Made by a program: the position numbers and the translations under genes | The notes under the pieces: model-generated | The model's input: only the letters and a program-made list of their open reading frames with translations | The model's database searches: none | Told to the model about the DNA's origin: nothing | Assembly: GCF_988242995.1 (NCBI RefSeq) | Contig: NZ_OZ547043.1 | Direction: 5' to 3' (one strand) | Length of the DNA stretch: 64,000 nt | Part shown: in pieces, positions 1 to 64,000 of the stretch | Layout: each line of letters starts with the position of its first letter | Numbering within the stretch: the first letter of the stretch is position 1

Positions 1-795
1 ACTCCAGTAACGGGCGGTCTCGTCATGAATCGTGAACGGGCGCAGTTCCGCCACATTTGGGCAAAAAATCAGGCGTAGTACAGCTTTGAAAAATTCAATC
101 AGGGCAAAGGCGTTGAGAAACAAACTTTGTTGGAAAGCGATGGTGCGACTGCCCGCATTCAGGTTGTCGCTTAATACCTGGCCGACAAACAATGTCAGCG
201 CCAGTAACAGCAGGTCGATAATAAACGCCCCGATAATCATCGCCGGAAGCTGCAACCAGTTACTGCGCTCACGATTTTTTTGCCGCGCCCACTGACCCAT
301 TTTGCGATACAGCGGCAGTGCACACAGGCGAATCAGCCAGTAAAAACCAAACACTAATACCGCTAACATTGAAAAATGGGTCAGCGCATTGCTGAAGGTT
401 TGTGGATTAAACGGCTTATGCGGGGAGCCGGTGATATTGCGATAAAGTTGCCCGAAGCGGGCGGAAAGGGCTTCACCATAATGGCGGCTGACTTCGGTGA
501 CCTTTTGCAGCACGGTTTGCTCTTCAACCAGCGTCGGCGGCACGATCTTTGGTACGGGTTCCGCAGGGGGCGTAGCGGCGACGGTGCGCAACTGGTCGAT
601 CAACTCTTTACGCGAGGTGTCATTATCCAGCACATCCGCCAGTGCGCCATAGGCCGCTTTTTTTTGTTCGATATCCGGTTCCGGGGCCGGTTCAGTCGTT
701 GAGTCCGTTGTCGTTGTGGTTGTAACGCCGGGTATGGATACCGCGTGGGCAGGTGCGCCCAGCAGGCAGAAGAGGATGAACAGGATCCACCGCAT
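1..795 (-). CDS. ybiO: Mechanosensitive channel YbiO, N-terminal part only (gene runs off the window start)
   Basis: Minus-strand frame from the ATG at 795 reads MRWILFILFCLLGAPAHA..., matching the YbiO N-terminus (signal peptide then Thr-rich stretch). The 3' end lies beyond position 1. Confidence 0.85.
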   Translation of the reverse strand, partial: MRWILFILFCLLGAPAHAVSIPGVTTTTTTDSTTEPAPEPDIEQKKAAYGALADVLDNDTSRKELIDQLRTVAATPPAEPVPKIVPPTLVEEQTVLQKVTEVSRHYGEALSARFGQLYRNITGSPHKPFNPQTFSNALTHFSMLAVLVFGFYWLIRLCALPLYRKMGQWARQKNRERSNWLQLPAMIIGAFIIDLLLLALTLFVGQVLSDNLNAGSRTIAFQQSLFLNAFALIEFFKAVLRLIFCPNVAELRPFTIHDETARYWS

Positions 796-911
796 GACTC
801 CTCCAGTGAGAAAACAGAGCAAAAAGATAAGTATAGATGCTGGGGGAGGGGCGATTTTAAATGAGAGGAATCTGGTGTGCCTCCCTTTCGGGGGAAAGGG
901 AGGCTGAGAAG

Positions 912-1634
912 TTAAGAGACGTGCTGCAAAAATTCCTGCAAGCGCTGGCTCGGTGGGTTCTTGATCAACACCTGCGGATCGCCATCTTCCGCAATCCGGC
1001 CTTTGTCGATAAAGATCAGGCGCGAAGCTACTTTCTCGGCAAAACCGATTTCGTGGGTCACGATCACCATCGTCATCCCTTCTTCAGCCAGATCCTGCAT
1101 AACCTTCAGCACTTCATGGCGCAGTTCCGGGTCAAGAGCGGAAGTCGGTTCATCAAACAGCATCATTTTCGGCTTCACCGCCAGCGCGCGGGCGATGGCC
1201 ACACGCTGCTGTTGACCACCAGAAAGTTCGGAAGGGTAGTGATGTGCACGTTCTGCCAGACCGACTTTCGCCAGCAGCTCACGTGCCAGTTTTTCCGCCT
1301 CTTCTTTGTTCGCGCCACGCACGCGTAGCGGACCAAACATCACGTTTTCCAGCGCCGTCAGATGCGGGAAGAGGTAAAACTGCTGGAACACCATACCCGC
1401 TTCCTGGCGAATCAGGCGCTCGTCAACTTTCGGATCGTTAACCTTCAGGCCATCGACAATCAGATCGCCGGAGGTGATTTCTTCCAGTTTGTTGATGCAG
1501 CGCAGCAGGGTCGATTTACCGGAACCGGACGGCCCGATAATCACCACGACTTCGCCCTGAGCAATGTTCAAATCGATATTGTGCAGCACCTGGGTTGGAC
1601 CAAAATGCTTGGAGACGTTTTTAAATTCAATCAC
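912..1634 (-). CDS. glnQ: Glutamine ABC transporter ATP-binding protein
   Basis: 240-aa ORF with Walker [13 protein letters not shown] signature LSGGQQQR and Walker [12 protein letters not shown]; matches GlnQ. Sits immediately downstream of glnP. Confidence 0.95.
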
Positions 1635-2290
1635 AGGATTTTCATCCTTCTTTCCAGACGACGCAGAATAAAGCTCAGCACCAGGGTAATAATCAGATAG
1701 AACACCGCCACGGCGCTCCAGATCTCAAGGGCGCGGAAGTTACCGGCAATAATTTCTTGCCCCTGACGGGTCAGTTCCGCCACGCCGATCACAATAAACA
1801 GCGAGGTGTCTTTAATGCTGATGATCCACTGGTTACCCAGCGGCGGCAGCATACGACGCAGTGCCAGCGGTAAAATGACGTAGCGAATGGTTTCCCAACG
1901 TGAAAGACCGAGCGCCAGTCCTGCTTCACGAAAACCTTTGTGAATAGACAGCACCGCACCACGCGTGATTTCCGCAATGTACGCGCCGGAGTTGATCATG
2001 ATGGTGACCACCGCCGCAGTAAACGGGTCGATGCGTAAGTCGTTAAACGCCATCGGCAGGGCGAAATAGATAAACATCACCTGGACGACGATAGGTGTGC
2101 CGCGGATCACTTCAATAAAGACCAGCGCGACGTGGTTGGCTATCCAACCACCGAAGGTGCGTGCAAAACCTGCCAGCAATCCGATCACCAGGCCGCCAGC
2201 CAGACCGAGGACCGAGATCCACAGGGTCATTTTGGCACCTTCAATCAGAAGCGGAATGGCAGGCCAGATGGCACTCCAGTCAAACTGCAT
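1631..2290 (-). CDS. glnP: Glutamine ABC transporter permease
   Basis: 219-aa polar amino-acid permease; stop overlaps the glnQ start by 4 nt, consistent with translational coupling. Confidence 0.95.
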
Positions 2291-2374
2291 ATGTTGTTCC
2301 TGTTACCGTGGTGTAAATAATCAAATTCAGGGTAATTAATGGCCCCGGAGCGGGTTTGCGCCCCTCACCCTAAT

Positions 2375-2395
2375 CCTCTCCCCAGAGGGGAGAGG
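2375..2395 (-). other. Intercistronic GC-rich stem-loop between glnH and glnP (perfect 9-bp stem CCTCTCCCC/GGGGAGAGG, 3-nt loop)
   Basis: Read directly from the sequence. On the glnHPQ mRNA it lies about 35 nt after the glnH stop. No U-run follows, so it is not a canonical intrinsic terminator; more likely an mRNA-stabilising or attenuating hairpin. Confidence 0.5.
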
Positions 2396-2428
2396 GAACT
2401 GCCAGTGCGCCTTACAGGCGTAGCGTTA

Positions 2429-3190
<762 letters not shown>

Positions 3191-3229
3191 CTATCCACGG
3201 GACGATCCCCTGCGTGACATTCACATATA

Positions 3230-3245
3230 TGAAAAAATCGTGCCA
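3230..3245 (-). promoter_or_regulatory. Sigma-54 promoter glnHp2 (-24 TGGCAC, N5, -12 TTTCA)
   Basis: Minus strand reads TGGCACGATTTTTTCA with the GG and GC elements at correct spacing, about 55 nt upstream of the glnH ATG. glnHPQ is an established NtrC/sigma-54 operon. Confidence 0.6.
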
Positions 3246-3318
3246 GTTTTGCAACTCATTGATTTATCGAGATGCGGCAAAAACGTGATGCACGATTTAT
3301 AGGGCAATACCCTGAAGA

Positions 3319-3347
3319 TGCACCATTCTGGGGCACCAAACTGGTGC
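3319..3347. promoter_or_regulatory. NtrC-type enhancer sites (GCACCA-N3-TGGTGC palindrome and an overlapping TGCACCA half-site)
   Basis: tgcaccattctggggcaccaaactggtgcgc contains the dyad GCACCAaacTGGTGC, about 90-115 bp upstream of the sigma-54 element. Confidence 0.5.
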
Positions 3348-3507
3348 GCTAAAATTGTGCACTCAACACAGTGATTATTTAGCGTAAAACCTGATGAAAA
3401 AACAATCTTTATGTAACGATTGTGTGATGATGTGGATACAAAAAATTTACTTAATCAGCTGGAGATAGCAGATGGATGCACTAAATAAGTGCGTTGAGGT
3501 GGGCTGC

Positions 3508-3538
3508 AAAACAAAACGGCCTCCTGTCAGGAAGCCGC
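3508..3538 (-). terminator. Rho-independent terminator downstream of dps
   Basis: Minus strand forms the hairpin GCGGCUUCC-UGACA-GGAGGCCGU followed by UUUUGUUUU, about 40 nt after the dps stop. Confidence 0.55.
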
Positions 3539-3578
3539 TTTTATCGGGTACTAAAGTTCTCCACCATCAGCGATGGAT

Positions 3579-4226
<648 letters not shown>

Positions 4227-4342
4227 TTAGTTATATTGATAAGAACAATTCTTATTTATTGGCTCGCCAGGAATTTTCGGAATAAATATGCTTTTGCATA
4301 ATTCGATACATAAAGACGGTGTAGAGGAAAAGTAGCGAAAAA

Positions 4343-4372
4343 TTCTGCATGGTTATGCATAACCATGCAGAA
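4343..4372. terminator. Perfect 30-bp palindrome (TTCTGCATGGTTATG/CATAACCATGCAGAA); probable rhtA terminator
   Basis: Exact reverse-complement symmetry read from the sequence. It starts 9 nt downstream of the rhtA stop on the minus strand and is followed there by UUUUUCGC. Confidence 0.6.
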
Positions 4373-4380
4373 ATGTAAAT

Positions 4381-5268
4381 TTAATTAATGTCTAATTCTT
4401 TTATTTTGCTCTCTTTGCGTACTGTCAGCGTAGACCCCATTGAAGCGGCGATGATAGCGCCGAGCGCCAGCAGCTGTATGGGTGTCAGTGTTTCTCCGAG
4501 GAAAATCATCCCGGAAACGGCAGCCAGCGCCGGTTCCATGCTCATCAGCGTACCAAATGTCCGTGTTGGCAAACGGGTGAGGGCAATCATTTCCAGCGAA
4601 TAAGGCAGAGCGGTCGAGAGAATAGCGACCGCCAGACCCAATGGAATAACCGACCAGTGCCAGAGTGCTTCACCAGCCTGAAGCGCTCCAATTGGCACGA
4701 AAATTAACGCTGCAATCAACGAACCAATTGCCACCGTCGCAGGGCCATGTTCCGCTCCTGCGCGTTGCCCACTTAAAATGTAAATAGCCCAACAAGCCCC
4801 GGCCCCCAGAGCCAGCGCACAGCCGGTTAAATCGACATGGGAAACGTCTTGCCCCAGCGGTAGCAGGAACCACAGACCAAGAACCGCCAGAACAACCCAG
4901 ACGAAATCTACCGGGCGACGAGAAGAGAACAGCGCCACCGCCAGTGGTCCGGTGAACTCCAGCGCCACCGCAATACCCAGCGGTACCGTCTGAATAGAAA
5001 GATAAAAAAGATAATTCATCCCCCCCAGCGAAACGCCGTAAAACAACAGCGGTAACCGCTGCTCTTTGGCAAAGCGCAGTCGCCATGGCTTAAAGAACGC
5101 GATGAGGATCAGCGTTCCTAATGCCAGACGCAGCGCAGTGACACCCGGTGCGCCCACCAGAGGAAAAAGTGACTTAGCTAACGAGGCTCCACCCTGAATA
5201 GACGCCATGGCAACGAGCAATATGACTATTGGTAACCAGACCGGCATTTTACGTAATGAACCAGGCAT
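4381..5268 (-). CDS. rhtA: Threonine/homoserine exporter (DMT superfamily)
   Basis: Multi-pass membrane ORF; start taken at MPGSLRKMPVWLPIV... (295 aa), the second Met of the track ORF. Matches RhtA. Confidence 0.9.
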   Translation of the reverse strand: MPGSLRKMPVWLPIVILLVAMASIQGGASLAKSLFPLVGAPGVTALRLALGTLILIAFFKPWRLRFAKEQRLPLLFYGVSLGGMNYLFYLSIQTVPLGIAVALEFTGPLAVALFSSRRPVDFVWVVLAVLGLWFLLPLGQDVSHVDLTGCALALGAGACWAIYILSGQRAGAEHGPATVAIGSLIAALIFVPIGALQAGEALWHWSVIPLGLAVAILSTALPYSLEMIALTRLPTRTFGTLMSMEPALAAVSGMIFLGETLTPIQLLALGAIIAASMGSTLTVRKESKIKELDIN

Positions 5269-5620
5269 CCTTTCTCCCACAAATATCTAGACTTAAGTAA
5301 AGCGTGGAGTGTACTGGATATACCCAATGCTGGTTGAGCATTTGTTGAAAAAATTTTCCCCCGTTTTGACTAAAATGCGCCAGGATTGATGGAATCATTA
5401 GTCTGGTGATTAGGAATAATCTGGATGAATGACAGGGAAAACATGCGTAATACTTACGCAGTTCTCTGAAAAAGTGATTTAAATTTAGATGGATAGCGGC
5501 GTATGGAAACGTTCTGTTACATGAAATGGCCCGTTAGACATCACAAATCGCGAAGAGTTTCCCATTAATTTTTGATATATTTAAAACTTAGGACTTATTT
5601 GAATCACATTTGAGGTGGTT

Positions 5621-6136
5621 ATGAAAAAAATTGCATGTCTTTCAGCACTGGCCGCAGTTCTGGCTTTCACCGCAGGTACTTCCGTAGCTGCGACTTCTAC
5701 CGTAACTGGCGGTTACGCACAGAGCGACGCTCAGGGCCAAATGAACAAAATGGGCGGTTTCAACCTGAAATACCGCTATGAAGAAGACAACAGCCCGCTG
5801 GGTGTGATCGGTTCTTTCACTTACACCGAGAAAAGCCGTACTGCAAGCTCTGGTGACTACAACAAAAACCAGTACTACGGCATCACTGCTGGTCCGGCTT
5901 ACCGCATTAACGACTGGGCAAGCATTTACGGTGTAGTGGGTGTGGGTTATGGTAAATTCCAGACCACTGAATACCCGACCTACAAACACGACACCAGCGA
6001 CTACGGTTTCTCCTACGGTGCTGGTCTGCAGTTCAACCCGATGGAAAACGTTGCTCTGGACTTCTCTTACGAGCAGAGCCGTATTCGTAGCGTTGACGTA
6101 GGCACCTGGATTGCCGGTGTTGGTTACCGCTTCTAA
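5621..6136 (+). CDS. ompX: Outer membrane protein X
   Basis: MKKIACLSALAAVLAFTAGTSVA signal peptide followed by a beta-barrel sequence ending ...GVGYRF; 171 aa. Confidence 0.95.
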   Translation: MKKIACLSALAAVLAFTAGTSVAATSTVTGGYAQSDAQGQMNKMGGFNLKYRYEEDNSPLGVIGSFTYTEKSRTASSGDYNKNQYYGITAGPAYRINDWASIYGVVGVGYGKFQTTEYPTYKHDTSDYGFSYGAGLQFNPMENVALDFSYEQSRIRSVDVGTWIAGVGYRF

Positions 6137-6151
6137 TCACTTCGGTGATAT

Positions 6152-6185
6152 AAAAAATCCGCCTCTCGGGGCGGATTTTTTGTTT
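6152..6185. terminator. Bidirectional rho-independent terminator between ompX and opgE
   Basis: AAAAAATCCGCC-tctcg-GGGCGGATTTTTTGTTTT: 8-bp GC stem flanked by an A-run and a T-run. Confidence 0.75.
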
Positions 6186-7768
6186 TAAGGTTTCGGGTCG
6201 AAAATATCGGTTCCGAGATGGTTGTAATCCACCTTCTGTAACTGGAAGTTGGTGATGTATATCGGCCCGGCTTTCTTCTCAGATATAAACGGGTATTTGA
6301 TGTTAATTTCCTTCGCTTTAATTCCCGTCCACTGGGAGAAAAAGCCTAAGAAGTCATTGGCAGAGCGGCGGGCTTTAATCACCCGATGCGCTTTATCGTC
6401 GCTCGAAATGACCATAAAAGGCACCTGGAAATTTTGCTGATATTTATCATCATGGGCAAGGTATTGCACGTCTTTGCCGCGCTCTTTAAAGGCCAGACCG
6501 TGGTCAGAAAAGTAAACCAGCGAGAAGCTACTGCCGCTGTTGCGTAACTGATCGTACAGCTTACGCAATAAATCGTCCGTTTGCGTCATGGTATAGAGAT
6601 AGCACGACGTTTCTTTCGATTGCACAAAGGTTTCGTATTTGCCTTGTGTCCGGTCGCAAGCTTGCGGATGTGAGCCCATCAGATGTAAAACAATCAGCTG
6701 CGGTTGCGAGTGCTCTTGTGCCAGCACTTGAGCGGTCATATCCAGTAACGCTTCGTCTTTCGTGTTTTTATCTGCTTCAAAATTACCTTCTTTCAGGAAG
6801 TACACTTCATCTGCACGTTTGGCGATGCTGGCGATGGCTGTATCGTATTCGCCGATTTGGCCCTGGTTGGAAAACCACCAGGTCTGGAAGCCCGCGCGAT
6901 TTGCCAGGGTGACAAAGTTATCCTGAAACTGTGGTTTGCCATCGACTACGCGATTGAGCGTTAAGCCAAGCGATTTCTGCGTGGAGCCACTGGCGGCAAT
7001 GTAGTCAGCAAATATCAAACCGTTAACGCTGCTGGCAAACGGGGTATTGTCCCAGTGACCGCCAAAGGCACCGAGGGCATCGCGACGCGCGCTTTCACCG
7101 ATCACCACCACATAGGTCTGATACTTCGGCTTAACGGCAGTGACCGTCCAGGTATCTTTCATTCCGGAAAGTTTTGCCATCCGTTCTTGCTCTTCAATCA
7201 CCTCGTTATTATTGACGATGACATCCTTAGCAAAACGAAATACCGGATAGCCAGTATCTTTCAGTTTAAATACGCCGCCCCAGGCCAGGTTTTGCACGGG
7301 AGCAACAAAAAATGTCGCCACACTGAATACCAGACACAGGCTATCGAAGGTATTCCAGCGCGCTTTTTCACTCTCTTTTTTTCGCCGGATTGCTATTACG
7401 CCGAGCGCAAAAATAAATAAGCCGACCAGGTAGCTGTACCACGGAAAAATCGTCAGGATTTCGGTCGACTCTTCCATATTGGTGGAGTGCAATGCCAGCA
7501 ATGTATTGAAGTTAGGCGCGCCGTAGGCCTGAGCAAAAGGGAAATAACAAGCCGCCACCAGCGAACTGACACCGACCAGAACTTTTTGTACGCGAGGCAA
7601 TGTTCGCCATAGCAAAAGCAAAATAGCCGTAAACGCAGCGGTGTAAAGCAAACTGAAGGGATAACCTAAGCCGAGGTTAATTAATAGCGACTGTAAAAAG
7701 TAGAACGCAGTCCACGGGCTAAATACCCGGCTACGGGTAACAAGCGATTCTTTGAGGGTTAAATTCAT
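6185..7768 (-). CDS. opgE: Phosphoethanolamine transferase for osmoregulated periplasmic glucans
   Basis: 527-aa ORF with an N-terminal multi-TM domain and a C-terminal sulfatase-like domain; matches YbiP/OpgE. Confidence 0.9.
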   Translation of the reverse strand: MNLTLKESLVTRSRVFSPWTAFYFLQSLLINLGLGYPFSLLYTAAFTAILLLLWRTLPRVQKVLVGVSSLVAACYFPFAQAYGAPNFNTLLALHSTNMEESTEILTIFPWYSYLVGLFIFALGVIAIRRKKESEKARWNTFDSLCLVFSVATFFVAPVQNLAWGGVFKLKDTGYPVFRFAKDVIVNNNEVIEEQERMAKLSGMKDTWTVTAVKPKYQTYVVVIGESARRDALGAFGGHWDNTPFASSVNGLIFADYIAASGSTQKSLGLTLNRVVDGKPQFQDNFVTLANRAGFQTWWFSNQGQIGEYDTAIASIAKRADEVYFLKEGNFEADKNTKDEALLDMTAQVLAQEHSQPQLIVLHLMGSHPQACDRTQGKYETFVQSKETSCYLYTMTQTDDLLRKLYDQLRNSGSSFSLVYFSDHGLAFKERGKDVQYLAHDDKYQQNFQVPFMVISSDDKAHRVIKARRSANDFLGFFSQWTGIKAKEINIKYPFISEKKAGPIYITNFQLQKVDYNHLGTDIFDPKP

Positions 7769-8039
7769 ATGCCACTATCGTAACAAACGCCATGTGCTTA
7801 CCCTGGCGTCAAGGGTCAATACCTGCAAGAGTGCGTGGAGAGGGGAAAGGGGTCCGCATCCGCGAGCCGCAATATACGCAGGGCTGCAAGAAGATAGAGC
7901 GAGCTGCCGTTCAGGTCAACTACTGACGAACAAATCTTTTGCGAAGGGGATTGCAAATCCGACAAAAAGTGGGGTTTTTCAGACCAAAACGCGTCGTGCC
8001 TGCATAAAAGCAGGAGTGAAGCGGCGTACCGCGACGCCG

Positions 8040-8168
8040 CTATTTATCGGAAGGTTTATCTTGCTGCGGTTTGTTGTTGACCATATCGCACAACATAGAG
8101 AGCAGCATTAACCGTACTTTAAAGGGAGAATGACTAAACACGCGCATACACCTCTTGAACTCATTCAT
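8040..8168 (-). CDS. mntS: Small protein MntS (42 aa), manganese homeostasis
   Basis: Minus-strand translation gives MNEFKRCMRVFSHSPFKVRLMLLSMLCDMVNNKPQQDKPSDK*, preceded by a strong SD (AGGAGGTC). Too short for the ORF track. Confidence 0.9.
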   Translation of the reverse strand: MNEFKRCMRVFSHSPFKVRLMLLSMLCDMVNNKPQQDKPSDK

Positions 8169-8226
8169 AAGACCTCCTGACTTGCTAATCCCGTCGATCC
8201 TTGAGGGATGATTGCATTACATACAG

Positions 8227-8260
8227 ATATAGCACAGGCTATATTATATAGCTATTGCTA
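8227..8260. promoter_or_regulatory. MntR operator boxes upstream of mntS
   Basis: ATATAGCACAGGCTATAT (palindromic arms ATAGC/GCTAT) and an adjacent ATAGCTATTGCTA, 60-90 bp upstream of the mntS ATG; resembles the MntR box (ATAGC-N4-GCTAT). Confidence 0.6.
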
Positions 8261-8353
8261 AAACGTTAATTTTTTGTACCTTCGCAACTCTGGTTTACAA
8301 TGTGCGCACGAAATGAGAACGCTATGTATGCGTCACCATAATGAGGAAGCACA

Positions 8354-8821
8354 ATGAGTCGTCGCGCAGGTACGCCAACAGCAAAAAAAGTGACGCAGTT
8401 AGTGAACGTGGAAGAGCACGTTGAAGGGTTCCGCCAGGTCAGAGAGGCGCATCGGCGCGAGCTTATTGATGATTACGTTGAGCTGATTTCTGACTTGATC
8501 AGGGAAGTGGGGGAAGCTCGTCAGGTAGACATGGCTGCTCGTTTGGGAGTTTCGCAACCGACGGTGGCTAAAATGCTTAAGCGACTGGCAACCATGGGGC
8601 TGATTGAAATGATCCCCTGGCGTGGCGTGTTTTTAACGGCAGAAGGAGAGAAGCTGGCGCAGGAAAGCCGCGAGCGACATCAGATAGTCGAAAATTTCTT
8701 GTTGGTGTTGGGCATCAGTCCGGAAATCGCCCGTCGCGACGCGGAAGGCATGGAGCACCATGTTAGTGAAGAGACGCTCGACGCTTTTCGTTTGTTTACC
8801 CAGAAACACGGTGCCAAATGA
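8354..8821 (+). CDS. mntR: Mn(II)-responsive transcriptional regulator (DtxR family)
   Basis: 155-aa [48 protein letters not shown]...; matches MntR. Confidence 0.95.
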
Positions 8822-9936
8822 GCCTGCCTTTTTTACGCACGCTGCAAGGCGATCGTTTTTTTCAGTTATTAATTCTTGTTGGTATCGGATTAAGCTTTTT
8901 CGTGCCTTTTGCACCGAAATCCTGGCCTGCTGCTATCGACTGGCACACCATCATCACCTTAAGCGGCCTGATGCTGCTGACCAAAGGTGTGGAGTTAAGC
9001 GGTTATTTTGATGTGCTGGGGCGCAAAATGGTGCGTCGCTTTGCTACGGAGCGTCGGCTGGCGATGTTTATGGTGCTGGCGGCGGCGCTGCTTTCTACCT
9101 TTCTGACCAACGATGTCGCGCTGTTTATTGTTGTTCCGCTGACTATCACGCTAAAAAGACTGTGTGAGATCCCGGTTAATCGGCTGATTATTTTTGAAGC
9201 GCTGGCAGTCAACGCTGGTTCGCTACTGACGCCAATTGGCAACCCGCAAAATATTCTTATCTGGGGACGTTCTGGTCTTTCGTTTGCCGGATTTATTGCC
9301 CAAATGGCACCGCTGGCTGGCGCAATGATGCTGACACTCCTGCTGTTGTGCTGGTGTTGTTTCCCTGGAAAGGCGCTGCAATACCATACGGGGGCGCAAA
9401 CGCCGGAGTGGAAACCGCGGCTGGTGTGGAGTTGTCTGGGGCTGTATATCGTTTTTCTGACGGCGCTGGAGTTAAAACAAGAGCTGTGGGGACTGGTGAT
9501 TGTGGCGGTGGGCTTTGTGCTGCTGGCACGTCGCGTGGTGCTCAGTGTGGACTGGACGCTGCTGCTGGTGTTTATGGCGATGTTTATCGACGTCCATTTA
9601 CTGACCCAGCTTCCAGCGTTGCAAGGTGTGTTGGGTAACGTGAGTCATTTATCTGAACCCGGGTTATGGTTAACGGCAATCGGTTTATCGCAGGTGATCA
9701 GTAACGTGCCGAGTACCATTTTGCTGCTCAATTATGTACCGCCGTCTTTATTAATGGCATGGGCGGTAAACGTGGGGGGCTTTGGTTTATTACCCGGATC
9801 GCTGGCAAATTTGATTGCGTTACGGATGGCGAACGATCGCCGTATCTGGTGGCGTTTCCATCTCTATTCAATACCGATGCTGTTGTGGGCGGCGCTGGTG
9901 GGATACGTTTTGTTGGTTATGATCCCGGCCTGGTAG
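8818..9936 (+). CDS. ybiR: Putative anion transporter (ArsB/NhaD-type permease)
   Basis: 372-aa polytopic membrane ORF overlapping the mntR stop (ATGA); matches YbiR. Confidence 0.9.
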
Positions 9937-9945
9937 GGTCTGGCA

Positions 9946-9984
9946 AATAAAAAAGGCGGATGATGAGTCCGCCTCTGTTTTACG
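9946..9984. terminator. Bidirectional terminator between ybiR and ldtB
   Basis: AAAAAAGGCGGA-tgatgag-TCCGCCTCTGTTTT hairpin with flanking A-run and T-run. Confidence 0.7.
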
Positions 9985-9993
9985 TTTTGACGA

Positions 9994-10914
9994 TTAATTC
10001 AGACGAACCGGCATCCCGGAACGATTTTTGATCGCTTCATCCAGAACAACCTGGTCAACATCTGGCTGACCGGTCACTGTCTGCACGCTCTTCGTCAGGG
10101 TAATTGGCACAATTTCCTGACCTTCAAACTGGGCTTCTGTGGTAGACAGCGGGTTATGGACTTCAATGTAACGGCTGCCGTCTGGCTCGGTGGTCGCTTT
10201 TACCGGCTCATCAATAAACTGTACGCGAGTACCGACCGGCACTTTCTCGAACAGGAATTTGATGTCTTCGTTACGCAGACGCACACATCCATGACTTACG
10301 CGCAGGCCGATACCGAAGTTGGCGTTGGTGCCATGGATAGCGTACAGGCGACCGATGTAGAGTGCATACAGCCCCATCGGGTTATCCGGACCAGCCGGAA
10401 CGACCGCCGGAAGCGGTTCGCCCGCAGCGCGGTACTCTGCGTGCATTTTGGCGGTCGGCGTCCAGGTCGGGCCTGCTTTCTTACGCTCAACTTTGGTGGT
10501 CCAGTTGATAGGCGTGTCTTTGCCTAACTGACCAATGCCGATCGGCAGCACGATAACGGTGTTGGTCCCTTTCGGATAGTAATACAGACGCATCTCTGCA
10601 CTGTTAATGACGATGCCTTCATGAACGGTATCCGGCAGGATCAGCTGCTGCGGAATGTTCAGTACAGTACCGCCTTTCGGCAGGAAGGTATCCACACCCG
10701 GGTTCGCTTCCATCATATTGGAAAGCCCCATCTGGTACTCGGCGGCAAAATACTCCAGCGGCTGAGTGTTACCTTCAGGAATGGTGATCACCTGATTCTG
10801 ACCAACCAGGCGACTCCCGTCGGTTGGCAGAGGATAAGTTACCGCAGAGGCGGTACTGCAAAAGCCGACAACAGCGAAGGCCGCTGCGAATAATGTTTTC
10901 AATTTCATATTCAT
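9994..10914 (-). CDS. ldtB: L,D-transpeptidase (YkuD domain), links Braun lipoprotein to peptidoglycan
   Basis: 306-aa ORF with signal peptide; catalytic motif read as SHGCVRL; matches YbiS/LdtB. Confidence 0.95.
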
Positions 10915-11132
10915 GTTAAGCGAGATTTTGTGCCTGGCAGGCCATTGGGTTGAGAATATTAGAGTATTGGAAGCGCATTATAAGTTCATTCCAGCTCACA
11001 GTGAAATCAGATGTGTACGAAATCACATTTTTTGCCTTTGGCTTGAGTGTAGACCTTAAGCGAGGAGCAGGATCTTCTTTCAGACTTATGGCATAATGCG
11101 CGGTTTGTCATATCTCTTTTCAGGATACGCCT

Positions 11133-12728
11133 GTGTTAGTTTCCAGTAACGTCACCATGCAGTTCGGCAGTAAGCCGTTGTTTGAAAACATTTCCGTCAA
11201 ATTTGGCGGCGGCAACCGTTACGGCCTGATTGGCGCGAACGGTAGTGGTAAATCCACCTTTATGAAGATTCTCGGCGGCGACCTTGAGCCGACGCTGGGT
11301 AACGTTTCCCTCGATCCCAACGAGCGCATTGGTAAGCTGCGTCAGGATCAGTTTGCCTTTGAAGAGTTCACTGTGTTGGATACGGTGATCATGGGGCATA
11401 AAGAGTTGTGGGAAGTGAAGCAGGAGCGCGACCGCATCTATGCTTTGCCGGAAATGAGTGAGGAAGACGGCTATAAAGTGGCCGATCTGGAAGTGAAATA
11501 CGGCGAAATGGACGGTTACTCTGCGGAAGCTCGCGCCGGTGAACTGTTGCTTGGCGTGGGAATTCCAGTGGAACAGCACTACGGCCCGATGAGTGAAGTT
11601 GCTCCTGGCTGGAAGCTGCGTGTGCTGCTGGCGCAGGCGCTGTTTGCTGATCCGGACATTCTCCTGCTCGACGAACCGACCAACAACCTCGACATCGACA
11701 CCATTCGGTGGCTGGAACAGGTGCTGAACGAGCGTGACAGCACCATGATCATCATCTCGCACGACCGTCACTTCCTTAACATGGTTTGTACCCACATGGC
11801 GGATCTGGATTACGGCGAGCTGCGCGTTTATCCAGGTAACTACGATGAGTACATGACGGCGGCGACCCAGGCGCGTGAACGTCTGCTGGCTGATAACGCC
11901 AAGAAGAAGGCGCAGATTGCTGAGCTGCAATCTTTCGTTAGCCGCTTTAGCGCCAACGCCTCGAAATCTCGCCAGGCAACTTCGCGCGCGCGCCAGATTG
12001 ATAAAATCAAACTGGAAGAGGTGAAAGCCTCCAGCCGTCAGAACCCGTTCATCCGTTTTGAACAGGATAAGAAACTGTTCCGTAACGCGCTGGAAGTGGA
12101 AGGTCTGACCAAAGGGTTTGATAACGGTCCACTGTTTAAAAATCTCAACCTGCTGCTGGAAGTGGGTGAAAAACTGGCTGTACTGGGTACCAACGGCGTC
12201 GGTAAATCAACGCTGCTGAAAACGCTGGTGGGCGATCTGCAACCGGACAGCGGCACCGTAAAATGGTCTGAAAACGCACGCATTGGTTACTACGCCCAGG
12301 ACCACGAATATGAGTTTGAAAATGATCTGACCGTGTTCGAATGGATGAGCCAGTGGAAGCAGGAAGGCGATGACGAGCAGGCGGTACGCAGCATTCTCGG
12401 TCGTTTGCTGTTCAGCCAGGACGACATCAAAAAGCCAGCGAAAGTGCTTTCCGGTGGAGAAAAAGGGCGGATGCTGTTTGGTAAGTTAATGATGCAGAAG
12501 CCGAACATTCTGATCATGGACGAACCGACCAACCACCTGGATATGGAATCCATTGAGTCGCTGAACATGGCATTGGAACTGTATCAGGGCACGCTGATCT
12601 TTGTTTCTCACGACCGTGAGTTTGTAAGCTCCCTGGCGACCCGCATTCTGGAAATCACCCCGGAACGCGTGATCGACTTTAGCGGTAATTACGAAGATTA
12701 CCTGCGTAGTAAAGGGATCGACGGTTAA
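11133..12728 (+). CDS. ybiT: ABC-F family ATPase (two ATP-binding cassettes, no TM domain)
   Basis: Two Walker A motifs ([18 protein letters not shown]) and two ABC signatures; matches YbiT. The start is a GTG at 11133 and is not certain. Confidence 0.9.
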
Positions 12729-12865
12729 TTTCCCGCCGTCTTTCATGCGGCAGATGCATTGGCTTCACCTGTTCACCCCGGTCACTTACTTATTTAAGCT
12801 CCCGGGGTTTACAGGTTTGCTGCCTTCCTGCAGCGTGAAATACTGAGGTAAAGGATTCGATGGCT

Positions 12866-12896
12866 GGACCGGGTAAGGCGCAGTCGCCTCCCGGCC
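12866..12896. repeat. REP-like palindromic element (diverged)
   Basis: GGACCGGGTAAGGCGCAGTCGCCTCCCGGCC resembles the REP consensus (GCCGGATAAGGCG...CGCC..TCCGGC) with several mismatches. Confidence 0.35.
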
Positions 12897-12907
12897 CCGG
12901 TAATGAT

Positions 12908-15283
12908 TTAACGCATCCATTCACTCCCTTCAACACCATTGACCAGCAGCGTGCGTTTTTCTTCCACTGGTAATGACACTTTCAGTGCACTCCATGCAGG
13001 TCGATAATCCCCGCGCGCGTTGACTTTCAGGTTGATGGTCGCCCCATCGCAAACCATTTCCCATTCCACCCAAAGCGCATTACCAGTTTGGTAGCCCCAG
13101 CTTTCGCCATCGTCTTCAAACAGCAGGCCGGACGTTGTGCCCACACCTTTCAGCGGGAACAGTTTCAGTTCGCGGGTATCGTCTTGTTCTGCGCTCACAT
13201 AGGTGATGCGTTTGCTGAGCGGTAGACCAGCCCCGGCACGCACCATCAGCGGCAGTTTCTCCAGCGGTGCGTCGAGGGTGATCCACTGACCGCCACTGAA
13301 CCATTCGCCGTTGTAGAAATCGTACCAGCCAGTTTCGTTATCTGGCAGCCATACACGGCGCTGGCGCTCGCCTTGCTCTACGACGCTGGCAACCAAAATA
13401 TCGCGACCAAGCAGGAAGTCATCACACTCTTCAAAAGTCTGAACGTCGTGCTCGTGGTCAAGGAAAGTCGGACGTAGCATTGGTTCATCATCGGCGTATG
13501 CCTGCCACATCAGGGTATAAAAGTAGGGCAGCAGGCGATAGCGCAACTCAATAGCGCTGCGGATCGCCGGAGTGACGCCCGGATACATCCACGGTTCGTT
13601 TACGGTATGGTCATCGTTCCACGAGTGAATCGTAAAGCGCGGATGCATCACGCCGTTTTGTACCCAGCGTACAAACAGTTCCGGGTCCGGCTTATCACCG
13701 GAGAAACCGCCGACGTCGTGACCGAGGTTATACAGCCCGGAGAGGCTCATCCCCAGACCCATGCGGGTGTTGTAGCGCAGAGTGTCCCAGCTAGTGCGGT
13801 TATCGCCACTCCAGGTCTGCACGTAGCGCTGCATTCCCGCGCAGCCGGAGCGGGAGATCAAGTACGGACGTTTTTCCGGAGCGAAACGCTGCTGGGCTTC
13901 CATCGAGGCTCGCATCATCAGCAGTGGCATCACTGGGCGAATATGTTTGATCGCGATCGTCTGACCAAAGCCGTGACAGCGTGCTTCACCGTCCCATACT
14001 TCGAATTCGTTGTTGTCGTTCCAGGTGGAGTCGATACCCATCTCCAGAAGCTGTGTGGTCACGCCTTCCTGCCACCACTGGATGGTCTGCGGATTAGTAA
14101 AGTCGAGGTTAGAACCTTCGTCATCCCAGAAGCTGGAACGTTCTGGTTCATCTGTTTCTGAATCACGGATGAACAGTCCTCTTTCTGCCACTTCGTTATA
14201 GCGTGGGTGATCCTGCAACAGGCACGGCTTGATATTGGCGGCCAAGTGCAAACCAGCATTGTGAAATGCCTGGCTCATCACTTTCGGCTGCGGCACTTTG
14301 TCGTAATTCCAGTTGAACACATAGCGCTTGCCGTTAATTGAGGTATAACCGGAAGAGAGCTGGAACGAATCGCAGGGAATCGCATGTTCTTCACACAGGC
14401 GGATAAAGTTCATCAACTGATTTTGTGCGTCCGGCGCATCGGTGTAGTGCATAGTTGAACCGCTGTAGCCCAGGCTCCATTTCGGTCCGAACAGGGTTTT
14501 GCCGGTCAGGCGTACGAAGGCTTTGGTGATATCAAGTACGCGTTCGCCGGTAAACAGGTAGTAGTCGATATCACCCGCTTCCGCCTGCCAGCGGCGATAG
14601 GCGGTGTGGTAGTTGTCGATCTCGTTGCCCAGATCCAGCCAGCAGCTGCTGAGGTTGTCATAAAACAGGCCGAAGCTAACGTCATCGCGGCGGGTGATGG
14701 TGAATGGAATGTGTTTGTACAACGGGTCAGTACTAACGGCGTTGTAGCCCATCGCGTCGAGGTTACGCATCTCGTAACGTTTACCGTTGCGTTGCAGGTC
14801 GCCGGCTTTATCTCCGAGGCCATAAAAGCGTTCATCTTTACGACGGCTCTGATAGTGCGCCACGCCGTCGCCGTGGGCATTCAGCAGATAAGCGCTGGTC
14901 GGGCGGTCATTCACCAACGGCAGCCATTCGCCTTCGTTGTTACGATAGTGCCACTCCAGCCACAGCGGCTGGTGAACGGTGGCACGCAGTGACTCGGTGG
15001 CGATAACCACGGTGTCGTCGTGCTGGATCAATGTCCACGCGGGCAGGCTAAAGCCGCTGAGATCTTCGCGGCTGCGCCCTTCCCATGGCACATCCTGCGC
15101 CGGAGCAATGCTCCAGGTGCGATCCAGCGCCAGCTCGCCTTTGCGTTTTAACAGCACGCGGAACAGATTTTCTTCCAGCACGTACAGGCACAGGATATGC
15201 TGGCCATCGACCAGCAGTTCAACGTGGTGGGCAGACTGTTTGTGCAGGGTCCAGTTTTTCAGCGTTTTCATGTTTACATCCAT
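12908..15283 (-). CDS. Glycoside hydrolase family 31 alpha-glycosidase, cytoplasmic, substrate unknown
   Basis: 791-aa ORF with a GH31 nucleophile-region motif (GIDSTWNDNNEF, compare WIDMNE) and acid/base-region motif (VQTWSGDNRTSW). No signal peptide. Start may be the ATG at 15283 or 15271. Confidence 0.85.
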   Translation of the reverse strand: MDVNMKTLKNWTLHKQSAHHVELLVDGQHILCLYVLEENLFRVLLKRKGELALDRTWSIAPAQDVPWEGRSREDLSGFSLPAWTLIQHDDTVVIATESLRATVHQPLWLEWHYRNNEGEWLPLVNDRPTSAYLLNAHGDGVAHYQSRRKDERFYGLGDKAGDLQRNGKRYEMRNLDAMGYNAVSTDPLYKHIPFTITRRDDVSFGLFYDNLSSCWLDLGNEIDNYHTAYRRWQAEAGDIDYYLFTGERVLDITKAFVRLTGKTLFGPKWSLGYSGSTMHYTDAPDAQNQLMNFIRLCEEHAIPCDSFQLSSGYTSINGKRYVFNWNYDKVPQPKVMSQAFHNAGLHLAANIKPCLLQDHPRYNEVAERGLFIRDSETDEPERSSFWDDEGSNLDFTNPQTIQWWQEGVTTQLLEMGIDSTWNDNNEFEVWDGEARCHGFGQTIAIKHIRPVMPLLMMRASMEAQQRFAPEKRPYLISRSGCAGMQRYVQTWSGDNRTSWDTLRYNTRMGLGMSLSGLYNLGHDVGGFSGDKPDPELFVRWVQNGVMHPRFTIHSWNDDHTVNEPWMYPGVTPAIRSAIELRYRLLPYFYTLMWQAYADDEPMLRPTFLDHEHDVQTFEECDDFLLGRDILVASVVEQGERQRRVWLPDNETGWYDFYNGEWFSGGQWITLDAPLEKLPLMVRAGAGLPLSKRITYVSAEQDDTRELKLFPLKGVGTTSGLLFEDDGESWGYQTGNALWVEWEMVCDGATINLKVNARGDYRPAWSALKVSLPVEEKRTLLVNGVEGSEWMR

Positions 15284-15285
15284 TC

Positions 15286-16593
15286 TCAGGCGCGTTTTGC
15301 GCGACGTTCAGCAATAAAGGTGACCAGGAAGAAAGCACCAATCAGGTCAAAGAAGCCCATGGCGATAAACAGGGGGTTAAAGCCGATTTTGTCAGCGGTA
15401 ACCCCGATAATCAGGGAGAACAGGAAACTTGCGATCCACGCGGCAGAACCGCGCATGCCGTTAACAGTGGCCATCTGACCTTTGTCGAAGGATTCCACCA
15501 CCAGTGCGCTCAGCATGCAGGAGATGATCTGGTGACCGAAGCCGCCGATGGAAATAAGGACGATGGCGATATACGGGTTATTGGTAAAGGCCATCACCGC
15601 CAGCGAAACCATCAGGAATGCGCCACTGACCGATGATGCGACAACGGAGTTCACACGACTCAGCCCAAACAGGCGGGTGTAAAGTTTGGTCAGATAGCCG
15701 CTGGCAATACTGCCAAGATCAGCGGCGAGGAACGGCAACCAGGCGAATAATGCGATCTGCTTAAGGTCCATGCCATAGGTTTTGGACAGGTATAGCGGAA
15801 CCCAGAAACTCATCACCGCCCACGCCGGTTCTGCCATAAAGGCCGGGATAGCGATACCGTAAAAGCGTTTATTTTTGCCTACGGTTTTCAGTGCGGTCAG
15901 AAAGGGTAACTTGACAGGGGGCGCTTCGTTATCCTGGCGGATAAAGTCCAGCTCGGCTTTGCTGAGGTTAGGATGCTTATCCGGGTTGTGATAGAACGCC
16001 CACCACAGCACCACCCACAGCATCGCCAGGATGCCAGTGAACATAAATGCACCCTGCCAGCCGAATGAAGCGTGGGCAAAATAGATAATCGGTGGGGCCA
16101 GCATGGCACCGATGGAAAAACCGACGCCTGCCCAGCCTGCGGCGATCGGGCGTTCTGATTTTGGAAACCATTCACCGATGGTTTTGGCGTTTGCTGGGGT
16201 TGCCGCGGCTTCCGCACCGCCCATAAAGAAGCGCAACAGCGCCAGATGTACCCAGTTTCCCGCCCCCGCATGCATCAGACAGGCCAGCGCCCACAGTCCC
16301 GCGCAGATCATAAAGCCCAGTTTGAGGCCAATGACGTCAATCAGCCATCCACACAACGGTTGGAATAGGGTATAGGCGAGCTGGAAAGCACCTACAATCC
16401 AGGAATATTGTTCGGTGGTAATCCCCAGGCTGCTTTTCAGTTCGGGGGCGAGAATACCCAGCGAGTTACGCGTGATGTAGTTGACAGTAACACCGAGCAA
16501 AAAAAGGACCAGTATCCACCAACGCAGATTTTTGACGATATGGCGCGGTTTACTGGCAGTCATATCGTTATTGATACCCTGACTCATATGCAC
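15286..16593 (-). CDS. MFS transporter, anion:cation symporter (ACS) family-like
   Basis: 435-aa 12-TM-type ORF with an ACS-like N-terminal signature (RWWILVLFLLGVTVNYITRNSLGILAPE...). Its stop lies 2 nt upstream of the GH31 ATG, indicating an operon. Confidence 0.85.
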   Translation of the reverse strand: MHMSQGINNDMTASKPRHIVKNLRWWILVLFLLGVTVNYITRNSLGILAPELKSSLGITTEQYSWIVGAFQLAYTLFQPLCGWLIDVIGLKLGFMICAGLWALACLMHAGAGNWVHLALLRFFMGGAEAAATPANAKTIGEWFPKSERPIAAGWAGVGFSIGAMLAPPIIYFAHASFGWQGAFMFTGILAMLWVVLWWAFYHNPDKHPNLSKAELDFIRQDNEAPPVKLPFLTALKTVGKNKRFYGIAIPAFMAEPAWAVMSFWVPLYLSKTYGMDLKQIALFAWLPFLAADLGSIASGYLTKLYTRLFGLSRVNSVVASSVSGAFLMVSLAVMAFTNNPYIAIVLISIGGFGHQIISCMLSALVVESFDKGQMATVNGMRGSAAWIASFLFSLIIGVTADKIGFNPLFIAMGFFDLIGAFFLVTFIAERRAKRA

Positions 16594-16881
16594 TCCACAG
16601 AATGGTATAGGGTTTGTGCGGCAACGTCAGAATGGAGTTGTCACACCACTTTTAACTTTTTGATAAATAAAGTCTTTATTGTTCGTTTTTCCATTATTTT
16701 TGTATGGAAGTTGTTCTACCAATTCACAGTAAGAGACCCTAAAAGCGAAAGAAAGCGGGTTTTGTGCACGTTTTTCCATGAGTGACTGATATACATTACT
16801 GAAATGGATTTAATGCCAGACAGAATGGGCTTTTTTGCTCATGAAAATTCTGTCATTTCCGAATTAGAGGCAGATCACAAA

Positions 16882-17985
16882 ATGGACAAGAAGCTGAAAA
16901 TCGCCGATATCGCCGCACGTACCGGGCTATCGCCGAGTACGGTTTCGCGGGTGCTGGCTGGCAAAGCGAATACCAGTGCACGCGCTCGCGAACAGGTGCT
17001 GGCCTGCGCGCGTGAGTTGGGCGTGATGGATGGCATGGCAGCAGGTCGTATGTTGCTGAACAACCTGATTATTTTCGCGCCGCAACGCGCTTTTGACCAA
17101 CGATCTGATATCTTTTATTACCGTGTGATCCAGAGCATCAGCAAAGCGTTATCGCCGCATGAAGTGCGGCTGCGTTACTGCGCGCTGGAGGAGTTTGACA
17201 GCGATCCCGCGCTATTTCTCTCGCGGATGAATGAAGCAGATACGCAGGCGGCGATCCTGCTGGGGATTGACGATCCGCACATCCATGATCTGGCCGCCGA
17301 TCTCGCTAAGCCTTGTGTGCTGATCAACTGCCGTGATGAACGAATGCGCCTCCCGGCGATTGCGCCGGACCATCGGTTAATTGGCGCGTTCGCCGCCCGC
17401 TATCTGTTTGAAATGGGTCACCGGGAGGTGATGAATGTGATGTGCCTGCGCCGCTACACTATGGAGCAGCGGTTTGCAGGGATTAAAGAATCATGGCGTC
17501 AGCATAATCTGGCCTTTCACCATGACCGTCATTTGCTGAATATCAGCAGTTTTAGCGCTAAAGAAGCGGAAGAAAAGGTCGGAGCGTGGCTGGATGCCGC
17601 CAATGGCAAGACGTTGCCGACGGCGTTTCTGGTCGGCGGGGATTTTATGGCGGCGGGAACGGTAAATGCGCTACATCGTCGTGGTCTGCGCGTACCACAG
17701 GATGTCTCGGTGATGAGTATCGACGGCTTTAACCTTGCGGCAATCGAGGATGTTCCCCTGACGGCTGTGCATGTGCCACGCGATGAGCTAGGCAATGAAG
17801 CGGTGCAAATGTTGCAACAGCGGCTGATTCGCCCGGATGCTCCGGTGGGCTCGCTGCTGCTGCACGGACGATTGGCGGTGCGGGAGTCAGTGCGGCGGGT
17901 TCGCCCAGGAAAAGGGAACACCGCCGTGGAACGGGAAGGGCTGTACGACACTCAGCTGTCGATTCCCAACGCTCGCTTACCGTGA
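16882..17985 (+). CDS. LacI-family transcriptional regulator, divergent from the MFS-GH31 operon
   Basis: N-terminal HTH KIADIAARTGLSPSTVSRVL followed by a periplasmic-binding-protein-like sugar-binding core. Start chosen at MDKKLKIADI; upstream in-frame ATGs exist, so the start is uncertain. Confidence 0.8.
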   Translation: MDKKLKIADIAARTGLSPSTVSRVLAGKANTSARAREQVLACARELGVMDGMAAGRMLLNNLIIFAPQRAFDQRSDIFYYRVIQSISKALSPHEVRLRYCALEEFDSDPALFLSRMNEADTQAAILLGIDDPHIHDLAADLAKPCVLINCRDERMRLPAIAPDHRLIGAFAARYLFEMGHREVMNVMCLRRYTMEQRFAGIKESWRQHNLAFHHDRHLLNISSFSAKEAEEKVGAWLDAANGKTLPTAFLVGGDFMAAGTVNALHRRGLRVPQDVSVMSIDGFNLAAIEDVPLTAVHVPRDELGNEAVQMLQQRLIRPDAPVGSLLLHGRLAVRESVRRVRPGKGNTAVEREGLYDTQLSIPNARLP

Positions 17986-19217
17986 ATGTTGAGGTCGGCA
18001 AGCGTAAAGCGTCCTTCCCAGTTTGTTTCATAGTCCTCGCGCGGGAAGTCGCCCGGCGATGCGCCTTTTTCCAGTGCGGCCTTCACCTTGTGCGCGTAGG
18101 CAAGATTTTTCTCGCACATCGGTGCCGCAGGAATGTACATCACGTTGCCCCAGCCCTGTTGATTTTCAACGGGGGCAACGGAATGGATGACGTCGCAGTG
18201 CCACCAGACGGAGTCTCCGGCTTCGAGTTTTGGAATGCTGGTTAACGCCTCAATCAACAGTGGATGCCATTGCTCTGATACCGGCAATACTCTTCCGGGC
18301 GCTACGCCGCACAGTTCATCCTCCGGCACATCATCAAGCAGCGGACGTAACAGTACGTACGCCATGGCTTCAGGAATGGGCACGACGTGCAGCAGCCCCT
18401 GACCAGGCAGCATATCAGAGAGCGCTGTCCAGCCCTGGAATGTCCGAAACACGGAACATTTGGTGGTGTTGTCCACCGTGTACTCTTCAACTTCCGTACG
18501 ATGTGCCGCATGCCAGGGATCATATTGCGCCAGATTGCCATTAAAGACGTTGGCGAAAACGCGCTGATACGCTGGAAGCAGCCAGCGTTCCAGTGCCCCG
18601 GAGTCGGTATGCGCTCCAAGACCTTTGGAGGTCGTTCCGGGCGGACGGCGGCGGATACGGTCAGGGTAGATGACGCTCACATCCGGGTTAAACCATTGCT
18701 TTCCATCACTTTCAAATGTCCACAGACGATTGAGAAACGACTGCGCATTCGCCATTTCTTCACTCTGGCGAGCCTGCATTTGCGCCTGCGACCAGTAGAT
18801 GGGGTAAATCTCGGGACGTGAAGCGCTGAGCGTCCCGAAGAAATTATCGCCGGGGCCTTTGTAGACCTCGTCAAAGCGGTTGCGGTCCAGATAGTCCAGC
18901 ATCGACTGATCCCAGCCTAGCGCTTGTTCGCGGGGGAAATGGCCTTTTATCACCGCACAACCGCGACGTTTAATCTGTTCGCGCTGCTCTGCAGTAACAT
19001 GACCTGCTTTGATATCGGCATAAGACAGCACCGGCCAGATGGCATCGCCCTGTGCTTTGAGTGCGTTGATTTCAGCCACTCGCGTAGCAATGTCATCGCT
19101 TAGCTGATTAAAGATCTGCTGGACGTCGCCAAGCTGTGCCCGCAGCGCGTGCTTCATCTGACGGATAGCTGCTTTGTGATCGGCAGGCAATGTGTCGCTG
19201 GTAAAAGTAGAAGCCAT
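17952..19217 (-). CDS. ybiU: DUF1479-family protein
   Basis: Start MASTFTSDTLPADHKAAIRQ... preceded by SD GAGGTGG; matches YbiU. Its 3' end overlaps the convergent LacI-family gene by 34 bp. Confidence 0.85.
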   Translation of the reverse strand: MASTFTSDTLPADHKAAIRQMKHALRAQLGDVQQIFNQLSDDIATRVAEINALKAQGDAIWPVLSYADIKAGHVTAEQREQIKRRGCAVIKGHFPREQALGWDQSMLDYLDRNRFDEVYKGPGDNFFGTLSASRPEIYPIYWSQAQMQARQSEEMANAQSFLNRLWTFESDGKQWFNPDVSVIYPDRIRRRPPGTTSKGLGAHTDSGALERWLLPAYQRVFANVFNGNLAQYDPWHAAHRTEVEEYTVDNTTKCSVFRTFQGWTALSDMLPGQGLLHVVPIPEAMAYVLLRPLLDDVPEDELCGVAPGRVLPVSEQWHPLLIEALTSIPKLEAGDSVWWHCDVIHSVAPVENQQGWGNVMYIPAAPMCEKNLAYAHKVKAALEKGASPGDFPREDYETNWEGRFTLADLNIHGKRALGIDS

Positions 19218-19326
19218 AACCACCTCGCATTAACTTTCATTCGAAACTATAATGATTTGCATGTGACAATATAAGTTATAAATAAGTTAATGCAAGTTTA
19301 ATGATTTGATGTGATGTACAGGATGT

Positions 19327-19360
19327 AAAAAGAAGGGAAAACCGGAGCGCATGGCTCCGG
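19327..19360 (-). terminator. Rho-independent terminator downstream of ybiV
   Basis: Minus strand: ACCGGAGC-catgc-GCUCCGGU followed by UUUUCCCUUCUUUUU. Confidence 0.65.
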
Positions 19361-19368
19361 TAGAGAGG

Positions 19369-20184
19369 TCAGCTGTTAAAAGGGGATGTATTATCCAGCA
19401 CCGCCTGAATCACATTCAGCGCGCCTTCATGATTATTATCATCGGTAGCGTAACGGGCGATTTGTTTAATGTTTTCCGCAGCATTGCCCATCGCAAAGGA
19501 ATAACGCGCCATTTTCAGCATCTCCGCATCGTTACCGCTGTCGCCAATCGCTACCACATTTTGCGGCGACAGATCCCAGCGTTTCAGTAACCGCGAAATA
19601 CCATTCGCTTTATGCAGGCCAGGAATAATCAGGTCGATAAAGCCAAAACCACTGGTGACGGGTTTCATAATGCCATCCAGCGCTATGTGCAGTTTGTCGA
19701 TCACTAACGGGATTTGTTCATCCGGCAGGTTGAGCGAAAACTTGAACAGTACGTCGTCAATCTCCTGATAATCTTTTACAGGTTTCAGGCGATGGTAGTG
19801 TTTTGCCATCAGTGCGACGAATGCTTCGGGGGCATTTTCGCTGACATATGCACTTTGCAGACCGCAGGCGACAAAATTGAGTTGCTTATCTTTTAGCAAC
19901 TCGCCAATTACAATCCGCGATTCATGTCGGGTCAGTTCGCCGTGGAACAGTTGCTTGCCATGTTCGTAAACCAGTGCGCCGTTTTCCGCGACAAAAGAGA
20001 TCTCATCCTTTAGCTCAGGAAAGAATGAAATAAGCTGGTAATACTGATTACCGCTGGCGACAACGAACTCAATGCCGCGCTTTTTCAGTTCCTGATATTG
20101 CGCCATAAAACGTGGTTGGTTGTACGTTTTGGCGTCGTTAAGAAAAGTACCGTCCATGTCTGTGACGATAACTTTTACGCTCAT
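19369..20184 (-). CDS. ybiV: Sugar phosphatase, HAD superfamily (Cof-type)
   Basis: 271-aa ORF with the HAD motif VTDMDGTFL near the N-terminus; matches YbiV. A paralogue, ybjI, is also in this window. Confidence 0.9.
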
Positions 20185-20329
20185 AGGTGTGCTCCTGGCT
20201 CGAAAATGAAACCGTAACAGTGTAATAACAATGTGACGCAGAGCACAAATTATATTTCGAATGAAAGCGAGGCTGAAATTGATGATGTGAATGATTTGGC
20301 CCGGCGACGCCGCCGCCGGGCTGAGGGGA

Positions 20330-22762
20330 TTACAGCATATGTTCAGTACGGGCGATGATATCGTCCTGTGCGTCTGGAGAGAGCGCGGTGAAGAAGGCGG
20401 AATAGCCCGCGACGCGCACTACCAGATCGCGATACTGATCGGGATGTTTTTTCGCCTCCAGCAGCGTTTCGCGGGAAACGATGTTGTACTGAATATGCCA
20501 GCCTTTATGCACCTCGAAGAAGGTGCGCAGCAGGATCATCAGTTTCTGCTTGTCAGATTCGTTCTCCAGTGTTGCTGGATTCAGTTTCTGGTTGAGCAAC
20601 ACGCCGCCGAGAATCGCTGCCGTAGGCAGTTTACCCACCGAGCCAATGACCGCAGTAGGGCCAAGATGATCAGTACCGGAAGCCGGGCTTGCGCCTTCTG
20701 CCAGCGGGGTGTGGGCTTTACGCCCGTCCGGTGTTGCCATAGTCTGCGCGCCAAACGGTACGTTAGCGGAGATAGACGACGTACCCGCGTAATAGTTGCC
20801 GCCAACCGGACCACGACCGTAGCGTGGGTTATGGTACTGTTTCAGTTCGTCGATATAGGTCTGATAAGCGCGAGCCAGCAGCGTATCGACGGTATCATCG
20901 TCGTTGCCGTACTTCGGCGCACCGTTAATCAGCCGCTGACGCAGTTGCTCATGAGTCAGGCCATCGAAGTCATCCGCCAGTGCGGCAGCCAGCTGTTGCT
21001 GACCAATCGCGCCCTGTTCAAACACCAGTTTCCTCACTGCCGCCAGGCTGTTGCCAAGGTTGGCAATGCCGACCTGCAGGCCAGAAACCCAGTCATATTT
21101 CGCGCCGCCTTGCTTGATACTTTTTGCTCGCTCAATACAGTCATCCACCAGCGCCGAGCAGAGAATATCGTGCACGTTCTCCTCCAGCATGGTGTCAACG
21201 ACATATTCGATTTCGATTGATTTGCGGGTGTAGTAACGGATTTGCGTGTCCCACGCGTCCATTACTTCATCGAAATTGTTAAAGTTACCTGCCGACAACG
21301 CTTTTTCTTGTGGCAGGAACACTTTGCCGCTGGTGGCATCACGACCGCCTTCCAGCGCCGCCAGCATCACACGGGCGAAGTTGATAAAGCTCATGCCGGT
21401 ACAGCGATAGCCCCATTTGCCACCGACGGCGGTTTCGATACAACCAATCGCTGCATAGTCGTAAGCGTCCTGCGGTTCAATACCGAGTTTAATAAATTCC
21501 GGGATCACGATTTCGTCGTTGTTGAACGCCGGCATCCCGAAGCCGCAACGGATCACCTGTACGCAGGCGTCGAGGAAATCGTTGCTCATTCCTGCATGGT
21601 AACGCACGCTGAGGTTAGGCTGAGTGGAACGCAGGCGACCGCAGGATTCGAGGATCGCGTAAGAGAGGGGATTCACCGCGTCCATTGGTTGACCATCAAC
21701 CAGATTTTGCCCGCCAATAGTGACGTTCTGATACAGCGGACTTCCCGCAGAGGCTTTCGAGTGCGAGCCGGAGCGGATTTTGTTCACTTCCAGCAGTTTC
21801 AACCAGCAGCTATGCAGCATCTCGATGGCGTGTTCGCGATCCAGTGTCTGGTTCAGTTCAACGTCGCGGCGATAGTACGGGTAGAGATACTGGTCCATAC
21901 GACCAAACGATACCGAGTGACCGTTAGATTCGATCTGCAATATCAACTGGATGAAGTAACACAGTTGCAGCGCCTGCCAGAAAGTCTGCGGCGGCTGGTG
22001 GGCGATAAGATCGCAGTTTTCTGCCATCGCCAGCAGTTCATCGCGACGGCTTTCGCGGGTTTCGGTCGCGGCCATTTCACGCGCCAGGGCAGCGAAACGT
22101 TCAATGTGTTCACTGACTGCTACCAGCACGATATCAATCGCTTTCAGGAATTGCTCACCGTGTAAATCTTCCAGCACCGTCAGGTTGATGCGCGAGCGAC
22201 GTTCCGCTACTTTCTCGCGCAGACCATCAAGCCCTTTTTCCAGCAGCAGCGGGAAATTGACCGCCAGGTGCGCATCGCCGGAGGTCATATTGCCTTCCGC
22301 TTTAATGATGCCGGTCGCCAGCAGACCTTTTTGCTCATCGGTAAACATGCCGTAGCAGCGATCCTGTACGGTCTGACCGCGCCACCAAGGGCACACTTCA
22401 TGCAGAACACGTTTGTTCTCTTCGCTCACCGCAAAACCAGCACCGGGACGATCTGCCAGATCATCAATCTCTTTTTCGATCCACGAGACGGTATATTCCG
22501 GGAAGATCGGCGCGGCGCGAACTTCGCTTGCCTGGTTGCCAATGATCAACTCATCGTGCTTGATCCAGATAGTGCGATTCGCCAGGTGATGCGCCAGCGC
22601 CAGCGCGCGACGTACCGGGATCGGCTTATCGAGATGTTGTTGATACATCTCAGTATAGTGCTGCGCGCGCTCGGTACAGACCGGCGGTTTCACAATATGC
22701 ACCAGCGCATTTTTGTGCGCTTTAATGCGGTCGCTGAGCGTGTCCAGTTTCAGTGTGGTCAT
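20330..22762 (-). CDS. ybiW: Glycyl radical enzyme (pyruvate formate-lyase-like), substrate unknown
   Basis: 810-aa ORF with the C-terminal glycyl-radical motif RVAGYSAFF; matches YbiW (PflF). Confidence 0.95.
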
Positions 22763-22767
22763 GGTTG

Positions 22768-23667
22768 TTATCCTCGTAAGGTCGCGGTTAACCCTTTCTG
22801 GCAGGCATACTGCTGGGCAAAGTCGAGCAGTTCTGGCGCATCAAGCGGTTTTTCCGGGGCGTCATAGGGCAGATTAAGTAAGTGATATTTGTTGATGCCC
22901 AGCGTGTGGTAGGGCAGGAAATGAATTTCGCCAACGTGCAGCTCGTCGGCGGCAAAATCGGTAATGGCTTTTACAGAGGTTTCGTCGGCATTAAAGCCCT
23001 GAATCAGCGGCACGCGGATAATGATTTTTTTGCCCGCTGCGGCGAGTTTTTTCAGGTTATCCAGCACTCTGGCGGCGTTACCGTCGGTCCACTGTTTAAA
23101 CGGCGCGTCGGCAACGTGTTTTAAATCGGCAAGAAACAGATCGATATAGGGCAGAGAAGGGGCGATATATTTCCACGGCACATGCAGACAGGTTTCTACC
23201 GCAGTATGAATACCTGCCTCGTGGCTGGCTTGCAGTAGCGCCATCGCCATTTCCGGCTGCATAAACGGTTCACCGCCAGAAAGCGTTAAGCCGCCGCCAC
23301 TGCGATCGTAAAACGGTTTATCGCGCAGAACGGTCGCCATGATCTCCTCAACGCTTTTCACTTCACCACACACGGTTAACGCCTGTGTCGGGCAGCAGTC
23401 GGTTAGCGCCGTCAGATGCTCCGGGGTTAACTTTTCCCGATGAATAAGCAAACCATTCAACGCGCGCTCAATCACGTCCGGCGCGGCCTTAGCGCACAGC
23501 TCGCAGCCTTCCAGACAGAGTCGTGGGTCATACAGCAGATCCTGCGTGCGGGCGCGGCTTTCCGGGTTCTGACACCAGCGGCAGCCCAGCGAACAGCCTT
23601 TAAGAAATACGACCGTGCGGATACCGGGGCCATCATGGGTCGAGTAGCGCTGAATATTGAAAATCAT
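22768..23667 (-). CDS. ybiY: Glycyl-radical-enzyme activating enzyme (radical SAM)
   Basis: CxxxCxxC radical-SAM motif (CSLGCRWC) plus a second Cys-rich cluster; start taken at [18 protein letters not shown] (299 aa). The track ORF extends 9 codons upstream. Confidence 0.9.
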
Positions 23668-23720
23668 AGTTGCCTCTCTGTTTCGTTCAAACATTAAAAT
23701 ACTTTCGAATGAAAGTTAGA

Positions 23721-23734
23721 TTGATGTACGTCAA
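23721..23734. promoter_or_regulatory. FNR/CRP-family half-site dyad TTGAT-GTAC-GTCAA in the divergent ybiY/fsaA region
   Basis: 9 of 10 matches to the FNR consensus TTGAT-N4-ATCAA, centred about 60 bp upstream of the ybiY ATG and about 70 bp upstream of the fsaA ATG. Anaerobic control would fit a glycyl radical enzyme operon. Confidence 0.45.
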
Positions 23735-23797
23735 CTGTTCAGAGAGTTTTCCCGTGATAGTCTACATTCAGACAAAAAGTACATTTTGAGGATGGTT

Positions 23798-24460
23798 ATG
23801 GAACTGTATCTGGATACTTCAGACGTTGTTGCGGTGAAGGTGCTGTCACGTATTTTTCCGCTGGCGGGTGTGACCACTAACCCAAGCATTATCGCCTCGG
23901 GTAAAAAACCGCTGGAGGTTGTGCTTCCGCAACTTCACGAGGCGATGGGCGGTCAGGGGCGTCTGTTTGCCCAGGTAATGGCTACCACTGCTGAAGGGAT
24001 GGTGAATGACGCACGTAAATTGCGTTCTATTATTGCGGATATCGTGGTGAAAGTTCCTGTGACCGCTGAGGGGCTGGCAGCTATTAAGATGTTAAAAGCG
24101 GAAGGGATTCCGACGCTGGGAACCGCGGTATATGGCGCGGCACAAGGGCTGCTGTCGGCGCTGGCAGGTGCGGAATATGTTGCGCCTTACGTCAACCGTA
24201 TTGATGCTCAGGGCGGTTGCGGTATTCAGACTGTGACCGACTTACACCAGTTATTGAAAATGCATGCGCCGCAGGCGAAAGTGCTGGCAGCGAGTTTCAA
24301 AACCCCGCGTCAGGCTCTGGACTGCTTACTGGCAGGATGTGAATCAATTACTCTGCCGCTGGATGTGGCACAACAGATGATTAGCTATCCGGCGGTTGAT
24401 GCCGCAGTGGCGAAGTTTGAGCAGGACTGGCAGGGAGCGTTTGGCAGAACGTCGATTTAA
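23798..24460 (+). CDS. fsaA: Fructose-6-phosphate aldolase 1
   Basis: [14 protein letters not shown]... 220 aa, transaldolase-like fold family; matches FsaA. Confidence 0.9.
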
Positions 24461-24486
24461 CCGGACGTTCTGCATCCTCATAAATT

Positions 24487-24526
24487 GCTGATGACGTGGC
24501 GGAGTGCCGCGTCTTATCAGGCCTGG
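24487..24526. repeat. REP element between the convergent fsaA and moeB
   Basis: GCTGATGACGTGGCGGAGTGCCGCGTCTTATCAGGCCTGG resembles the Z-type REP consensus (GCCTGATGCGACGCT...GCGTCTTATCAGGCCTAC). Confidence 0.5.
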
Positions 24527-24535
24527 AGGTGGCAA

Positions 24536-25285
24536 TTACCGCCCGCACACCTCACACCCCGGGTTACGCATCAGTTTCATTTCGCGAAACTGACAGGTCA
24601 TCGCATCGTACATGACGATTTTCCCGCTGGCCGGTTTGCCATAACCTGCCAGCAGTTTGATCGCTTCCATTGCCTGCAACGAACCAATTACGCCGATCAA
24701 CGGTGCCATCACGCCTGCTTCTACGCAGGTTAACGCGTTCTCGCCAAACAAACGGCTAAGGCAGCGATAGCAAGGCTCGCCGTCCTGATAAGTGAAGACC
24801 GTGATTTGACCTTCCATACGAATTGCCGCGCCGGAAACCAGCGGCACCTTCGCGGCAAAACAGCCTGCGTTCAGTTGATTGCGTACCGCAACGTTATCCG
24901 TACAGTCGAGCACCAGATCGTGTTCAGCAATCAATGCTGCAAGTTCTGCGTCATCTAGCAGTGCATTGACGGGTGTAATCGCGATATGTGGGTTGATCCG
25001 CGTCAGGGCGTCACGGGCGGATTCCACCTTCGGTTGCCCGACCGTGGCATCGCTGTGCAGCGTCTGGCGTTGCAGATTCGAGAGCGAAACCGTGTCGAAG
25101 TCGAGCAGCGTCAGGTTGCCGACACCGGCGCTTGCCAGATACTGCGAAGCTGCACAGCCGAGTCCACCGAGGCCGACGATCAGCACACGAGAATCTTTTA
25201 GCGCCTCCTGACCGTCAAAATCAAAACCGCGCAGAATGATTTGCCGGTTGTAGCGCAGCATCTCCTGATCGCTGAGTTCCGCCAT
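24536..25285 (-). CDS. moeB: Molybdopterin-synthase adenylyltransferase
   Basis: 249-aa ORF with the ThiF/MoeB nucleotide-binding motif GLGGLGC and C-terminal Cys pairs; matches MoeB. Confidence 0.95.
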   Translation of the reverse strand: MAELSDQEMLRYNRQIILRGFDFDGQEALKDSRVLIVGLGGLGCAASQYLASAGVGNLTLLDFDTVSLSNLQRQTLHSDATVGQPKVESARDALTRINPHIAITPVNALLDDAELAALIAEHDLVLDCTDNVAVRNQLNAGCFAAKVPLVSGAAIRMEGQITVFTYQDGEPCYRCLSRLFGENALTCVEAGVMAPLIGVIGSLQAMEAIKLLAGYGKPASGKIVMYDAMTCQFREMKLMRNPGCEVCGR

Positions 25286-26520
25286 TACAGGCCTCCGAAC
25301 AACGCGTTAAACGGTTCTACTTCCACCCATTCGCCCGCTTCAACATTGCCGCGATCGCGCTCCAGCACGATAAAGCAGTTACCGAGGCTAAAGGAGCTAA
25401 ATATATGTGAACCCTGATGTCCGGTGGTCGTCACTTCCAGTTCGCCATCGGCGTTGCGTTGCAGCACGCCGCGCTGGAAATCAAGGCGTCCTGGCGATTT
25501 CTTCAGAGGCGATGCCGTGCGCACACGCTGGCGCGCGGGCAGGCCGCTGGCGGTATTGCCGCTTAGTTTTGCCAGCAAAGGCTGTACCAGTTGATAGAAG
25601 GTCAGCGTCGCTGAAACCGGGTTGCCCGGCAGGCCGCAGAACCAGCTATTAGAAAGTTTTCCGAACGCGAACGGTTTACCTGGTTTAATCGCCAGCTTCC
25701 AGAAGGCGATCTCCCCCAGCTCTTCAAGAATGGTTTTGGTGTAATCCGCTTCACCCACTGAAACACCGCCGGAACTGATCACCACATCCGCCTGGCTGTC
25801 GGCTTCAATAAAAGCGGCGCGCAGGGCATGGGGATCGTCGCGGATAATCCCTAAGTTGATTACCTCGCATCCCAGCTGTTCTAACATCAGGTGTACGGCG
25901 AGACGGTTGGTATCGTAGATTTGGCCGTCGCCCAGCGGCTGGCCTGGCAACTGGAGTTCATCACCGGTAGAAAAAAGCGCTACACGCACTTTACGAATCA
26001 CCGGAACTTCGGCAATCCCTAGCGAAGCAATCACTGGCAGTTCAGCGGTAGTCAGGCGAGTCCCCGCCGGGAAAACAACCGCACCTGCAGAGATATCTTC
26101 ACCGCGACGGCGAATATTTTGCCCGCTACGCACTTCAGCAGTAAAACGCACGCCATTGTCCGTTTGTTCAGTCTGCTCCTGCATCACCACCGCTTCGCAG
26201 CCTTCTGGTACCGGCGCACCGGTCATAATACGAATGCAGGTACCCGCAGGCCATTCACCATGGTACGGCTGACCGGCAAAGGATTTACCGGCAACGGGCA
26301 GCGGTTGCCCGGAGGCAATATCGGCTAAACGCACCGCGTAGCCGTCCATAGCGGAGTTATCAAACCCCGGGACATCCAGTGGCGAAACGACATCGCTCGC
26401 CAGAATACGACCAAAACACTGTACCAGTGGCAGCGTTTCCTGGGCGGTCAGTGGGGTAACGCGAGAAAGCATCTCATTAAGCGCGGTGTCGAGCGACATC
26501 AATCCGGTGGTAAATTCCAT
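25285..26520 (-). CDS. moeA: Molybdopterin molybdotransferase
   Basis: 411-aa ORF matching MoeA; stop overlaps the moeB start. Confidence 0.95.
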
Positions 26521-26723
26521 GAAAACACTCCTGCGGAGGCAAAATCGAATTTGCCTATTATGTCAGAAAAACGCCACAGACTGTATGCCACCTCGGGCGT
26601 AGCGCTGGCTCCTGCCTTTACATGCCATATCCATCTTTCTATATTCAAAAATTGAATGAGTAATTCATAAAAATTCTGATATTTATAGCAAAAGTGGCGA
26701 GCCACCCTTAATGGACGAATACT

Positions 26724-27689
26724 ATGGGCAAAGCAGTCATTGCAATTCATGGCGGCGCAGGTGCAATTAGCCGCGCGCAGATGAGTCTGCAACAGGAATT
26801 ACGCTACATCGAGGCGCTGTCTGCCATTGTTGAAACCGGGCAGAAAATGCTGGAAGCGGGCGAAAGTGCGCTGGATGTGGTGACGGAAGCGGTGCGTCTG
26901 CTGGAAGAGTGTCCACTGTTTAACGCCGGAATTGGCGCTGTCTTTACGCGTGATGAAACCCATGAACTGGACGCCTGTGTAATGGATGGTAACACCCTGA
27001 AAGCCGGTGCGGTGGCGGGCGTTAGTCATCTGCGTAATCCGGTTCTTGCCGCCCGGCTGGTGATGGAGCAAAGCCCGCATGTGATGATGATTGGCGAAGG
27101 GGCAGAAAATTTTGCGTTTGCTCATGGCATGGAGCGCGTCTCACCGGAGATTTTCTCCACGCCTTTGCGTTATGAACAACTACTGGCAGCGCGCGAGGAA
27201 GGGGCAACAGTCCTCGACCATAGCGGTGCGCCACTGGATGAAAAACAGAAAATGGGCACCGTGGGGGCCGTGGCGTTGGATTTAGACGGCAATCTGGCGG
27301 CAGCCACGTCCACAGGCGGAATGACCAATAAATTACCCGGACGAGTTGGCGATAGTCCCTTAGTGGGGGCCGGATGCTACGCCAATAACGCCAGTGTGGC
27401 GGTTTCATGTACCGGCACGGGCGAAGTCTTCATCCGCGCGCTGGCGGCATATGACATCGCCGCGTTAATGGATTACGGCGGATTAAGTCTCGCGGAAGCC
27501 TGCGAGCGGGTAGTAATGGAAAAACTCCCTGCGCTTGGCGGTAGCGGTGGCTTAATCGCTATCGACCATGAAGGTAATATCGCGCTACCGTTTAACACCG
27601 AAGGAATGTATCGCGCCTGGGGCTACGCAGGCGATACGCCAACCACCGGTATCTACCGTGAAAAAGGGGACACCGTTGCCACACAGTGA
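26724..27689 (+). CDS. iaaA: Isoaspartyl peptidase / L-asparaginase (Ntn hydrolase)
   Basis: 321-aa ORF; autoproteolytic Gly-Thr site read as GTVGAVA; matches IaaA. Confidence 0.9.
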
Positions 27690-29547
27690 TGAACTTGATG
27701 CCGGTGATGTGCTGGCGGTTGAAAATCTGAATATTGCCTTTATGCAGGACCAGCAGAAAATAGCTGCGGTCCGCAATCTCTCTTTTAGCCTGCAACGCGG
27801 TGAGACGCTGGCAATTGTTGGCGAATCCGGCTCCGGTAAGTCAGTGACTGCGCTGGCATTGATGCGTCTGTTGGAACAGGCGGGCGGTTTAGTACAGTGC
27901 GATAAAATGCTGTTGCGGCGGCGCAGTCGCGAAGTGATTGAACTTATCGAGCAGAGCGCTGCACAAATGCGCCATGTGCGCGGTGCGGATATGGCGATGA
28001 TATTTCAGGAGCCGATGACATCGCTGAACCCGGTATTTACTGTGGGTGAACAGATTGCTGAATCTATTCGTCTGCATCAAAACGCCAGTCGTGAAGAAGC
28101 AATGGTCGAGGCGAAGCGGATGCTGGATCAGGTACGCATTCCGGAGGCACAAACCATTCTTTCACGTTATCCGCATCAACTCTCTGGCGGGATGCGCCAG
28201 CGAGTGATGATTGCGATGGCACTGTCATGCCGCCCGGCGGTGCTGATTGCCGATGAGCCAACCACCGCGCTGGATGTCACTATTCAGGCGCAGATCCTGC
28301 AATTAATCAAAGTATTGCAAAAAGAGATGTCGATGGGCGTTATCTTTATCACGCACGATATGGGCGTGGTGGCAGAGATTGCCGATCGGGTACTGGTGAT
28401 GTATCAGGGCGAGGCGGTGGAAACGGGTAGCGTCGAACAGATTTTCCATGCACCGCAACATCCTTACACCCGTGCGCTATTAGCTGCTGTTCCGCAACTT
28501 GGTGCGATGAAAGGGTTAGATTATCCCCGACGTTTCCCATTGATATCGCTTGAACATCCAGCCAAACAGGAACCACCCATCGAGCAGAAAACGGTGGTGG
28601 ATGGCGAACCTGTTTTACGGGTGCGTAATCTGGTCACCCGTTTCCCTTTGCGCAGCGGTTTGTTGAATCGCGTAACGCGGGAAGTGCATGCCGTTGAGAA
28701 AGTCAGTTTTGATCTCTGGCCTGGCGAAACGCTATCGCTGGTGGGCGAGTCTGGCAGCGGTAAATCCACTACCGGGCGGGCGTTGCTGCGCCTGGTCGAA
28801 TCGCAGGGCGGCGAAATTATCTTTAACGGTCAGCGAATCGATACCTTGTCATCCGGTAAACTTCAGGCATTGCGCCGGGATATTCAGTTTATTTTTCAGG
28901 ACCCTTACGCTTCGCTGGACCCACGTCAGACCATCGGTGATTCGATTATCGAACCGCTGCGCGTACACGGTTTATTGCCAGGTAAAGAAGCGGCTGCACG
29001 CGTTGCGTGGTTGCTGGAGCGCGTGGGCCTGTTACCTGAACATGCCTGGCGTTACCCGCATGAGTTTTCCGGCGGTCAGCGCCAGCGCATCTGCATTGCT
29101 CGCGCGTTGGCATTGAATCCAAAAGTGATCATTGCCGACGAAGCCGTCTCGGCGCTGGATGTTTCTATTCGCGGGCAGATTATCAACTTGTTGCTCGATC
29201 TCCAGCGTGATTTCGGCATTGCGTATCTGTTTATCTCCCACGATATGGCCGTGGTAGAGCGGATTAGTCATCGTGTGGCGGTGATGTATCTCGGACAAAT
29301 TGTTGAAATTGGTCCACGGCGCGCGGTCTTCGAAAACCCGCAGCATCCTTATACGCGTAAATTACTGGCGGCAGTTCCGGTCGCTGAACCGTCCCGACAA
29401 CGACCGCAGCGTGTACTGCTGTCGGACGATCTTCCCAGCAATATTCATCTGCGTGGCGAAGAGGTGGCAGCCGTCTCGTTGCAATGCGTCGGGCCGGGGC
29501 ATTACGTCGCACAACCACAATCAGAATACGCATTCATGCGTAGATAA
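27676..29547 (+). CDS. gsiA: Glutathione ABC importer ATP-binding protein (two fused ABC domains)
   Basis: Two Walker A motifs (GESGSGKS twice); start assigned to the TTG giving [10 protein letters not shown]... (623 aa), overlapping the iaaA stop. The start-codon choice is an inference. Confidence 0.85.
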
Positions 29548-29566
29548 CATTCAGGCGGAGAATAAA

Positions 29567-31105
29567 ATGGCAAGAGCTGTACACCGTAGTGGGTTAGTGG
29601 CGCTGGGCATTGCGACAGCGTTGATGGCATCTTGTGCATTCGCTGCCAAAGATGTGGTGGTGGCGGTAGGATCGAACTTCACCACGCTCGATCCGTATGA
29701 CGCAAATGACACGTTATCTCAGGCCGTAGCGAAATCGTTTTACCAGGGGCTGTTCGGTCTCGATAAAGAGATGAAACTGAAAAACGTACTGGCGGAGAGT
29801 TATACCGTTTCCGATGACGGCCTTACTTACACCGTGAAACTGCGGGAAGGAATTAAATTCCAGGATGGCACCGATTTCAACGCAGCGGCGGTAAAAGCGA
29901 ATCTGGACCGGGCCAGCGATCCGGCGAATCATCTTAAACGCTATAACCTGTATAAGAATATTGCCAAAACGGAAGCGATCGATCCGACAACGGTAAAGAT
30001 TACCCTCAAACAGCCGTTTTCAGCGTTTATTAATATTCTTGCCCATCCGGCGACCGCGATGATTTCGCCGGCAGCGCTGGAAAAATATGGCAAGGAGATT
30101 GGTTTTCATCCGGTGGGAACCGGGCCGTATGAACTGGATACCTGGAATCAGACCGATTTTGTGAAGGTGAAAAAATTCGCGGGTTACTGGCAGCCAGGAT
30201 TGCCCAAACTGGACAGCATAACCTGGCGTCCGGTGGCGGATAACAACACCCGCGCGGCAATGCTGCAAACCGGTGAAGCGCAGTTTGCTTTCCCCATTCC
30301 CTACGAGCAGGCCGCACTGCTGGAGAAAAACAAAAATATCGAGTTGATGGCCAGTCCGTCAATTATGCAGCGTTATATCAGTATGAACGTGACGCAAAAG
30401 CCGTTCGATAACCCGAAGGTCCGTGAGGCGCTGAATTACGCCATTAACCGCCCGGCGCTGGTGAAAGTGGCCTTCGCGGGCTATGCAACGCCAGCTACTG
30501 GTGTGGTACCGCCGAGTATCGCCTACGCGCAAAGTTATAAACCGTGGCCTTACGATCCAGTGAAAGCGCGCGAATTACTGAAAGAGGCGGGATATCCCAA
30601 CGGTTTCAATACCACGCTGTGGTCGTCACATAACCACAGCACCGCGCAGAAAGTGCTGCAATTTACCCAGCAGCAGTTAGCGCAGGTCGGGATTAAAGCC
30701 CAGGTGACTGCGATGGATGCCGGACAGCGGGCGGCAGAAGTCGAAGGTAAAGGGCAAAAAGAGAGCGGCGTGCGGATGTTCTACACTGGCTGGTCGGCTT
30801 CAACCGGCGAAGCTGACTGGGCACTATCGCCGCTGTTTGCCTCGCAAAACTGGCCACCGACGCTGTTTAATACCGCGTTTTACAGCAATAAACAGGTGGA
30901 TGACTTCCTGGCTCAGGCACTGAAAACTAATGATCCGGCGGAAAAGACCCGTTTATATAAGGCGGCGCAGGATATCATCTGGCAAGAGTCGCCGTGGATC
31001 CCGCTGGTGGTAGAAAAACTGGTGTCGGCACACAGTAAAAACCTGACCGGTTTTTGGATCATGCCAGACACCGGTTTCAGCTTTGAAGACGCGGATTTGC
31101 AATAA
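29567..31105 (+). CDS. gsiB: Glutathione-binding periplasmic protein
   Basis: [26 protein letters not shown] signal peptide; 512-aa substrate-binding protein (family 5). The track's upstream extension is rejected. Confidence 0.9.
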
Positions 31106-31122
31106 GCAACGCAGGGAGTGGA

Positions 31123-32043
31123 ATGCTTAATTACGTTATCAAACGCTTACTGGGGTTGATTCCAACGCTGTTTATCGTCTCGGTGCTGGTGTTTTTATTT
31201 GTGCATATGCTGCCCGGCGATCCGGCGCGATTGATTGCCGGGCCCGAAGCTGATGCGCAGGTTATAGAACTGGTGCGTCAGCAGCTGGGGTTGGATCAGC
31301 CGCTGTATCACCAGTTCTGGCACTATATCAGCAATGCTGTGCAGGGGGATTTTGGCCTGTCGATGGTGTCGCGTCGTCCGGTTGCCGATGAGATTGCCAG
31401 CCGCTTTATGCCAACGCTGTGGCTGACCATAACCAGTATGGTCTGGGCGGTGATATTTGGTATGGCGGCGGGAATTATCGCCGCCGTCTGGCGTAACCGT
31501 TGGCCGGATCGATTGAGTATGACCATTGCGGTGTCGGGGATCTCGTTTCCAGCATTTGCGCTGGGGATGCTTTTAATTCAGGTATTCTCCGTTGAACTTG
31601 GCTGGCTGCCTACCGTGGGAGCAGACAGTTGGCAGCACTACATTTTACCCTCCCTGACGCTCGGCGCGGCAGTGGCAGCCGTGATGGCGCGCTTTACCCG
31701 CGCGTCGTTTGTCGATGTTTTAAGCGAAGATTATATGCGTACCGCGAGGGCGAAAGGGGTGAGCGAAACCTGGGTTGTCCTCAAACACGGGCTACGCAAC
31801 GCGATGATCCCGGTAGTGACCATGATGGGCTTACAGTTTGGCTTTTTGCTCGGTGGTTCCATCGTGGTGGAGAAAGTTTTCAACTGGCCCGGACTTGGAC
31901 GCTTACTCGTTGACTCCGTAGAAATGCGCGATTACCCGGTGATTCAGGCGGAAATTCTGCTTTTCTCGCTGGAATTTATTCTTATCAACTTAGTGGTGGA
32001 TGTGCTTTACGCCGCCATTAACCCGGCTATCAGGTACAAGTAA
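31123..32043 (+). CDS. gsiC: Glutathione ABC transporter permease
   Basis: 306-aa permease; matches GsiC. Confidence 0.9.
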
Positions 32044-32045
32044 GG

Positions 32046-32957
32046 ATGCGACTATTTAACTGGCGACGTCAGGCGGCGTTAAACGCCATGCCACTGGTCA
32101 AACCTGACCAGGTACGTACACCGTGGCATGAATTCTGGCGACGATTTCGCCGTCAGCATATGGCGATGACCGCCGCATTATTCGTTATTTTATTGATTGT
32201 AGTGGCCATTTTTGCACGCTGGATCGCTCCCTATGACGCCGAAAATTATTTCGATTATGACAATCTGAATAACGGACCTTCTTTGCAGCACTGGTTTGGC
32301 GTTGATTCACTGGGGCGTGACATTTTCAGCCGTGTCCTGGTTGGTGCACAAATCTCGCTGGCGGCGGGCGTGTTTGCCGTGTTTATCGGTGCGGCGATCG
32401 GGACGTTGCTGGGCTTGCTGGCTGGATATTATGAAGGCTGGTGGGATCGGCTGATCATGCGCATTTGCGATGTGCTGTTTGCCTTCCCGGGTATTTTACT
32501 GGCGATCGCTGTTGTTGCGGTGTTGGGAAGCGGCATTGCTAACGTGATTATTGCAGTCGCCATTTTTTCCATCCCCGCGTTTGCCCGACTGGTGCGCGGC
32601 AACACGCTGGTGTTGAAACAGCAAACCTTTATTGAGTCAGCACGCAGTATTGGTGCCAGCGATATGACCATTTTATTGCGTCATATCTTGCCCGGGACCG
32701 TCTCGTCTATCGTGGTGTTTTTCACCATGCGCATCGGTACCTCGATTATCTCTGCCGCCAGCCTGTCATTTCTCGGCCTCGGTGCGCAGCCGCCGACACC
32801 AGAGTGGGGAGCAATGCTCAATGAGGCACGAGCGGATATGGTTATCGCGCCGCATGTCGCTATTTTTCCGGCCCTGGCTATTTTTCTGACTGTACTGGCG
32901 TTCAATTTGTTGGGTGATGGTTTACGCGATGCGCTGGATCCGAAAATTAAAGGATAG
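32046..32957 (+). CDS. gsiD: Glutathione ABC transporter permease
   Basis: 303-aa permease; matches GsiD. Confidence 0.9.
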
Positions 32958-33134
32958 TTACGTTTGAATATTGCTTGAAAGGGTAATCACCTCACAGGAA
33001 ATTATTGCCCTAAGCAAGTGTTGTAACTTTCTGCTGATTTTGTAGAATCGGGTAATTTGGTTAAAAAGCCGCAGCAAGGGACTGTTTTTGCAGCGGCACA
33101 GCGTTCAGACAGTTATTTTGTTAAATGTATTAAC

Positions 33135-35483
33135 ATGCTGAGTTTATACGAAAAGATAAAGATAAGGCTGATAATTTTATTTTTATTGGCAGCACTGTCA
33201 TTTATTGGCCTTTTTTTCATCATTAACTATCAACTGGTATCGGAACGCGCGGTAAAACGTGCCGATAGCCGCTTTGAACTTATTCAGAAAAACGTTGGCT
33301 ATTTCTTTAAAGATATTGAACGTTCGGCCCTGACATTAAAGGACTCACTGTATTTATTAAAAAATACAGAGGAGATTCAACGCGCTGTGATCCTTAAAAT
33401 GGAAATGATGCCATTTTTAGACTCGGTGGGACTGGTACTTGATGATAATAAATATTATCTCTTTTCGCGGAGGGCGAATGATAAAATCGTTGTTTATCAT
33501 CAGGAAGAAGTAAATGGACCGCTTGTCGACGAGTCAGGGCGGGTTATTTTTGCCGATTTTAATCCATCGAAACGACCATGGTCGGTGGCTTCAGATGACT
33601 CTAACAACAGCTGGAATCCGGCCTACAATTGCTTTGATCGTCCGGGTAAAAAATGTATCTCTTTTACGCTACGCATCAACGGCAAAGATCACGATTTGTT
33701 AGCGGTGGATAAAATACATGTCGATTTAAACTGGCGATATCTGAACGAGTATCTTGATCAAATCAGCGCTAATGATGAAGTTCTATTTTTGAAACAAGGC
33801 CATGAGATCATTGCCAAGAATCAACTCGCGCGTGAAAAACTGATTATTTATAATAGCGAAGGTAATTATAATATTATTGATTCTGTCGATACTGAATATA
33901 TTGAAAAAACATCAGCGGTGCCAAACAACGCATTATTCGAAATCTATTTTTATTATCCTGGCGGTAATTTATTGAACGCATCAGATAAACTTTTTTATCT
34001 GCCGTTTGCTTTCATTATTATCGTATTGCTGGTGGTTTATTTAATGACCACTCGTGTGTTCCGTCGGCAATTTTCTGAAATGACCGAGCTGGTTAATACG
34101 CTGGCGTTTTTGCCCGACTCAACGGATCAGATCGAGGCTCTGAAAATTCGCGAAGGCGATGCGAAAGAGATTATCAGCATCAAAAATTCGATCGCGGAAA
34201 TGAAAGATGCTGAAATTGAACGGGCAAATAAATTGCTCTCGCTGATCTCTTACGATCAGGAAAGCGGTTTTATTAAAAATATGGCGATTATTGAGTCCAA
34301 CAATAATCAGTATCTGGCTGTGGGGATCATCAAACTGTGTGGTCTGGAAGCTGTGGAAGCGGTGTTTGGTGTTGATGAACGCAATAAAATCGTCAGGAAA
34401 TTGTGTCAGCGAATTGCCGAGAAATATGCGCAATGCTGCGATATCGTGACATTTAATGCCGATCTCTATTTACTCCTGTGCCGGGAAAATGTACAGACGT
34501 TTACCCGTAAGATAGCGACGGTAAACGATTTTGACAGCAGTTTTGGCTACCGCAATCTGCGCATCCATAAGTCTGCTATTTGTGAACCTTTGCAGGGGGA
34601 AAACGCCTGGAGTTACGCAGAAAAGCTGAAACTGGCGATTTCCAGTATCCGCAACCATATGTTCTCAGAGTTTATTTTCTGTGATGACGCGAAACTCAAC
34701 GAAATAGAAGAGAATATCTGGATTGCGCGTAATATTCGCCATGCAATGGAAATTGGCGAACTATTCCTCGTCTATCAACCGATCGTTGATATTAACACCC
34801 GCGCCATTCTGGGCGCGGAGGCGTTGTGCCGTTGGGTGTCTGCGGAGCGGGGGATCATTTCACCGCTAAAGTTCATTACCATTGCTGAAGATATCGGGTT
34901 TATCAATGAGCTGGGTTATCAGATTATTAAAACGGCAATGGGTGAATTCAGACATTTTAGTCAGCGTGCGTCGCTGAAGGATGATTTCTTACTGCATATT
35001 AATGTTTCGCCCTGGCAGTTAAACGAACCACACTTTCATGAGCGTTTTACCACCATCATGGAAGAAAATGGCCTGAAGGCGAACAGCCTCTGTGTTGAGA
35101 TCACTGAAACCGTGATCGAGCGAATTAATGAACATTTTTATCTCAATATTGAACAACTGCGTAAACAAGGAGTACGGATATCGATTGATGACTTTGGCAC
35201 CGGTTTGTCAAACCTGAAACGTTTTTATGAAATTAATCCAGATAGCATAAAGGTGGACTCACAATTTACCGGCGATATTTTCGGTACTGCGGGAAAAATT
35301 GTGCGCATTATTTTCGATCTGGCACGCTATAACCGGATCCCGGTGATTGCGGAAGGCGTAGAGAGCGAAGACGTTGCGCGCGAATTAATCAAATTAGGAT
35401 GTGTTCAGGCTCAGGGGTATCTGTACCAGAAACCCATGCCGTTCTCCGCCTGGGATAAAAGTGGAAAATTAGTAAAAGAGTAG
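33135..35483 (+). CDS. pdeI: c-di-GMP phosphodiesterase (periplasmic sensor domain, degenerate GGDEF, EAL)
   Basis: Start [15 protein letters not shown]...; EAL-domain motifs near the C-terminus (ELF, DDFGTG); matches YliE/PdeI (782 aa). The track ORF extends 26 codons upstream. Confidence 0.85.
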
Positions 35484-35490
35484 TTTACGT

Positions 35491-36819
35491 ATGTCCAGAA
35501 TCAATAAGTTCGTACTTACAGTCAGTCTGCTGATTTTTATCATGATTTCAGCAGTTGCCTGCGGGATCTACACTCAAATGGTAAAGGAACGGGTGTATGG
35601 CCTGAAACAGTCCGTTATTGATACTGCTTTTGCGGTGGCAAATATTGCTGAATATCGGCGTAGCGTGGCAATTGATCTCATCAACACGCTAAACCCCACG
35701 GAGGAACAGCTGTTGGTTGGTTTGCGCACAGCTTACGCCGACTCGGTTTCACCCTCTTATTTGTACGATGTCGGTCCTTATCTGATTTCCAGTGACGAAT
35801 GTATTCAGGTAAAGGAGTTCGAGAAAAATTATTGTGCAGATATTATGCAGATTGTGAAGTATCGACATGTCAAAAATACAGGGTTTATCTCTTTTGACGG
35901 TAAAACCTTCGTCTATTACCTCTATCCGGTAACTCATAATCGTAGTCTGATATTTTTGCTTGGTCTGGAGCGTTTTTCTTTACTGTCAAAATCGCTGGCG
36001 ATGGATAGCGAGAACCTGATGTTCTCTCTGTTTAAGAACGGTAAACCGGTGACCGGTGATGAATATAATGCTAAAAACGCCATCTTCACCGTTTCGGAAG
36101 CGATGGAGCACTTCGCCTATTTGCCGACCGGATTGTACGTATTTGCGTATAAAAAAGATGTTTATTTGCGGGTCTGTACATTGATTATTTTCTTTGCCGC
36201 ATTGGTGGCAGTGATATCGGGTGTCAGTTGCCTCTATCTGGTACGCAGAGTGATTAATCGTGGTATTGTGGAGAAAGAAGCCATCATTAATAACCATTTT
36301 GAACGCGTACTGGATGGCGGGCTTTTCTTTTCAGCTGCCGATGTCAAAAAACTCTACAGTTTGTATAACTCGGCGTTCCTGGATGACCTGACCAAAGCAA
36401 TGGGCAGAAAATCCTTTGACGAAGATTTAAAAGCGCTGCCGGAAAAAGGCGGTTATTTGTGCCTGTTTGACGTCGATAAATTCAAAAACATCAACGACAC
36501 CTTCGGTCATTTGCTGGGCGATGAAGTGTTGATGAAAGTGGTGAAAATCCTTAAATCACAGATCCCCGTAGATAAAGGTAAAGTCTACCGCTTCGGCGGT
36601 GACGAATTTGCGGTGATTTATACGGGTGGAACGCTGGAAGAGTTGCTATCGATTCTAAAAGAAATTGTTCATTTCCAGGTGGGAAGCATTAATTTAAGCA
36701 CCAGTATCGGTGTAGCGCATTCAAATGAATGTACTACCGTTGAACGCTTGAAAATGCTGGCGGATGAGCGGCTGTATAAGAGTAAGAAAAACGGCAGGGC
36801 GCAGATTAGCTGGCAGTAG
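35491..36819 (+). CDS. dgcI: Diguanylate cyclase (GGDEF domain)
   Basis: 442-aa ORF with the active-site motif RFGGDEF; matches YliF/DgcI. Confidence 0.9.
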
Positions 36820-36833
36820 AATTAGAATAGTGT

Positions 36834-36859
36834 TAGTACCCCTTAATCAAGGGGTACTA
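36834..36859. other. Perfect 9-bp-stem inverted repeat (TAGTACCCC-ttaatcaa-GGGGTACTA) at the dgcI / TA-module junction
   Basis: Read directly from the sequence; no flanking U-run on either strand, so the terminator role is uncertain. Confidence 0.4.
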
Positions 36860-36888
36860 ATGAATGTGGTAAATCATTTGCAAACATT

Positions 36889-37218
36889 TTACTTTGCAAA
36901 AACTTCCGGCCCTTTTATTGCCAATGTATTCAAAATACGTAATGCCGGGCCGCTCGGTTTTATTTCATTACGTTCCCATTTCGAGACACTTTCTTTTGAC
37001 ATTCCCATTGTATGTGCCAGCACGGATTGTGACATGCCGTATCGGGTGCGGATGGCTTTGATCTCTTCACCCGTCATTGATTTGACTTTGGCTATACGGG
37101 CGCTGACTTCACGAGCTTTGACCATGACGGCAATGGCATCAACTTCACTATCAGACATCAGGCCCAGTGCATTCAGTTCCTTTGCATCTTCCAGCATCAT
37201 TTGTAATTTATCGCTCAT
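36889..37218 (-). CDS. Type II antitoxin, HTH-XRE family (C-terminal helix-turn-helix)
   Basis: 109-aa ORF; the C-terminal segment ...IKAIRTRYGMSQSVLAHTMGMSKESVSKWERNEIKPSGPALRILNTLAIKGPEV fits an XRE/Cro-type HTH. It overlaps the upstream toxin ORF by 11 nt. Confidence 0.7.
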   Translation of the reverse strand: MSDKLQMMLEDAKELNALGLMSDSEVDAIAVMVKAREVSARIAKVKSMTGEEIKAIRTRYGMSQSVLAHTMGMSKESVSKWERNEIKPSGPALRILNTLAIKGPEVFAK

Positions 37219-37594
37219 TTTTCACCTCAATCAAAAAGCCAGTTTCGATCAAATCCTCTATTTGCTTATTGCTAAAGGCCAGAAATGCATTTGCCATTTT
37301 TTTGTAGGCCGCCAGTTCATCATCTTCGATTTCTTTGGTTCCTTTACTGCTTAGACCACTCTTGGACCAACCATCATAAAAAAACACATGATTTGCTGAT
37401 TTAAAAAAGATAATTGTTCTGGCTCCACCACTCTTTCCTTGTTGGAGGGGTAAACGTTTTTTGATGACACCGCTACCTAAATCAGCCTCCCATATGCCCT
37501 GCATCACTTCTTCAGCGGCAGCCATGAGAACTTTATCGTGAATACCAAGTTTTTTCGTGCTTTGGCTGAATCGTCTTGCCTTATACACACCCAT
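37208..37594 (-). CDS. Type II toxin, RelE/ParE superfamily (HigB-2/Gp49-like)
   Basis: 128-aa ORF preceded by SD AGGATGG; toxin-first gene order with an HTH antitoxin downstream, as in HigBA-type modules. The family call rests on pattern resemblance (GGARTIIFF...GWSKS...KEIEDDEL), not on an alignment. Confidence 0.65.
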   Translation of the reverse strand: MGVYKARRFSQSTKKLGIHDKVLMAAAEEVMQGIWEADLGSGVIKKRLPLQQGKSGGARTIIFFKSANHVFFYDGWSKSGLSSKGTKEIEDDELAAYKKMANAFLAFSNKQIEDLIETGFLIEVKNER

Positions 37595-37609
37595 ACATCC
37601 ATCCTTGTG

Positions 37610-37635
37610 GTAATGTTTACTATAGTAACCATTAC
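37610..37635. promoter_or_regulatory. 26-bp near-perfect palindrome (GTAATG-tt-TACTATAGTA-ac-CATTAC), candidate autoregulatory operator of the TA operon
   Basis: Starts 16 bp upstream of the toxin ATG; the central TACTATAGTA is perfectly palindromic. Confidence 0.5.
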
Positions 37636-37819
37636 GCTTATTTCAAGTAATTGCGATCAAAACTTTAATTTGGTGTGAAAAAGTGAGAGTTGCCTCGAGT
37701 ACGATTCATTTTTCTCGATTTATGCGTCAGGGGATTTTGTGCGTAAGGGTAGGACATCGGGAAGGGCAGCAGAGGCAGATCGAAGAACAATATCCTTGTT
37801 AGATCTGCCTTAAGATTAA

Positions 37820-39145
37820 TTAAACCCGGCTACCCCACAAATCGTACTCATCGGCGTGCTCGACTTTCACACGCAGGATATCACCCGGCTTAACGTTGGT
37901 TTCACCATTGAGATAAACCGCGCCGTCGATTTCCGGTGCATCTGCCATGCTGCGACCAATCGCGCCTTCTTCGTCCACTTCGTCGATAATCACCAGAATT
38001 TCACGGCCCACTTTCTCTTGCAGGCGCTCGGCGGAAATCTGCTGCTGCAGCTGCATGAAACGGTTCCAGCGTTCTTCTTTCACTTCTTCCGGAACCTGGT
38101 CAGGCAGGGCATTGGCGTCTGCACCTTCAACCGGGCTGTATTTAAAGCAGCCAACGCGATCCAGACGCGCTTCTTTCAGGAAGTCGAGTAGCATCTGGAA
38201 ATCTTCTTCCGTCTCGCCAGGGAAGCCGACAATAAAGGTTGAGCGTAGGGTCAGTTCCGGGCAGATTTCGCGCCACTGTTTGATGCGCGCCAGTTGGCGA
38301 TCTACAGAACCCGGACGCTTCATCAGTTTGAGAATGCGCGGGCTGGCGTGCTGCAACGGAATGTCCAGATACGGCAGGATTTTGCCTTCTGCCATCAGTG
38401 GGATGACGTCGTCCACATGCGGATAAGGGTAAACGTAGTGCAGACGTGTCCAGATCCCCAGTTTCGATAACTGTTCGCACAGGCTGACCATGCTGGTTTT
38501 TACCGGCTCGCCGTTGTGGAAGCCAGTACGATGTTTAACATCAACGCCATAGGCGGAAGTATCCTGCGAGATCACCAGAATCTCTTTAACGCCAGCATCT
38601 ACCAGACGTTTCGCTTCACTTAACACTTCGCCAATCGGACGGCTCACCAGGTCGCCGCGCATAGACGGAATAATGCAGAAGGTGCAGCGGTGATTACAGC
38701 CTTCAGAAATTTTCAGATAGGCATAATGACGCGGCGTCAGTTTCACGCCTTGTTCTGGCACCAGGCTCAGGAATGGGTTGTGTTTCGGTTTTGGCACGTA
38801 GTGATGAACGTGCTCCAGAACCTGCTCATAGCTATGAGGCCCGGTGATTTCCAGCACTTTCGGGTGGACTTCGCGGATCTGATCTTCTTTTGCCCCCAGA
38901 CAACCGGTCACAATTACCTTGCCGTTTTCATTCAACGCTTCACCAATGGCTTCCAGTGATTCTTGTACCGCGCTGTCAATAAAGCCGCAGGTGTTGACGA
39001 TCACCATGTCCGCATCGTCATAGCTCGGTACCACGTCATAACCTTCAGTGCGTAGTTCGGTGAGAATACGCTCTGAATCAACAAGGTTTTTCGGACAGCC
39101 AAGGGAAACAAAGCCGATTTTCGGCTGGGGAGTTACTTTGCTCAT
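37820..39145 (-). CDS. rimO: Ribosomal protein S12 methylthiotransferase (radical SAM MTTase)
   Basis: 441-aa ORF with N-terminal MTTase Cys residues and the radical-SAM motif CNHRCTFC; matches RimO. Confidence 0.95.
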
Positions 39146-39357
39146 AGCTTAAAAAATATTCAGTTACAGGAAAGGTCAGGGCAGGGATTCTACAGAGTTC
39201 TGGATAAAATTTGTATCGCAATCTCATTCGCTGGCGGAGGCGAAGGAAATGTAAATTTTGTTAATTCGGCGTGAAGAATTGATCCTGGACAGCATTTTGC
39301 TCAAAAAATAGCCATACTATTTAATTGCAACAAGGCTGGAAAGAGGAGGATCGAAGT

Positions 39358-39741
39358 ATGTTCGTTGACAGACAGCGAATCGATCTGCTGAACCGGTTGA
39401 TCGACGCACGCGTTGACCTCGCCGCATACGTGCAACTGAGGAAGGCAAAAGGATACATGTCCGTCAGCGAAAGCAATCATCTACGAGATAACTTTTTTAA
39501 ACTGAATCGCGAACTGCACGATAAATCGCTGCGGTTGAATCTTCATCTGGATCAGGAAGAGTGGAGTGCTCTTCATCATGCTGAAGAAGCATTAGCGACA
39601 GCCGCAGTATGTTTGATGAGTGGGCACCATGATTGCCCGACTGTTATTACCGTCAACGCCGATAAGCTTGAAAATTGTCTGATGAGCTTAACGCTGAGTA
39701 TCCAGAGCCTGCAGAAGCACGCCATGCTTGAGAAGGCCTGA
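39358..39741 (+). CDS. bssR: Biofilm regulator BssR
   Basis: Start MFVDRQRIDLLNRLIDARVDLAAYVQ... with SD AGGAGGA; 127 aa. The track's upstream extension is rejected. Confidence 0.9.
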   Translation: MFVDRQRIDLLNRLIDARVDLAAYVQLRKAKGYMSVSESNHLRDNFFKLNRELHDKSLRLNLHLDQEEWSALHHAEEALATAAVCLMSGHHDCPTVITVNADKLENCLMSLTLSIQSLQKHAMLEKA

Positions 39742-39851
39742 AAACTAAGGGGGAGAAAGCGTCTCCCCCTTCATGTTTAAGTTTTTGTAAAAATGAATTT
39801 GTTATCTCCTCCACTGACTACGCTTTAAGCCAGAGTCAATCCGGAGGCGTT

Positions 39852-40912
39852 ATGCATCGACAATCCTTTTTCCTTGTGCCCCTTATTTGTCTTTCTTCCG
39901 CTCTCTGGGCGGCTCCTGCAACGGTAAATGTCGAAGTACTGCAGGACAAACTCGACCATCCCTGGGCGCTGGCCTTTTTACCCGACAATCACGGTATGTT
40001 AATCACTCTGCGCGGCGGCGAGTTGCGTCACTGGCAAGCAGGAAAAGGATTATCTGCGCCGCTTTCCGGAGTGCCGGAAGTTTGGGCGCACGGGCAGGGT
40101 GGCCTGCTGGATGTGGTTTTAGCGCCTGATTTTGCTCAGTCTCGCCGCATCTGGTTAAGTTATTCCGAAGTTGGCGATGATGGCAAAGCCGGAACTGCTG
40201 TGGGTTATGGCCGCTTAAGTGATGATCTCTCAAAGGTGACCGACTTCCGCACCGTCTTTCGCCAGATGCCAAAACTGTCTACCGGCAACCATTTTGGCGG
40301 GCGGCTGGTATTCGACGGTAAAGGTTATCTTTTTATTGCTCTGGGCGAAAACAATCAGCGCCCGACGGCGCAGGATCTGAATAAATTACAGGGCAAACTG
40401 GTGCGTCTGACCGACCAGGGCGAAATCCCGGATGATAATCCTTTTATAAAGGAATCCGGTGCGCGCGCCGAGATCTGGTCTTATGGCATTCGTAATCCGC
40501 AAGGAATGGCGATGAAATTAATATCCCGCAAAAAGGCAAAAACTACGGCTGGCCGCTGGCAACCTGGGGAATCAACTATTCAGGCTTTAAGATACCGGAA
40601 GCGAAAGGGGAGATCGTCGCCGGGACCGAGCAACCTGTTTTTTACTGGAAAGATTCGCCCGCCGTGAGCGGCATGGCCTTCTATAACAGCGATAAATTCC
40701 CCCAGTGGCAGCAAAAATTATTTATTGGCGCGCTGAAAGATAAAGATGTCATTGTGATGAGCGTCAACGGCGACAAAGTGACAGAAGATGGCCGTATTTT
40801 AACGGACAGAGGGCAGCGAATTCGTGATGTTCGCACTGGACCCGACGGTTATTTATACGTTCTCACCGACGAGTCCAGTGGGGAATTACTTAAAGTTAGC
40901 CCACGCAATTAG
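39852..40912 (+). pseudogene. yliI: Soluble aldose sugar dehydrogenase (PQQ-dependent beta-propeller), disrupted by a frameshift
   Basis: N-terminal 218 aa (signal peptide ... NPQGMAM) are in one frame (ORF 39852..40667), and the C-terminal portion (GDEINIPQKGKNYGWPLATWGINYSGF...KVSPRN) continues in another frame (to 40912). The first frame degenerates into low-complexity sequence after position 40514. Confidence 0.75.
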
Positions 40913-41535
40913 CTAACGGGAATCATCACCACTTTGCGCACTGCTGGGCGTTCAGTGAGTTGCTGATACCAGCGTTGCAGATTTGGACGCGGTGTCCAGG
41001 TCAGGCCAACGTTAAACAAATTGTAGATGAACGGAGCGATAGCGATATCGCCCACACCAAACTCGTCGCCAGAGAACCATTTTACTTTTGCCAGTTCCGC
41101 ATCGAGCAGGGCAAACAGGGCGTCGCACTCTTTACAACTGGCATCAATGGCGGCCTGATCGCGCTCTTCCGGTGGTGTTCTGACTAATCCCATCAGGATC
41201 CCGCGATGAGCATTACTGAGCGTCTGGTTTGCCCAGTCCATCCATTTTTCTGCTTCCGCACGACGTGCCGGTGAGTCGATCCACAGGCGTTTTTGCCCGT
41301 ACTGTGCCGCCAGATAGCGGACAATGGCGTTTGATTCCCAAAGAATGAGATCACTTTCGTCGTCACGCAACAACGGCACCAGCCCGTTAGGGTTCATCGC
41401 CAGAAAATCAGCATCGTGATTTATCCCAAACTCACGGCCCGCGAGAATTTGCTCATAAGGTAGTTCCAGTTCTTCGAGCGTCAGCAATACTTTTTTTACG
41501 TTGGTTGAATTATTCCGACCCCACAGCGTAATCAT
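40909..41535 (-). CDS. gstB: Glutathione S-transferase
   Basis: Start [28 protein letters not shown]...; 208 aa; matches GstB/YliJ. Confidence 0.9.
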
Positions 41536-41781
41536 ACTCACCCCTTTTCCGACAGGCAGCCACAGGCTGAACAGGACTCCGATGGTGAAGTAAAGTTAAC
41601 TTTTAAGCAACAGCTGGCAAAAAAATGACACCAGAAGCAGCGAAGCGGCAGGATATTGCATAAACTTTAAAAACTTTACCAACTTACGGTTTCTTTAAGT
41701 TTGTGTGTGCGTTATTAATCACCGAACTTATCATACGGCGATATAACGTATTTTTTTTGAATGGATACTCGGGTGGCATTT

Positions 41782-42984
41782 ATGACGCAATACTCCTCTC
41801 TCCTTCGTGGTCTTGCAGCGGGTTCTGCATTTTTATTCCTTTTTGCCCCAACGGCATTCGCGGCGGAACAAACCGTTGAAGCGCCGAGCGTGGATGCGCG
41901 TGCATGGATTTTAATGGATTACGCCAGCGGTAAAGTGCTGGCAGAAGGCAATGCGGATGAAAAACTGGACCCCGCGAGCCTGACTAAAATCATGACCAGC
42001 TATGTGGTTGGGCAGGCGCTTAAGGCCGATAAGATTAAACTCACCGATATGGTGACGGTCGGTAAAGATGCCTGGGCGACGGGAAATCCGGCACTGCGTG
42101 GTTCATCGGTAATGTTCCTTAAACCGGGCGATCAGGTTTCAGTGGCAGACCTGAACAAAGGTGTGATTATCCAGTCCGGTAATGACGCCTGTATTGCGCT
42201 GGCCGATTACGTTGCCGGGAGCCAGGAGTCATTTATTGATCTGATGAATGGTTATGCCAAAAAACTGGGTCTGACCAACACTACCTTCCAGACGGTGCAC
42301 GGTCTGGATGCGCCGGGGCAGTTCAGTACCGCGCGCGATATGGCATTGCTGGGTAAAGCATTAATCCACGATGTGCCGGAAGAGTACGCCATTCATAAAG
42401 AGAAAGAGTTCACCTTCAACAAAATTCGACAGCCTAACCGTAACCGTCTGCTATGGAGCAGCAATCTGAATGTTGATGGCATGAAGACAGGAACCACGGC
42501 AGGCGCGGGATATAATCTGGTTGCTTCGGCTACCCAGGGCGATATGCGTTTGATCTCCGTAGTACTGGGTGCGAAAACTGACCGTATCCGTTTTAATGAG
42601 TCTGAGAAATTATTGACCTGGGGTTTCCGCTTCTTTGAAACCGTGACGCCAATTAAACCTGATGCCACCTTTGTGACTCAGCGCGTCTGGTTTGGTGATA
42701 AGAGCGAAGTGAATCTCGGGGCAGGTGAAGCGGGCTCAGTGACCATACCGCGTGGGCAGCTGAAAAACCTGAAAGCGAGCTACACGTTAACGGAACCGCA
42801 GCTTACCGCACCGCTGAAAAAAGGTCAGGTTGTCGGGACCATTGATTTCCAGCTTAACGGTAAATCCATTGAGCAGCGTCCGCTGATCGTGATGGAAAAT
42901 GTGGAAGAGGGCGGATTCTTTGGGCGGATGTGGGATTTCGTTATGATGAAATTCCATCAGTGGTTCGGCAGCTGGTTCTCTTAA
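41782..42984 (+). CDS. dacC: D-alanyl-D-alanine carboxypeptidase (PBP6)
   Basis: Start [27 protein letters not shown]; active-site motifs SLTK, SGN and KTG are present; 400 aa. Confidence 0.9.
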
Positions 42985-42995
42985 TCTTCTGATAA

Positions 42996-43020
42996 CCGGA
43001 TGGCGCGAAACGTCATCCGG
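42996..43020. other. Inverted repeat (CCGGATG ... CATCCGG) between the convergent dacC and deoR
   Basis: 7-bp stem with an 11-nt loop, read directly; possible terminator or REP fragment. Confidence 0.35.
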
Positions 43021-43030
43021 TAATACGTCA

Positions 43031-43789
43031 TTAATACATCAACTTAATACGCTGCGTCTGCGCGTACTTCACATACTCATCTTCCGGGCAACAATCGCTC
43101 ACCACAATATCAAAGCGTTTCAGGTCACCCATGCGTGCCGGACGCACCTTGCCAAATTTACTGTGGTCGACAACCAGCACATGCTTTTGCGCCATCGACA
43201 TGGCCCAGTGTTTTACCGGCAACTCTTCAAGATTAAAACAGGTAGCGCCCTTACTGACATGCACCCCCGCCGCGGAATAAAAAGCGATATCCGGGCAAAA
43301 ATTATTCAGCGTTTGCTGAAAATCGATGGGTTTGAAAATGGCGTTACTGGCGTGAAATTCACCACCGCAAAGAAACGCGCGGCAATGGGGTTTCTCTTTC
43401 AGCGCCAGAAAGGTATTTAGCGAATAACAAACGGCGGTGAAAGGGATTTCATTATCAATCGCTTCAATAATCCACGGTGTGGTGGTGCCACAGTCAAAAA
43501 AGAGGGTCTGATCGGGTTCTACCAGCGTCGCAGCCAGTTTTGCCGCCCGACGTTTTTCTTCCACCAGGCGGGATTTTTGATCGCTTAACAGGTAATGGCT
43601 GGCGCTGCGCGGTTCCAGAACAATATAGCCGCCGAGCAAAACGACGGGCGCACTGTGGTTGTTCAGATCGCGACGAATCGTCATCTCCGAAACCCCAAGC
43701 AGGGCGGCGGCGTCTTTAAGATGTAACTTATCGCTGCGTTTTAATTCTTGCAGCAGCTGCCCGATACGCTCTTCGCGACGTGTTTCCAT
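43031..43789 (-). CDS. deoR: Deoxyribose operon repressor
   Basis: 252-aa ORF METRREERIGQLLQELKRSDKLHLKDAAALLGVSEMTIRRDLN...; matches DeoR. Confidence 0.95.
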   Translation of the reverse strand: METRREERIGQLLQELKRSDKLHLKDAAALLGVSEMTIRRDLNNHSAPVVLLGGYIVLEPRSASHYLLSDQKSRLVEEKRRAAKLAATLVEPDQTLFFDCGTTTPWIIEAIDNEIPFTAVCYSLNTFLALKEKPHCRAFLCGGEFHASNAIFKPIDFQQTLNNFCPDIAFYSAAGVHVSKGATCFNLEELPVKHWAMSMAQKHVLVVDHSKFGKVRPARMGDLKRFDIVVSDCCPEDEYVKYAQTQRIKLMY

Positions 43790-43846
43790 AATCCCTCTGA
43801 ATAGTTATTGAAGCGAGCCGCTCAATACTACACTTTTTAGCAGAGA

Positions 43847-44443
43847 TCAGTCACGCACCCAGCCTTTGCGGATCGGTAATGCAAAACAGAAACGATACCA
43901 CGATTGCAGACGTTGATAGAGTTTATGCCCCATCGCTTGCCAGATAATCTGGGCGCTAAGGCAGCCAATCATACCTGCCAGCAATCCACCGAGCATATCC
44001 AGCGGCCAGTGGACGCCAAGATAAACGCGCGACCAGGCAATGACGACGGCCAGCACCATTAAAAGTGAGCCGGACCACAGGCGATGCCAGCATAAAAATG
44101 CCAGTGCAAAGGTGAAAATCACCGTACCGTGATCGCTCGGGAATGAGTCATCCGCCGCATGATGCAGGAAGTTATAGCCGATGTTTTCGACAAAGGGTCG
44201 GTCGTGCGGAAAAAGATGCCCCATCGTCCAGGACACAAACAGGCTGACCGCCAGCGCGATAGCGATTTTTATGACCAGTTGCCGTTGTGCTGTAACCCCC
44301 CACAGCCAAAGTACCGCGGCCAGCAACGGCACCACGGTAATCAAATCTTTAGCAATAAAAATCGCCAACGAGATCATCCACGGCGCAGAGTCTGGCGTCG
44401 CGTTAATAAGAGAGAATAGAGAGAGATTCAAATTTTCCAGCAT
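43847..44443 (-). CDS. ybjG: Undecaprenyl-diphosphate phosphatase (PAP2 family)
   Basis: Start MLENLNLSLFSLINATPDSAPW...; 198 aa; PAP2 motifs PSDH/SFPSDHG present. Confidence 0.9.
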   Translation of the reverse strand: MLENLNLSLFSLINATPDSAPWMISLAIFIAKDLITVVPLLAAVLWLWGVTAQRQLVIKIAIALAVSLFVSWTMGHLFPHDRPFVENIGYNFLHHAADDSFPSDHGTVIFTFALAFLCWHRLWSGSLLMVLAVVIAWSRVYLGVHWPLDMLGGLLAGMIGCLSAQIIWQAMGHKLYQRLQSWYRFCFALPIRKGWVRD

Positions 44444-44727
44444 AACTTCCCGACGCAAAGTGATTAAAAGGGAGCCAATACAGGCAAGTCGTTGAGAATA
44501 AAGTGCAGGTTAAACTGGGTAAAGCGGCATCGTCTTATTTCCCTCAAGCGGCCTGTTTACGGTGGGTGATTGTAACGGGCATAGGTTAAATAAAACTTAA
44601 AGAAAGCGTAGCTATACTCGCGATAATGTAAGAATGTGCTTAACCGTGGTTTCAGCTACAAAATTCGCTTTCTCGTTAGCTGCGCTTTTATTAAACTTTG
44701 CGCGATTATTATTGGCGAAGAAATTGC

Positions 44728-45960
44728 ATGCAAAATAAATTAGCTTCCGGTGCCAGGCTTGGACGTCAGGCGTTACTTTTCCCTCTCTGTCTGGTGCTTT
44801 ACGAATTTTCAACCTATATCGGCAACGATATGATTCAACCCGGTATGTTGGCCGTGGTGGAACAATATCAGGCGGGCATTGATTGGGTTCCTACTTCGAT
44901 GACTGCGTATCTGGCGGGCGGGATGTTTTTACAATGGCTCCTGGGGCCGCTGTCGGATCGTATTGGCCGCCGTCCGGTGATGCTGGCGGGAGTGGTGTGG
45001 TTTATCGTCACCTGTCTGGCAATATTACTGGCGCAAAACATTGAACAATTCACCCTGTTGCGCTTCTTGCAGGGCATAAGCCTCTGTTTCATTGGCGCTG
45101 TGGGATACGCCGCAATTCAGGAATCCTTCGAAGAGGCGGTTTGTATCAAGATCACCGCGCTAATGGCGAACGTGGCGCTGATTGCTCCGCTACTTGGTCC
45201 GCTGGTGGGCGCGGCGTGGATCCATGTGCTGCCCTGGGAAGGGATGTTTGTCTTGTTTGCTGCATTGGCAGCGATCTCCTTTTTCGGTCTGCAACGAGCT
45301 ATGCCTGAAACCGCCACGCGTATAGGCGAGAAACTGTCGCTGAAAGAACTCGGTCGTGACTATAAGCTGGTGCTGAAGAACGGCCGCTTTGTGGCGGGGG
45401 CGCTGGCGCTGGGATTCGTTAGCCTGCCGTTGTTGGCGTGGATCGCCCAGTCGCCGATTATCATTATTACCGGTGAGCAGTTGAGCAGCTATGAATATGG
45501 TTTGCTGCAAGTGCCTATTTTCGGGGCGTTAATTGCGGGTAACTTGCTGTTAGCGCGTCTGACCTCGCGCCGCACCGTACGTTCGCTGATTATTATGGGC
45601 GGATGGCCGATTATGATTGGTCTGTTGGTCGCTGCTGCGGCAACGGTTATCTCATCGCACGCGTATTTATGGATGACCGTCGGGTTAAGTATTTATGCTT
45701 TCGGCATTGGTCTGGCGAATGCGGGACTGGTGCGATTAACTCTGTTTGCCAGCGATATGAGTAAAGGTACGGTTTCTGCGGCGATGGGAATGCTGCAAAT
45801 GCTGATCTTTACCGTCGGTATTGAAATCAGCAAACATGCCTGGCTGAACGGGGGCAACGGACTGTTTAATCTCTTCAACCTTGTCAACGGAATTTTGTGG
45901 CTGTTGCTGATGGTTATCTTTTTAAAAGATAAACAGATGGGAAATTCGCACGAAGGATAA
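44728..45960 (+). CDS. mdfA: Multidrug efflux MFS transporter
   Basis: Start [40 protein letters not shown]...; 410 aa; matches MdfA/Cmr. Confidence 0.9.
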
Positions 45961-45964
45961 AAAA

Positions 45965-45993
45965 ATGCCTGATTGCTTTGTGCGATCAGGCAT
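45965..45993. terminator. Hairpin between the convergent mdfA and ybjH (GCCTGAT ... ATCAGGC)
   Basis: 7-bp stem with a 5-A run on the plus-strand 5' side, giving a U-run for the minus-strand transcript. Confidence 0.5.
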
Positions 45994-46000
45994 TCTCAAA

Positions 46001-46285
46001 TTAATGGTGATGGTCGTCAATCTGGTGTTCGATAACCATCCCTTCACCTACGCTGGCAAGATGGCGAACATAAGGATGCGGGCGGTAAGCCGGAGCTGGC
46101 GCGGGAGCCACATAGACGGTTTGCGGCACAGTCGCGACGCTGACCGCTTGTGGAACGCTGACTGAATCAGGAACCACAACCACTTTGTATCCACTCGGCA
46201 CATCGACGGTGACACTTTGCGCCATCGCCACACCAGTAAAGCCCATTAAAAGCGCGCCCAACAGTAGACAATTTTTCATAATCAT
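46001..46285 (-). CDS. ybjH: Small periplasmic protein (DUF1471-like), signal peptide
   Basis: 94-aa ORF MIMKNCLLLGALLMGFTGVAMA...; matches YbjH. Confidence 0.85.
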   Translation of the reverse strand: MIMKNCLLLGALLMGFTGVAMAQSVTVDVPSGYKVVVVPDSVSVPQAVSVATVPQTVYVAPAPAPAYRPHPYVRHLASVGEGMVIEHQIDDHHH

Positions 46286-46369
46286 TTCGCCTGAAATAAT
46301 GCAGCGGGTTAATTTGCGCGAATTATGCAGCCTTCATTCAGGTATTGTGTTGCCGGGCGTGCTGCCGTT

Positions 46370-47185
46370 TTATTGGTTAAATGGCGCTTCGTGTTTAAGC
46401 ACTTTATCGATCACATCCAGTACGCCTTCACGGTTATTGGAGCCTGCCCGGTATTTTGCCGCTGCGACGACCGCGCTGCCGGCATTTTCCATTGCAAAAC
46501 TAAAGCCTGCCTGACGCAGCATCTCAATATCGTTACCGCCATCGCCAAAGACCACCACTTCGCTGTCGTCTATTCCCCATAATTTCTGCAGTTGGCGAAG
46601 GCCATTGGCTTTATGTACGCCGGGGATAATCAGATCGATACTGCCGTTGCCGGTGTGGACCGGCACCATAATATCGCCGATGGCCTCATGTAATGCTTTT
46701 TGTACTTGTGGAATCAGTTCATCGGAAAGATTCAGACCAAACTTAAAGAAGATATCTTCTAAGTTGTCAAAGTTATCGACGTATTCCAGACGGTGATAAT
46801 ACATTTCCGCCACCGTTTTCATGGCATCGTCATATTTTTTGAGGGTATAGGCGCTATTTTTTCCGCAGGCAATAATTTCCACTTCCGGGCGCGTCAGCAA
46901 ATGTTCCACGACAGTAGCAAACGCATCCTTCGACAGCTCGCCATTAAAAACATCTTTGCCTTCGCTCACTACCCAGCCGCCGTTTTCAGCCACAAAGGCT
47001 ATTTCATTAGCAATTTCCGGAAAGAAAGAGATCAACTGATAATATTGATTCCCGCTGGCGACCACAAAGCGAATGCCTTGTGCTTTCATTTGCTGATACT
47101 GAGCCATAAACCGCTCACGGTTATAGGTTTTTTGATCGCTTAAGAAAGTACCATCCATGTCTACCGCAATTAATTTAATGCTCAT
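46370..47185 (-). CDS. ybjI: HAD-superfamily phosphatase (5-amino-6-(5-phospho-D-ribitylamino)uracil phosphatase)
   Basis: Start [15 protein letters not shown]; 271 aa; paralogue of ybiV. Confidence 0.9.
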   Translation of the reverse strand: MSIKLIAVDMDGTFLSDQKTYNRERFMAQYQQMKAQGIRFVVASGNQYYQLISFFPEIANEIAFVAENGGWVVSEGKDVFNGELSKDAFATVVEHLLTRPEVEIIACGKNSAYTLKKYDDAMKTVAEMYYHRLEYVDNFDNLEDIFFKFGLNLSDELIPQVQKALHEAIGDIMVPVHTGNGSIDLIIPGVHKANGLRQLQKLWGIDDSEVVVFGDGGNDIEMLRQAGFSFAMENAGSAVVAAAKYRAGSNNREGVLDVIDKVLKHEAPFNQ

Positions 47186-48393
47186 CAACTATTCTCCATC
47201 GCCGTCTGCGTTTTGGTATCGGGTTTGGCGACGGCTTTCGCGACAATAGCCGCGAGAATAACCAGCGCCAGTACAACCAGCATTGCACTACGTAATCCAT
47301 AATGTTCGCCGAGATAGCCCAGCAGTGGCGGCCCGACGAGGAAAGCCAGATAACCGGTCGTTGCTACCACACTGACGCGGGTTGGTGCATCGGGGCCGGT
47401 ATCGCTGGCGGCAGAAATGGTCAGCGGGAAGCCCAGCGAGGCACCCAGTCCCCAAAGTACAACAGACACCCCAGCGACCCAGGCGCTATCGACAAAAATA
47501 ATCAGCCCAATACCCAACGCTCCCATTAGTGCACTGGCCCGAACCACGGCAACGCGACTGTAACGGTCGATGAACCAACCGCCGGTAAAGCGTCCAACAG
47601 TCATCCCCAGGGTAAAACCGGCATAAATCAGCGAGCCGGAAGTAGGGCTAAAACCGTGACCGTCAACCATTAATAAGGGTAACCAGTCGTTGGCAGAACC
47701 TTCGGCAAAGGCCATCGCCAGCACCACAACACCAATCAGCAGCAACTGGATATCGCGATAAAAAGGTACGCCTTTTTCACCATGCTGGGTGCCATCGGCA
47801 GCATTTTTGCCCGTACCGTCAGGGATTGCCTGAATGGCGATATAAATAGGCGCGATGCCTACCAGCGCCGCCAATAAAATGTGCACCGTTGCCGGAACGC
47901 CAAAGGCCGTCAGTGCCATCCCGACACCAGCGCCTGCCAGCGTGCCCAGGCTATAAAAACCGTGCATCATCGGCAAAACCGTCTTATTCATTTCTCGCTC
48001 AACGGCAGCACCTTCAACGTTTATCGCCACTTCCGCAGAACCAAAACTTGCCCCAAAGACGCCGAGGCCAACCGCGAAGAGCAGGGGCGATGTCAGCCAG
48101 AGTGCCAGACTTAGTATCATCATCCCGATCAATGCGCAGGACATCGTGACCAGGATGACATTACGCGTCCCAAAGCGTTTCACTAACCACGCCGAGCAGA
48201 GAATACCGCTCATTGAACCGATCGACAGACCAAAGAGGACTCCGCCCATTTCAGCGATCGAAACAGAAAGAATATCGCGGATAGCAGGCGTACGGGTTGC
48301 CCAGGACGCCATTAACAGGCCCGGCAAAAAGAAGAACATAAACAGCGCCCAGGTTCGGCGTTTCAATGCATTACGTGAAGAATTTACGGTCAT
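47185..48393 (-). CDS. ybjJ: MFS transporter
   Basis: 402-aa polytopic ORF; matches YbjJ. Confidence 0.9.
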
Positions 48394-48476
48394 AGATCAC
48401 GTCAAAATAAGAAGAGGGAAGACAACATTAGCAAGGTTGTGTACATTTGTACACAATTGCAGAGAGAGGAAATGAC

Positions 48477-49013
48477 ATGCGTCGCGCTAACGATCCGCAA
48501 CGGCGAGAAAAAATTATCCAGGCCACGCTGGAGGCGGTGAAACTTTACGGAATACATGCTGTTACGCACCGCAAAATTGCTACCCTTGCCGGGGTACCGT
48601 TGGGGTCGATGACCTACTATTTTTCAGGAATTGATGAGTTGTTGCTGGAGGCGTTCAGCAGTTTTACTGAGATCATGTCCCGGCAATATCAGGCATTTTT
48701 TAGCGATGTTAGTGATGCTCAAGGCGCATGCCAGGCTATCACCGATATGATCTACAGCTCACAGGTTGCAACGCCGGATAACATGGAGCTGATGTACCAG
48801 CTCTACGCGCTGGCTAGCCGAAAACCGCTATTAAAAACGGTAATGCAAAACTGGATGCAGCGCAGTCAGCAAACGCTCGAACAATGGTTTGAACCCGGAA
48901 CCGCCCGCGCGCTTGATGCGTTTATTGAGGGGATGACGCTGCATTTTGTCACCGACCGTAAGCCGCTATCGCGCGAGGAGATTTTGAGGATGGTTGAGAG
49001 GGTTGCAGGGTAG
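48477..49013 (+). CDS. rcdA: TetR-family transcriptional regulator
   Basis: Start [49 protein letters not shown] (TetR HTH); 178 aa. Confidence 0.9.
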
Positions 49014-49032
49014 TAGATAAATTATAGGCAAC

Positions 49033-49111
49033 AAAAAACCCACCAACCTTGAACCGAAATGGCGGGGTTGATGGGCTCCACAAAATGGGGACATCAAAGA
49101 AAAGCAGTGGC
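49033..49111 (-). ncRNA. rybB: RybB small RNA (sigma-E-dependent, represses OMP mRNAs)
   Basis: Minus strand reads GCCACTGCTTTTCTTTGATGTCCCCATTTTGTGGAGCCCATCAACCCCGCCATTTCGGTTCAAGGTTGGTGGGTTTTTT, which is the RybB sequence as I recall it, ending in a terminator hairpin plus U-tract. Confidence 0.9.
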
Positions 49112-49146
49112 ACTAATTAAGACTGATGCCCTGCGGAAAAGTTCTG
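49112..49146 (-). promoter_or_regulatory. Sigma-E-type promoter of rybB (-35 GAACTT, -10 TCTTAA-like)
   Basis: Minus strand upstream of the RybB 5' end reads GCAGAACTTTTCCGCAGGGCATCAGTCTTAATTAGT. Confidence 0.6.
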
Positions 49147-49187
49147 CGGTTGTGCAAAAAAATTTCATTTTCAGGGCAACTTCAGTT

Positions 49188-50873
49188 TTATCCTAATCCT
49201 GGCCATACCATGACGATGATTGTCCCTGCCAGCGTCAGCAGGACGTTGGCGATTGCGTAAGTGCCCGCATAGCCCAGCGCCGGGATATTACTGCGAGCTG
49301 TATCACTGATGATCTCCATTGCCGGCGCGCAGGTGCGTGCGCCCATCATTGCGCCGAACAACAGTGCGCGGTTCATTCGCAATACATAAGCACCGAACAA
49401 GAAGCAGATAACCACTGGCACCAGACTGACAATCAATCCGGCAATCAACATCTGACCGCCAATCGCGCCCAGGCCGTTATTAATACCGCTACCAGCGCTC
49501 AGACCAACGCCTGCCATAAACACCATCAAGCCGAACTCCTTCACCATGCTTAATGCGCCCTGCGGAATGTAACCGAAGGTCGGGTGGTTAGCACGCATAA
49601 AGCCCAGCATAATTCCGGCGAATAACAACCCGGCAGCGTTTCCCATGCCGAAACTGAATGTGCTGAACTGGAAGGTGATCATCCCGATCATCAGCCCAAT
49701 AACAAAGAAGGCGCAGAATGCCAGCAAGTCAGTGACCTGGCTGTGAATCGAGATAAAGCCGATGCGATCGGCGATGGTTTTTACGCGACGGGCATCGCCG
49801 CTGACTTGTAAAACGTCACCTTTGTTAAGCACGACGTTGTCATCAATCGGCATCTCAATCTGGCTACGAATGACGCGGTTAAGGAAGCAACCGTGATCGG
49901 TCAACTTCAGTTGTGCCAGGCGTTTGCCAACAGCGTTATGGTTTTTAACGACCACTTCTTCAGTGACGATACGCATGTCGAGAAGGTCACGATCGAAAAC
50001 TTCTTTGCCATTACGGAAGCTGGGATCGAGTCGGGCGTGGGCGTCGGGGTAGCCTACCAACGCTATTTCATCGCCCATTTGTAGCACGGCATCACCGTCT
50101 GGATTTGCCAGAATCCCGTTACGCCGAATACGTTCAATGTAGCAGCCGGTTTGTCGATAAATACCCAGTTCACGCAGATTTTTGCCGTCGGTCCAGGCTA
50201 CCAGCTCCGGGCCGACGCGGTAGGCGCGGATCACCGGCAAATAAACCTTACGGTTGGCATCTGTGTCCAGGCCACGTTCGCGGGCGATTTGCTGGGCGCT
50301 GGTCTGTAAGTCCTGATGCTGCAATTTCGGCAAGTAACGCGCACCAACAATCAAACTCACCAGACCGATTAAATAGGTTAAGGCATACCCGAGGCTCAGA
50401 TTATCCAGTGCCAGTGAGAGCTGCCTGCTTTCCATGCCGGAATGACGCAGTGTATCGCCAGCACCGACCAAAACCGGTGTTGACGTCATAGAGCCTGCTA
50501 ACATACCGGCCGTCAGGCCAATATCCCAGCCAAACAGCTTACCTAACCCTAAGGCGATCACCAGCGCACTGCCAACCATCACCAGTGCTAACATTAGGTA
50601 ATTTTTCCCATCGCGAAAAAAAATGGAAAAAAAGTTCGGTCCGGCTTCGACCCCGACGCAGAAAATAAACAGCATAAAGCCAAGATTAAGCGCGTCGGTG
50701 TTAATGCTGAAATGTTGTTGGCCTAATAACAGCGATACGACTAAAACGCCAATGGAATTACCCAGTTGGATCGAACCAAGTCGTAATTTCCCGAGACATA
50801 GCCCAAGCGCGAGGACCACAAATAATAACAGAATGTAATTCCCATTTAACAATTCGGCGACGTTTATATTCAC
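49188..50873 (-). CDS. ybjL: Putative transporter with two TrkA-C (RCK C-terminal) domains
   Basis: 561-aa membrane ORF; matches YbjL. Confidence 0.9.
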
Positions 50874-51142
50874 GGAGGCTAACTTCTTGTTTACTAGTAA
50901 GCTGTTGAAAGAAATGGTAATTTACGATAATGTTTTTTACCAGAATTCAGGGCGCAGATTCATTCAGCGCACCTAAACGATAGTAAAGTAACAATATATT
51001 TTACTAGTGTAATCACATTAGGTATCAACGGCTATATGAATTGCGTTGGCCTATATTAGCATGGAATGCGAAGCGGCTTTATCTTACTGAACGCCACACT
51101 GGCGAAAAATGTGTTCGATAGACGCAGTGTCAGGAGGAACGA

Positions 51143-51520
51143 GTGAAACATAAACAACGTTGGGCGGGGGCAATCTGCTGTTTTGTCCTCTTCATTGTGG
51201 TGTGCCTTTTTCTGGCGACGCACATGAAAGGCGCTTTTCGGGCTGCCGGGCATCCTGAAATCGGCTTGCTGTTTTTCATTCTTCCTGGAGCAGTTGCCAG
51301 CTTCTTTTCACAGCGTAGAGAAGTCCTGAAACCTCTGTTTGGCGCAATGCTGGCGGCACCCTGTTCAATGCTTATTATGCGGCTGTTTTTTTCACCGACC
51401 CGCTCATTCTGGCAAGAGCTGGCATGGTTACTAAGCGCGGTGTTCTGGTGTGCGCTGGGGGCACTGTGTTTCTTATTTATCAGTAGTTTGTTTAAACCAC
51501 AGCACAGAAAAAATCAGTAA
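51143..51520 (+). CDS. ybjM: Inner membrane protein
   Basis: 125-aa hydrophobic ORF starting at a GTG with SD AGGAGG; matches YbjM. Confidence 0.85.
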   Translation: MKHKQRWAGAICCFVLFIVVCLFLATHMKGAFRAAGHPEIGLLFFILPGAVASFFSQRREVLKPLFGAMLAAPCSMLIMRLFFSPTRSFWQELAWLLSAVFWCALGALCFLFISSLFKPQHRKNQ

Positions 51521-51549
51521 AGCCCTCAACGCGAGGGCTTGTCAGACGA

Positions 51550-51807
51550 TCAGGCGTCCAGATTTTCTTTCACCCATGCAGCAAAATCGGTATAGCCGCC
51601 GATATGTTGCTGATCGACAAAAATCTGCGGCACGGTTTCTACGGGTTTACCTGCCTTTTGTTGTAGATCTTCTTTAGTGATCCCTTCCGCACGAATATCT
51701 ACATACTGATACTGAAAATCATCGCGTTCATTGCTCAATTTCTCAGCCAGATCTTTTGCACGCACACAGTAAGGGCAACCCGGACGACCAAAAATAACGG
51801 TTTGCAT
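51550..51807 (-). CDS. grxA: Glutaredoxin 1
   Basis: Start MQTVIFGRPGCPYCVRAKDLAEKL (CPYC active site); 85 aa. Confidence 0.95.
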   Translation of the reverse strand: MQTVIFGRPGCPYCVRAKDLAEKLSNERDDFQYQYVDIRAEGITKEDLQQKAGKPVETVPQIFVDQQHIGGYTDFAAWVKENLDA

Positions 51808-51966
51808 TATTTCTCTCCTCATAGATTTATGCCTGTAATGATCACGCTAAAATGTATTCGCTGAAAGTAGGTTTAACCTGTTGCATTAATTGCTAAAAGC
51901 TATAACTGTTAAACACAATACAGTGAAAAGTTTTAGACTGAAGGCTCACTTTGCAGAGGGAAGCGT

Positions 51967-52254
51967 ATGCGCGCGATCGGTAAATTGCCTAAAAGCGTGT
52001 TGATACTGGAATTTATCGGAATGATGTTGCTGGCGGTGGCGCTGCTGTCGGTAAGCGACTCCCTGTCGCTGCCTGAGCTATTTTCTCGGCCAGAAGTGCA
52101 GATTCTGATGATTTTTCTCGGTGTTTTGCTCATGCTTCCCGCTGCGGTGGTGGTTATTTTTCAGGTGGCAAAACGTCTTGCCCCACAGCTGATGAACCGT
52201 CCACCGCAATATTCACGTTCAGAAAGAGAAAAAGATAATGACGCCAACCATTGA
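51967..52254 (+). CDS. ybjC: Small membrane protein
   Basis: 95-aa ORF upstream of and overlapping nfsA; matches YbjC. Confidence 0.85.
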   Translation: MRAIGKLPKSVLILEFIGMMLLAVALLSVSDSLSLPELFSRPEVQILMIFLGVLLMLPAAVVVIFQVAKRLAPQLMNRPPQYSRSEREKDNDANH

Positions 52255-52960
52255 ACTTATTTGTGGCCATCGCTCCATTCGCCATTTCACTGATGAACCC
52301 ATTTCCGAAGCGCAGCGTGAGGCGATTATTAACAGCGCCCGTGCGACGTCCAGTTCCAGTTTTTTGCAGTGCAGTAGCATTATTCGCATTACCGACAAAG
52401 CGTTACGTGATGAACTGGTGACGCTGACCGGCGGGCAAAAACACGTAGCGCAAGCGGCGGAGTTCTGGGTGTTCTGTGCCGACTTTAACCGCCATTTACA
52501 GATCTGTCCGGATGCACAACTTGGCCTGGCGGAACAACTGTTGCTCGGTGTCGTTGATACGGCAATGATGGCGCAGAATGCATTAACCGCAGCGGAATCG
52601 CTGGGATTGGGCGGGGTATATATCGGCGGCCTGCGCAATAATATTGAAGCGGTGACGGAACTTCTGAAATTACCGCAGCATGTTCTGCCGCTGTTTGGGC
52701 TGTGCCTTGGCTGGCCTGCGGATAATCCAGATCTGAAGCCGCGTTTACCGGCCTCCATTTTGGTGCATGAAAACAGCTATCAACCGCTGGATAAAGACGC
52801 ACTGGCGCAGTATGACGAACAACTGGCGGAATATTACCTCACCCGTGGCAGCAATAATCGCCGGGATACCTGGAGCGATCATATCCGCCGAACAATCATT
52901 AAAGAAAGCCGCCCATTTATTCTGGATTATTTGCACAAACAGGGTTGGGCGACGCGCTAA
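52238..52960 (+). CDS. nfsA: Oxygen-insensitive NADPH nitroreductase
   Basis: 240-aa ORF MTPTIELICGHRSIRHFTDEPISEAQREAIINSARATSSSSFLQ...; matches NfsA. Confidence 0.95.
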   Translation: MTPTIELICGHRSIRHFTDEPISEAQREAIINSARATSSSSFLQCSSIIRITDKALRDELVTLTGGQKHVAQAAEFWVFCADFNRHLQICPDAQLGLAEQLLLGVVDTAMMAQNALTAAESLGLGGVYIGGLRNNIEAVTELLKLPQHVLPLFGLCLGWPADNPDLKPRLPASILVHENSYQPLDKDALAQYDEQLAEYYLTRGSNNRRDTWSDHIRRTIIKESRPFILDYLHKQGWATR

Positions 52961-53020
52961 AACCGCCACATCGATGTATGATACGCGGGCTTTTGACCAG
53001 GTCTGACAGAGAGGTGCAGG

Positions 53021-53923
53021 GTGAAAATTGCCATATTGTCCCGGGATGGAACGCTCTATTCGTGTAAGCGGCTGCGTGAAGCCGCTATACAGCGCGGTCA
53101 CCTGGTTGAAATTCTTGATCCGCTTTCTTGCTACATGAACATAAATCCTGCGGCGTCTTCTATTCACTACAAAGGCCGCAAGTTACCCCATTTTGACGCA
53201 GTGATCCCGCGTATTGGCACCGCCATTACCTTTTATGGGACGGCGGCACTGCGCCAGTTCGAGATGCTGGGGAGCTATCCGCTCAATGAGTCGGTCGCCA
53301 TTGCCCGGGCGCGTGACAAATTGCGTTCCATGCAACTGCTGGCGCGTCAGGGCATCGACCTGCCTGTCACGGGCATTGCGCATTCGCCGGATGATACCAG
53401 CGATTTAATCGACATGGTCGGTGGTGCGCCGCTGGTGGTCAAGCTGGTTGAAGGCACGCAGGGAATTGGTGTCGTGCTGGCGGAGACGCGCCAGGCGGCG
53501 GAAAGCGTGATTGACGCTTTCCGCGGTCTGAACGCGCATATTCTGGTGCAGGAATATATCAAAGAGGCGCAAGGGTGCGATATCCGCTGTCTGGTTGTTG
53601 GCGATGAAGTGGTCGCTGCGATTGAACGGCGGGCGAAAGAGGGCGATTTTCGTTCCAATTTGCATCGTGGCGGCGCGGCAAGCGTCGCCAGTATCACACC
53701 ACAGGAGCGTGAAATCGCGATAAAAGCCGCGCGAACGATGGCGCTGGACGTTGCTGGTGTGGATATTCTGCGTGCTAATCGCGGGCCGTTGGTGATGGAA
53801 GTGAATGCGTCGCCGGGGCTGGAAGGAATAGAAAAAACCACCGGTATCGACATCGCGGGTAAAATGATCCGCTGGATCGAACGCCACGCTACGACAGAAT
53901 ATTGCCTGAAAACGGGTGGTTAG
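53021..53923 (+). CDS. rimK: Ribosomal protein S6 glutamate ligase (ATP-grasp)
   Basis: 300-aa ORF starting at a GTG ([18 protein letters not shown]...); matches RimK. Confidence 0.95.
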
Positions 53924-54010
53924 TCGCAATCACATTACTGATCATGGTTTTGCCTGCGCTTTTTGCGTAAGCTGTGCCGGTCTTTTTATCGAAAGAGGTT
54001 GTACAAAATT

Positions 54011-54487
54011 ATGACATCGCTGGTCGTTCCTGGTCTGGATACGCTGCGTCAATGGCTCGATGACCTGGGGATGAGTTTTTTTGAATGTGATAACTGTCAG
54101 GCTCTGCATCTGCCCCATATGCAGAATTTCGACGGTGTCTTTGATGCCAAAATCGATCTGATCGATAACACGATCCTGTTTTCTGCCATGGCGGAAGTCC
54201 GACCTTCAGCCGTATTGCCCCTGGCGGCAGATTTATCTGCCATCAATGCCAGTTCGCTGACCGTGAAAGCATTTCTTGATATGCAGGATGATAATCTGCC
54301 AAAGCTGGTGGTTTGCCAGTCTTTATCCGTTATGCAGGGCGTAACCTATGAGCAGTTTGCATGGTTCGTGCGTCAGAGCGAAGAGCAGATTTCGATGGTC
54401 ATTCTTGAAGCTAATGCCCATCAACTGCTGTTACCGACTGACGATGAAGGGCAAAACAACGTTACCGAAAACTATTTCCTCCACTGA
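54011..54487 (+). CDS. ybjN: YbjN-family protein (putative sensory transduction regulator)
   Basis: Start MTSLVVPGLDTLRQWLDDLGMSFFECDNC...; 158 aa. Confidence 0.9.
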   Translation: MTSLVVPGLDTLRQWLDDLGMSFFECDNCQALHLPHMQNFDGVFDAKIDLIDNTILFSAMAEVRPSAVLPLAADLSAINASSLTVKAFLDMQDDNLPKLVVCQSLSVMQGVTYEQFAWFVRQSEEQISMVILEANAHQLLLPTDDEGQNNVTENYFLH

Positions 54488-54761
54488 TAACTCCTTTCGA
54501 GTACGCAGTCGCTGCCGCAGTGACTGCGTGCTGCAAAATTATCTGCTGTTTTTAACCTTTTCTTAAAGATTATTTCACTTCTCTTGTGCCGATTTGGCTT
54601 TATCACATAGAGCAAATACGCATAAAAATTTGTTAAATACCGTTTTTTAATCCGAGCTATAGTCTCAAACCCTGGCTAAAGTTATTCTTGCGATGCTTTT
54701 ATATAGCGAGCAGTGCTGGCCGGGAGAGAGTTCTCTTTTCTTACACCGCGCCGATAAAAAA

Positions 54762-54781
54762 TATGCACGTTTATTGCATAT
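54762..54781 (+). promoter_or_regulatory. Sigma-54-like element upstream of potF (TGCACG-N4-TTGCA)
   Basis: atatGCACGtttaTTGCAtat has correct spacing and the -12 GC, but one G of the -24 GG is missing (TG). It lies about 55 bp upstream of the potF ATG. Weak call. Confidence 0.3.
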
Positions 54782-54837
54782 CTTTCAGTGTGACAACTTT
54801 TGTTCGTTTGTTAACGAACTTTCAGAAGGAAAGAGAT

Positions 54838-55950
54838 ATGACCGCCTTAAATAAAAAATGGCTATCGGGTCTGGTTGCGGGTGCTCTGATGGCCGTCTCT
54901 GTCGGCACGCTCGCGGCTGAACAAAAAACACTCCACATTTATAACTGGTCTGATTATATCGCCCCGGACACGGTGGCCAATTTTGAAAAAGAAACCGGTA
55001 TTAAAGTCGTCTACGATGTTTTCGACTCTAACGAAGTACTGGAAGGCAAATTAATGGCGGGTAGCACCGGCTTTGACCTGGTGGTGCCGTCAGCAAGCTT
55101 TCTTGAACGCCAGTTGACTGCGGGAGTTTTCCAGCCGCTGGATAAAAGCAAATTGCCGGAGTGGAAGAATCTCGACCCGGAACTGCTGAAGTTGGTTGCC
55201 AAACACGACCCGGATAATAAATTTGCTATGCCCTATATGTGGGCGACAACCGGGATTGGCTATAACGTCGATAAAGTCAAAGCGGTGCTGGGCGAAAACG
55301 CGCCCGTCGATAGCTGGGACTTGATCCTCAAACCTGAAAATCTGGAAAAACTGAAAAGCTGCGGCGTCTCTTTCCTTGATGCACCGGAAGAAGTGTTTGC
55401 TACCGTGCTGAATTATCTCGGCAAAGATCCCAACAGCACTAAAGCGGATGATTACACCGGACCGGCAACCGATCTGCTGTTAAAGCTGCGCCCGAACATT
55501 CGTTATTTCCATTCATCTCAATACATTAACGACCTGGCAAACGGCGATATTTGCGTCGCTATCGGCTGGGCAGGTGATGTCTGGCAGGCGTCAAACCGCG
55601 CGAAGGAAGCGAAGAATGGCGTTAATGTCTCGTTCTCGATTCCGAAAGAAGGGGCGATGGCGTTCTTTGATGTCTTCGCCATGCCTGCGGATGCCAAAAA
55701 TAAAGACGAAGCCTATCAGTTCCTGAATTACCTGCTGCGCCCGGATGTGGTGGCGCATATTTCCGACCATGTGTTCTATGCCAACGCGAACAAAGAAGCT
55801 ACGCCGCTGGTAAGCGCGGAAGTGCGTGATAATCCAGGGATTTATCCTCCGGCGGACGTTCGTGCGAAGTTGTTCACTCTGAAAGTGCAGGATCCAAAAA
55901 TAGACCGTGTGCGCACCCGCGCGTGGACCAAAGTGAAGAGCGGAAAATAA
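54838..55950 (+). CDS. potF: Putrescine-binding periplasmic protein
   Basis: Start MTALNKKWLSGLVAGALMAVSVGTLAAEQKTLHIYNW...; 370 aa. The track's 50-codon upstream extension is rejected. Confidence 0.95.
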   Translation: MTALNKKWLSGLVAGALMAVSVGTLAAEQKTLHIYNWSDYIAPDTVANFEKETGIKVVYDVFDSNEVLEGKLMAGSTGFDLVVPSASFLERQLTAGVFQPLDKSKLPEWKNLDPELLKLVAKHDPDNKFAMPYMWATTGIGYNVDKVKAVLGENAPVDSWDLILKPENLEKLKSCGVSFLDAPEEVFATVLNYLGKDPNSTKADDYTGPATDLLLKLRPNIRYFHSSQYINDLANGDICVAIGWAGDVWQASNRAKEAKNGVNVSFSIPKEGAMAFFDVFAMPADAKNKDEAYQFLNYLLRPDVVAHISDHVFYANANKEATPLVSAEVRDNPGIYPPADVRAKLFTLKVQDPKIDRVRTRAWTKVKSGK

Positions 55951-56044
55951 TCCGCAGTCGTAGATGCCGGACGGGCGCACCACGCCCGCCGGCAATTCGC
56001 ACCATTATGGTGCGCTTGCACACATTCAATGCCGGAGAGCAGCC

Positions 56045-57178
56045 GTGAATGACGCTATCCCTCGCCCGCAGGCGAAAACCCGTAAGGCGCTGACGCCGCT
56101 ATTAGAAATCCGTAATCTGACTAAATCTTACGATGGTCAGCATGCGGTCGATGATGTCAGCCTGACCATCTATAAAGGCGAAATCTTCGCGCTGCTGGGC
56201 GCATCCGGCTGTGGCAAGTCCACGCTGCTGCGTATGCTGGCAGGTTTCGAACAACCTTCTGCCGGGCAGATTATGCTCGATGGCGTCGATTTGTCACAGG
56301 TTCCGCCTTACCTGCGCCCCATCAATATGATGTTTCAGTCTTACGCGCTGTTTCCGCATATGACCGTGGAACAGAACATCGCTTTTGGCCTGAAACAGGA
56401 CAAACTACCGAAAGCGGAAATTGCCAGCCGGGTCAATGAGATGCTCGGCCTGGTGCATATGCAGGAGTTCGCCAAACGCAAACCGCATCAGCTTTCCGGC
56501 GGTCAGCGACAGCGTGTGGCACTGGCCCGAAGCCTTGCCAAGCGCCCGAAACTATTACTGCTCGATGAGCCTATGGGCGCGCTGGATAAAAAGCTGCGTG
56601 ACCGGATGCAGCTTGAAGTGGTGGATATTCTGGAGCGTGTCGGTGTGACCTGCGTGATGGTTACTCACGATCAGGAAGAGGCGATGACCATGGCGGGGCG
56701 CATCGCCATTATGAATCGTGGGAAATTTGTCCAGATTGGCGAACCGGAAGAGATCTATGAGCATCCGACCACCCGCTATAGCGCTGAATTTATTGGCTCG
56801 GTTAATGTCTTTGAATGTGTACTCAAAGAGCGCCAGGAAGATGGTCTGGTGCTTTATTCGCCGGGGCTGGTGCATCCACTGAAAGTCGATGTAGATGCTT
56901 CGGTGGTCGATAACGTGCCGGTGCATGTGGCGCTTCGCCCGGAAAAAATCATGCTTTGCGATCAACCGCCTGCTGACGGCTACAATTTTGCGGTGGGGGA
57001 GGTGATACACATTGCCTATCTCGGCGATCTTTCGGTGTATCACGTTCGTCTGAAAAGTGGGCAAATGATTAGCGCCCAGCTACAAAACGCCCATCGTCAT
57101 CGTAAAGGGTTACCGACCTGGGGCGATGAAGTGCGTTTGTGCTGGGAAGTGGACAGCTGTGTGGTGCTGACGGTTTAA
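56045..57178 (+). CDS. potG: Putrescine ABC transporter ATP-binding protein
   Basis: GTG start giving MNDAIPRPQAKTRKALTPLLEIRNLTKSYDGQ...; Walker A GASGCGKST; 377 aa. Confidence 0.9.
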   Translation: MNDAIPRPQAKTRKALTPLLEIRNLTKSYDGQHAVDDVSLTIYKGEIFALLGASGCGKSTLLRMLAGFEQPSAGQIMLDGVDLSQVPPYLRPINMMFQSYALFPHMTVEQNIAFGLKQDKLPKAEIASRVNEMLGLVHMQEFAKRKPHQLSGGQRQRVALARSLAKRPKLLLLDEPMGALDKKLRDRMQLEVVDILERVGVTCVMVTHDQEEAMTMAGRIAIMNRGKFVQIGEPEEIYEHPTTRYSAEFIGSVNVFECVLKERQEDGLVLYSPGLVHPLKVDVDASVVDNVPVHVALRPEKIMLCDQPPADGYNFAVGEVIHIAYLGDLSVYHVRLKSGQMISAQLQNAHRHRKGLPTWGDEVRLCWEVDSCVVLTV

Positions 57179-57187
57179 GGAGCAAAA

Positions 57188-58141
57188 ATGAGTACACTTG
57201 AACCTGCTGCCCAGTCGAAACCGCCGGGCGGATTTAAGCTGTGGTTGTCGCAGCTGCAAATGAAGCATGGGCGCAAACTGGTGATTGCGCTGCCGTATAT
57301 CTGGCTAATCCTGCTGTTTCTGCTGCCATTTCTGATTGTCTTTAAAATAAGCCTGGCGGAGATGGCGCGCGCTATTCCACCTTATACCGAACTGATGGAG
57401 TGGGCTGACGGGCAACTTTCCATCACTCTTAATCTCGGTAATTTCCTGCAACTGACCGACGATCCGCTCTATTTCGATGCTTATCTCCAGTCGTTACAGG
57501 TGGCGGCGATTTCGACTATTTGCTGTTTACTGATCGGCTATCCGCTGGCGTGGGCGGTGGCGCACAGTAAGCCTTCGACCCGTAATATCTTATTACTACT
57601 GGTGATCCTGCCGTCGTGGACCTCGTTTCTGATTCGTGTCTACGCCTGGATGGGAATATTAAAAAATAACGGCGTGCTGAATAACTTTCTGCTGTGGCTG
57701 GGGGTTATCGATCAACCGCTGACAATTCTTCATACCAATCTGGCCGTTTATATCGGCATTGTTTACGCCTACGTGCCGTTTATGGTGCTGCCGATTTATA
57801 CCGCGTTGATTCGTATTGATTATTCGCTGGTGGAAGCAGCACTGGATCTCGGTGCACGACCGCTGAAAACGTTCTTTACTGTGATCGTGCCGCTGACCAA
57901 AGGGGGGATTATTGCCGGATCGATGCTGGTATTTATCCCGGCTGTGGGCGAGTTTGTGATCCCGGAACTGCTCGGTGGCCCGGACAGCATCATGATCGGG
58001 CGCGTGCTGTGGCAGGAGTTCTTTAACAACCGCGACTGGCCGGTGGCCTCGGCGGTAGCGATCATCATGTTGCTGCTGCTAATTGTGCCGATAATGTGGT
58101 TCCACAAACACCAGCAAAAAAGCGTGGGAGAACACGGATGA
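57188..58141 (+). CDS. potH: Putrescine ABC transporter permease
   Basis: 317-aa permease; matches PotH. Confidence 0.95.
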   Translation: MSTLEPAAQSKPPGGFKLWLSQLQMKHGRKLVIALPYIWLILLFLLPFLIVFKISLAEMARAIPPYTELMEWADGQLSITLNLGNFLQLTDDPLYFDAYLQSLQVAAISTICCLLIGYPLAWAVAHSKPSTRNILLLLVILPSWTSFLIRVYAWMGILKNNGVLNNFLLWLGVIDQPLTILHTNLAVYIGIVYAYVPFMVLPIYTALIRIDYSLVEAALDLGARPLKTFFTVIVPLTKGGIIAGSMLVFIPAVGEFVIPELLGGPDSIMIGRVLWQEFFNNRDWPVASAVAIIMLLLLIVPIMWFHKHQQKSVGEHG

Positions 58142-58983
58142 ATAATTTACCGGTAGTTCGTTCGCCCTGGCGGATTGTGATTTTGCTGCTGGGCTTCACC
58201 TTTCTCTACGCGCCAATGCTGATGCTGGTGATCTATTCATTCAACAGCTCGAAGCTGGTGACGGTGTGGGCCGGCTGGTCAACGCGCTGGTATGGCGAAT
58301 TATTGCGCGATGACGCGATGATGAGTGCGGTTGGTTTAAGCCTGACAATTGCGGCCTGTGCGGCGACGGCGGCGGCGATCCTCGGGACGATTGCGGCGGT
58401 GGTGCTGGTGCGCTTTGGCAGGTTTCGCGGATCAAATGGTTTTGCCTTTATGATCACCGCGCCGCTGGTGATGCCAGATGTCATCACGGGCTTGTCGCTA
58501 TTGTTGTTATTCGTCGCGCTTGCTCATGCCATTGGCTGGCCTGCGGACCGCGGTATGCTCACCATCTGGCTGGCGCATGTCACTTTCTGTACGGCTTATG
58601 TGGCAGTCGTTATTTCGTCGCGTCTGCGGGAACTGGATAGCTCGATAGAAGAAGCAGCGATGGATCTTGGTGCGACGCCACTGAAAGTGTTTTTCGTCAT
58701 TACGCTACCGATGATCATGCCCGCGATCATTTCTGGCTGGTTACTGGCTTTTACTTTGTCGCTTGATGATCTGGTTATCGCCAGCTTTGTTTCCGGGCCG
58801 GGAGCCACCACGTTACCGATGCTGGTCTTTTCCAGCGTGCGGATGGGGGTGAATCCGGAAATCAACGCCCTGGCAACATTGATCCTCGGTGCGGTCGGAA
58901 TTGTCGGATTTATCGCCTGGTATCTGATGGCTCGCGCAGAAAAACAGCGGATACGCGACATCCAGCGTGCAAGACGTGGCTGA
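58138..58983 (+). CDS. potI: Putrescine ABC transporter permease
   Basis: Start MNNLPVVRSPWRIVILLLGF... overlapping the potH stop (ATGA); 281 aa. Confidence 0.95.
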   Translation: MNNLPVVRSPWRIVILLLGFTFLYAPMLMLVIYSFNSSKLVTVWAGWSTRWYGELLRDDAMMSAVGLSLTIAACAATAAAILGTIAAVVLVRFGRFRGSNGFAFMITAPLVMPDVITGLSLLLLFVALAHAIGWPADRGMLTIWLAHVTFCTAYVAVVISSRLRELDSSIEEAAMDLGATPLKVFFVITLPMIMPAIISGWLLAFTLSLDDLVIASFVSGPGATTLPMLVFSSVRMGVNPEINALATLILGAVGIVGFIAWYLMARAEKQRIRDIQRARRG

Positions 58984-59042
58984 AGACACTAAAATTTGCC
59001 AACCTGGCTACATAATGCCGCGCATGTCGCGGCATTGTTTTC

Positions 59043-59531
59043 ATGGAAGACGAAACGTTGGGATTTTTTAAGAAAACATCTTCATCTCATGCTCGCCTGA
59101 ATGTGCCTGCGCTGGTGCAGGTGGCGGCGCTCGCCATTATTATGATCCGTGGCCTCGACGTGCTGATGATTTTCAATACGCTGGGCGTGCGCGGTATTGG
59201 CGAGTTCATTCATCGCAGCGTACAAACCTGGAGTCTAACGCTGGTCTTTTTAAGCAGTCTGGTGTTGGTTTTTATTGAGATCTGGTGTGCGTTTTCACTG
59301 GTGAAAGGGCGTCGCTGGGCGCGCTGGCTGTATCTGTTGACACAAATCACGGCCGCAAGTTACTTGTGGGCGGCTTCGCTGGGGTATGGTTATCCGGAGC
59401 TGTTCAGCATTCCCGGTGAATCAAAACGTGAAATCTTCCATAGCCTGATGCTGCAGAAGCTGCCGGATATGCTCATCCTGATGCTGCTGTTCGTTCCCTC
59501 GACCAGTCGGCGGTTCTTCCAGTTGCAATAA
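59043..59531 (+). CDS. ybjO: Inner membrane protein
   Basis: 162-aa hydrophobic ORF; matches YbjO. Confidence 0.85.
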   Translation: MEDETLGFFKKTSSSHARLNVPALVQVAALAIIMIRGLDVLMIFNTLGVRGIGEFIHRSVQTWSLTLVFLSSLVLVFIEIWCAFSLVKGRRWARWLYLLTQITAASYLWAASLGYGYPELFSIPGESKREIFHSLMLQKLPDMLILMLLFVPSTSRRFFQLQ

Positions 59532-59571
59532 TGTGTATAATCGTCGCCCCTGATGATGTGAAGGTCAATGT

Positions 59572-60699
59572 ATGCAGTGCGCACTTTACGACGCGGGTCG
59601 CTGTCGTTCCTGTCAGTGGATAACGCAGCCGATTCCAGAGCAACTCTCCGCTAAAACCGCCGATCTTAAAAATCTGCTCGCCGACTTTCCGGTTGAGGAA
59701 TGGTGCGCGCCGGTGTCAGGCCCGGAACAAGGGTTTCGTAATAAAGCCAAAATGGTGGTGAGTGGTAGCGTTGAAAAAACACTGCTCGGTATGCTGCATC
59801 GAGACGGCACACCAGAAGACCTTTGTGACTGCCCGCTTTATCCTGACTCATTTGCGCCCGTTTTTGCGGCGCTAAAACCGTTTATCGCCCGAGCGGGGTT
59901 AACGCCCTACAACGTGGCGCGTAAGCGTGGCGAACTGAAATACATTCTGCTGACTGAAAGCCAGAGCGATGGCGGCATGATGCTGCGCTTTGTACTGCGT
60001 TCTGATACCAAGCTGGCGCAACTGCGTAAGGCGCTGCCGTGGTTACAGGAACAACTACCGCAGCTGAAAGTTATTACCGTCAATATTCAGCCGGTACATA
60101 TGGCGATTATGGAAGGGGAGACGGAGATCTACCTGACTGAACAACAGGCGCTGGCAGAGCGTTTTAATGACGTACCGCTGTGGATCCGTCCGCAAAGTTT
60201 CTTCCAGACTAATCCGGCGGTCGCCAGCCAGTTGTACGCCACCGCGCGCGACTGGGTACGACAGCTGCCGGTTAAACATATGTGGGATCTGTTCTGCGGC
60301 GTGGGGGGCTTTGGTTTACACTGCGCGACGCCTGACATGCAGTTAACCGGGATCGAAATTGCACCAGAGGCCATTGCCTGTGCGAAGCAGTCAGCCGCTG
60401 AACTGGGCTTAACGCGTTTGCAATTTCAGGCGCTGGACTCCACTCAGTTTGCCACCGCCCAGGGGGAAGTGCCTGAGCTGGTGCTGGTTAACCCGCCGCG
60501 CCGCGGCATTGGTAAACCGCTGTGTGATTATCTCTCAACGATGGCACCGCGTTTTATTATCTACTCCAGCTGTAACGCCCAAACCATGGCGAAAGATATC
60601 CGCGAACTGCCAGGTTACCGCATCGAACGGGTACAGCTTTTTGATATGTTCCCGCACACCGCGCACTATGAAGTGCTGACGCTGCTGGTGAAGCAATAA
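59572..60699 (+). CDS. rlmC: 23S rRNA (uracil747-C5)-methyltransferase
   Basis: N-terminal Fe-S Cys cluster ([14 protein letters not shown]) and a SAM-dependent methyltransferase fold; 375 aa; matches RlmC/RumB. Confidence 0.9.
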
Positions 60700-60721
60700 A
60701 AAAGCCGCAGGTGCGGCTTTC
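60698..60721. terminator. Bidirectional rho-independent terminator between rlmC and artJ
   Basis: AAAAAAGCCGCA-gg-TGCGGCTTTCT hairpin directly after the rlmC stop. Confidence 0.75.
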
Positions 60722-60727
60722 TGAATC

Positions 60728-61459
60728 TTACTGCGGGAACCACTGGTCATTGATTTTCTGATATGTACCGTCAGCTTTAATTGCTGCCAGCGCATTATTC
60801 AGTTTTTCCAGCAGAGCTTTGTTATCCGGACGTACAGCGATACCCAGGCCGGTGCCGAAGTACTGCGGATCGGTCACTTTCTCAGTCGCAACGCCCAGTT
60901 GTGGATTGGTTTTCAGCCATTCGTTTACCACCGCTGTGTCACCAAATACCCCATCAATACGACCATTTTTCAGGTCGATAAAGGCATTCTGATAACTGTC
61001 ATAGGAGACAGTTTTCACTTCCGGGTGCTGATCCTGAATATATTTCTGGTGCGTGGTGCCGTTTTCCATCCCAATACGTTTGCCTTTCAGATCGGCAAAC
61101 GTTTTGTAGGTATCTTTTTTGGCAATCACGACGGCTGAGTTTTCATAGTAGGGCGTGGTAAAAGATACCTGTTTGCTACGCTCCGGGGTGATATCCATAC
61201 CGGAGATTACGGCGTCATATTTTCTGAATTTCAGTGACGGGATCAGGCTGTCGAACGCGTGATTAGTAAAAGTACATTCTGCCTGCATTTGTTTGCACAA
61301 GGCTTTTGCCAGATCGATATCAAAGCCGACAATCTCATTATTAGCACCTATAGATTCAAAGGGTGGATAGGTGGCTGAAACGCCAAAATTGATTTTCTCT
61401 GCGGCAGAAGCACCGAAAGTAAAGGAAGCAAGTAAAGCGGCAAGAACTAACTTTTTCAT
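60728..61459 (-). CDS. artJ: Arginine-binding periplasmic protein 2
   Basis: Start MKKLVLAALLASFTFGASAA; 243 aa; paralogue of artI, which is also in this window. Confidence 0.9.
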   Translation of the reverse strand: MKKLVLAALLASFTFGASAAEKINFGVSATYPPFESIGANNEIVGFDIDLAKALCKQMQAECTFTNHAFDSLIPSLKFRKYDAVISGMDITPERSKQVSFTTPYYENSAVVIAKKDTYKTFADLKGKRIGMENGTTHQKYIQDQHPEVKTVSYDSYQNAFIDLKNGRIDGVFGDTAVVNEWLKTNPQLGVATEKVTDPQYFGTGLGIAVRPDNKALLEKLNNALAAIKADGTYQKINDQWFPQ

Positions 61460-61528
61460 GATGGAACTCCCGTCTGTCAATCTTATGATTTTTGGCCGTG
61501 TCTGCGGCATGGGATAACAATGCCATCA

Positions 61529-61569
61529 AGTGAATTTATATGCAATAAATATGATTAAATAATTTACAT
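61529..61569. promoter_or_regulatory. Candidate ArgR operator (tandem ARG-box-like sequences) upstream of artJ
   Basis: AGTGAATTTATATGCAAT and AATATGATTAAATAATTTACAT resemble the ARG box (TNTGAAT-W4-ATTCANW) and lie 70-110 bp upstream of the artJ ATG. Confidence 0.45.
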
Positions 61570-61573
61570 GAAA

Positions 61574-61609
61574 TAAAAAAAGACGGACAACTTAGTGGGT
61601 TGTCCGTCT
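61574..61609 (-). terminator. Rho-independent terminator at the end of the artPIQM operon
   Basis: Minus strand: AGACGGACAAC-ccactaa-GUUGUCCGUCU followed by UUUUUUUAUUU. Confidence 0.7.
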
Positions 61610-61634
61610 TCATTATAAGAATTTATGCACTATG

Positions 61635-61669
61635 CAGGTCGGGTAAGACGTCCACGACGCATCCGGCAT
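61635..61669. repeat. REP element (Y-type) just downstream of artM
   Basis: Reverse complement ATGCCGGATGCGTCGTGGACGTCTTACCCGACCTG matches the REP consensus GCCGGATGCGGCGTGAACGCCTTATCCGGCCTAC at most positions. Confidence 0.55.
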
Positions 61670-61684
61670 CAGCACGAAGCCACA

Positions 61685-62353
61685 TTAATTCCGCCGTTCG
61701 AATGCCAGTGCTTTGCGCTCGATCAGACGCATCATCAGCGTCAGCAGACCGTTAACAATCAGGTAAATAATCCCTGCCGCACCGAACACCATGACATCGT
61801 AGGTGCGTCCGTACAACAACTGGCTATATCCCATCACTTCCATCAGCGTAATGGTGTAAGCCAGAGAGGTACTTTTGAACACCAGCACCACTTCGTTGGA
61901 ATAAGAAGAGAGCGAGCGTTTAAAGGCATACGGCAGCAGGATCGCCAGCGTATCTTTTTTGCTCATTCCCAGAGCGCTACAGGACTGCCACTGACCTTCC
62001 GGGATCGCACGAATTGCACCGTAAAACAGCTGCGTGGTATATGCTGCACTGTTCAGCGACAACGCAATCAGTGCGCATAACCACGGTTCTGACAACAGAT
62101 GCCACAGTGCCGGATACTTCTGCAACGTTGGGAACTGGCCCGGCCCGTAATAAATCAGGAAGATCTGCACCAGCAGCGGCGTACCGGTAAACAGCGTGAT
62201 ATAACCCCGCACCAGCCACACCAGCACCGGCGTTTTCAGCGTCAGGATGATGGTAAAAATCAACGCCAGAATCAGTGCCACAATCAGCGAGGCAACGGTT
62301 AGCGTCAAGCTGGTGTGCAGCCCTTTCATCAGTTCGGGTAAATACTCAAACAT
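61685..62353 (-). CDS. artM: Arginine ABC transporter permease
   Basis: 222-aa permease; matches ArtM. Confidence 0.95.
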   Translation of the reverse strand: MFEYLPELMKGLHTSLTLTVASLIVALILALIFTIILTLKTPVLVWLVRGYITLFTGTPLLVQIFLIYYGPGQFPTLQKYPALWHLLSEPWLCALIALSLNSAAYTTQLFYGAIRAIPEGQWQSCSALGMSKKDTLAILLPYAFKRSLSSYSNEVVLVFKSTSLAYTITLMEVMGYSQLLYGRTYDVMVFGAAGIIYLIVNGLLTLMMRLIERKALAFERRN

Positions 62354-63069
62354 TAGCTGGGCCTCCGCTCAAAACGTGTCGCGCGCAGGTCAATGCGTTT
62401 GAGAATGTACTGACTGAGCAGGGTGATCACCAGGTAAATCGCCGCCGCCACAATGTACCAGGTAAATGGTTCCTGGGTACGGGTAGCGATGCTTTTGGTT
62501 TGTAGCATTAAATCATTCACACTAATCAAACTGACCAGCGCGGTATCTTTCAGCAGCACCAGCCACTGGTTACCGAGACCAGGCAGCGCATGACGCCACA
62601 TCTGCGGCATCACCAGACGGAAAAAGATAGCCGATTTCGACAGCCCCAGCGCCTGGCCGGATTCCCACTGACCCATCGGCACCGCTTTCAACGCGCCGCG
62701 CAGCGTTTGCGAGGCATAGGCGGCATACAGCAGCGACAGAGCGATGACACCACAAAGGAACGGGCTAACGTCGAAGTTCTCAATGTCCATCTGCACCGGG
62801 ATCTGCACGAACCCAAGATTGATAGTGAAGCCATCCGAAAGCGTCAGCAGCAGCTGCGAGGAGCCAAAATAGATAAACAGCACCACCAGAATTTCTGGCA
62901 GGCCACGCAGAATGGTTACCAGCGCTGAACCTGCCCACGCGACAGGACGCCATTTTGCCGACTCCCATACCGCAAAGAACATCGCCAGCGCCAGCCCGAC
63001 AATCAATGCACAAACGGCAAGGCCGACGGTCATCCCGGCGGCGCTTGCTAAAGGAAAAAATTCATTCAT
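62353..63069 (-). CDS. artQ: Arginine ABC transporter permease
   Basis: 238-aa permease whose stop overlaps the artM start; matches ArtQ. Confidence 0.95.
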
Positions 63070-63075
63070 CAGGAA

Positions 63076-63807
63076 TTACTTCTGGAACCATTTGTTATAG
63101 ATGGTTTCGTAAGTGCCATCTTTCTTCACTTTTTCCAGCGCAGTGTTGAGTTTCTGCTGCAGTTCAGTGTTGCCCTGACGTACCGCGATGCCGAGGCCAG
63201 TACCGAAATAATCTTTATCGGTCACTTTATCGCCCACTGCCGCCAGTTTCGGGTTGTCTTTCAGCCACTCGGTGACCACTGCAGTGTCACCGAATACGCT
63301 GTCGATACGACCGTTTTGCAGATCCAGTTTTGCGTTCTGGTAGCTGTCATACGGAACGGTGGTGATTTCCGGGTGCTTATCCATAATGAACTTCTGGTGT
63401 GTCGTCCCGTTCTGAACGCCGACTTTTTTGCCTTTCAGCTGATCAACACTGGTGTATTTGCCTTGCTGACCCACAAACAGGGCAGAGTTGTCATAGTACG
63501 GCGTGGTAAACAGCACCTGCTTTTCACGCTCCGGAGTGATATCCATGCCCGCCATCACTGCTTCTACGCGACGGAATTTCAGGCTTGGGATCAGGCTGTC
63601 AAACGCCTGGTTAGAGAAAGTACAGGTTGCATCAATCTCTTTACACAGTGCCTGTGCCAGGTCGACGTCAAAACCAACGATCTGGTTGTTTGCATCAATC
63701 GATTCAAACGGAGGATAGGAGGCTTCGGTAGCAAAACGAATAGTTTCGGCAGCTGTGGCGGAAAGACTAAAACCTGCAATTAACGCGGCAATCAGAACTT
63801 TTTTCAT
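63076..63807 (-). CDS. artI: Arginine-binding periplasmic protein 1
   Basis: 243-aa ORF MKKVLIAALIAGFSLSATAA...; matches ArtI. Confidence 0.95.
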   Translation of the reverse strand: MKKVLIAALIAGFSLSATAAETIRFATEASYPPFESIDANNQIVGFDVDLAQALCKEIDATCTFSNQAFDSLIPSLKFRRVEAVMAGMDITPEREKQVLFTTPYYDNSALFVGQQGKYTSVDQLKGKKVGVQNGTTHQKFIMDKHPEITTVPYDSYQNAKLDLQNGRIDSVFGDTAVVTEWLKDNPKLAAVGDKVTDKDYFGTGLGIAVRQGNTELQQKLNTALEKVKKDGTYETIYNKWFQK

Positions 63808-63824
63808 TGTTGTTATCCCGAATA

Positions 63825-64000
63825 TTAGTGAGAGAGATAGTTTTTAAATGCTTCGGTTTGCGGCTCGGTAAAGCAGCTCGCGTCGCCTTGTTCTACGATA
63901 TGACCGTTTTCCATATACACTACTCGGCTGGCGGTTTTACGCGCCACTTCAACTTCGTGGGTGACGATCACCTGGGTAATATTCGTTTCTGCCAACTCAC
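63825..64000 (-). CDS. artP: Arginine ABC transporter ATP-binding protein, C-terminal part only (gene runs off the window end)
   Basis: Minus-strand frame ends ...[14 protein letters not shown] with the stop at 63825-63827; the upstream part contains ...[36 protein letters not shown]. Confidence 0.85.

Follow-up and report, generated by a model that had tools for sequence, protein, structure and literature searches.

The locus raises the question of whether the 26-bp palindrome at positions 37610–37635, immediately upstream of a toxin gene, is the operator through which the neighbouring antitoxin represses its own operon. Self-repression by the antitoxin is the ordinary control arrangement of toxin–antitoxin modules, and a candidate autorepression operator had been proposed here in a first-pass annotation of the window, the whole 64-kb stretch of DNA that was analysed. 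The proposal was supported computationally by the overlap of the palindrome with a predicted promoter, a layout conserved in related loci, covariation between antitoxin and operator, and the precedent of relatives. The palindrome is very probably the place where the antitoxin binds and shuts off its own promoter.

The toxin–antitoxin gene pair and its cassette

The gene assignments given beside the palindrome, a toxin and an antitoxin with an HTH domain, were confirmed by a PF06296 toxin and an antitoxin with a C-terminal HTH_3 domain. Both genes are encoded on the minus strand, which refines the earlier description. The toxin gene comes first, and the antitoxin gene follows directly downstream on the same strand with an 11-nt overlap.

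37208..37594, minus strand: toxin gene, 128 aa, HigB2 family (Pfam PF06296), from the Pfam match and the family profile
36889..37218, minus strand: antitoxin gene, 109 aa, proposed repressor, from the HTH_3 match and the fold model
~36820..37813, no strand: toxin–antitoxin cassette (~1 kb) between dgcI and rimO, from comparison with the empty site

The toxin matched PF06296 over its full length, with an E value of 6.9e-33 and a score of 113.8 bits (cut-off 27). PF06296 has been named as the HigB2 family, V. cholerae HigB2 included (PMC11980606). A search of the PDB with the single toxin sequence gave no match, and a profile of 27 toxin homologues matched V. cholerae HigB-2 in the PDB. The active-site residues of VcHigB2 are K49, R51, R64, Y82, and K84 (PMC10098735). 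Residues K45, R47, R59, and K78 of the toxin were identical to K49, R51, R64, and K84, respectively, and were invariant in the family alignment, and W76 stood in place of Y82.

The XRE-type HTH_3 domain of the antitoxin comprised residues 53–94 in the Pfam match. When a profile of 30 antitoxin homologues was compared with the PDB, HigA-2 was the best match (E = 6e-13), followed by P22 C2 and then MqsA (2.5e-6). The AlphaFold model of the antitoxin had a pLDDT of 92.5, and its closest folds were HigA2 structures. The best Foldseek matches were 5jaa, 8a0x, and 5j9i, with which the C-terminal domain was aligned over ~60 residues with an rmsd of 1.1–1.2 Å and a TM score of 0.83; according to its PDB title, 8a0x is a HigB2–HigA2 tetramer on operator DNA. 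In the N-terminal, putative toxin-binding region, confident helices were drawn at residues 2–17 and 23–41. Judged by sequence, the gene pair is a HigB2/HigA2-type type II toxin–antitoxin module.

Membership of the antitoxin in the MqsA family was considered and rejected. The TIGR03830 match had an E value of 1.8e-12 with a score of 47.1 bits, under the family cut-off of 61.8, and PF15731 scored 20.6 (cut-off 30); the TIGR03830 and Pfam matches spanned only residues 31–106. The 109 residues include no cysteine, so the two-CxxC N-terminal zinc-binding domain is absent. The antitoxin was therefore not assigned to the MqsA family, on the missing zinc-binding domain and the scores under the cut-offs.

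The cassette stands where K-12-type strains carry a 42-bp terminator hairpin, and rimO corresponds to ECs0915 (yliG). It was present in 1128 of 5426 complete E. coli genomes (~21%), O157:H7 among them, so that an uncharacterised module is carried by about one in five of these genomes. The promoter region of O157:H7 was identical to that of the window and was therefore uninformative for comparison. The allele of E. coli strain BS-01 was left out since its assembly was full of homopolymer errors. A literature search for this E. coli locus with the protein accession and guessed locus tags retrieved no relevant publication. The cassette boundaries, at ~36820 and ~37813, are far from the palindrome, which lies ~180 bp inside the nearer one, and a role of the palindrome as a cassette junction or recombination site was rejected.

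Both ends of the cassette carry inverted repeats of their own. The repeat at 36832–36861, TTAGTACCCCTTAATCAAGGGGTACTAA, has at least 12 of 13 pairs and lies at the far end, just past the antitoxin and dgcI stop codons, where it is probably a terminator that substitutes for the K-12 hairpin. At the other boundary, a 15-nt inverted repeat at 37773–37810 (AGGCAGATCGAAGAA / TTGTTAGATCTGCCT) lies directly past the rimO stop codon; since no T-run follows it, transcription from rimO may continue past it in the direction of the toxin–antitoxin promoter. Two database records are also of note. A 1.2-kb contig from a Collinsella sp. MAG (JAIJJM010000872.1) encodes a toxin and an antitoxin 100% identical to those of the window, with the same toxin upstream sequence; its presence in that bin is almost certainly a binning error, with E. 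coli as the true source. A 730-kb E. coli ‘plasmid’ record (CP088669.1) encodes a toxin 100% identical to that of the window, and its size suggests a chromosomal fragment or a chromid labelled as a plasmid. Real plasmids (Coxiella, Piscirickettsia, Rhizobium, and Providencia) frequently carry more distant toxin homologues.

The palindrome and the overlapping predicted promoter

The element reads GTAATGTTTACTATAGTAACCATTAC on the plus strand and GTAATGGTTACTATAGTAAACATTAC in the orientation of the genes. It was divided, together with its surroundings, into the following features.

37610..37635, minus strand: composite 26-bp palindrome, proposed tandem operator O1 + TATA + O2, from the repeat search, shuffles, and conservation
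37625..37635, minus strand: putative O1, upstream 11-bp site GTAATGGTTAC, GTAA-N3-TTAC, in the -35/-10 spacer and abutting the -10 hexamer
37610..37620, minus strand: putative O2, downstream 11-bp site GTAAACATTAC, GTAA-N3-TTAC, covering the predicted start and 2 nt at the 3’ end of the -10 hexamer
37641..37646, minus strand: predicted -35 hexamer TTGAAA, 16-nt spacer, from the promoter scan
37619..37624, minus strand: predicted -10 hexamer TATAGT, at the palindrome centre, from the promoter scan
37599..37605, minus strand: Shine-Dalgarno sequence AGGATGG of the toxin gene, read directly

The near-perfect inverted repeat that had been described was borne out. The two arms (37610–37622 and 37623–37635) are 13 nt each, with 12 of 13 pairs (92%) and a spacer of 0 in the inverted-repeat search, and the sole mismatch is pair 7, T37616 against C37629. 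The distance of 16 bp to the toxin ATG was reproduced, with 15 bases between 37610 and the A at 37594, and the AGGATGG motif was located between them on the minus strand, at 37605–37599. The centres of O1 and O2 are 15 bp apart, with the TATA between them.

The 26-mer occurs once in the 64-kb window. Zero-spacer palindromes of 26 bp with at least 12 of 13 pairs numbered three in the window, whereas 200 dinucleotide-preserving shuffles averaged 0.04. These counts bear on the possibility that the symmetry is incidental, that is, that a plain promoter with A+T-rich symmetric DNA around its -10 hexamer is present and no repressor acts on it. The region is A+T-rich and the central TATAGT is itself nearly palindromic, but shuffling of the 225-bp intergenic region yielded such a palindrome in only 2 of 20,000 cases.

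One palindrome in the window is better than that at 37610–37635. It is a perfect 26-bp zero-spacer palindrome, CTGCATGGTTATGCATAACCATGCAG, at 4345–4370, in A+T-rich DNA that separates the end of an rhtA-like ORF (4381–5280, minus strand) from the start of a dps-like ORF (3579–4205, minus strand), and may be either a terminator or the site of a regulator. The GTAA-N3-TTAC core occurs five times in the window, compared with 0.55 expected. The three extra cores, at 5447–5457, 14774–14784, and 29993–30003, lie once in the rhtA–ompX intergenic region and twice within long ORFs, all without a TATA flank. They are probably chance matches, but may instead be off-target antitoxin sites.

The overlap of the palindrome with a promoter, which the autorepression proposal called for, was found in the promoter scan. 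A sigma-70-like promoter on the minus strand at 37646–37619, with 10 of 12 matches, was the best and sole strong one in the region, and its -10 hexamer coincides with the palindrome centre. The predicted transcription start is at ~37612, in the downstream arm of the palindrome. O1 is thus placed within the -35/-10 spacer of the predicted promoter and O2 over its -10 and +1. The scan of the region found no divergent promoter on the plus strand. In the relatives described below, a purine-rich block was kept at the position of the Shine-Dalgarno sequence, and the TTG of the -35 hexamer was weakly conserved at a variable distance. The best -35 candidate was 19–20 nt from TATAGT in several relatives, and the -10 register could therefore be either TACTAT or TATAGT.

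Conservation of the sites in related loci

A total of 80 loci with toxin relatives, 35–74% identical in addition to one contig identical to the window, were collected from species-representative genomes. A palindrome was located just 5’ of the toxin gene in nearly all of them. The cassettes were diverged and their genomic contexts unrelated; the layout 5’ of the toxin was kept, and the flanking DNA was not. When the loci were anchored on the palindrome, the shared layout was an 11-bp 4-N3-4 palindrome abutting a -10-like hexamer. This arrangement was present in 62 of 71 non-identical upstream regions, compared with 20.2 ± 3.4 in shuffles, and a strict count requiring a perfect palindrome and a hexamer of at least 5/6 gave 19 of the 71 regions, compared with 0.6 ± 0.8 in shuffles. 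The counts were taken from a scored search with a shuffle null, as a scan for perfect 4-N3-4 sites only was too strict and missed many loci. The positions of the sites clustered at -41/-42 and -26 from the start codon.

The enterobacterial relatives (44–74% identity) showed GTAA-N3-TTAC, TATA, and GTAA-N3-TTAC in exact register. All 20 two-site enterobacterial loci carried the composite in register, and O1 and O2 were always exactly 15 bp apart, centre to centre. In these loci the four GTAA/TTAC blocks and the TATA were conserved, the TATA most of all, and the N3 bases and flanks were not. The conservation of the central TATA could result from promoter function alone. The reading of the symmetry as incidental is opposed by the blocks outside the -10 hexamer, which stay in register across genera while the neighbouring bases do not; the TTAC block of O2 in particular was conserved although it lies outside any promoter element.

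The O1 site was present in the relatives examined, including the single-site loci and the Coxiella toxP promoter, and O2 was found only in the enterobacterial clade. Five loci, two from Pantoea, one from Providencia, and two from Chimaeribacter, had the upstream site and the -10 hexamer only. The distant relatives examined (35–44% identity) had one site with the core xCAC-N3-GTGx, which was often placed 26 nt 5’ of the ATG. The basic unit was therefore taken to be the 11-bp site at the -10 hexamer, because the single-site relatives keep just that site. The comparison favours two putative tandem 11-bp palindromes around the TATA as a better description of the element than one 26-bp site.

The alternative is a single 26-bp operator occupied by one antitoxin oligomer, for example a dimer or a toxin-bridged tetramer, that reads the outer or the inner repeats only; this would still be autorepression. 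The overall dyad symmetry is kept, and the outer half-sites change together, as in one locus with GTAC...GTAC. The spacing of O1 and O2 is invariant, and the single operator of V. cholerae accommodates either one dimer or one HigB2–HigA2 tetramer (PMC11006873; title of 8a0x). However, the upstream 11-bp site alone is retained in several enterobacterial relatives and in all distant relatives examined, and 26 bp exceeds both the 19-bp repeat and the 24-bp footprint of one HigA2 dimer (PMC11006873). A single operator was accordingly considered rather unlikely, and the two-site reading was preferred.

A nucleic-acid structure, such as a hairpin in a leader or antisense RNA or a DNA cruciform, was also considered, as the element can be drawn as a 10-pair stem that has a TATA loop and a single internal mismatch. 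A stem would keep its pairing, but dyad pairs 6 and 7 of the 26-mer were complementary in 30% and 20% of the loci, respectively, which is the chance level. The RNA fold of -7.7 kcal/mol was no better than that of shuffles (z = -0.43), the element had no Rfam match, and no T-run follows it. In addition, transcription is predicted to start within the element, which would leave only its last few bases in the mRNA. An RNA hairpin or terminator at 37610–37635 was rejected on the fold energy, the Rfam search, and the non-complementary N3 positions, and a structural role in general was given almost no probability. Since the N3 bases vary among loci and do not pair, the blocks point to protein half-sites rather than to a hairpin or cruciform.

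Another protein, either a host regulator or a recombinase of the cassette, might also be the reader of these half-sites, given that the cassette is an insertion in ~21% of E. coli genomes. The element, however, does not lie at a cassette junction. It moves with the toxin–antitoxin genes into unrelated contexts and genera, and it changes with the antitoxin sequence. A site for another protein appeared extremely improbable, and the antitoxin remained the preferred candidate.

A further observation concerned the start of the operon in distant relatives (L036–L082, e.g. L036, L042, and L053). The -10-like hexamer ended 6–9 nt before the start codon with no Shine-Dalgarno sequence, and leaderless transcripts are probable for these operons. 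A joint ‘transcription/translation start site’ is also mentioned in the V. cholerae paper (PMC11006873).

Comparison with known systems and covariation with the antitoxin

The closest characterised system was HigB2/HigA2 of V. cholerae (PDB codes 8A0W and 8A0X), which shares the PF06296 toxin and the toxin-first order. HigA2 binds the toxin through its N-terminal region and carries an XRE HTH domain at the C terminus, and was the best match to the antitoxin in sequence and fold. The VcHigA2 footprint is 24 bp long, includes TGTACGC-N5-GCGTACA, and extends from just past the -35 across the -10, and the protein is a repressor in vivo (PMC11006873); an inverted repeat between the -35 and over the -10 is common to both loci. 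However, the V. cholerae operator is one 7-N5-7 repeat for one dimer, whereas the E. coli locus has two 4-N3-4 sites with a GTAA core, and the proteins are only ~23–28% identical. Because the footprinted VcHigA2 operator differs in this way, the basis of the 4-N3-4 reading is the comparison of sequences and the MqsA analogy. If each site extended to ~19 bp, the length in V. cholerae, the central TATA would belong to both O1 and O2, and binding to the two at the same time might lead to a clash.

ToxP of Coxiella burnetii QpH1 (CBUA0028), with the partner AntitoxP (CBUA0027), is a direct homologue of the toxin, with 35.5% identity. Its promoter reads TTGACA, a 17-nt spacer with TCAC-TTA-GTGA, and an abutting TATAGT. 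Both AntitoxP and the toxin–antitoxin complex bind the toxP promoter in EMSA, and loss of the plasmid de-represses the promoter (PMC10098735). In contrast to the E. coli locus, the C. burnetii promoter is plasmid-borne and has one site with an xCAC core instead of GTAA, and PMC10098735 maps binding to the promoter, not to an operator. The annotated toxP start of C. burnetii pQpH1 (locus L084, CBUA0028) lies 90 nt upstream of the ATG supported by homology (L084:502); if translation began at the annotated position, the coding sequence would include the TTGACA/TATAGT promoter and the palindrome. In A. baumannii, HigA2 represses its own promoter with HigB2 as a co-repressor (PMC5906591).

The MqsA palindromes are ACCT-N3-AGGT with a free spacer sequence; the promoter of E. 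coli has two of them and that of P. putida one (PMC5422877). The 4-N3-4 geometry of the conserved sites matches that of MqsA, and MqsR/MqsA also shares the variation between two copies and one, the toxin-first order, and a related C-terminal HTH domain. The resemblance is one of possible working only: MqsR is not a PF06296 toxin, the core sequence is different, and the N-terminal zinc-binding domain of MqsA is absent from the antitoxin here. Proteus vulgaris HigA provides another comparison, in which an HTH antitoxin dimer binds to each of two inverted repeats, O1 and O2, that overlap the promoter (PMC12266136). The P. vulgaris HigB–HigA operon is likewise toxin-first with two operators over its promoter, but the toxin and antitoxin belong to other families, and the operator sequences and spacing are unrelated.

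The alignment with these repressors located the probable DNA-reading residues. The base-contacting residues R68, E71, N72, and R77 of VcHigA2 were aligned with E76, S79, K80, and E85 of the antitoxin, respectively, and residue 86 adjoins the equivalent of R77. MqsA residues N97 and R101 (PMC5422877) were aligned with E76 and K80. Across the family, base 4 of the half-site was A in 47/48 with Ile86 and C in 81/98 with Lys86, a covariation partly confounded by phylogeny and including few independent events. Ser79 tracked T at base 2, where Gln, Lys, or Arg79 tracked C, and residue 83 tracked base 1. GTAC half-sites occurred in both enterobacterial Lys86 subclades, which indicates two or more changes along the tree of antitoxins. 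Such covariation is the pattern expected if the antitoxin reads these sites, and it also speaks against incidental symmetry, so that a plain promoter with no repressor was judged very improbable.

The palindrome is thus probably the operator of a HigB2/HigA2-type operon, made of O1 and O2, at which HTH dimers of the antitoxin repress transcription. In the proposed mechanism, dimers formed by the C-terminal HTH domain, alone or with the toxin, would bind O1 and O2 and block RNA polymerase at the -10/+1 region. The synthesis of both toxin and antitoxin would thereby be repressed, and loss of the antitoxin would relieve the repression. We infer binding at O1 and O2, the number of dimers, the transcription start, and any effect of the toxin on binding from comparative analysis. 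The predicted promoter and operator provide a ready design for binding and reporter work.

A more tentative extension, possible but with the balance against it, is that the HigA2-like family follows a recognition code and that the site was duplicated across the -10 hexamer in the enterobacteria. In such a code, a 4-N3-4 core would abut the -10 hexamer, and single residues in or near the recognition helix would set single bases: Ile86 would specify A and Lys86 would specify C at base 4, and Ser79 would specify T and Gln/Lys/Arg79 would specify C at base 2. The duplication at a fixed 15 bp in the enterobacterial branch would give a two-dimer switch, possibly cooperative or sensitive to the toxin ratio, that is absent from V. 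cholerae. The family comparison suggests these residue-to-base rules for HigA2-like repressors. If true, the rules would explain how paralogous toxin–antitoxin modules avoid cross-regulation, and orthogonal repressor/operator pairs could be built; otherwise, the locus would represent a textbook autoregulated HigBA2-type toxin–antitoxin promoter.

A separate arrangement was observed in five Pectobacterium loci (L044, L047, L049, L054, and L059). Instead of the usual site, a near-perfect palindrome of ~40 bp, GCCCGATATTACTATGGTA-gttat-TACCATAGTAATATCGGGC, was located 50–60 nt 5’ of the toxin gene, and the antitoxins differed in their recognition-helix residues (N76, Q79, V85, and S86).

Follow-up and report, generated by a model that had tools for sequence, protein, structure and literature searches.

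A natural 55-bp deletion between short direct repeats in the Escherichia coli yliI gene

The yliI gene in a 64,000-nucleotide stretch of E. coli DNA (contig NZ_OZ547043.1, hereafter the window) has lost 55 bp and is read in two frames. It has very probably become a pseudogene through a recent, lineage-private deletion, for which replication slippage between two copies of a 10-bp direct repeat is the most likely cause.

The yliI locus and the anatomy of the lesion

The affected gene, at positions 39852–40912 on the forward strand, is yliI, a non-essential gene that encodes a PQQ-dependent, soluble aldose sugar dehydrogenase of the periplasm. The product of an intact allele matches the E. coli YliI structure (PDB ID: 2G8S) with an E value of 4e-243, and both fragments in the window match the Pfam GSDH family (PF07995), in agreement with homology-based membership of the YliI/Asd family. 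Annotated intact loci mapped onto the window retain the order bssR-yliI-gstB, with gstB convergent; the window copy thus shares its locus and gene order with intact E. coli YliI. Unlike the intact gene, it is missing gene nucleotides 656–710, is frameshifted and encodes native residues 1–221 only. In a tblastn comparison with the 371-aa YliI of strain NY1601, the two fragments are 99.3–99.5% identical to that protein and are read in two different frames: residues 1–222 map to 39852–40517, and residues 236–371 map to 40502–40909. The features of the locus are as follows.

39852..40912, + strand: yliI pseudogene, bounded by its start codon and its original stop codon (1,061 bp, compared with 1,116 bp in the intact gene)
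39852..40667, + strand: frame expected to be translated, from the list of open reading frames (221 native codons, 50 out-of-frame codons, stop at 40665–40667)
40493..40495, + strand: TAA stop shortly before the junction, in the C-terminal frame, read from the sequence
40496..40912, + strand: orphaned C-terminal frame, from translation (open throughout, and lacking a start codon at its 5' end)
40507..40516, + strand: deletion junction, the sole surviving copy of TGGCGATGAA, from pairwise alignment and a repeat finder run on the intact gene
40529..40535, + strand: C AAA AAG, putative −1 slip site in the zero frame of the truncated reading frame, read from the sequence
40912..41535, − strand: gstB, from tblastn (208 of 208 residues, 100% identical, intact)

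The native part of the translated frame runs from a signal-peptide-like start through ...IRNPQGMAM, and its last codon, the ATG of Met221, ends at 40514. Past the GMAM sequence the product continues as KLISRKKAKTTAGRWQ...*, that is, with the nonsense tail KLISRKKAKTTAGRWQPGESTIQALRYRKRKGRSSPGPSNLFFTGKIRPP followed by the stop codon. The remainder of the gene is found in the C-terminal frame, which translates as SARNGDEINIPQKGKNYGWPLATWGINYSGF...LLKVSPRN* and which, from the G at 40508 onward (GDEINIPQKGKNYGWP...SPRN*), corresponds to native YliI residues 238–371. Because of the TAA at 40493–40495, this frame cannot be read into from upstream. The initial annotation is borne out on these points: it had named the gene yliI, called it frameshifted, ended the N-terminal part at about 40514 after ...IRNPQGMAM, and placed the conserved C-terminal sequence in another frame with a stop at 40493–40495.

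In two Logan assemblies, the 271-aa product of the translated frame is called as a gene and matches PF07995. In the Logan annotation, the tail of yliI, from an ATG at 40673 to 40912 (+ strand), is also called as a separate 79-aa GSDH-domain gene. This second call is a pseudogene remnant that lacks a signal peptide and is not a gene. The 3' end of yliI overlaps that of gstB, which converges on it; since gstB is convergent and intact, the lesion is not expected to be polar.

To define the lesion at the nucleotide level, yliI from the window was aligned with the intact allele of CFIAFB20140388. The alignment contains one gap of exactly 55 columns, and the two sequences are otherwise identical over 221 bases. 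The intact allele has the order ...CAAGGAA-TGGCGATGAA-TCCGTGGAGTAATGCACTATGGCTGAATGAACATGGCCCGCGCGG-TGGCGATGAA-ATTAAT..., in which the 10-bp direct repeat TGGCGATGAA is present twice with starts 55 bp apart. The repeat finder places the two copies at nucleotides 656–665 and 711–720 of the intact gene; in the CFIAFB20140388 locus sequence they are at 3708–3717 and 3763–3772. One repeat copy and the 45-bp spacer have been lost, which corresponds to gene nucleotides 656–710 or, equivalently, 666–720. In the protein, where the intact sequence reads ...GMAM-NPWSNALWLNEHGPRGGD-EINIPQKG..., the deletion removes N222–D239 (NPWSNALWLNEHGPRGGD, 18 residues) plus one base, and, as 55 is not divisible by 3, the frame shifts after residue 221.

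The nucleotide alignment that had been proposed as a check on the frameshift thus returns a 55-bp gap and no intact single frame in the window. The deletion length and the 18 missing residues, both proposed in the initial annotation, are exact: the residues are NPWSNALWLNEHGPRGGD in the intact protein, and the genome matches listed below are 55 bp longer than the query. The proposal of short direct repeats with one copy remaining also holds, with a correction to their length, which is 10 bp (TGGCGATGAA) and not 9 bp (GGCGATGAA).

Distribution of the junction and evidence that the lesion is real

A megablast search with window positions 39800–40950 matched 5,424 of 5,426 complete E. coli genomes. 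All 30 matches listed come in two pieces that span 1,206 bases, compared with 1,151 in the query, and across two megablast searches all 60 matches listed are 55 bp longer than the query. The queries used in these searches (1,151 and 91 bases) are blind to a shared deletion, as the flanking pieces become joined. The junction itself was queried as the 44-mer TCGTAATCCGCAAGGAATGGCGATGAAATTAATATCCCGCAAAA (17 + 10 + 17 bases), the halves of which fall below the 28-base megablast word on the intact allele. The 5,426 complete E. coli genomes gave no match to this query, and the absence carries weight because a control of the same length, taken from 70 bp upstream of the junction, matched 5,206 genomes. 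The exact junction likewise had no match in a metagenome contig collection or in 100,044 species-representative genomes, and the 271-aa truncated product had no exact counterpart in a protein cluster collection.

In distant homologues of known structure, the alignment continues through the deleted segment. Among these proteins is the soluble glucose dehydrogenase (sGDH) of Acinetobacter calcoaceticus (PDB IDs: 1C9U and 5MIN), which belongs to the same six-blade propeller family as YliI and shares with it the pattern GHRNPQG...E-Q/H-G-P...DEIN...GNYGWP, which spans the deleted region. As a distant homologue (E = 7e-23 over residues 25–264), sGDH was used only to assess conservation of this segment. 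With 5,424 of 5,426 genomes matched, the junction in none of them and homologues that span the segment, the long form of the gene is ancestral, and the window has therefore lost the 55 bp; other strains did not gain them.

The absence of the junction from complete E. coli genomes, metagenome contigs and species-representative genomes is also what would be expected if yliI were intact in the living strain and the lesion were an artefact of sequencing, assembly or cloning, and singleton frameshifts are occasionally errors. Against this very unlikely explanation, two other read sets give the same junction. Exact-sequence look-up showed that Logan contigs from runs ERR15423959 (15,016 bp) and ERR15422818 (6,040 bp) both contain the 271-aa truncated product. 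The former corresponds to window positions 34811–49826 and the latter to 35103–41142, and each is 100% identical to the window over its full length, junction included. The lesion is therefore present in three assemblies, and a sequencing artefact, a possibility for which the initial annotation had advised a check of this junction, is unlikely. In a k-mer assembly graph, moreover, a 10-bp repeat is too short to cause collapse.

Comparison with the nearest complete genome provides further evidence on this point. This genome is that of NY1601, from chicken faeces in China, in which yliI is intact. From about 24,000 to 51,000 (~27 kb), the window differs from NY1601 by three SNPs and the deletion and by nothing else, which marks the deletion as recent. 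All three SNPs (43550, 43613 and 44273) are also present in the longer Logan contig, ERR15423959. The absence of any other indel from this near-identical block, together with the intergenic position of the five found elsewhere, argues against an artefact. Apart from yliI, the 59 NY1601 CDSs that lie fully inside the window all map at full length with no internal stop (tblastn).

The five small indels relative to NY1601 are of 1–2 bp, at window positions 3500, 4308, 6181, 7979 and 61581, and three of them are in T or A homopolymers. By coordinate arithmetic they fall in the intergenic regions dps-glnH, rhtA-dps, opgE-ompX, mntS-opgE and artM-artJ, all in the more divergent flanks outside the near-identical block. 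General genome decay or an indel-prone assembly was considered and is ruled out by the full-length CDSs and the intergenic location of these indels. The density of SNPs relative to NY1601 shifts sharply at about 23,250 and about 51,300: between these positions there are only 3 SNPs, whereas outside them there are roughly 2–33 per kb. This pattern resembles the edges of a recombination tract, or those of a clonal segment shared within a background that is otherwise 1% divergent.

Two other gene clusters in the window were noted. Between dgcI (35491–36816) and rimO (37823–39145), positions 36892–37594 (− strand) hold a two-gene toxin-antitoxin-like module: a 128-aa RelE/ParE-family toxin (Pfam PF06296) is overlapped by, and followed by, a 109-aa HTH_3 protein. 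The window, NY1601 and both Logan contigs all carry the module; CFIAFB20140388 lacks it and has a dgcI-rimO gap of 46 bp. In NCBIfam, the 109-aa HTH protein reaches only sub-threshold scores (MqsA family, 47 bits; cut-off, 61.8), and the 128-aa toxin has no match. Between ybiU and ybiT, positions 12911–17982 encode a LacI-family regulator, an MFS transporter and a glycoside hydrolase family 31 protein, which are also found in NY1601. We take K-12 to lack this cluster at the ybiU-ybiT position, and the cluster is probably an accessory sugar-utilisation island.

Replication slippage as the probable mechanism

The sequence change has the form left by slippage-type deletions. Two copies of the repeat are present ancestrally and one is present in the derived allele, the long form is the ancestral one according to the genome matches, the absence of the junction elsewhere and the distant homologues, and the number of bases lost is the distance between the starts of the two repeats (55-bp spacing, 55-column gap, matches longer by 55 bp). 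The TGGCGATGAA pair is the only direct repeat of at least 9 bp within 200 bp in the whole 1,116-bp intact gene. Furthermore, of the 180,276 possible deletions of 20–200 bp within yliI, only one has at least 10 bp of flanking identity, and it is the one observed. The coincidence of endpoints and repeat is far beyond chance, and the rarity of deletions with such microhomology indicates that the endpoints were set by the repeat.

Slippage between short direct repeats is a classical RecA-independent route to deletion. For yliI, the ancestor would have had two copies of TGGCGATGAA, the second starting 55 bp after the first. During replication, a nascent strand ending in the first copy could have re-paired with the second copy on the template, with the loss of one copy and the 45-bp spacer. 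Translation would then run out of frame after residue 221 and stop 50 codons later. This assignment draws on general knowledge of short-repeat deletions in E. coli, and slippage is the mechanism that we infer. In sequence, slippage and other microhomology-dependent routes would be expected to leave the same footprint.

The main alternative of this kind is a real deletion that arose when a double-strand break was repaired through microhomology at the 10-bp repeat, by alternative end-joining or single-strand annealing. Such repair would likewise retain one repeat copy and remove the spacer, and the interval has no hairpin that would favour slippage. This route is nevertheless unlikely: in E. coli, deletions between short repeats that lie close together arise predominantly by RecA-independent slippage, and alternative end-joining is rare. 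A hairpin-assisted form of slippage was examined separately and rejected. The 81-nt segment of the intact allele folds as DNA at −5.5 kcal/mol, compared with a mean of −8.2 kcal/mol for shuffled sequences (z = +1.28), and so it folds no better than they do. As no hairpin joins the repeats, the usual structural facilitator of slippage is absent.

Deletion hot spots between short direct repeats in E. coli were reportedly described in lacI by Farabaugh, Albertini and co-workers. The yliI lesion resembles deletions of the lacI type in that two close short repeats are present ancestrally and one is left, with a deleted length of 10 + 45 = 55 bp. It differs from the selected laboratory mutations of lacI in being a lesion of a natural isolate, and from the lacI hot spots in having no palindrome or hairpin in the interval between the repeats. 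Nor is the yliI site a hot spot, as the lesion occurs in 0 of 5,426 complete genomes.

Consequences for YliI and for the lineage

The structure of YliI (PDB ID: 2G8S) is that of a six-blade propeller quinoprotein (PMC6881789). The truncated product retains 221 of 371 native residues, followed by the 50-residue nonsense tail. As predicted from its sequence, it would comprise the signal peptide plus about the N-terminal half of the six-bladed β-propeller. The deleted segment NPWSNALWLNEHGPRGGD contains the conserved E-H/Q-G-P...D-E element expected of YliI/Asd proteins; the EHGP..DE motif is also found in the structures 7CDY, 3A9G and 2ISM and in Acinetobacter sGDH (5MIN/1C9U). The uninterrupted frame of ~371 codons needed for six blades is broken at 40514/40515. 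The locus is therefore a pseudogene of the YliI/Asd family and not a functional member. The loss of the E-H-G-P...D-E segment and of the rest of the propeller strongly suggests that the truncated protein is inactive as a dehydrogenase. By analogy with sGDH, the HGP...E segment presumably contributes to Ca/PQQ binding.

One way in which activity might be retained is a −1 ribosome slip at C AAA AAG, which would yield a 353-aa YliI, functional or partly functional, that lacks 18 internal residues and carries 7 substitutions. The direction of such a shift is right, as it leads into the C-terminal frame, and the site sits between the stops at 40493–40495 and 40665–40667. In E. coli, the re-pairing of AAG to AAA in the A site is known to be prone to shifting. 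However, C AAA AAG falls short of a full X XXY YYZ heptamer because re-pairing in the P site would be from AAA to CAA, and no stimulatory element was identified. The arrangement stems from a recent deletion and is found in 0 of 5,426 complete E. coli genomes; the canonical heptamer and conserved split frames of programmed −1 frameshifting are not seen here. The product would, in addition, still be without the conserved EHGP..D motif and one propeller strand. Rescue by such a slip is accordingly extremely improbable.

The window and the two Logan runs could share one study or even one isolate, and a mutation that arose in laboratory culture could then be the origin of the lesion. At the other extreme, the clone might circulate in several independent samples, with loss of yliI selected or with the gene partly expressed through −1 slippage as a 353-aa periplasmic variant; this is regarded as highly improbable.

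E. coli has two PQQ-dependent dehydrogenases, of which YliI is one; its sugar specificity is broad, and it is described as 'typically of low abundance' (PMC13088180). E. coli depends on external PQQ, which is imported via PqqU (bioRxiv 10.1101/2022.06.07.495086). Because E. coli makes no PQQ and YliI is of low abundance, loss of yliI is probably nearly neutral.

The yliI lesion is an ordinary strain-specific pseudogene produced by a textbook mutational mechanism, and it illustrates very cleanly, in nature, a deletion at the one pair of 10-bp direct repeats available in a gene. The locus is correctly annotated as one yliI pseudogene in place of two GSDH-domain genes of 271 and 79 aa. Its 44-base junction is a specific lineage marker, present in two public read sets, and could be used to trace the clone.

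Follow-up and report, generated by a model that had tools for sequence, protein, structure and literature searches.

The chromosomal rybB gene of an Escherichia coli strain, its sigma-E promoter and terminator, and an unoccupied prophage attachment site at its 3' end

Introduction

The targets of the small RNA (sRNA) RybB have been studied mostly in Salmonella, where ompD, ompN and ompS are additional targets, and lpp is the target of another sRNA, MicL. RybB is transcribed by sigma-E as an RNA of about 80 nt, with decay of mRNAs for outer-membrane proteins (PMC1804206), and its promoter ranks among the three strongest of the sigma-E regulon (PMC4102768). MicA and MicL are likewise sigma-E-dependent, Hfq-associated sRNAs of E. 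coli that repress abundant envelope proteins under stress, and the target set of MicA is partly common to RybB (PMC4102768, PMC6694218); together, RybB and MicA target 31 mRNAs, including those of the major porins (PMC4102768). However, the sequences and loci of MicA and MicL are unrelated to those of RybB. In Vibrio cholerae, MicV/VrrA combines the same CRCUGCUUUU seed with sigma-E control, and E. coli RybB can substitute for it (PMC6694218), but MicV/VrrA is not homologous to RybB outside the seed, and Vibrio lacks a rybB gene. In addition, rybB is a site of phage integration, being listed as integration hotspot #29 for Felsduovirus prophages in E. coli (Hochhauser et al. 2023, PMC10121019), and a Fels-2-like island, Kpn38RybB, was described as lying "precisely within" rybB in Klebsiella (Hudson et al. 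2014, PMC4048246).

Here, a 64,000-nt stretch of contig NZ_OZ547043.1 (hereafter the window) was analyzed with respect to the rybB gene that it carries. The closest described system is rybB of E. coli K-12 (b4417, RF00110), which has the same length and lies in the same ybjL-rybB-rcdA locus, with identical promoter, seed, linker and U-tract; it differs from the window by A69 in place of G69 and by four further substitutions after the U-tract. RybB of Salmonella enterica occupies the same spacer, STM0869-STM0870 (ybjK-ybjL) (PMC1804206), and shares with the window the seed, the architecture of the sigma-E promoter and the sequence of the terminator stem (loci L065 and L084), whereas its -10 element reads GTCATAC instead of GTCTTAA and its downstream flank differs.

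Identification of rybB and comparative sample

A sequence-only reading of the window had placed a 79-nt RybB on the minus strand of the rcdA-ybjL spacer, preceded by a GAACTT ... TCTTAA promoter and closed by a hairpin plus U-tract, and had proposed an Rfam covariance-model scan as a check. The scan returned a full-length, untruncated match to RF00110 at 49030..49108 on the minus strand (model 1-79/79, 104.1 bits against a gathering score of 40, E = 2.5e-20), which was the sole gathering-level Rfam match across the whole 64 kb. The RNA itself occupies 49033..49111 on the minus strand (79 nt, GCCACUGCUUUUCUUUGAUGUCCCCAUUUUGUGGAGCCCAUCAACCCCGCCAUUUCGGUUCAAGGUUGGUGGGUUUUUU), with the +1 G at 49111 and the last U at 49033; the Rfam coordinates are shifted by 3 nt relative to those of the sequence-only reading because the model begins at RNA nt 4 and ends 3 nt past the U-tract. 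At 78 of its 79 nt the RNA is identical to the K-12 ncRNA rybB (b4417; NC_000913 887979..888057). The location, both promoter boxes and the terminator were all borne out at the positions read from the raw letters.

The rybB region was found in 5418 of 5426 complete E. coli genomes. In E. coli NY1601, the 1.7 kb around rybB is 100% identical to the window, and the whole window is colinear at 99.2% identity (BLAST), with a 55-bp indel. The locus is almost certainly the chromosomal rybB gene of an E. coli strain, complete with sigma-E promoter, terminator and an unoccupied attB, and nothing seen in the sequence contradicts its identification as RybB.

Upstream, rybB is flanked by ybjL (49188..50873, minus), which encodes a member of the aspartate:alanine antiporter family according to the list of open reading frames (ORFs) and the RefSeq annotation of identical DNA, and whose stop codon lies 43 nt before the -35 element. 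The convergent downstream neighbor is rcdA (ybjK; 48477..49013, plus). For comparison, species-representative genomes were scanned with an exact match to RybB nt 3-22, yielding at least 120 loci from Escherichia, Salmonella, Citrobacter, Enterobacter, Klebsiella, Serratia, Yersinia, Proteus, Providencia, Xenorhabdus and other genera. With this exact match as the entry, very divergent homologues fall outside the sample, and neither promoter nor terminator played any part in selecting the loci. Among the loci listed, synteny with ybjL is kept across genera, and in most related loci with enough flank the ybjL homologue ends 67-108 nt upstream of +1. The downstream side is more varied: among the 120 loci listed, rybB is followed by rcdA in 23, by ogr in 8 and by other or unassigned DNA in 78.

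In the non-K-12 RefSeq (PGAP) E. coli records inspected, rybB is unannotated, and the ncRNA appears only in the curated K-12 MG1655 record. Since PGAP leaves rybB unannotated, a spacer that looks "empty" in such records is no evidence of absence.

Sixteen records labelled "plasmid" match rybB (PLSDB, E. coli genomes), comprising seven of 4-5 Mb, larger fragments, and five of 36-74 kb; NZ_CP019246.1 and NZ_CP148399.1 are examples. Mobile plasmid copies of rybB were considered and judged unlikely, as the 4-5 Mb records are evidently chromosomes and most of the E. coli records also carry ybjL. This suggests that the plasmid-labelled ybjL-rybB segments are chromosomal pieces arising from assembly or labelling artefacts.

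Sigma-E promoter

The -35 element (aGAACTT, 49139..49145, minus, positions -34..-28, with GAACTT itself at 49139..49144) and the -10 element (GTCTTAA, 49117..49123, minus, positions -12..-6, with TCTTAA itself at 49117..49122) are laid out as GAACTT, a 16-nt spacer, TCTTAA, 5 nt and the +1 G at 49111. Both boxes match the K-12 rybB promoter base for base, and the published sigma-E consensus is GGAACTTTT for the -35 and GTCAAA for the -10 element (PMC1804206). Across the 116 Enterobacterales sequences, each from a different species among the loci listed, GAACTTT at -33..-27 is kept in 114-116, and G-12, T-11, C-10, A-7, T-1 and G+1 are invariant (116/116). The spacer from -25 to -14 varies freely in the same sequences, with all four bases represented.

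Upstream of the -35 element, and beyond the end coordinate of the sequence-only reading, lies an A/T-rich tract (49156..49171, minus, AAAATGAAATTTTTTT, positions -60..-45), which is a probable UP element. T is the commonest base at -50..-45, occurring in 66-103 of the 116 species, and in at least 94 from -48 onward (among the loci listed). UP elements add to the strength of sigma-E promoters, and rybB was within the promoter set studied (PMC3326320). Conserved boxes at a fixed distance, together with a UP-like element, constitute a two-box promoter signature that matches the published sigma-E consensus.

Seed, linker and terminator

The 5' target-recognition region (nt 1-16, 49096..49111, minus, GCCACUGCUUUUCUUU) is identical to that of K-12 and contains the CRCUGCUUUU motif at nt 3-12; both this seed motif and its function have been published (PMC6694218). 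Among the loci listed, nt 1-25 are invariant in the alignment of related loci, with the invariance of nt 3-22 being by construction, because these nucleotides served as the search pattern. The following A/U-rich linker (nt 26-34, 49078..49086, minus, AUUUUGUGG) is single-stranded, being unpaired in the Rfam consensus structure, and is presumed to be an internal Hfq contact by analogy with RybB described elsewhere, in which the 3' part comprises the Hfq binding domain and a rho-independent terminator (PMC6694218).

The terminator hairpin spans 49037..49077 (minus) and pairs nt 35-46 with nt 64-75; inside it, nt 49-51 and nt 57-59 form a second helix of 3 bp. The ViennaRNA minimum free energy (MFE) structure and the Rfam consensus structure agree on the 12-bp terminator helix, and the MFE of the whole RNA is -24.6 kcal/mol (z = -2.2). 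In the 63 distinct RNA sequences among the loci listed, 97.2% of the cells of this helix are paired, and both-sided (compensatory) changes occur at 7 of its 12 pairs, for example CCCAUCAACC/GGUUGAUGGG to CCCGAUAGUC/GACUAUCGGG. When the partners were slid by 1-3 columns as a control, pairing fell to 14-51%, and RNAalifold independently recovered the same helix. The hairpin is followed by the 3' U-tract (U6, nt 74-79, 49033..49038, minus, read from the sequence), in which T75-T78 are invariant in the alignment of related loci listed; it is the termination signal and presumably also the site at which Hfq binds the 3' end.

Two further helices were rejected, namely a 5' mini-helix in the MFE structure (nt 2-5 with nt 31-34) and a helix proposed by RNAalifold (nt 7-13 with the linker); neither has compensatory changes, and each would bury the seed. 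A consensus promoter and terminator scan found neither the sigma-E promoter nor the RybB terminator, because its promoter model covers sigma-70 only and its terminator loop is limited to 8 nt, whereas the loop of RybB is longer.

Prophage attachment site and the G69 allele

P2/Fels-2-like prophages use the 3' end of rybB as their attB, a fact already published but absent from the sequence-only reading. In the window, the attB core corresponds to 49017..49043, comprising RybB nt 69-79 and the 16 nt downstream. E. coli K_EC180 carries a P2-like prophage remnant of about 11.8 kb in the rybB-rcdA gap, with ogr beside rybB and the integrase beside rcdA, and both of its junctions repeat the core corresponding to 49017..49043. 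Four phage records match rybB; the one inspected, Klebsiella phage 4LV2017 (Peduoviridae), matches at its att-bearing end, where the annotated 19-bp attR is the equivalent of 49025..49043. The core of this Fels-2/P2-like (Peduoviridae, Felsduovirus) site is thus common to the window, the K_EC180 junctions and the 4LV2017 attR. Unlike the occupied K_EC180 site, the site in the window is empty; the rcdA stop codon lies 19 nt from the RybB 3' end, and the window is therefore without a prophage insertion. The same empty state is found in 4224 of 5426 E. coli genomes. In approximately 1130 of 5422 E. coli genomes (~21%), the local alignment breaks at 49013-49018, between the rcdA stop codon and the RybB 3' end.

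Over 201 nt, the window and K-12 differ at five positions. The two are 100% identical over the whole stretch that begins at the ybjL stop codon and ends with RNA nt 68, including the complete promoter; the sole difference inside the RNA is nt 69 (49043, minus), which is G in the window and A in K-12, and the other four are confined to the 14 nt that follow the U-tract, which read GTTGCCTATAATTT in the window and GTTATCTAAAACTT in K-12. All five differences thus lie within the 27-nt att core. The position of the att site at the 3' end would account for the clustering of K-12 differences there and for the flank being a hotspot of between-strain variation. The window agrees with the att/consensus state at two of the four positions downstream of the U-tract, where it has GC for AT, and a further AAT versus AAC position (5') also matches the att state if read in register from the shared TTTAT. 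Past the U-tract, the pan-enterobacterial consensus is GTTGCCTGAAATT, and the motif (G/A)TTGCCTGAAATT is conserved there over many genera, in empty and occupied sites alike.

Since nt 69 pairs with U41, the G allele converts the U41-A69 pair into a U41·G69 wobble, at a predicted cost (ddG) of +0.6 kcal/mol; the allele is predicted to be neutral. A U·G pair at nt 41/69 occurs in 2 other distinct sequences of the alignment (among the loci listed). Exact-word searches of 5426 complete E. coli genomes gave 738 with the G allele and 4523 with the A allele, and G69 is found in none of the 115 other species among the loci listed. Within E. coli, G69 is carried by lysogens (K_EC180) and also by genomes with an empty site, 135 of which match the window at 99% identity or more across the 58-nt junction. 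One scenario is that P2/Fels-2-like phages, by integrating and excising repeatedly, rewrite the rybB 3' end, such that phage copies rather than host function maintain the post-terminator sequence and G69 is a scar introduced by a phage, but we regard this as rather unlikely. G69 may instead be an ordinary lineage SNP, not introduced by phage recombination.

Alternative explanations

The hairpin and U-tract could in principle be a mere terminator of ybjL, perhaps also of the convergent rcdA, with no independent RNA. Between the stop codon of ybjL (49188) and the RybB hairpin, sequence reading and the terminator scan revealed no further hairpin resembling a terminator, and ybjL read-through probably ends at the RybB terminator. 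Nevertheless, a terminator would not explain why, in 116/116 species (among the loci listed), the sigma-E positions never vary and keep a constant distance to an equally invariant +1, nor would nt 1-34 be conserved as the mere flank of a terminator, and in K-12 the gene carries an ncRNA annotation and has a documented, sigma-E-induced product of about 80 nt (PMC1804206). Serving as the terminator of ybjL and being part of the RybB gene are compatible roles, hence this is no true alternative, and a terminator without its own RNA is very improbable. The promoter-like hexamers, for their part, could be a product of chance, with the RNA arising by processing of ybjL mRNA or from a different promoter. 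The pattern GAACTT-N15-17-TCNNA indeed has 2 matches in the window, where shuffles predict 1.25, so that the string alone occurs at chance frequency and is not significant; what makes the promoter significant is that it is conserved in 116/116 sequences and always equally far from +1. The boxes are conserved despite a variable spacer in 116 species (among the loci listed), and they are identical to the K-12 promoter that has been used as a sigma-E reporter (PMC12249550, PMC4102768), which makes a chance origin extremely improbable. The second, loose match (GAACTTCTGGTGTGTCGTCCCGTTCTGA, 63388..63415, plus) lies antisense inside artI and is consistent with chance.

A small protein would be another way to account for the region, as the six-frame list contains ORFs at 48949..49113 (minus, 54 aa, GTG start), 48966..49097 (minus, 43 aa) and 49059..49196 (plus, 45 aa). 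However, the RNA ranges from 76 to 84 nt among the related loci listed, and homologues differ by indels of 1-5 nt that would shift any frame; these non-triplet length steps exclude a conserved reading frame, and the variation tracks base-pairing, not codons. The minus-strand ORFs, moreover, extend through the attB core into rcdA antisense, a flank that is replaced by prophage or other DNA in ~21% of E. coli and in most of the related species listed. A coding function is therefore next to inconceivable, and the reading of the locus as a rybB gene with its own sigma-E promoter is retained.

ompX and the genomic setting

The sequence-only reading had also pointed to ompX as a known RybB target lying 43 kb away in the same window. 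The distance is correct, with ompX at 5621..6136 (plus), 42.9 kb from rybB, but its status as a target is not supported by the literature or by duplex energies. In the work of Papenfort (2006), ompX served as a "RybB-independent" control mRNA that showed no drop upon RybB induction (PMC1804206), and the validated E. coli pairs of TargetRNA2 place ompX under MicA and CyaR, not RybB (PMC4086111); a later (2022) paper loosely names RybB among the regulators of ompX (PMC8862304). As a candidate target, ompX was rejected: its best seed duplex reaches -11.3 kcal/mol, which 61% of random 210-nt segments of the window equal or surpass. Citing ompX as a RybB target is unwarranted, as the literature does not establish it, and the proximity of the two genes is without meaning, RybB acting in trans. 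Furthermore, the genes annotated across the window include no RybB target from the validated list (PMC4086111).

Two insertions in the window lengthen the distance between ompX and rybB to 42.9 kb, compared with 37.0 kb in K-12. Most of the extra 6 kb comes from a three-gene island at 12908..17985, between ybiT and ybiU, which encodes a glycoside hydrolase of family 31 (GH31), an MFS transporter and a LacI-family regulator. NY1601 has this island too, whereas K-12 and K_EC180 lack it. Between rimO and dgcI, at 36889..37594 (minus), lie genes for a RelE/ParE-family toxin (128-aa ORF) and an HTH protein (109-aa ORF), a pair that K-12 lacks (46 bp there) and that the annotations of NY1601 and K_EC180 call a type II toxin-antitoxin system. 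In yliI (aldose sugar dehydrogenase; ORF 39852..40667, plus), a 55-bp deletion relative to NY1601 at approximately 40506..40516 is flanked by a 10-bp direct repeat, TGGCGATGAA, and shifts the frame, giving an ORF of 271 aa instead of 371; judged by this frameshift, yliI is probably a pseudogene in the strain of the window. K-12 annotation additionally includes an sRNA, RybA, overlapping mntS (852725..853064), a region that corresponds to roughly 8.4-8.8 kb of the window; the Rfam gathering scan, whose library may lack a RybA model, gave no match near mntS.

Proposed function and significance

As seed, linker, U-tract and promoter equal those of K-12 and the change in the stem keeps its pairing, we infer the same function for the gene in the window, with sigma-E dependence, Hfq binding, target set and feedback carried over from K-12 and Salmonella. 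Under envelope stress, unfolded outer-membrane proteins would lead to the release of sigma-E, whose RNA polymerase would initiate at the G at 49111 from GAACTT-N16-TCTTAA, and the hairpin and U6 would end transcription to yield a 79-nt, Hfq-bound RNA. The single-stranded 5' end (GCCACUGCUUUUCUUU) would then pair with many mRNAs, mainly of outer-membrane proteins, including ompC, ompA, ompF, ompW, tsx and fadL, and this pairing would cause repression and decay of the targets, lowering the envelope load and feeding back on sigma-E.

For the biology of RybB, which is already known here, nothing new follows from the window; the gene carries a common minor allele. The value of the locus is that of a positive control, as the sequence-only reading had itself anticipated in calling it known biology: a reading made without tools recovered a textbook sRNA, a promoter of an alternative sigma factor and a terminator from the raw sequence, exact to the base.

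Follow-up and report, generated by a model that had tools for sequence, protein, structure and literature searches.

Two look-alike motifs in the ybjL-ybjM spacer of Escherichia coli: probably separate parts of a crowded promoter region

Several described systems resemble one or another part of the DNA considered here. The operator of TrpR contains CTAG and has the sequence GTACTAGTTAACTAGTAC; its natural half-sites tolerate ACTCGT and ACTGGT. The GntR/IdnR-type operator of the LacI family reads ATGTTACCCGTAACAT. RcdA (YbjK) is a TetR-family regulator that recognises the box TTGTnnACA and regulates its own divergent neighbour, ybjJ (PMC3535384). A likeness of another kind is offered by bidirectional promoters, in which the commonest spacing between the two starts is 18 bp (Warman, Grainger and colleagues; PMC12825309).

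The DNA studied is a segment of an E. coli K-12-like chromosome, 64 kb in length, which is called the window throughout. A window position equals the MG1655 NC_000913.3 position minus 838946. Transcription starts from Cappable-seq, which are numbered on U00096.2, were brought to NC_000913.3 by adding 777. Two look-alike TTACTAGT motifs lie 110 bp apart between the genes ybjL and ybjM:

49188-50873, minus strand: ybjL coding sequence, with its GTG start at 50871-50873
50874-51142: ybjL-ybjM spacer, 269 bp
50891-50900: motif 1, TTACTAGTAA, a TTAC-N2-GTAA dyad 18-27 nt upstream of the ybjL GTG
50889-50902: extended dyad of motif 1, GTTTAC-N2-GTAAGC
51001-51012: motif 2, TTACTAGTGTAA, read on the minus strand as TTACACTAGTAA, the -10 core of a ybjL promoter
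51143, plus strand: start of ybjM

Among E. coli records, 5420 carry the spacer with an identity of 99% or more, and no annotated feature lies within it. YbjL is an AAE-family transporter that published work implicates in dicarboxylate tolerance. Literature searches on ybjL and ybjM named a regulator for neither gene, and a full-text search with the motif strings returned only cloning primers carrying SpeI sites.

A sequence-only reading of the window had described TTACTAGTAA as a perfect palindrome and TTACTAGTGTAA as its relative, both between ybjL and ybjM, and had proposed that they may be operator sites. The positions of both motifs, the symmetry of motif 1 and the placement in the spacer all agree with the sequence. 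The relationship between the motifs does not hold up. Their likeness is found only in Escherichia, their arms are spaced differently (N2 in motif 1 vs N4 in motif 2), and the centre of motif 1 is variable. The explanation preferred here, with a probability of roughly 0.6, is that each motif belongs to a different element of a crowded promoter region and that they do not form an operator pair.

Comparison with the known operators begins with TrpR. The ACTAGT core is common to the TrpR operator and both motifs, and the half-site tolerance of TrpR resembles the variation at the centre of motif 1. However, each motif has a single ACTAGT core that lacks a partner half-site in the TrpR register, with T/A at the outer G/C positions. 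The motifs do not contain two GNACT half-sites, whether inverted or as an 8-bp tandem. TrpR was rejected, as its best 18-mer (50883-50900) has 3 mismatches and the window holds 18 matches to its degenerate pattern where 17.2 are expected. The GntR/IdnR operator shares with motif 1, by sequence reading alone, a TTAC-N2-GTAA core with an uncontacted centre, but its flanks are TGTTAC/GTAACA where motif 1 has GTTTAC/GTAAGC, and a link to gluconate genes is absent.

RcdA, the regulator next door, encoded about 2 kb from the motifs, was rejected as well. Its boxes are confined to 48437-48456, in the ybjJ-rcdA spacer, with none in 50874-51142, and ybjL is absent from the main text of the RcdA paper (PMC3535384). 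The site at 48437-48456 is the palindromic RcdA operator TTGTGTACAtTTGTACACAA, as published, and is the sole RcdA-box cluster in the window.

Other candidates were judged by inspection of the letters. CRP would have one good half-site only, TGTGA, which is restricted to Escherichia. The repeats that might suit PhoP are 15 bp apart, not 11, and neither CpxR nor OmpR was judged to fit. A σ54 element at GGCATGGAATGCC would have a spacing 2 bp too short. The stretch GGCATGGAATGCC itself (51058-51070) recalls a σ54 -24/-12 element and straddles the main ybjM start; other genera keep this stretch as a dyad (TTGGCATGGAATGCC), which is degenerate in the E. coli sequence (TTAGCATGGAATGCG). The right arm of motif 1 is overlapped by TTTCAACAGCTTA, which resembles an IHF core at one mismatch. 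In Salmonella Typhimurium 14028S, a σE ChIP-seq peak at 943664..943722 has been assigned to 'STM14_1018 (ybjL); ybjM' (PMC4577112). When the spacers of E. coli and S. arizonae were scanned in a simple way for a σE promoter (GAACTT-16-TCTGA/TCAAA), no such pair was found.

The resemblance between the motifs can also be considered statistically. The 9-mer that they share, TTTACTAGT, has 2 copies in the 64 kb, both at these motifs, against an expectation of 0.18; two copies were reached in 2 of 100 shuffles. CTAG is about 13-fold depleted in the window (9 observed vs 121.5 expected), and this spacer contains two of those nine. For nine sites placed at random, a pair no more than 110 bp apart has P ~0.12. 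Perfect 10-bp palindromes number 41 in the window, and 96 pairs of 9-mers are repeated at a distance of 150 bp or less. The sequence TTACNNGTAA occurs twice vs 0.6 expected, its other copy being inside a coding ORF. The resemblance is statistically unremarkable and is weak evidence of function.

Conservation was followed in spacers from 80 Enterobacteriaceae species, whose loci were found with YbjL as the query. The spacers were aligned and described by per-column identity and entropy, and variant counts cover 81 sequences. Eleven loci of Yersiniaceae/Erwiniaceae type were added for comparison. Footprinting of this kind had been proposed as a check on the motifs as operators, and it gives a divided answer: motif 1 keeps its arms throughout the family, whereas the TTAC arm of motif 2 and the pairing of the CTAG motifs are not.

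Motif 2 is the -10 core of the main σ70 promoter of ybjL, P1. The elements at and near it are as follows:

51006-51011, minus strand: TACACT, -10 hexamer of ybjL P1, at -12..-7 of the Reg-Seq zero and supported by conservation
50998-51003, minus strand: TAAAAT, a further -10-like hexamer restricted to Escherichia, predicted from genomic SELEX
51005-51010, plus strand: TAGTGT, a mirror -10 offset by 1 bp from TACACT, with a start at 51017
51052-51064, both strands: a second bidirectional -10 region, marked by a Cappable-seq start and a Reg-Seq call
51052-51057, plus strand: TATATT, -10 of the main ybjM start at 51064
51053-51061, minus strand: TGCTAATAT, likely -10 of a ybjL promoter P2

The most direct evidence comes from Reg-Seq (Ireland et al. 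2020, eLife, PMC7567609), in which ybjL was mutagenised from -115 to +45 with its zero at MG1655 889945, or window 50999. Because the zero falls there, the published -10 falls on TACACT. In that work the -10 was called at -15..-7, -19..-7 or -20..-7 in LB, zinc, xylose/arabinose and trehalose, and over broader spans in two further conditions; a call at -14..0 is also recorded (PMC7567609). These -10 calls map to window 51006-51019, centred on TACACT; the Reg-Seq RNAP index 104 corresponds to -11. Mutations in this -10 lower expression, as recorded by the 'activator, -10' calls of the published supplement (PMC7567609). Genomic SELEX led to the prediction of a ybjL promoter TTGATA-19-TAAAAT (Shimada 2014). 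From the Reg-Seq calls and the SELEX prediction together, TTACACTAGTAA is seen to consist of the -10 hexamer TACACT, an AG linker and the first bases of the second hexamer, TAAAAT. Motif 2 is thus a promoter core that was already documented.

The hexamer TAAAAT would direct a start near 50992, which would match the RACE start 889938 if the Reg-Seq offset note is read in that way. The ybjL start is read as 50999, or as 50992 if the Reg-Seq offset of -7 means a shifted zero. A simple σ70 consensus scan gave no promoter hits in the spacer, the real elements being weaker than its threshold admits.

Across the 80 Enterobacteriaceae, the motif 2 region keeps only TAGT(T/G)TAATC (GATTA(A/C)ACTA on the ybjL strand). 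The hexamer TA(A/C)ACT is present in nearly all of these species, TAAACT being the counterpart of TACACT in most other genera, and its flanks vary. The base ahead of TAG may be C, T, A or G. This is the behaviour of a σ70 -10 element: a TATAAT-like hexamer with A2 and T6 stands about 7 bp upstream of the start, and the key positions are kept across species while the inner positions of the hexamer vary. The TTAC arm of motif 2 is found only in Escherichia, with GC-rich bases in its place in other genera, so the palindromic form of the motif is genus-specific. At the position of TAAAAT, Citrobacter has CCGCAT.

Reg-Seq also gave a repressor-like call at -14..-2 in LB, anaerobic, xylose/arabinose and xanthosine growth (PMC7567609). 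This footprint corresponds to window 51001-51013, right over motif 2. The published architecture for ybjL is (0,3), with repressor-like sites at -87..-78, -20..-2 and +3..+13, and mass spectrometry yielded no factor (PMC7567609). The site at -87..-78 (window 51077-51086) overlies a conserved CTTTATCTTA block, which is +13..+22 of the ybjM transcript and lies where the -35 of the putative ybjL P2 would be expected.

The surroundings of motif 2 resemble a bidirectional promoter. As in the published cases (PMC12825309), TAnnnT hexamers are present on both strands, here with a 1-bp offset. A weak Cappable-seq start on the plus strand, U00096.2 889186 (score 1.8), lies at window 51017. The distance to the Reg-Seq zero of the minus strand (50999) is 18 bp, though that strand's start may instead be 50992. 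The near-symmetry of TAGTGTA suggests that RNA polymerase may also bind in the opposite orientation, and such binding would produce the weak plus-strand start 18 bp away. A second pair of starts in the spacer, 51064 and about 51046, shows the same geometry. There are also differences from the published promoters. The plus-strand partner 51017 is weak and serves no gene of its own, the minus-strand start is the Reg-Seq zero and not primary start-site data, and the extra overlapping hexamer TAAAAT is present here, in Escherichia only.

The second bidirectional region contains the main ybjM start, which Cappable-seq places at U00096.2 889233, or window 51064, with a score of 14.3. A Reg-Seq 'activator' call at -65..-53 (PMC7567609) equals window 51052-51064 and coincides with TGCTAATAT, which is likely to be part of a putative second ybjL promoter, P2.

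Motif 1 has quite different neighbours. It is a conserved dyad of putative function beside a conserved but weak promoter that faces ybjM:

50871-50935: conserved 65-bp block that includes motif 1, aligned in 80/80 Enterobacteriaceae species
50871-50888, minus strand: ybjL translation initiation region, SD-like AAGAAG (50883-50888), N9 and the GTG (50871-50873)
50905-50933, plus strand: σ70 promoter, TTGAAA (50905-50910)-17-TAATGT (50928-50933), with a start at 50942
50936-50987, minus strand: ybjL leader hairpin, -21.6 kcal/mol, z -5.6

The plus-strand start at 50942 was detected by Cappable-seq as U00096.2 889111, with a weak score of 2.3. Its promoter is directed at ybjM and converges with ybjL P1, with 57 bp between the two starts, and motif 1 occupies -51..-42 relative to it. 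In the alignment TTGAA is invariant, TA..GT is present in 79/81 sequences and the first two bases and last T in 80/81, and the inner bases of the -10 vary. A promoter had been predicted at this site as TTGAAA-15-GATAAT (Shimada 2014). Relative to ybjL, motif 1 lies at +93..+109 of the leader, the range depending on the choice of start.

The arms of motif 1, TTAC and GTAA, are identical in 78/81 sequences, and the two bases between them differ: TA in 33, CA in 26, GA in 13 and TT in 6. The variants are accordingly TTACTAGTAA (33), TTACCAGTAA (26), TTACGAGTAA (13) and TTACTTGTAA (6), together with TTACCGTTAA (3), in which the dyad is broken. The three TTACCGTTAA sequences are Lelliottia-like, and the dyad is also broken in four Yersiniaceae genera. 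Arms that are kept around a free centre are the pattern of a dyad operator. Since TTACGAGTAA, with its GA centre, is found in E. albertii, E. whittamii and others, and GA is also found in Salmonella, the CTAG of E. coli arises from a substitution at an unconstrained centre. From the alignment, the CTAG of motif 1 reads as a lineage accident, and the conserved feature as TTAC-N2-GTAA. Within Escherichia, CTAG is present at both motifs only in E. coli proper. Several Citrobacter have CTAG at both positions, yet their motif 2 is without the TTAC arm. Given an arm of motif 2 that is confined to Escherichia and a centre of motif 1 that is unconstrained, the shared TTTACTAGT is best taken as a coincidence.

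Not all of the conservation around motif 1 need call for a protein. The AAGAAG/GTG region of ybjL is invariant in Enterobacteriaceae, and AGAAG-like purines remain in Yersinia and Erwinia; conservation to the left of the dyad could stem from these translation signals alone. The distal arm (GTAA on the plus strand, 50897-50900) is an invariant island amid variable positions. Neither the -35 nor the SD accounts for this island, which points to a protein-binding dyad. As RNA, the motif 1 block is unstructured (-4.3 kcal/mol, z +0.34), and a region comprising the last 60 nt of the leader and 12 nt of coding sequence reached z < -2 in 0/78 distinct leaders. RNA structure therefore does not account for the dyad. 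A hairpin at motif 1 and sequestration of the SD were both rejected; a 2-nt centre is too short for a loop. Two coding explanations were also rejected. A 20-codon plus-strand ORF at 50914 shows no conservation, and the in-frame triplets upstream of the GTG, through which an N-terminal extension of ybjL would run, include no start codon.

Binding of a dimeric protein is the most probable single reading of the motif 1 dyad, although its chances fall somewhat short of even. The span mutagenised in Reg-Seq, -115..+45, excludes motif 1, which is near +100, and the palindrome is not discussed in that paper (PMC7567609). No protein or ChIP peak supporting binding at motif 1 was found. No second intergenic copy of the dyad was found in the 64-kb window; the other good matches, at 34499 and 62179, are inside ORFs. 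The window thus holds no further copies upstream of genes that might be co-regulated.

The dyad could be tied to either of the two genes, and the eleven added loci help to separate them. YbjL is 88-91% identical even in Yersiniaceae and Erwiniaceae, and ybjM has been lost in two independent events, one in Yersinia and one in part of Erwinia, each with a rearrangement of the spacer. Loci in which ybjM is lost (L082, L085 and L091) were compared with the others (L083-L084, L086-L090 and L092). In Serratia, Winslowiella, BFo1 and Tenebrionibacter, where ybjM is present, TTAC-TG-GTAA and the TTGAT -35 are both kept. Rahnella, Nissabacter, Chimaeribacter and Rouxiella also have ybjM; they keep the SD-side arm and the -35, and their promoter-side arm is ACAA or GCAA. 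In Erwinia amylovora and another Erwinia, which have lost ybjM, the homologous stretch reads TTATTGATAA or TTAATGATAA and the -35 is destroyed. In Yersinia, also without ybjM, similarity ends beyond the purine-rich SD. The promoter as a whole is kept as TTGAT(A/G)-17-TAAATT in Serratia and Rahnella and is lost in the taxa without ybjM.

The dyad thus tracks ybjM, and its decay together with the promoter in taxa without that gene favours a DNA-level role, linked to ybjM transcription, over a role in the ybjL mRNA only. This comparison draws on two independent losses. The altered promoter-side arm in Rahnella, Nissabacter, Chimaeribacter and Rouxiella indicates that the dyad is not essential wherever ybjM is present. 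Where ybjM is lost, grxA becomes the immediate upstream neighbour of ybjL, with both genes in one orientation.

Both genes have leaders with features of their own. The ybjL hairpin coincides at its base with a mapped RNA 3' end: Term-seq found abundant 'orphan' 3' ends at MG1655 889895/889894, window 50948/50949 (Adams 2021). The end is 76 nt upstream of the ybjL ORF and, with a BCM ratio of 0.98, is not Rho-dependent (Adams 2021). Its position points to either attenuation or a short leader RNA some 44-51 nt long. RNAalifold found no consensus structure in the aligned whole ybjL leader. The hairpins differ between genera, and with a median z of -0.8 over 78 leaders they are not generally significant. 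A SNP seen in adaptation to enrofloxacin, A889923G (window 50977), was fixed in several evolved lines (PMC6458618). This base belongs to the 5' stem of the hairpin in the ybjL leader (roughly +16 to +23 of the mRNA), where the change would replace a U-A pair by a C·A mismatch.

An Rfam scan of 50300-51700 gave no bacterial hits at E < 1, and no structured-RNA or Rfam element covers the motifs. A match to UCA1, a human lncRNA family, at 50515-50593 in the ybjL coding sequence is spurious (21.5 bits vs a gathering score of 80). In the Hfq CLASH supplement, the ybjL 5' UTR has no small-RNA hybrids, and those of ybjL are in the coding sequence only. Of these, 55 join the coding segment ATGGTGAAAGAGTTCGGCTTGATGGTGTTTATGGCAGGCGTTGG to CpxQ, a small RNA that derives from the cpxP 3' UTR; the predicted energy is -36.5 kcal/mol. 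The hybrids point to ybjL as a target of an envelope-stress small RNA.

The 5' leader of ybjM (51064-51142) contains the conserved stretches CTTTATCTGACTGG and GTTCGATAGAG. A small hairpin at 51092-51106 shows compensatory changes, from CGCC/GGCG in E. coli to CGTCC/GGACG in Enterobacter and CGTTCC/GGAACG in one Enterobacter species; it is deleted in Klebsiella. The leader has been counted among prematurely terminated, riboswitch-like leaders, and a fragment of it co-precipitates with Hfq (PMC4152368, PMC5089854).

The operator proposal can now be set against these data. A single dimeric regulator bound to both motifs, perhaps with a 110-bp loop that places ybjL and ybjM under joint control, would explain why TTTACTAGT is confined to these two places in a window where CTAG is rare. 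Such a regulator might also produce the repressor-like footprint over motif 2, and 110 bp would be close to a whole number of helical turns. A common recognition sequence and spacing kept across species would be expected of it, and neither is seen. The likeness is limited to Escherichia, the left arm of motif 2 being GC-rich elsewhere, and even E. albertii, E. whittamii and others carry TTACGAGTAA at motif 1. The arms are spaced differently in the two motifs, and chance alone readily yields both 9-mer repeats at short distance and 10-bp palindromes. The loss of pairing across species argues strongly against a shared regulator, and the fact that the ybjL -10 hexamers account fully for motif 2, by the Reg-Seq map and the SELEX prediction, counts against an operator pair as well. 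An operator pair is therefore highly improbable. One part of the operator proposal survives: given the Reg-Seq footprint and the conserved arms of motif 1, either motif may, separately, be a protein site. For motif 2, this would mean a -10 element that is also the operator of a putative repressor blocking the ybjL promoter, with motif 1 unrelated. Reg-Seq reported three repressor-like sites at ybjL, and the -14..-2 call recurs in four growth conditions. However, TACACT is two positions off TATAAT, so up-mutations are expected there anyway. The second hexamer TAAAAT overlaps it, and the mirror promoter competes for polymerase. With a non-consensus -10 and two overlapping polymerase registers, up-mutations over motif 2 can be explained without a repressor, and the bases -6..-1 are not conserved outside Escherichia. 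A repressor at motif 2 is accordingly unlikely.

For motif 1, the opposite case is that it has no function as DNA. It would then be conserved as an unstructured, A/U-rich region for ybjL translation initiation or standby, and its palindrome would be coincidental, 10-bp palindromes being common. Its place 18-27 nt upstream of the GTG, adjoining the SD-like AAGAAG, suits this explanation, as does the lack of structure in E. coli and in all 78 distinct leaders. The SD-side arm with its flank GTAAACAAGAAGTTA is the best conserved part, and it is kept in Rahnella and Nissabacter despite the change in the other arm. Yet the Erwinia homologue decays to TTATTGATAAAAAGAAGTG while ybjL is retained and highly conserved, and the distal GTAA arm is invariant where the SD and the -35 offer no explanation. 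The lack of small-RNA hybrids at the ybjL 5' UTR also weighs against a role in the mRNA alone, which on balance is rather doubtful. Slightly more credible, though still tentative, is a specific proposal for the dyad as DNA. In this proposal GTTTAC-N2-GTAAGC (50889-50902) would be the operator of a putative regulator at the junction of two convergent units. Occupancy of this site would determine how strongly the ybjM-facing promoter fires, and might in addition block or hinder transcription of ybjL and initiation of its translation.

With the motifs as separate parts of a crowded promoter region, the preferred reading, the layout of the spacer is as follows. Motif 2 supplies the -10 core of ybjL P1 through the family-conserved TACACT and, in Escherichia only, TAAAAT. 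Motif 1 lies in the ybjL 5' UTR, between the ybjL ribosome-binding site and the ybjM-facing promoter with its start at 50942. That promoter fires toward ybjM, head-on against ybjL transcription, and the dyad would belong to its upstream region (-51..-42).

The ybjL-ybjM locus is mostly ordinary. The value of the analysis is that it averts the mis-annotation of a pair of CTAG palindromes as the signature of a regulon. It also assembles, from scattered public data, a base-level map of the spacer: two promoters for ybjL, two directed at ybjM (one of which lies in the ybjL leader and is convergent), and the leader hairpin together with its mapped RNA 3' end. If the dyad binds a protein, it would provide a handle on the regulation of YbjL and YbjM. 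If the proposal of an operator between convergent units is true, these two uncharacterised membrane proteins would be expressed reciprocally.

Follow-up and report, generated by a model that had tools for sequence, protein, structure and literature searches.

A conserved, non-consensus sigma-54 element upstream of potF as the probable nitrogen-regulated promoter of the Escherichia coli putrescine-transporter operon potFGHI

The DNA analysed here, referred to as the window, is a stretch of 64,000 nucleotides from contig NZ_OZ547043.1 (RefSeq assembly GCF_988242995.1). It belongs to an E. coli chromosome and carries the gene order rimK-ybjN-potF-potG-potH-potI. The spacer between ybjN and potF is 350 nt long and holds a sigma-54 element. 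The features of this region to which we refer first are the following.

54762 to 54778, plus strand: sigma-54 -24/-12 element TATGCACGTTTATTGCA, with the -24 box ATGCAC at 54763-54768 and the -12 box TTGCA at 54774-54778
54789, plus strand: predicted sigma-54 transcription start, 19 nt 3' of the motif centre and 49 nt 5' of the ATG, placed by the rule of Bonocora Table 1
54838 to 55950, plus strand: coding sequence of potF, the periplasmic putrescine-binding protein
55966 to 55993, plus strand: GC-rich hairpin GCCGGACGGGCG-cacca-CGCCCGCCGGC just 3' of the potF stop codon, as read from the sequence

The potF ATG (54838) lies 60 nt from the element and corresponds to position 893784 of NC_000913.3. 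The sequence of the element is identical in K-12 MG1655, and the ybjN-potF and potF-potG spacers show few differences from that strain, none of them within the promoter or NtrC-site features discussed here; experiments made in K-12 therefore apply directly. Of 5,426 complete E. coli genomes, 5,419 match the 381 bases around the element. Strains of E. coli were seen to differ at the element only in how long the upstream A-run is and in two spacer bases which are neutral for sigma-54. The GC-rich hairpin behind potF would be a transcript-end or stabiliser element of REP-like type. Another palindrome, the intercistronic one of the original prediction, is found directly after the ybjN stop codon (54495-54537, 21 nt, imperfect). 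Five of its arm positions differ from K-12, and it is kept in several genera as ...GCGCAGTCGCTGCC..., where it supplies second-best matches in the sigma-54 scan. It is probably the transcript-end hairpin of ybjN, though a T-run does not directly follow it.

The original prediction described the element as TGCACG-N4-TTGCA, with the correct spacing and -12 box and with one G of the -24 GG missing. TGCACG (54764-54769), TTTA and TTGCA (54774-54778) are present in this arrangement exactly once in the window, and ATGCAC-GTTTA-TTGCA aligns without gaps to TGGCAC-N5-TTGCW, so that spacing and -12 box stand as described. Concerning the -24 box, the GG doublet does read TG, but the mismatches total two, since the T in front of the doublet is changed as well, to A. 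The first G of the -24 GG is absent in 5 of the 135 ChIP-bound sigma-54 sites of E. coli (Bonocora et al. 2015). The -12 box with its GC doublet is invariant in 52 of 52 distinct orthologous sequences, and the spacing between the boxes is unchanged in all 54 loci which contain the element (see below). The start predicted by the rule of Bonocora Table 1 is at about 54789 (about 893735 in NC_000913.3), versus 54793 in the original prediction.

The exact pattern TGCACG-N4-TTGCA occurs once in the window versus 0.15 occurrences expected, and at least once in 14 of 100 shuffles; matches to TGGCAC-N5-TTGCW with at most two mismatches number 45, versus 44.9 expected. A sigma-54 position weight matrix (PWM) was built from the 134 other ChIP-seq-bound E. 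coli motifs of Bonocora et al. 2015. With this matrix the element scores 8.9 bits, which is rank 51 of 127,968 window positions, and outscores just 3 of the 134 training sites. The same scan places the known glnH site first and the ybjG/rcdA site second, so the matrix works. Judged on its sequence alone, the element is no better than chance. Both leading sites (OS06 and OS07 of Bonocora) are internal positive controls: the scans recovered the known glnHp2 box CTGGCACGATTTTTTCA on the minus strand together with the three overlapping NtrC sites that immediately precede it (3230-3361), and the ybjG/rcdA site TTGGCGAAGAAATTGCA at 44712-44728. One possible reading of the potF element is that of a functionless chance match: 51 window positions score as well or better, and near-consensus matches with at most two mismatches occur at the chance rate. 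This reading has to be weighed against binding data and conservation.

The 17-mer TATGCACGTTTATTGCA is site OS08 of the E. coli sigma-54 ChIP-seq map (Bonocora et al. 2015). The peak centre (892944) and the motif centre (892939) are 5 bp apart; occupancy is low, with a FAT of 2, the PSSM gives a score of 6.8, and the site is listed at 49 nt from potF. An earlier and independent sigma-54 ChIP-chip region, 892604-893381, also overlaps the element, and EcoCyc marks the OS08 site as a 'predicted' promoter. In vivo occupancy by sigma-54 is thus documented by published ChIP data from K-12, in which the sequence is identical. The sigma-54 site of potFGHI is therefore already known, from the 2015 ChIP-seq table and the EcoCyc predicted promoter, and the operon is a long-listed NtrC/sigma-54 operon.

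An RpoN gSELEX peak, the highest in the genome, was assigned by Shimada et al. to the ybjN-potF spacer and put at 892632, some 300 bp 5' of the element; the motif printed with it, TTTGCATGGTTCGTGGC, lies inside ybjN. In the window, positions 54356-54372 in ybjN read TTTGCATGGTTCGTGCG (ending in GTGCG; PWM score 6.4), which is essentially this motif and also carries T for the first G of the GG doublet. The peak falls between the ybjN site and the potF element. It is not counted here as support, since it may reflect either the element or the ybjN motif.

The comparative set consisted of 80 potF loci of Enterobacterales, one genome per species. In 54 of the 80, this element is also the top sigma-54-like match 5' of potF. 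Its distance from the ATG is 74-77 nt in most of the Enterobacteriaceae genera sampled and 81-124 nt in the rest, with 234 nt in one Buttiauxella. The consensus across loci is aaaatATGCAyg.tT.tTGCATa, and the flanks have diverged: the mean frequency of the top base is 0.86 in the element versus 0.61 in the flanks. The element is present in Escherichia, Citrobacter, Enterobacter, Klebsiella, Raoultella, Kosakonia and Leclercia, as well as in Phytobacter, Pluralibacter, Mangrovibacter, Siccibacter, Cedecea, Buttiauxella and others. It is absent from Yersinia, Serratia, Rahnella, Pectobacterium, Dickeya, Brenneria and Sodalis. In Salmonella the -12 box of the potF site is broken (TATGCACATTTCAGGCATG), and Yokenella has lost 2 bp of the stretch that separates the two boxes. 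This taxon pattern agrees with the conservation table S5 of Bonocora, where the scores are 8.1 in Citrobacter, 8.0 in Enterobacter, 8.0 in Klebsiella, 7.6 in Raoultella and 7.4 in Cronobacter, with Cedecea (6.7), Salmonella (2.6) and Yokenella (-1.1) at the lower end. Concerning Salmonella, Bonocora et al. list ChIP-qPCR primers for potF; Samuels 2013 does not mention the gene.

The more information a position carries in the sigma-54 motif, the better its column is conserved, with a Spearman coefficient of 0.80 in an alignment made without motif selection and 0.79 on the seven positions left free by the search pattern. The variable positions Y7, G8, T11 and T13 carry bases preferred by sigma-54 and show no mirror symmetry. 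The fixed position, the sigma-54-like conservation profile and the asymmetric preferred bases together are strong evidence that recognition of the element by sigma-54 is under selection. Two in vivo binding data sets cover the element, and its position is fixed and its core invariant in 54 loci of many genera whose flanks have diverged; conservation and ChIP data together have effectively refuted the chance match, to which we give next to no weight. As a separate observation, the Kluyvera and Pseudocitrobacter loci contain an extra near-consensus box, TTGGCGAG(A/G)TT(C/T)TTGCA, at -282 and -158 from the potF ATG, respectively. It lies upstream of the conserved element and has PWM scores of 15.8-16.6; Pseudocitrobacter lacks the NtrC dyad between potF and potG which is described below.

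Concerning nitrogen regulation, potFGHI is reportedly among the operons listed in Zimmer 2000. According to the authors of the ChIP study, none of the 15 described NtrC-regulated operons lacks a sigma-54 peak. Under nitrogen depletion the mRNA of potG rises 6.0-fold and that of potI 3.2-fold by RT-qPCR; Shimada 2021 attributes this induction to RpoN and NtrC, and the text cites mutant values for neither gene. The published nitrogen induction assigned to glnG thus concerns potG and potI mRNA, not potF. For potF itself, transcript and protein rise in an ammonium-starved co-culture, together with other nitrogen-scavenging genes. When sigma-54 overexpression was compared with deletion in nitrogen-replete medium, potF was absent from the changed genes, as expected for a silent closed complex, and this result gives no positive support. 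Other regulators, namely Lrp, ArgR and ArcA, are also present on the promoter region of potF in vivo or control it. A literature search for a mapped potF transcription start found none. The proposal that putrescine uptake is under nitrogen-limitation control, with which the element had been linked, is supported by the occupancy of OS08, the induction of potG and potI, and the conservation of the element.

The original prediction regarded as a weakness that no NtrC dyad was seen in 54560-54760. The absence itself is correct: the best upstream match has four mismatches, and none has three or fewer. The weakness holds for the upstream side only, as a dyad does exist in the potF-potG spacer.

55998 to 56014, no strand assigned: NtrC-type dyad CGCACCATTATGGTGCG, a perfect palindrome with two mismatches to TGCACC-N4-TGGTGCA
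56016 to 56021, plus strand: adjoining NtrC half-site TTGCAC(C), kept beside the dyad in most genera (spacers of 23 species)

The dyad lies 1.22 kb downstream of the -12 box; the potF stop codon is 48 nt away on one side and the GTG of potG 31 nt away on the other. At a limit of two mismatches, the 64-kb window has no NtrC sites other than this dyad and the known enhancer sites of glnH. Shimada et al. report a gSELEX peak of NtrC (95%) between potF and potG, about 40-50 bp from the dyad, as well as a positive EMSA with a 'potG probe', and interpret the spacer site as a 'potG promoter' in its own right. NtrC ChIP-seq of nitrogen-starved cells gave 21 peaks, none of them between glnH and rutA and hence none at potF. 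Overall, a two-mismatch dyad is found downstream of the element, with NtrC binding in vitro and no in vivo ChIP-seq peak.

The dyad is kept in the potF-potG spacer of most Enterobacteriaceae. Both the element and the dyad are found in 43 of the 80 loci, the element alone in 11, the dyad alone in 0 and neither in 26; six of the 11 loci with the element alone carry palindromic variants of the dyad with three to four mismatches. A site with at most two mismatches was found in the spacer upstream of potF in 0 of the 80 loci; elsewhere in the 6-kb loci such matches are few and lie far off or within genes. These counts lack phylogenetic independence, and only about three independent losses within the Enterobacteriaceae support the link. 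Salmonella, Yokenella and strain LSJC7, which are nested in the family, lack both element and dyad. In the E. coli potF-potG spacer and early potG we found no sigma-54-like box which the dyad could serve instead. The simplest reading of these patterns is that the dyad would act as the enhancer of the potF promoter, looping to it from about 1.2 kb downstream. Enhancers of glnA are reported to keep their function when moved by more than 1 kb, either upstream or downstream (Reitzer and Magasanik 1986).

A separate sigma-54 promoter of potG was considered and rejected; a PWM scan of 55600-56400 gave no more than 6.9 bits, and no plus-strand site in the spacer. In Citrobacter alone (four loci), a 4-bp insertion, TTAT, beside the dyad creates a near-consensus sigma-54 box, CTGGTGCGTTATTTGCA. 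About 86-88 nt separate this box (TGGTGCG-TTAT-TTGCA; PWM 14.8-16.1) from the stop codon of potF, and the right arm of the NtrC dyad serves as its -24 half. It could be a lineage-specific promoter of potGHI.

The dyad also bears on another explanation, namely that the sigma-54 holoenzyme binds the element and never fires, repressing or competing with a sigma-70 promoter of potF, while the nitrogen induction of potGHI comes from elsewhere, for example from an NtrC-dependent start near potG. Shimada et al. proposed 'repressive' RpoN promoters and a separate potGHI unit, and the expression of potF in ordinary media, under control of Lrp, ArgR and ArcA, implies that a sigma-70 promoter is close by. 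However, a search of the ybjN-potF spacer for sigma-70-like promoters gave no plus-strand match, over the element or elsewhere, and potF was not among the genes changed between sigma-54 overexpression and deletion. Also, the E. coli potF-potG spacer and the start of potG lack a sigma-54-like box; the end of the dyad, 31 nt before the potG start codon, leaves no room for a promoter; and the dyad co-occurs with the upstream element. We consider this explanation very unlikely.

The reading of the element as a sigma-54 promoter leaves one trait to be accounted for, the constancy of its non-consensus bases. The A and T of ATGCA are invariant in the 54 loci with the element, and TGGCA is found in no genome, although a single T-to-G change would improve the -24 box. 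Columns +1 to +5 and +13 to +17 are 100% conserved, partly owing to the selection pattern; the T at +17, after TTGCA, was not selected for and is present in 52 of 52 sequences. The core is therefore a perfect inverted repeat, ATGCA-N7-TGCAT, which is invariant across genera and lies within a longer repeat.

54757 to 54785, no strand assigned: extended inverted repeat AAAAATATGCA-N7-TGCATATCTTT containing the element, with 11-nt arms that are 91% complementary in E. coli

Sigma-54 alone does not explain the invariance of the non-consensus AT. The invariant ATGCA could keep the promoter weak and strictly dependent on its activator, or a second protein could read the ATGCA-N7-TGCAT repeat, for which ArgR would be the best candidate. 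In its exclusive form, the latter idea makes the element an operator of a dimeric factor (ArgR or other) reading AAAATATGCA-N7-TGCATAT, with sigma-54 binding as a side effect of the resemblance to the TGCA repeat. The repeat with its 11-nt arms and 91% complementarity is real, and the invariant A and T of ATGCA and T after TTGCA fit such an operator. Paired ARG boxes have inner halves 7 bp apart, as do ATGCA and TGCAT here; in most genera a conserved TGA completes box 1 (TGAmA-AAAT-ATGCA, with scores of 9-10.5 of 13); the potF promoter region is occupied in vivo by ArgR, as it is by Lrp and ArcA; and published comparative genomics predicted regulation of potFGHI by ArgR.

For ArgR, two 18-bp boxes (wnTGAATwwwwATTCAnw) 3 bp apart were searched for. 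The best pair of the window is AGTGAATTTATATGCAAT-aaa-TATGATTAAATAATTTAC at 61529-61567, in what we take to be the upstream region of artJ, and one of its half-sites is ATGCA, a further point in favour of ArgR. Against it, the E. coli pair at potF (54752-54790) is weak, scoring 15.0 of 26 and ranking 79 in the window, versus 20.5 for the top pair. The left half of box 1 reads ATAAA in E. coli, the right half of box 2 is conserved in no genus, and the A-run inside box 1 varies in length among E. coli strains. Conservation in the interior is asymmetric and sigma-54-like, and the occupancy by sigma-54 is measured, not guessed. An ArgR operator is also compatible with a sigma-54 promoter, as the sites may overlap, and does not exclude it. 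An operator in place of a promoter is unlikely in our judgement.

Other factors were considered for the repeat and rejected. The NsrR operator is an inverted repeat of the form 11-1-11, AAGATGCATTTnAAATGCATCTT. Its core spacing fits the element, and the arms match by hand at 8 of 11 and 6-7 of 11 positions, but the conserved T13/T14 and Y7/G8 are asymmetric; a literature search found no paper which links NsrR regulation to potF. The motifs of PurR, MarA/SoxS, Nac, PuuR, IHF, ArcA and NtrC, compared with the element by hand, show no fit beyond the TGCA cores, and those of them that fit the E. coli element fail in other genera.

Between the predicted start and the Shine-Dalgarno sequence lies one further conserved feature.

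54802 to 54819, plus strand: predicted potF leader RNA hairpin GTTCGTT-tgtt-AACGAAC, whose five outer pairs covary and whose loop UUGUUAAC is conserved

The hairpin has a stem of 5-7 bp and lies about 8 nt upstream of the Shine-Dalgarno sequence. Its five outer pairs occur as UA, CG, UG and GC types, with 15 double-sided changes among 32 distinct sequences; the stem variants across genera are GTTCG/CGAAC, GTCCG/CGGAC, GCCCG/CGGGC and GCGCG/CGCGC. The covariation score was reached by 0 of 500 shuffles, and all slid controls were far lower. The covariation and the G-U pairs show transcription of 54802-54819 into plus-strand RNA, in keeping with a start 5' of this stretch. The hairpin could be a translational or stability control element. 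A search of Rfam with the leader found no family, the sole result being meaningless (E = 0.5). The sequence GTTAAC in the loop resembles an ArcA half-site.

Compared with the Ntr promoters glnAp2, glnHp2, glnK, nac, astC and patA/ygjG, the potF promoter (potFp) has the same -24/-12 architecture with exact spacing, is bound in vivo as a silent closed complex, and is induced when nitrogen is limiting, an effect attributed to rpoN and glnG. Its function also fits the nitrogen-scavenging theme of the Ntr regulon, putrescine uptake standing beside the patA-mediated catabolism of putrescine. It differs from these promoters in the TG, preceded by A, at the -24 GG, and in the position of the NtrC sites, which lie about 100-150 bp upstream in the Ntr promoters, whereas the potF dyad lies about 1.2 kb downstream, in the operon, and has no ChIP-seq call. 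A single off-consensus box is also seen in glnHp2 (TGGCACGATTTTTTCA), whose -12 box is defective and which is nevertheless bound and used; in potFp, however, the defect is in the -24 box and is conserved across genera. At the relA P(sigma-54) inside rlmD, NtrC likewise acts from neighbouring-gene or remote sites, with a site 649-838 bp upstream of the start codon (NtrC ChIP-seq study). In contrast to relA, the candidate enhancer of potFp would lie downstream, inside its own transcription unit.

The closest likeness to the element itself is found in the ygfT site OS32, aatATGCcCGTTTATTGCATc, which is about 20/21 identical to it; the two have the T-for-G at -24, the spacer and the T following TTGCA in common. 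OS32 is weakly bound (FAT 3; Bonocora et al. 2015) and lies on the minus strand, about 40 nt upstream of ygfT, within the NC_000913.3 segment 3030850-3031150. Unlike the potF element, it is poorly conserved and belongs to the ygeV/xdh purine-catabolism cluster, presumably under another activator. The chance of such a pair arising among 135 sites is roughly estimated at about 0.02. The likeness may point to a shared extra factor or to a class of tolerated -24 variants.

Taken together, we regard the element as potFp, the nitrogen-regulated and NtrC-dependent sigma-54 promoter of the putrescine ABC-transporter operon potFGHI, most likely a functional one; we hold this with good, though not full, confidence. 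Sigma-54 RNA polymerase, whose occupancy in vivo is seen in the ChIP data, would form a weak and silent closed complex on ATGCAC-N5-TTGCA. Under nitrogen limitation, phosphorylated NtrC would open this complex and start transcription from about 54789, and the transcript would pass through the conserved leader hairpin into potF. The NtrC enhancer would not lie upstream; it would most likely be the dyad at 55998-56014, acting by DNA looping over about 1.2 kb. A bolder version, which we put forward tentatively and rate as possible rather than probable, is that of a crippled sigma-54 promoter with an in-operon enhancer, in which ATGCA is kept and never becomes TGGCA, and in which the invariant AT may belong to an overlapping half-site for ArgR. 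If this were true, NtrC would loop back to the promoter, every transcribing polymerase would cross its own enhancer, and the nitrogen and arginine control of putrescine uptake would be tied to the same 17 bp.

We know of no native downstream enhancer within its own transcription unit that has been shown for an E. coli Ntr promoter, and potFGHI may be a natural example of such an arrangement. A downstream enhancer, if true, would change searches for the NtrC regulon, which usually look upstream only, and would reinterpret the published 'potG promoter'. Also, the potF element means that a site which fails in a consensus scan can still be a conserved and occupied sigma-54 site.

Follow-up and report, generated by a model that had tools for sequence, protein, structure and literature searches.

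Organization of the potF-potG spacer

The stretch of DNA analyzed here, referred to below as the window, comprises 64,000 nucleotides of contig NZ_OZ547043.1 (NCBI RefSeq assembly GCF_988242995.1), is E. coli DNA and carries the genes of the potFGHI operon. A spacer of 94 bp separates the first two of these genes, the potF stop ending at 55950 and the potG GTG beginning at 56045, as read from the sequence and in agreement with the RefSeq annotation. That annotation was compared in E. coli CFIAFB20140388, which is 100% identical over 601 bases around the spacer, and in K-12; the 601-base stretch occurs exactly once in 5417 of 5426 complete E. coli genomes. A first-pass annotation made from the letters of the window had described a stem-loop (55966-55993) followed by a perfect 17-bp palindrome (55998-56014) inside this 94-bp spacer, and all three were confirmed in the sequence. 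The features of the locus are as follows.

54762-54778, plus strand: potFp, sigma-54 promoter TATGCACGTTTATTGCA (motif scan, sequence, published ChIP-seq and SELEX)
54838-55950, plus strand: potF, putrescine-binding periplasmic protein gene (open reading frame list; RefSeq annotation of the identical strain and of K-12)
55965-55994, plus strand: REP-like GC-rich intercistronic hairpin of 12 pairs with one bulged A and the loop CACCA (fold)
55998-56014, no strand assigned: high-affinity NtrC (GlnG) box CGCACCA-TTA-TGGTGCG (core match; published SELEX, EMSA and ChIP)
56017-56033, no strand assigned: putative weak second NtrC site TGCACAC-ATT-CAATGCC, or third half-site TGCAC(C) (inferred)
56034-56047, plus strand: potG Shine-Dalgarno sequence GGAG (56034-56037) and GTG start (56045-56047) (sequence, annotation)
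56045-57178, plus strand: potG, ATP-binding subunit gene, with potH and potI next (open reading frame list; RefSeq annotation)

As part of the overall explanation developed below, we regard the spacer as probably holding two unrelated elements, a DNA site (the palindrome) and an mRNA hairpin (the GC stem-loop). The sequence of the potG start region, CCGGAGAG, is near-invariant in the 80 species compared. A scan of positions 54000-58000 with the Rfam covariance models, at E-values up to 10, returned no match in the spacer.

Several observations concern the surroundings of these elements. A weak sigma-70-like match, TGGACC-16-AATAAT, lies on the plus strand at 55924-55951, where it overlaps the potF stop; it is a consensus match only (9 of 12 positions), and the region around it holds five such matches, compared with 1.9 in shuffled sequence. 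In E. coli 7CC (L087, NZ_CM137006.1), the hairpin, the NtrC box and potG are kept while the DNA preceding the hairpin has no relation to potF and lacks an annotated potF coding sequence, probably owing to a rearrangement or insertion. Elsewhere in the window, two segments are absent from K-12: 5.2 kb between ybiT and ybiU (12722-17958), encoding a GH31 glycoside hydrolase (791 aa), an MFS transporter (435 aa) and a LacI-family regulator (393 aa), and 1 kb between dgcI and rimO (36819-37814), encoding a RelE-family toxin (128 aa) and an HTH/MqsA-like antitoxin (109 aa).

A single-copy NtrC box between potF and potG

The palindrome CGCACCATTATGGTGCG at 55998-56014 is perfect, with two 8-nt arms around one central base. 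The earlier proposal that it matches the NtrC consensus TGCACCA-N3-TGGTGCA stands for the core, GCACCA-N3-TGGTGC, which is matched exactly, and fails at the two outermost bases, so that 12 of the 14 specified positions agree. Among NtrC sites, conservation is strongest in the GCA...TGC letters. With at most one mismatch, this core is found three times in the 64-kb window, at the palindrome and twice at the glnH enhancer, whereas shuffled windows hold 0.28 such matches on average and none of 100 shuffles reaches three. Among nine aligned E. coli spacers the half-sites are invariant, and the central three nucleotides alone vary (TTA, TCA or ACA).

The first-pass annotation had also allowed for a REP-like structural element, a description that applies to the GC stem-loop and not to the palindrome. 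At 17 bp the latter is too short for the REP/BIME form and its center is too AT-rich; rather than belonging to a widespread REP family, it occupies one place per genome, being single-copy in 5415 of 5426 E. coli genomes by blastn. We conclude that the palindrome is a single-copy NtrC box and not a REP sequence.

Three nucleotides past the box there is a YTGC[AC]C motif (56016-56023), whose GC occupies two fixed alignment columns in 33 of 42 distinct sequences. The Enterobacter/Leclercia group has TGCACCA (TTGCACCA) here and the Kosakonia/Buttiauxella group TTGCCCCA; the E. coli species representative (L003) has TGCACCC and this window TGCACAC. Some genera also show pairing of the motif with a GGGGC that lies upstream of the box or within the box center. 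We consider the motif a putative weak second NtrC site. A sigma-54 reading of the TTGC[AC] past the box was rejected: a GG at the correct spacing is confined to some genera (Phytobacter, Kluyvera) and is missing from E. coli, and the sequence is therefore not a consistent promoter.

The window also carries the NtrC sites of glnHPQ, as the first-pass annotation had stated. Here, the glnHp2 control region holds three overlapping NtrC-like sites in 13-bp steps (starting at 3319, 3332 and 3345 and spanning 3319-3361), among them the sequences GCACCAAACTGGTGC and GCACCATTCTGGGGC, together with the glnH sigma-54 promoter TGGCACGATTTTTTCA on the minus strand (3230-3245), an arrangement that fits published ChIP data.

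Published NtrC binding at the spacer

Binding of NtrC in the potF-potG spacer is already known from published genome-scale data, and the enhancer geometry alone is possibly new. Genomic SELEX located an NtrC peak in this spacer at 95% of the maximum, and purified NtrC gel-shifted a "potG" probe (Shimada et al., 2021; PMC8743547). We mapped the primers of that probe to 894658-895077 of NC_000913.3, an interval that contains the palindrome at 894944-894960. A ChIP-seq study of IPTG-induced FLAG-NtrC in LB reported a peak at 893859-894438 with its maximum at 894191, the tenth strongest of 62 and labeled intergenic (Aquino et al., 2017; PMC5217608). These coordinates refer to U00096.2, whose offset from NC_000913.3 at the locus is 777, as checked on the potFp motif, which puts the center of the palindrome at 894175, 16 bp from the ChIP-seq maximum. 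The presence of an NtrC-type site inside the potFGHI operon, as first suggested from sequence, is thus borne out by genomic SELEX, gel shift and induced ChIP-seq.

In vitro binding of NtrC at the box is firm. Occupancy in vivo, which the first-pass annotation had named as a check, has been shown with the induced protein only: native-level tagged NtrC in nitrogen-starved cells gave 21 ChIP-seq sites, none of them at potF or potG (Brown et al., 2014; PMC4066584). The published peak lists of Shimada et al. (2021) and Aquino et al. (2017) contain no NtrC peak upstream of potF. The former authors named the target the "potGHI operon" and treated the spacer as a "potG promoter"; the latter gave potFGHI as lacking previous evidence of direct NtrC binding, despite the spacer peak in their own list. 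Upon nitrogen depletion, mRNA of potG rises 6.0-fold and that of potI 3.2-fold, and activation was stated to require RpoN and NtrC (Shimada et al., 2021).

potFp is the sole sigma-54 promoter found in the locus

The promoter potFp, about 1.22 kb upstream of the box, carries TG at -24, an unusual replacement for GG, and its 3' end is separated by 60 nt from the potF ATG. Its 17-mer is the sigma-54 ChIP-seq site OS08 assigned to potF (PMC4591121) and corresponds to the strongest genomic-SELEX peak of the RpoN holoenzyme (PMC8743547). The motif, [TG]GCA[CT]-N5-TTGC[AT], is conserved in 53 of 80 species. None of these 80 species has an NtrC-like site with three or fewer mismatches in the 400 bp upstream of potF.

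A search from potFp to 60542, on both strands and with up to two mismatches, found no sigma-54 motif and thus no internal GG-N10-GC motif for potGHI. Holoenzyme alone gave no genomic-SELEX peak at the spacer (PMC8743547), and the sigma-54 ChIP-seq list (PMC4591121) has no site at 8940xx-8945xx. Since the box lies only 30 bp from the potG start codon, and since a sigma-54 motif, a ChIP site and a holoenzyme-alone peak are all missing at the spacer, the "potG promoter" label is unsupported by the sequence. We rejected an internal sigma-54 promoter at the spacer on motif spacing and on the published sigma-54 ChIP and genomic-SELEX data.

The box and the sigma-54 promoter co-occur across species

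We fetched the potF locus from 80 species and extracted the spacers. Promoter and box are both present in 49 species and both missing from 26, with four species having the promoter only and one the box only. In other words, the box, with intact or near-intact GCAC...GTGC cores, is found in 49 of the 53 species with a potFp-type motif, the conservation asked for by the first-pass annotation, and in none of the 26 species without a sigma-54 promoter motif upstream of potF. The sole box-only species, Kluyvera genomosp. 1 (L021), is classed so on the stricter motif and has another sigma-54-like motif at -281. The association gives 9e-16 in Fisher's test, which ignores the relatedness of the species, and the "neither" species are mostly Yersiniaceae, Pectobacteriaceae and similar families, such that those outside Enterobacteriaceae may reflect a single ancestral event. 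Within Enterobacteriaceae, there are separate joint losses of promoter and box: in Salmonella the box is absent and the potFp -12 element has changed from TTGCA to AGGCA, while in Yokenella the box is absent and a 2-nt deletion has shortened the potFp spacer.

Where both elements occur, the promoter-to-box distance ranges from 1209 to 1391 bp (median 1235). Exact GCAC...GTGC cores around a free center are found in 46 species belonging to many genera. In a 13-sequence alignment across genera, no core pair of the palindrome changes while the adjacent hairpin covaries, the pattern typical of a site that a protein recognizes.

The box is kept in two spacer layouts, after a REP-like hairpin in the E. 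coli/Citrobacter/Enterobacter group and before three other hairpins in the Kosakonia/Kluyvera/Buttiauxella group. This second architecture, of about 140 nt, consists of the box, hairpins GGACAGAGG...CCTCTGTCC and then GTACGGCAACCGGGCCGTAC or CAACCTGTTGAAACAGG, and may be a structured intercistronic RNA; it was seen in loci L020, L023, L028, L029, L031, L033, L035, L037, L039, L045, L046, L055, L059, L063, L065, L076 and L081 (spacers at about 3613-3755). Longer spacers of 267-270 nt in Rahnella (L056, L057) and one Buttiauxella (L073) carry an insertion of about 125-130 nt, with starts of the form ACCCGTCATACTTCAAGC..GCAGATGCGTTG, which we take to resemble an ERIC/IRU-type repeat. The spacers of another Buttiauxella (L062) and of a Pectobacterium (L072) contain inserted sequence of a different kind.

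A REP-like hairpin follows potF

The stem-loop GCCGGaCGGGCG-cacca-CGCCCGCCGGC (55966-55993) is predicted to fold in RNA at -24.6 kcal/mol (z = -4.75), a stability not equaled by any of 200 shuffles. Its fully paired 11-bp stem is a minority allele: the 47-nt stretch is found at 99% identity or more in only 27 E. coli records among 5,426 complete genomes, and most matching records carry two to four differences. K-12 has two stem substitutions, which bring the fold to -17.5 kcal/mol. The hairpin is thus highly polymorphic within E. coli, yet all sampled alleles fold, at -17.5 to -24.6 kcal/mol, and one of them shows a compensatory change of C-G to A-T. Across genera, the 13-sequence alignment reveals compensatory changes at six pairs.

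The hairpin has the REP/BIME form, a GC-rich imperfect palindrome of about 30-40 nt in a transcribed extragenic region. Membership of a dispersed REP family was nevertheless rejected, as the hairpin, the palindrome and both together occur at one place per E. coli genome (blastn with 71-, 47- and 37-nt pieces), a REP-style pattern and canonical REP arms find no match in it, and the sole canonical REP arm of the 64-kb window sits elsewhere than in the spacer. In Leclercia, Enterobacter and Klebsiella, one to three recognizable REP-type units with GTAGGCCGGGCAAGCG-like sequence occupy the aligned position, singly or as inverted pairs, and such motifs recur elsewhere in those loci; compared with these units, the E. 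coli hairpin has kept only GTAG...GCCGG...CCGGCAA. On this comparison of sequences, we describe the E. coli hairpin as a rapidly evolving, structure-conserved, single-copy REP-like remnant.

An intrinsic (Rho-independent) terminator was likewise rejected for the E. coli hairpin, which is followed by AAUUCGCACC with no U-tract; a U-tract is likewise missing after the palindrome, and no terminator-like site was found on the plus strand of 54400-56400. By its anatomy and by comparison with known hairpins, the hairpin probably stabilizes the 3' end of the potF mRNA. The literature searched contained no potF Term-seq or RIL-seq report, the supplements of an E. coli 3'-end mapping paper list neither potF nor potG, and no transcript data on differential expression of potF and potGHI, on 3' ends at the hairpin or on half-lives were found.

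The inverted-repeat scan also picked up an NtrC-type half-site, GCGCACCA, at the top of the hairpin (55975-55982, with CGCACCA at 55976-55982 on the plus strand), which repeats the right arm of the box (56008-56015) exactly over 8 nt, in inverted orientation. It was seen in E. coli alleles only and in none of the other genera compared, and could allow either a long-range alternative pairing in the mRNA or a third half-site in the DNA.

Comparison with known systems

The box shares its recognition sequence, activator, sigma-54 partner and physiological signal with the NtrC enhancers of glnAp2 and glnHp2. Those sites lie about 100-140 bp upstream of their promoters in pairs or triplets, whereas the potF-potG box stands alone as a strong site, within the transcription unit and about 1.22 kb downstream of potFp, the only sigma-54 promoter in the locus. 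In terms of distance, the closest likenesses are relocated NtrC sites, which activate by looping (Reitzer and Magasanik, 1986; Hao, Shearwin and Dodd, 2019, via PMC7408454), and the relA site, which lies inside rlmD at 649-838 bp from the RelA translational start (PMC4066584); together they cover looping over 0.6-6 kb, a range like that proposed here. The long-distance relocated cases are engineered constructs while the box is natural, and the relA site is still upstream of its promoter while the box is downstream of potFp. The literature searched gave no description of a natural NtrC enhancer located downstream in an intercistronic spacer.

The hairpin has counterparts of its own. REP hairpins between the genes of a binding protein and of membrane components were described at malE-malF and hisJ-hisQ by Higgins and co-workers in the 1980s. 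Like them, the potF-potG hairpin is a GC-rich imperfect palindrome with no U-tract right after a periplasmic binding-protein gene, and its structure is conserved while its sequence drifts; unlike them, it is single-copy and stands outside the dispersed E. coli REP families. At the same potF-potG position, Yersinia, Serratia, Pectobacterium and Dickeya carry an intrinsic attenuator or terminator, with hairpins ACAGGCGG...CCGCCTGT followed by a T-rich run that the E. coli hairpin lacks, and these genera have neither the NtrC box nor the sigma-54 promoter. The Yersinia-type attenuator and the E. coli hairpin presumably serve the same purpose, more PotF than PotGHI.

A remote enhancer downstream of potFp as the best explanation

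The evidence favors a main role of the box in enhancing the potF sigma-54 promoter from a distance over a role within an internal promoter. This assignment follows from three observations: box and promoter co-occur, no NtrC-like site lies upstream of potF, and no sigma-54 motif lies near the box. NtrC is reported to lose little of its activating power at distances of 1 kb and beyond, and to act from up to 6 kb away (reviewed in PMC7408454). Our best explanation, in which we infer the enhancer step, is that the box acts on potFp from about 1.22 kb downstream while the hairpin protects the potF message, and we give it a probability of about 0.6.

When nitrogen becomes limiting, the box would be occupied by an assembly of phosphorylated NtrC, perhaps aided by the weak adjacent site, and looping would bring this assembly to the closed complex that sigma-54 polymerase forms at potFp. 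Opening of this complex would turn on potFGHI, and RNA polymerase starting from potFp would then read through its own enhancer. In the resulting mRNA, the stem-loop would block 3'-to-5' decay, such that the potF message would outlast that of potGHI; on its anatomy and on comparison, this is the most likely role of the hairpin. Two points speak against the enhancer reading, namely the four species with the promoter and no box and the native-level NtrC ChIP-seq with no peak in the spacer, and the second site that NtrC oligomerization needs is weak in E. coli. More tentatively, and at somewhat less than even odds, the box could be the sole natural enhancer of potFp, placed in the first intercistronic spacer as an on-switch and possibly also as a brake that, with the hairpin, sets the ratio of PotF to PotGHI.

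Other roles for the box

Box-bound NtrC might instead be a roadblock to polymerases coming from potFp, so that transcripts end near the hairpin and the PotF:PotGHI ratio rises under nitrogen limitation. The box does lie in a transcribed region, 4 nt past a stable hairpin able to protect a new 3' end; it co-occurs with an Ntr-dependent promoter, and induction declines along the operon from potG to potI. We consider such a brake unlikely as the role of the box, although it could coexist with an enhancer role: the 6-fold rise of potG implies substantial read-through, potFp would be left with no NtrC site anywhere in the locus, and the box of the Kosakonia/Kluyvera group stands upstream of the hairpins and not after one. 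Sigma-54 bound within genes also showed no roadblock effect (PMC4591121), an argument by analogy only. Decidedly less probable is an internal NtrC/sigma-54 promoter that drives potGHI apart from potF and has the box as its upstream activator site. Shimada et al. (2021) gave potGHI as the target, and reported both a genomic-SELEX peak at the spacer with RpoN holoenzyme plus NtrC, at 45% of the maximum, and a shift of the potG probe by the holoenzyme (PMC8743547). Against this stand the results with holoenzyme alone, sigma-54 ChIP-seq and the motif search described above, the GG nearest to the post-box TTGCA, which is 3 nt too close, and the 30 bp between box and start codon, when a distance of about 70 bp or more from the start site is required of NtrC sites (PMC7408454).

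The two remaining readings deny the box a regulatory role. It might genuinely bind NtrC and yet serve no function, as a relic or as a high-affinity decoy that arose by chance, given that chance alone would supply about 0.3 exact core matches in a genome of this size (4.6 Mb / 4^12), that 61 of 93 NtrC genomic-SELEX sites lie inside open reading frames and that native ChIP did not call the site (PMC4066584). Its retention in about 49 species amid an otherwise fast-changing spacer, and the way it tracks the promoter, make this very unlikely in our judgment. We give least credence, and very little, to the view that both elements are purely structural tandem RNA/DNA hairpins of the REP/BIME kind and that the NtrC match is coincidental. 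The palindrome can fold as RNA (-10.1 kcal/mol, z = -2.5), is longer than 17 bp with covarying outer bases in some genera, and has REP-type units at the neighboring position in related genera; it is, however, single-copy in E. coli, the letters of its stem are fixed across genera beyond what pairing asks while the adjacent hairpin covaries, NtrC binding has been published in vitro and in vivo, and the box is lost along with the sigma-54 promoter.

Implications

If the box is indeed a remote enhancer of potFp, it would represent a natural enhancer working inside its own transcription unit, kept in about 50 enterobacterial species and lost together with its promoter, an arrangement that until now has been demonstrated mainly with engineered constructs. 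The locus would then offer a simple chromosomal model for the coexistence of an enhancer-bound AAA+ activator with elongating polymerases, and a model for how the placement of a regulatory site may couple induction to subunit stoichiometry in ABC transporter operons.
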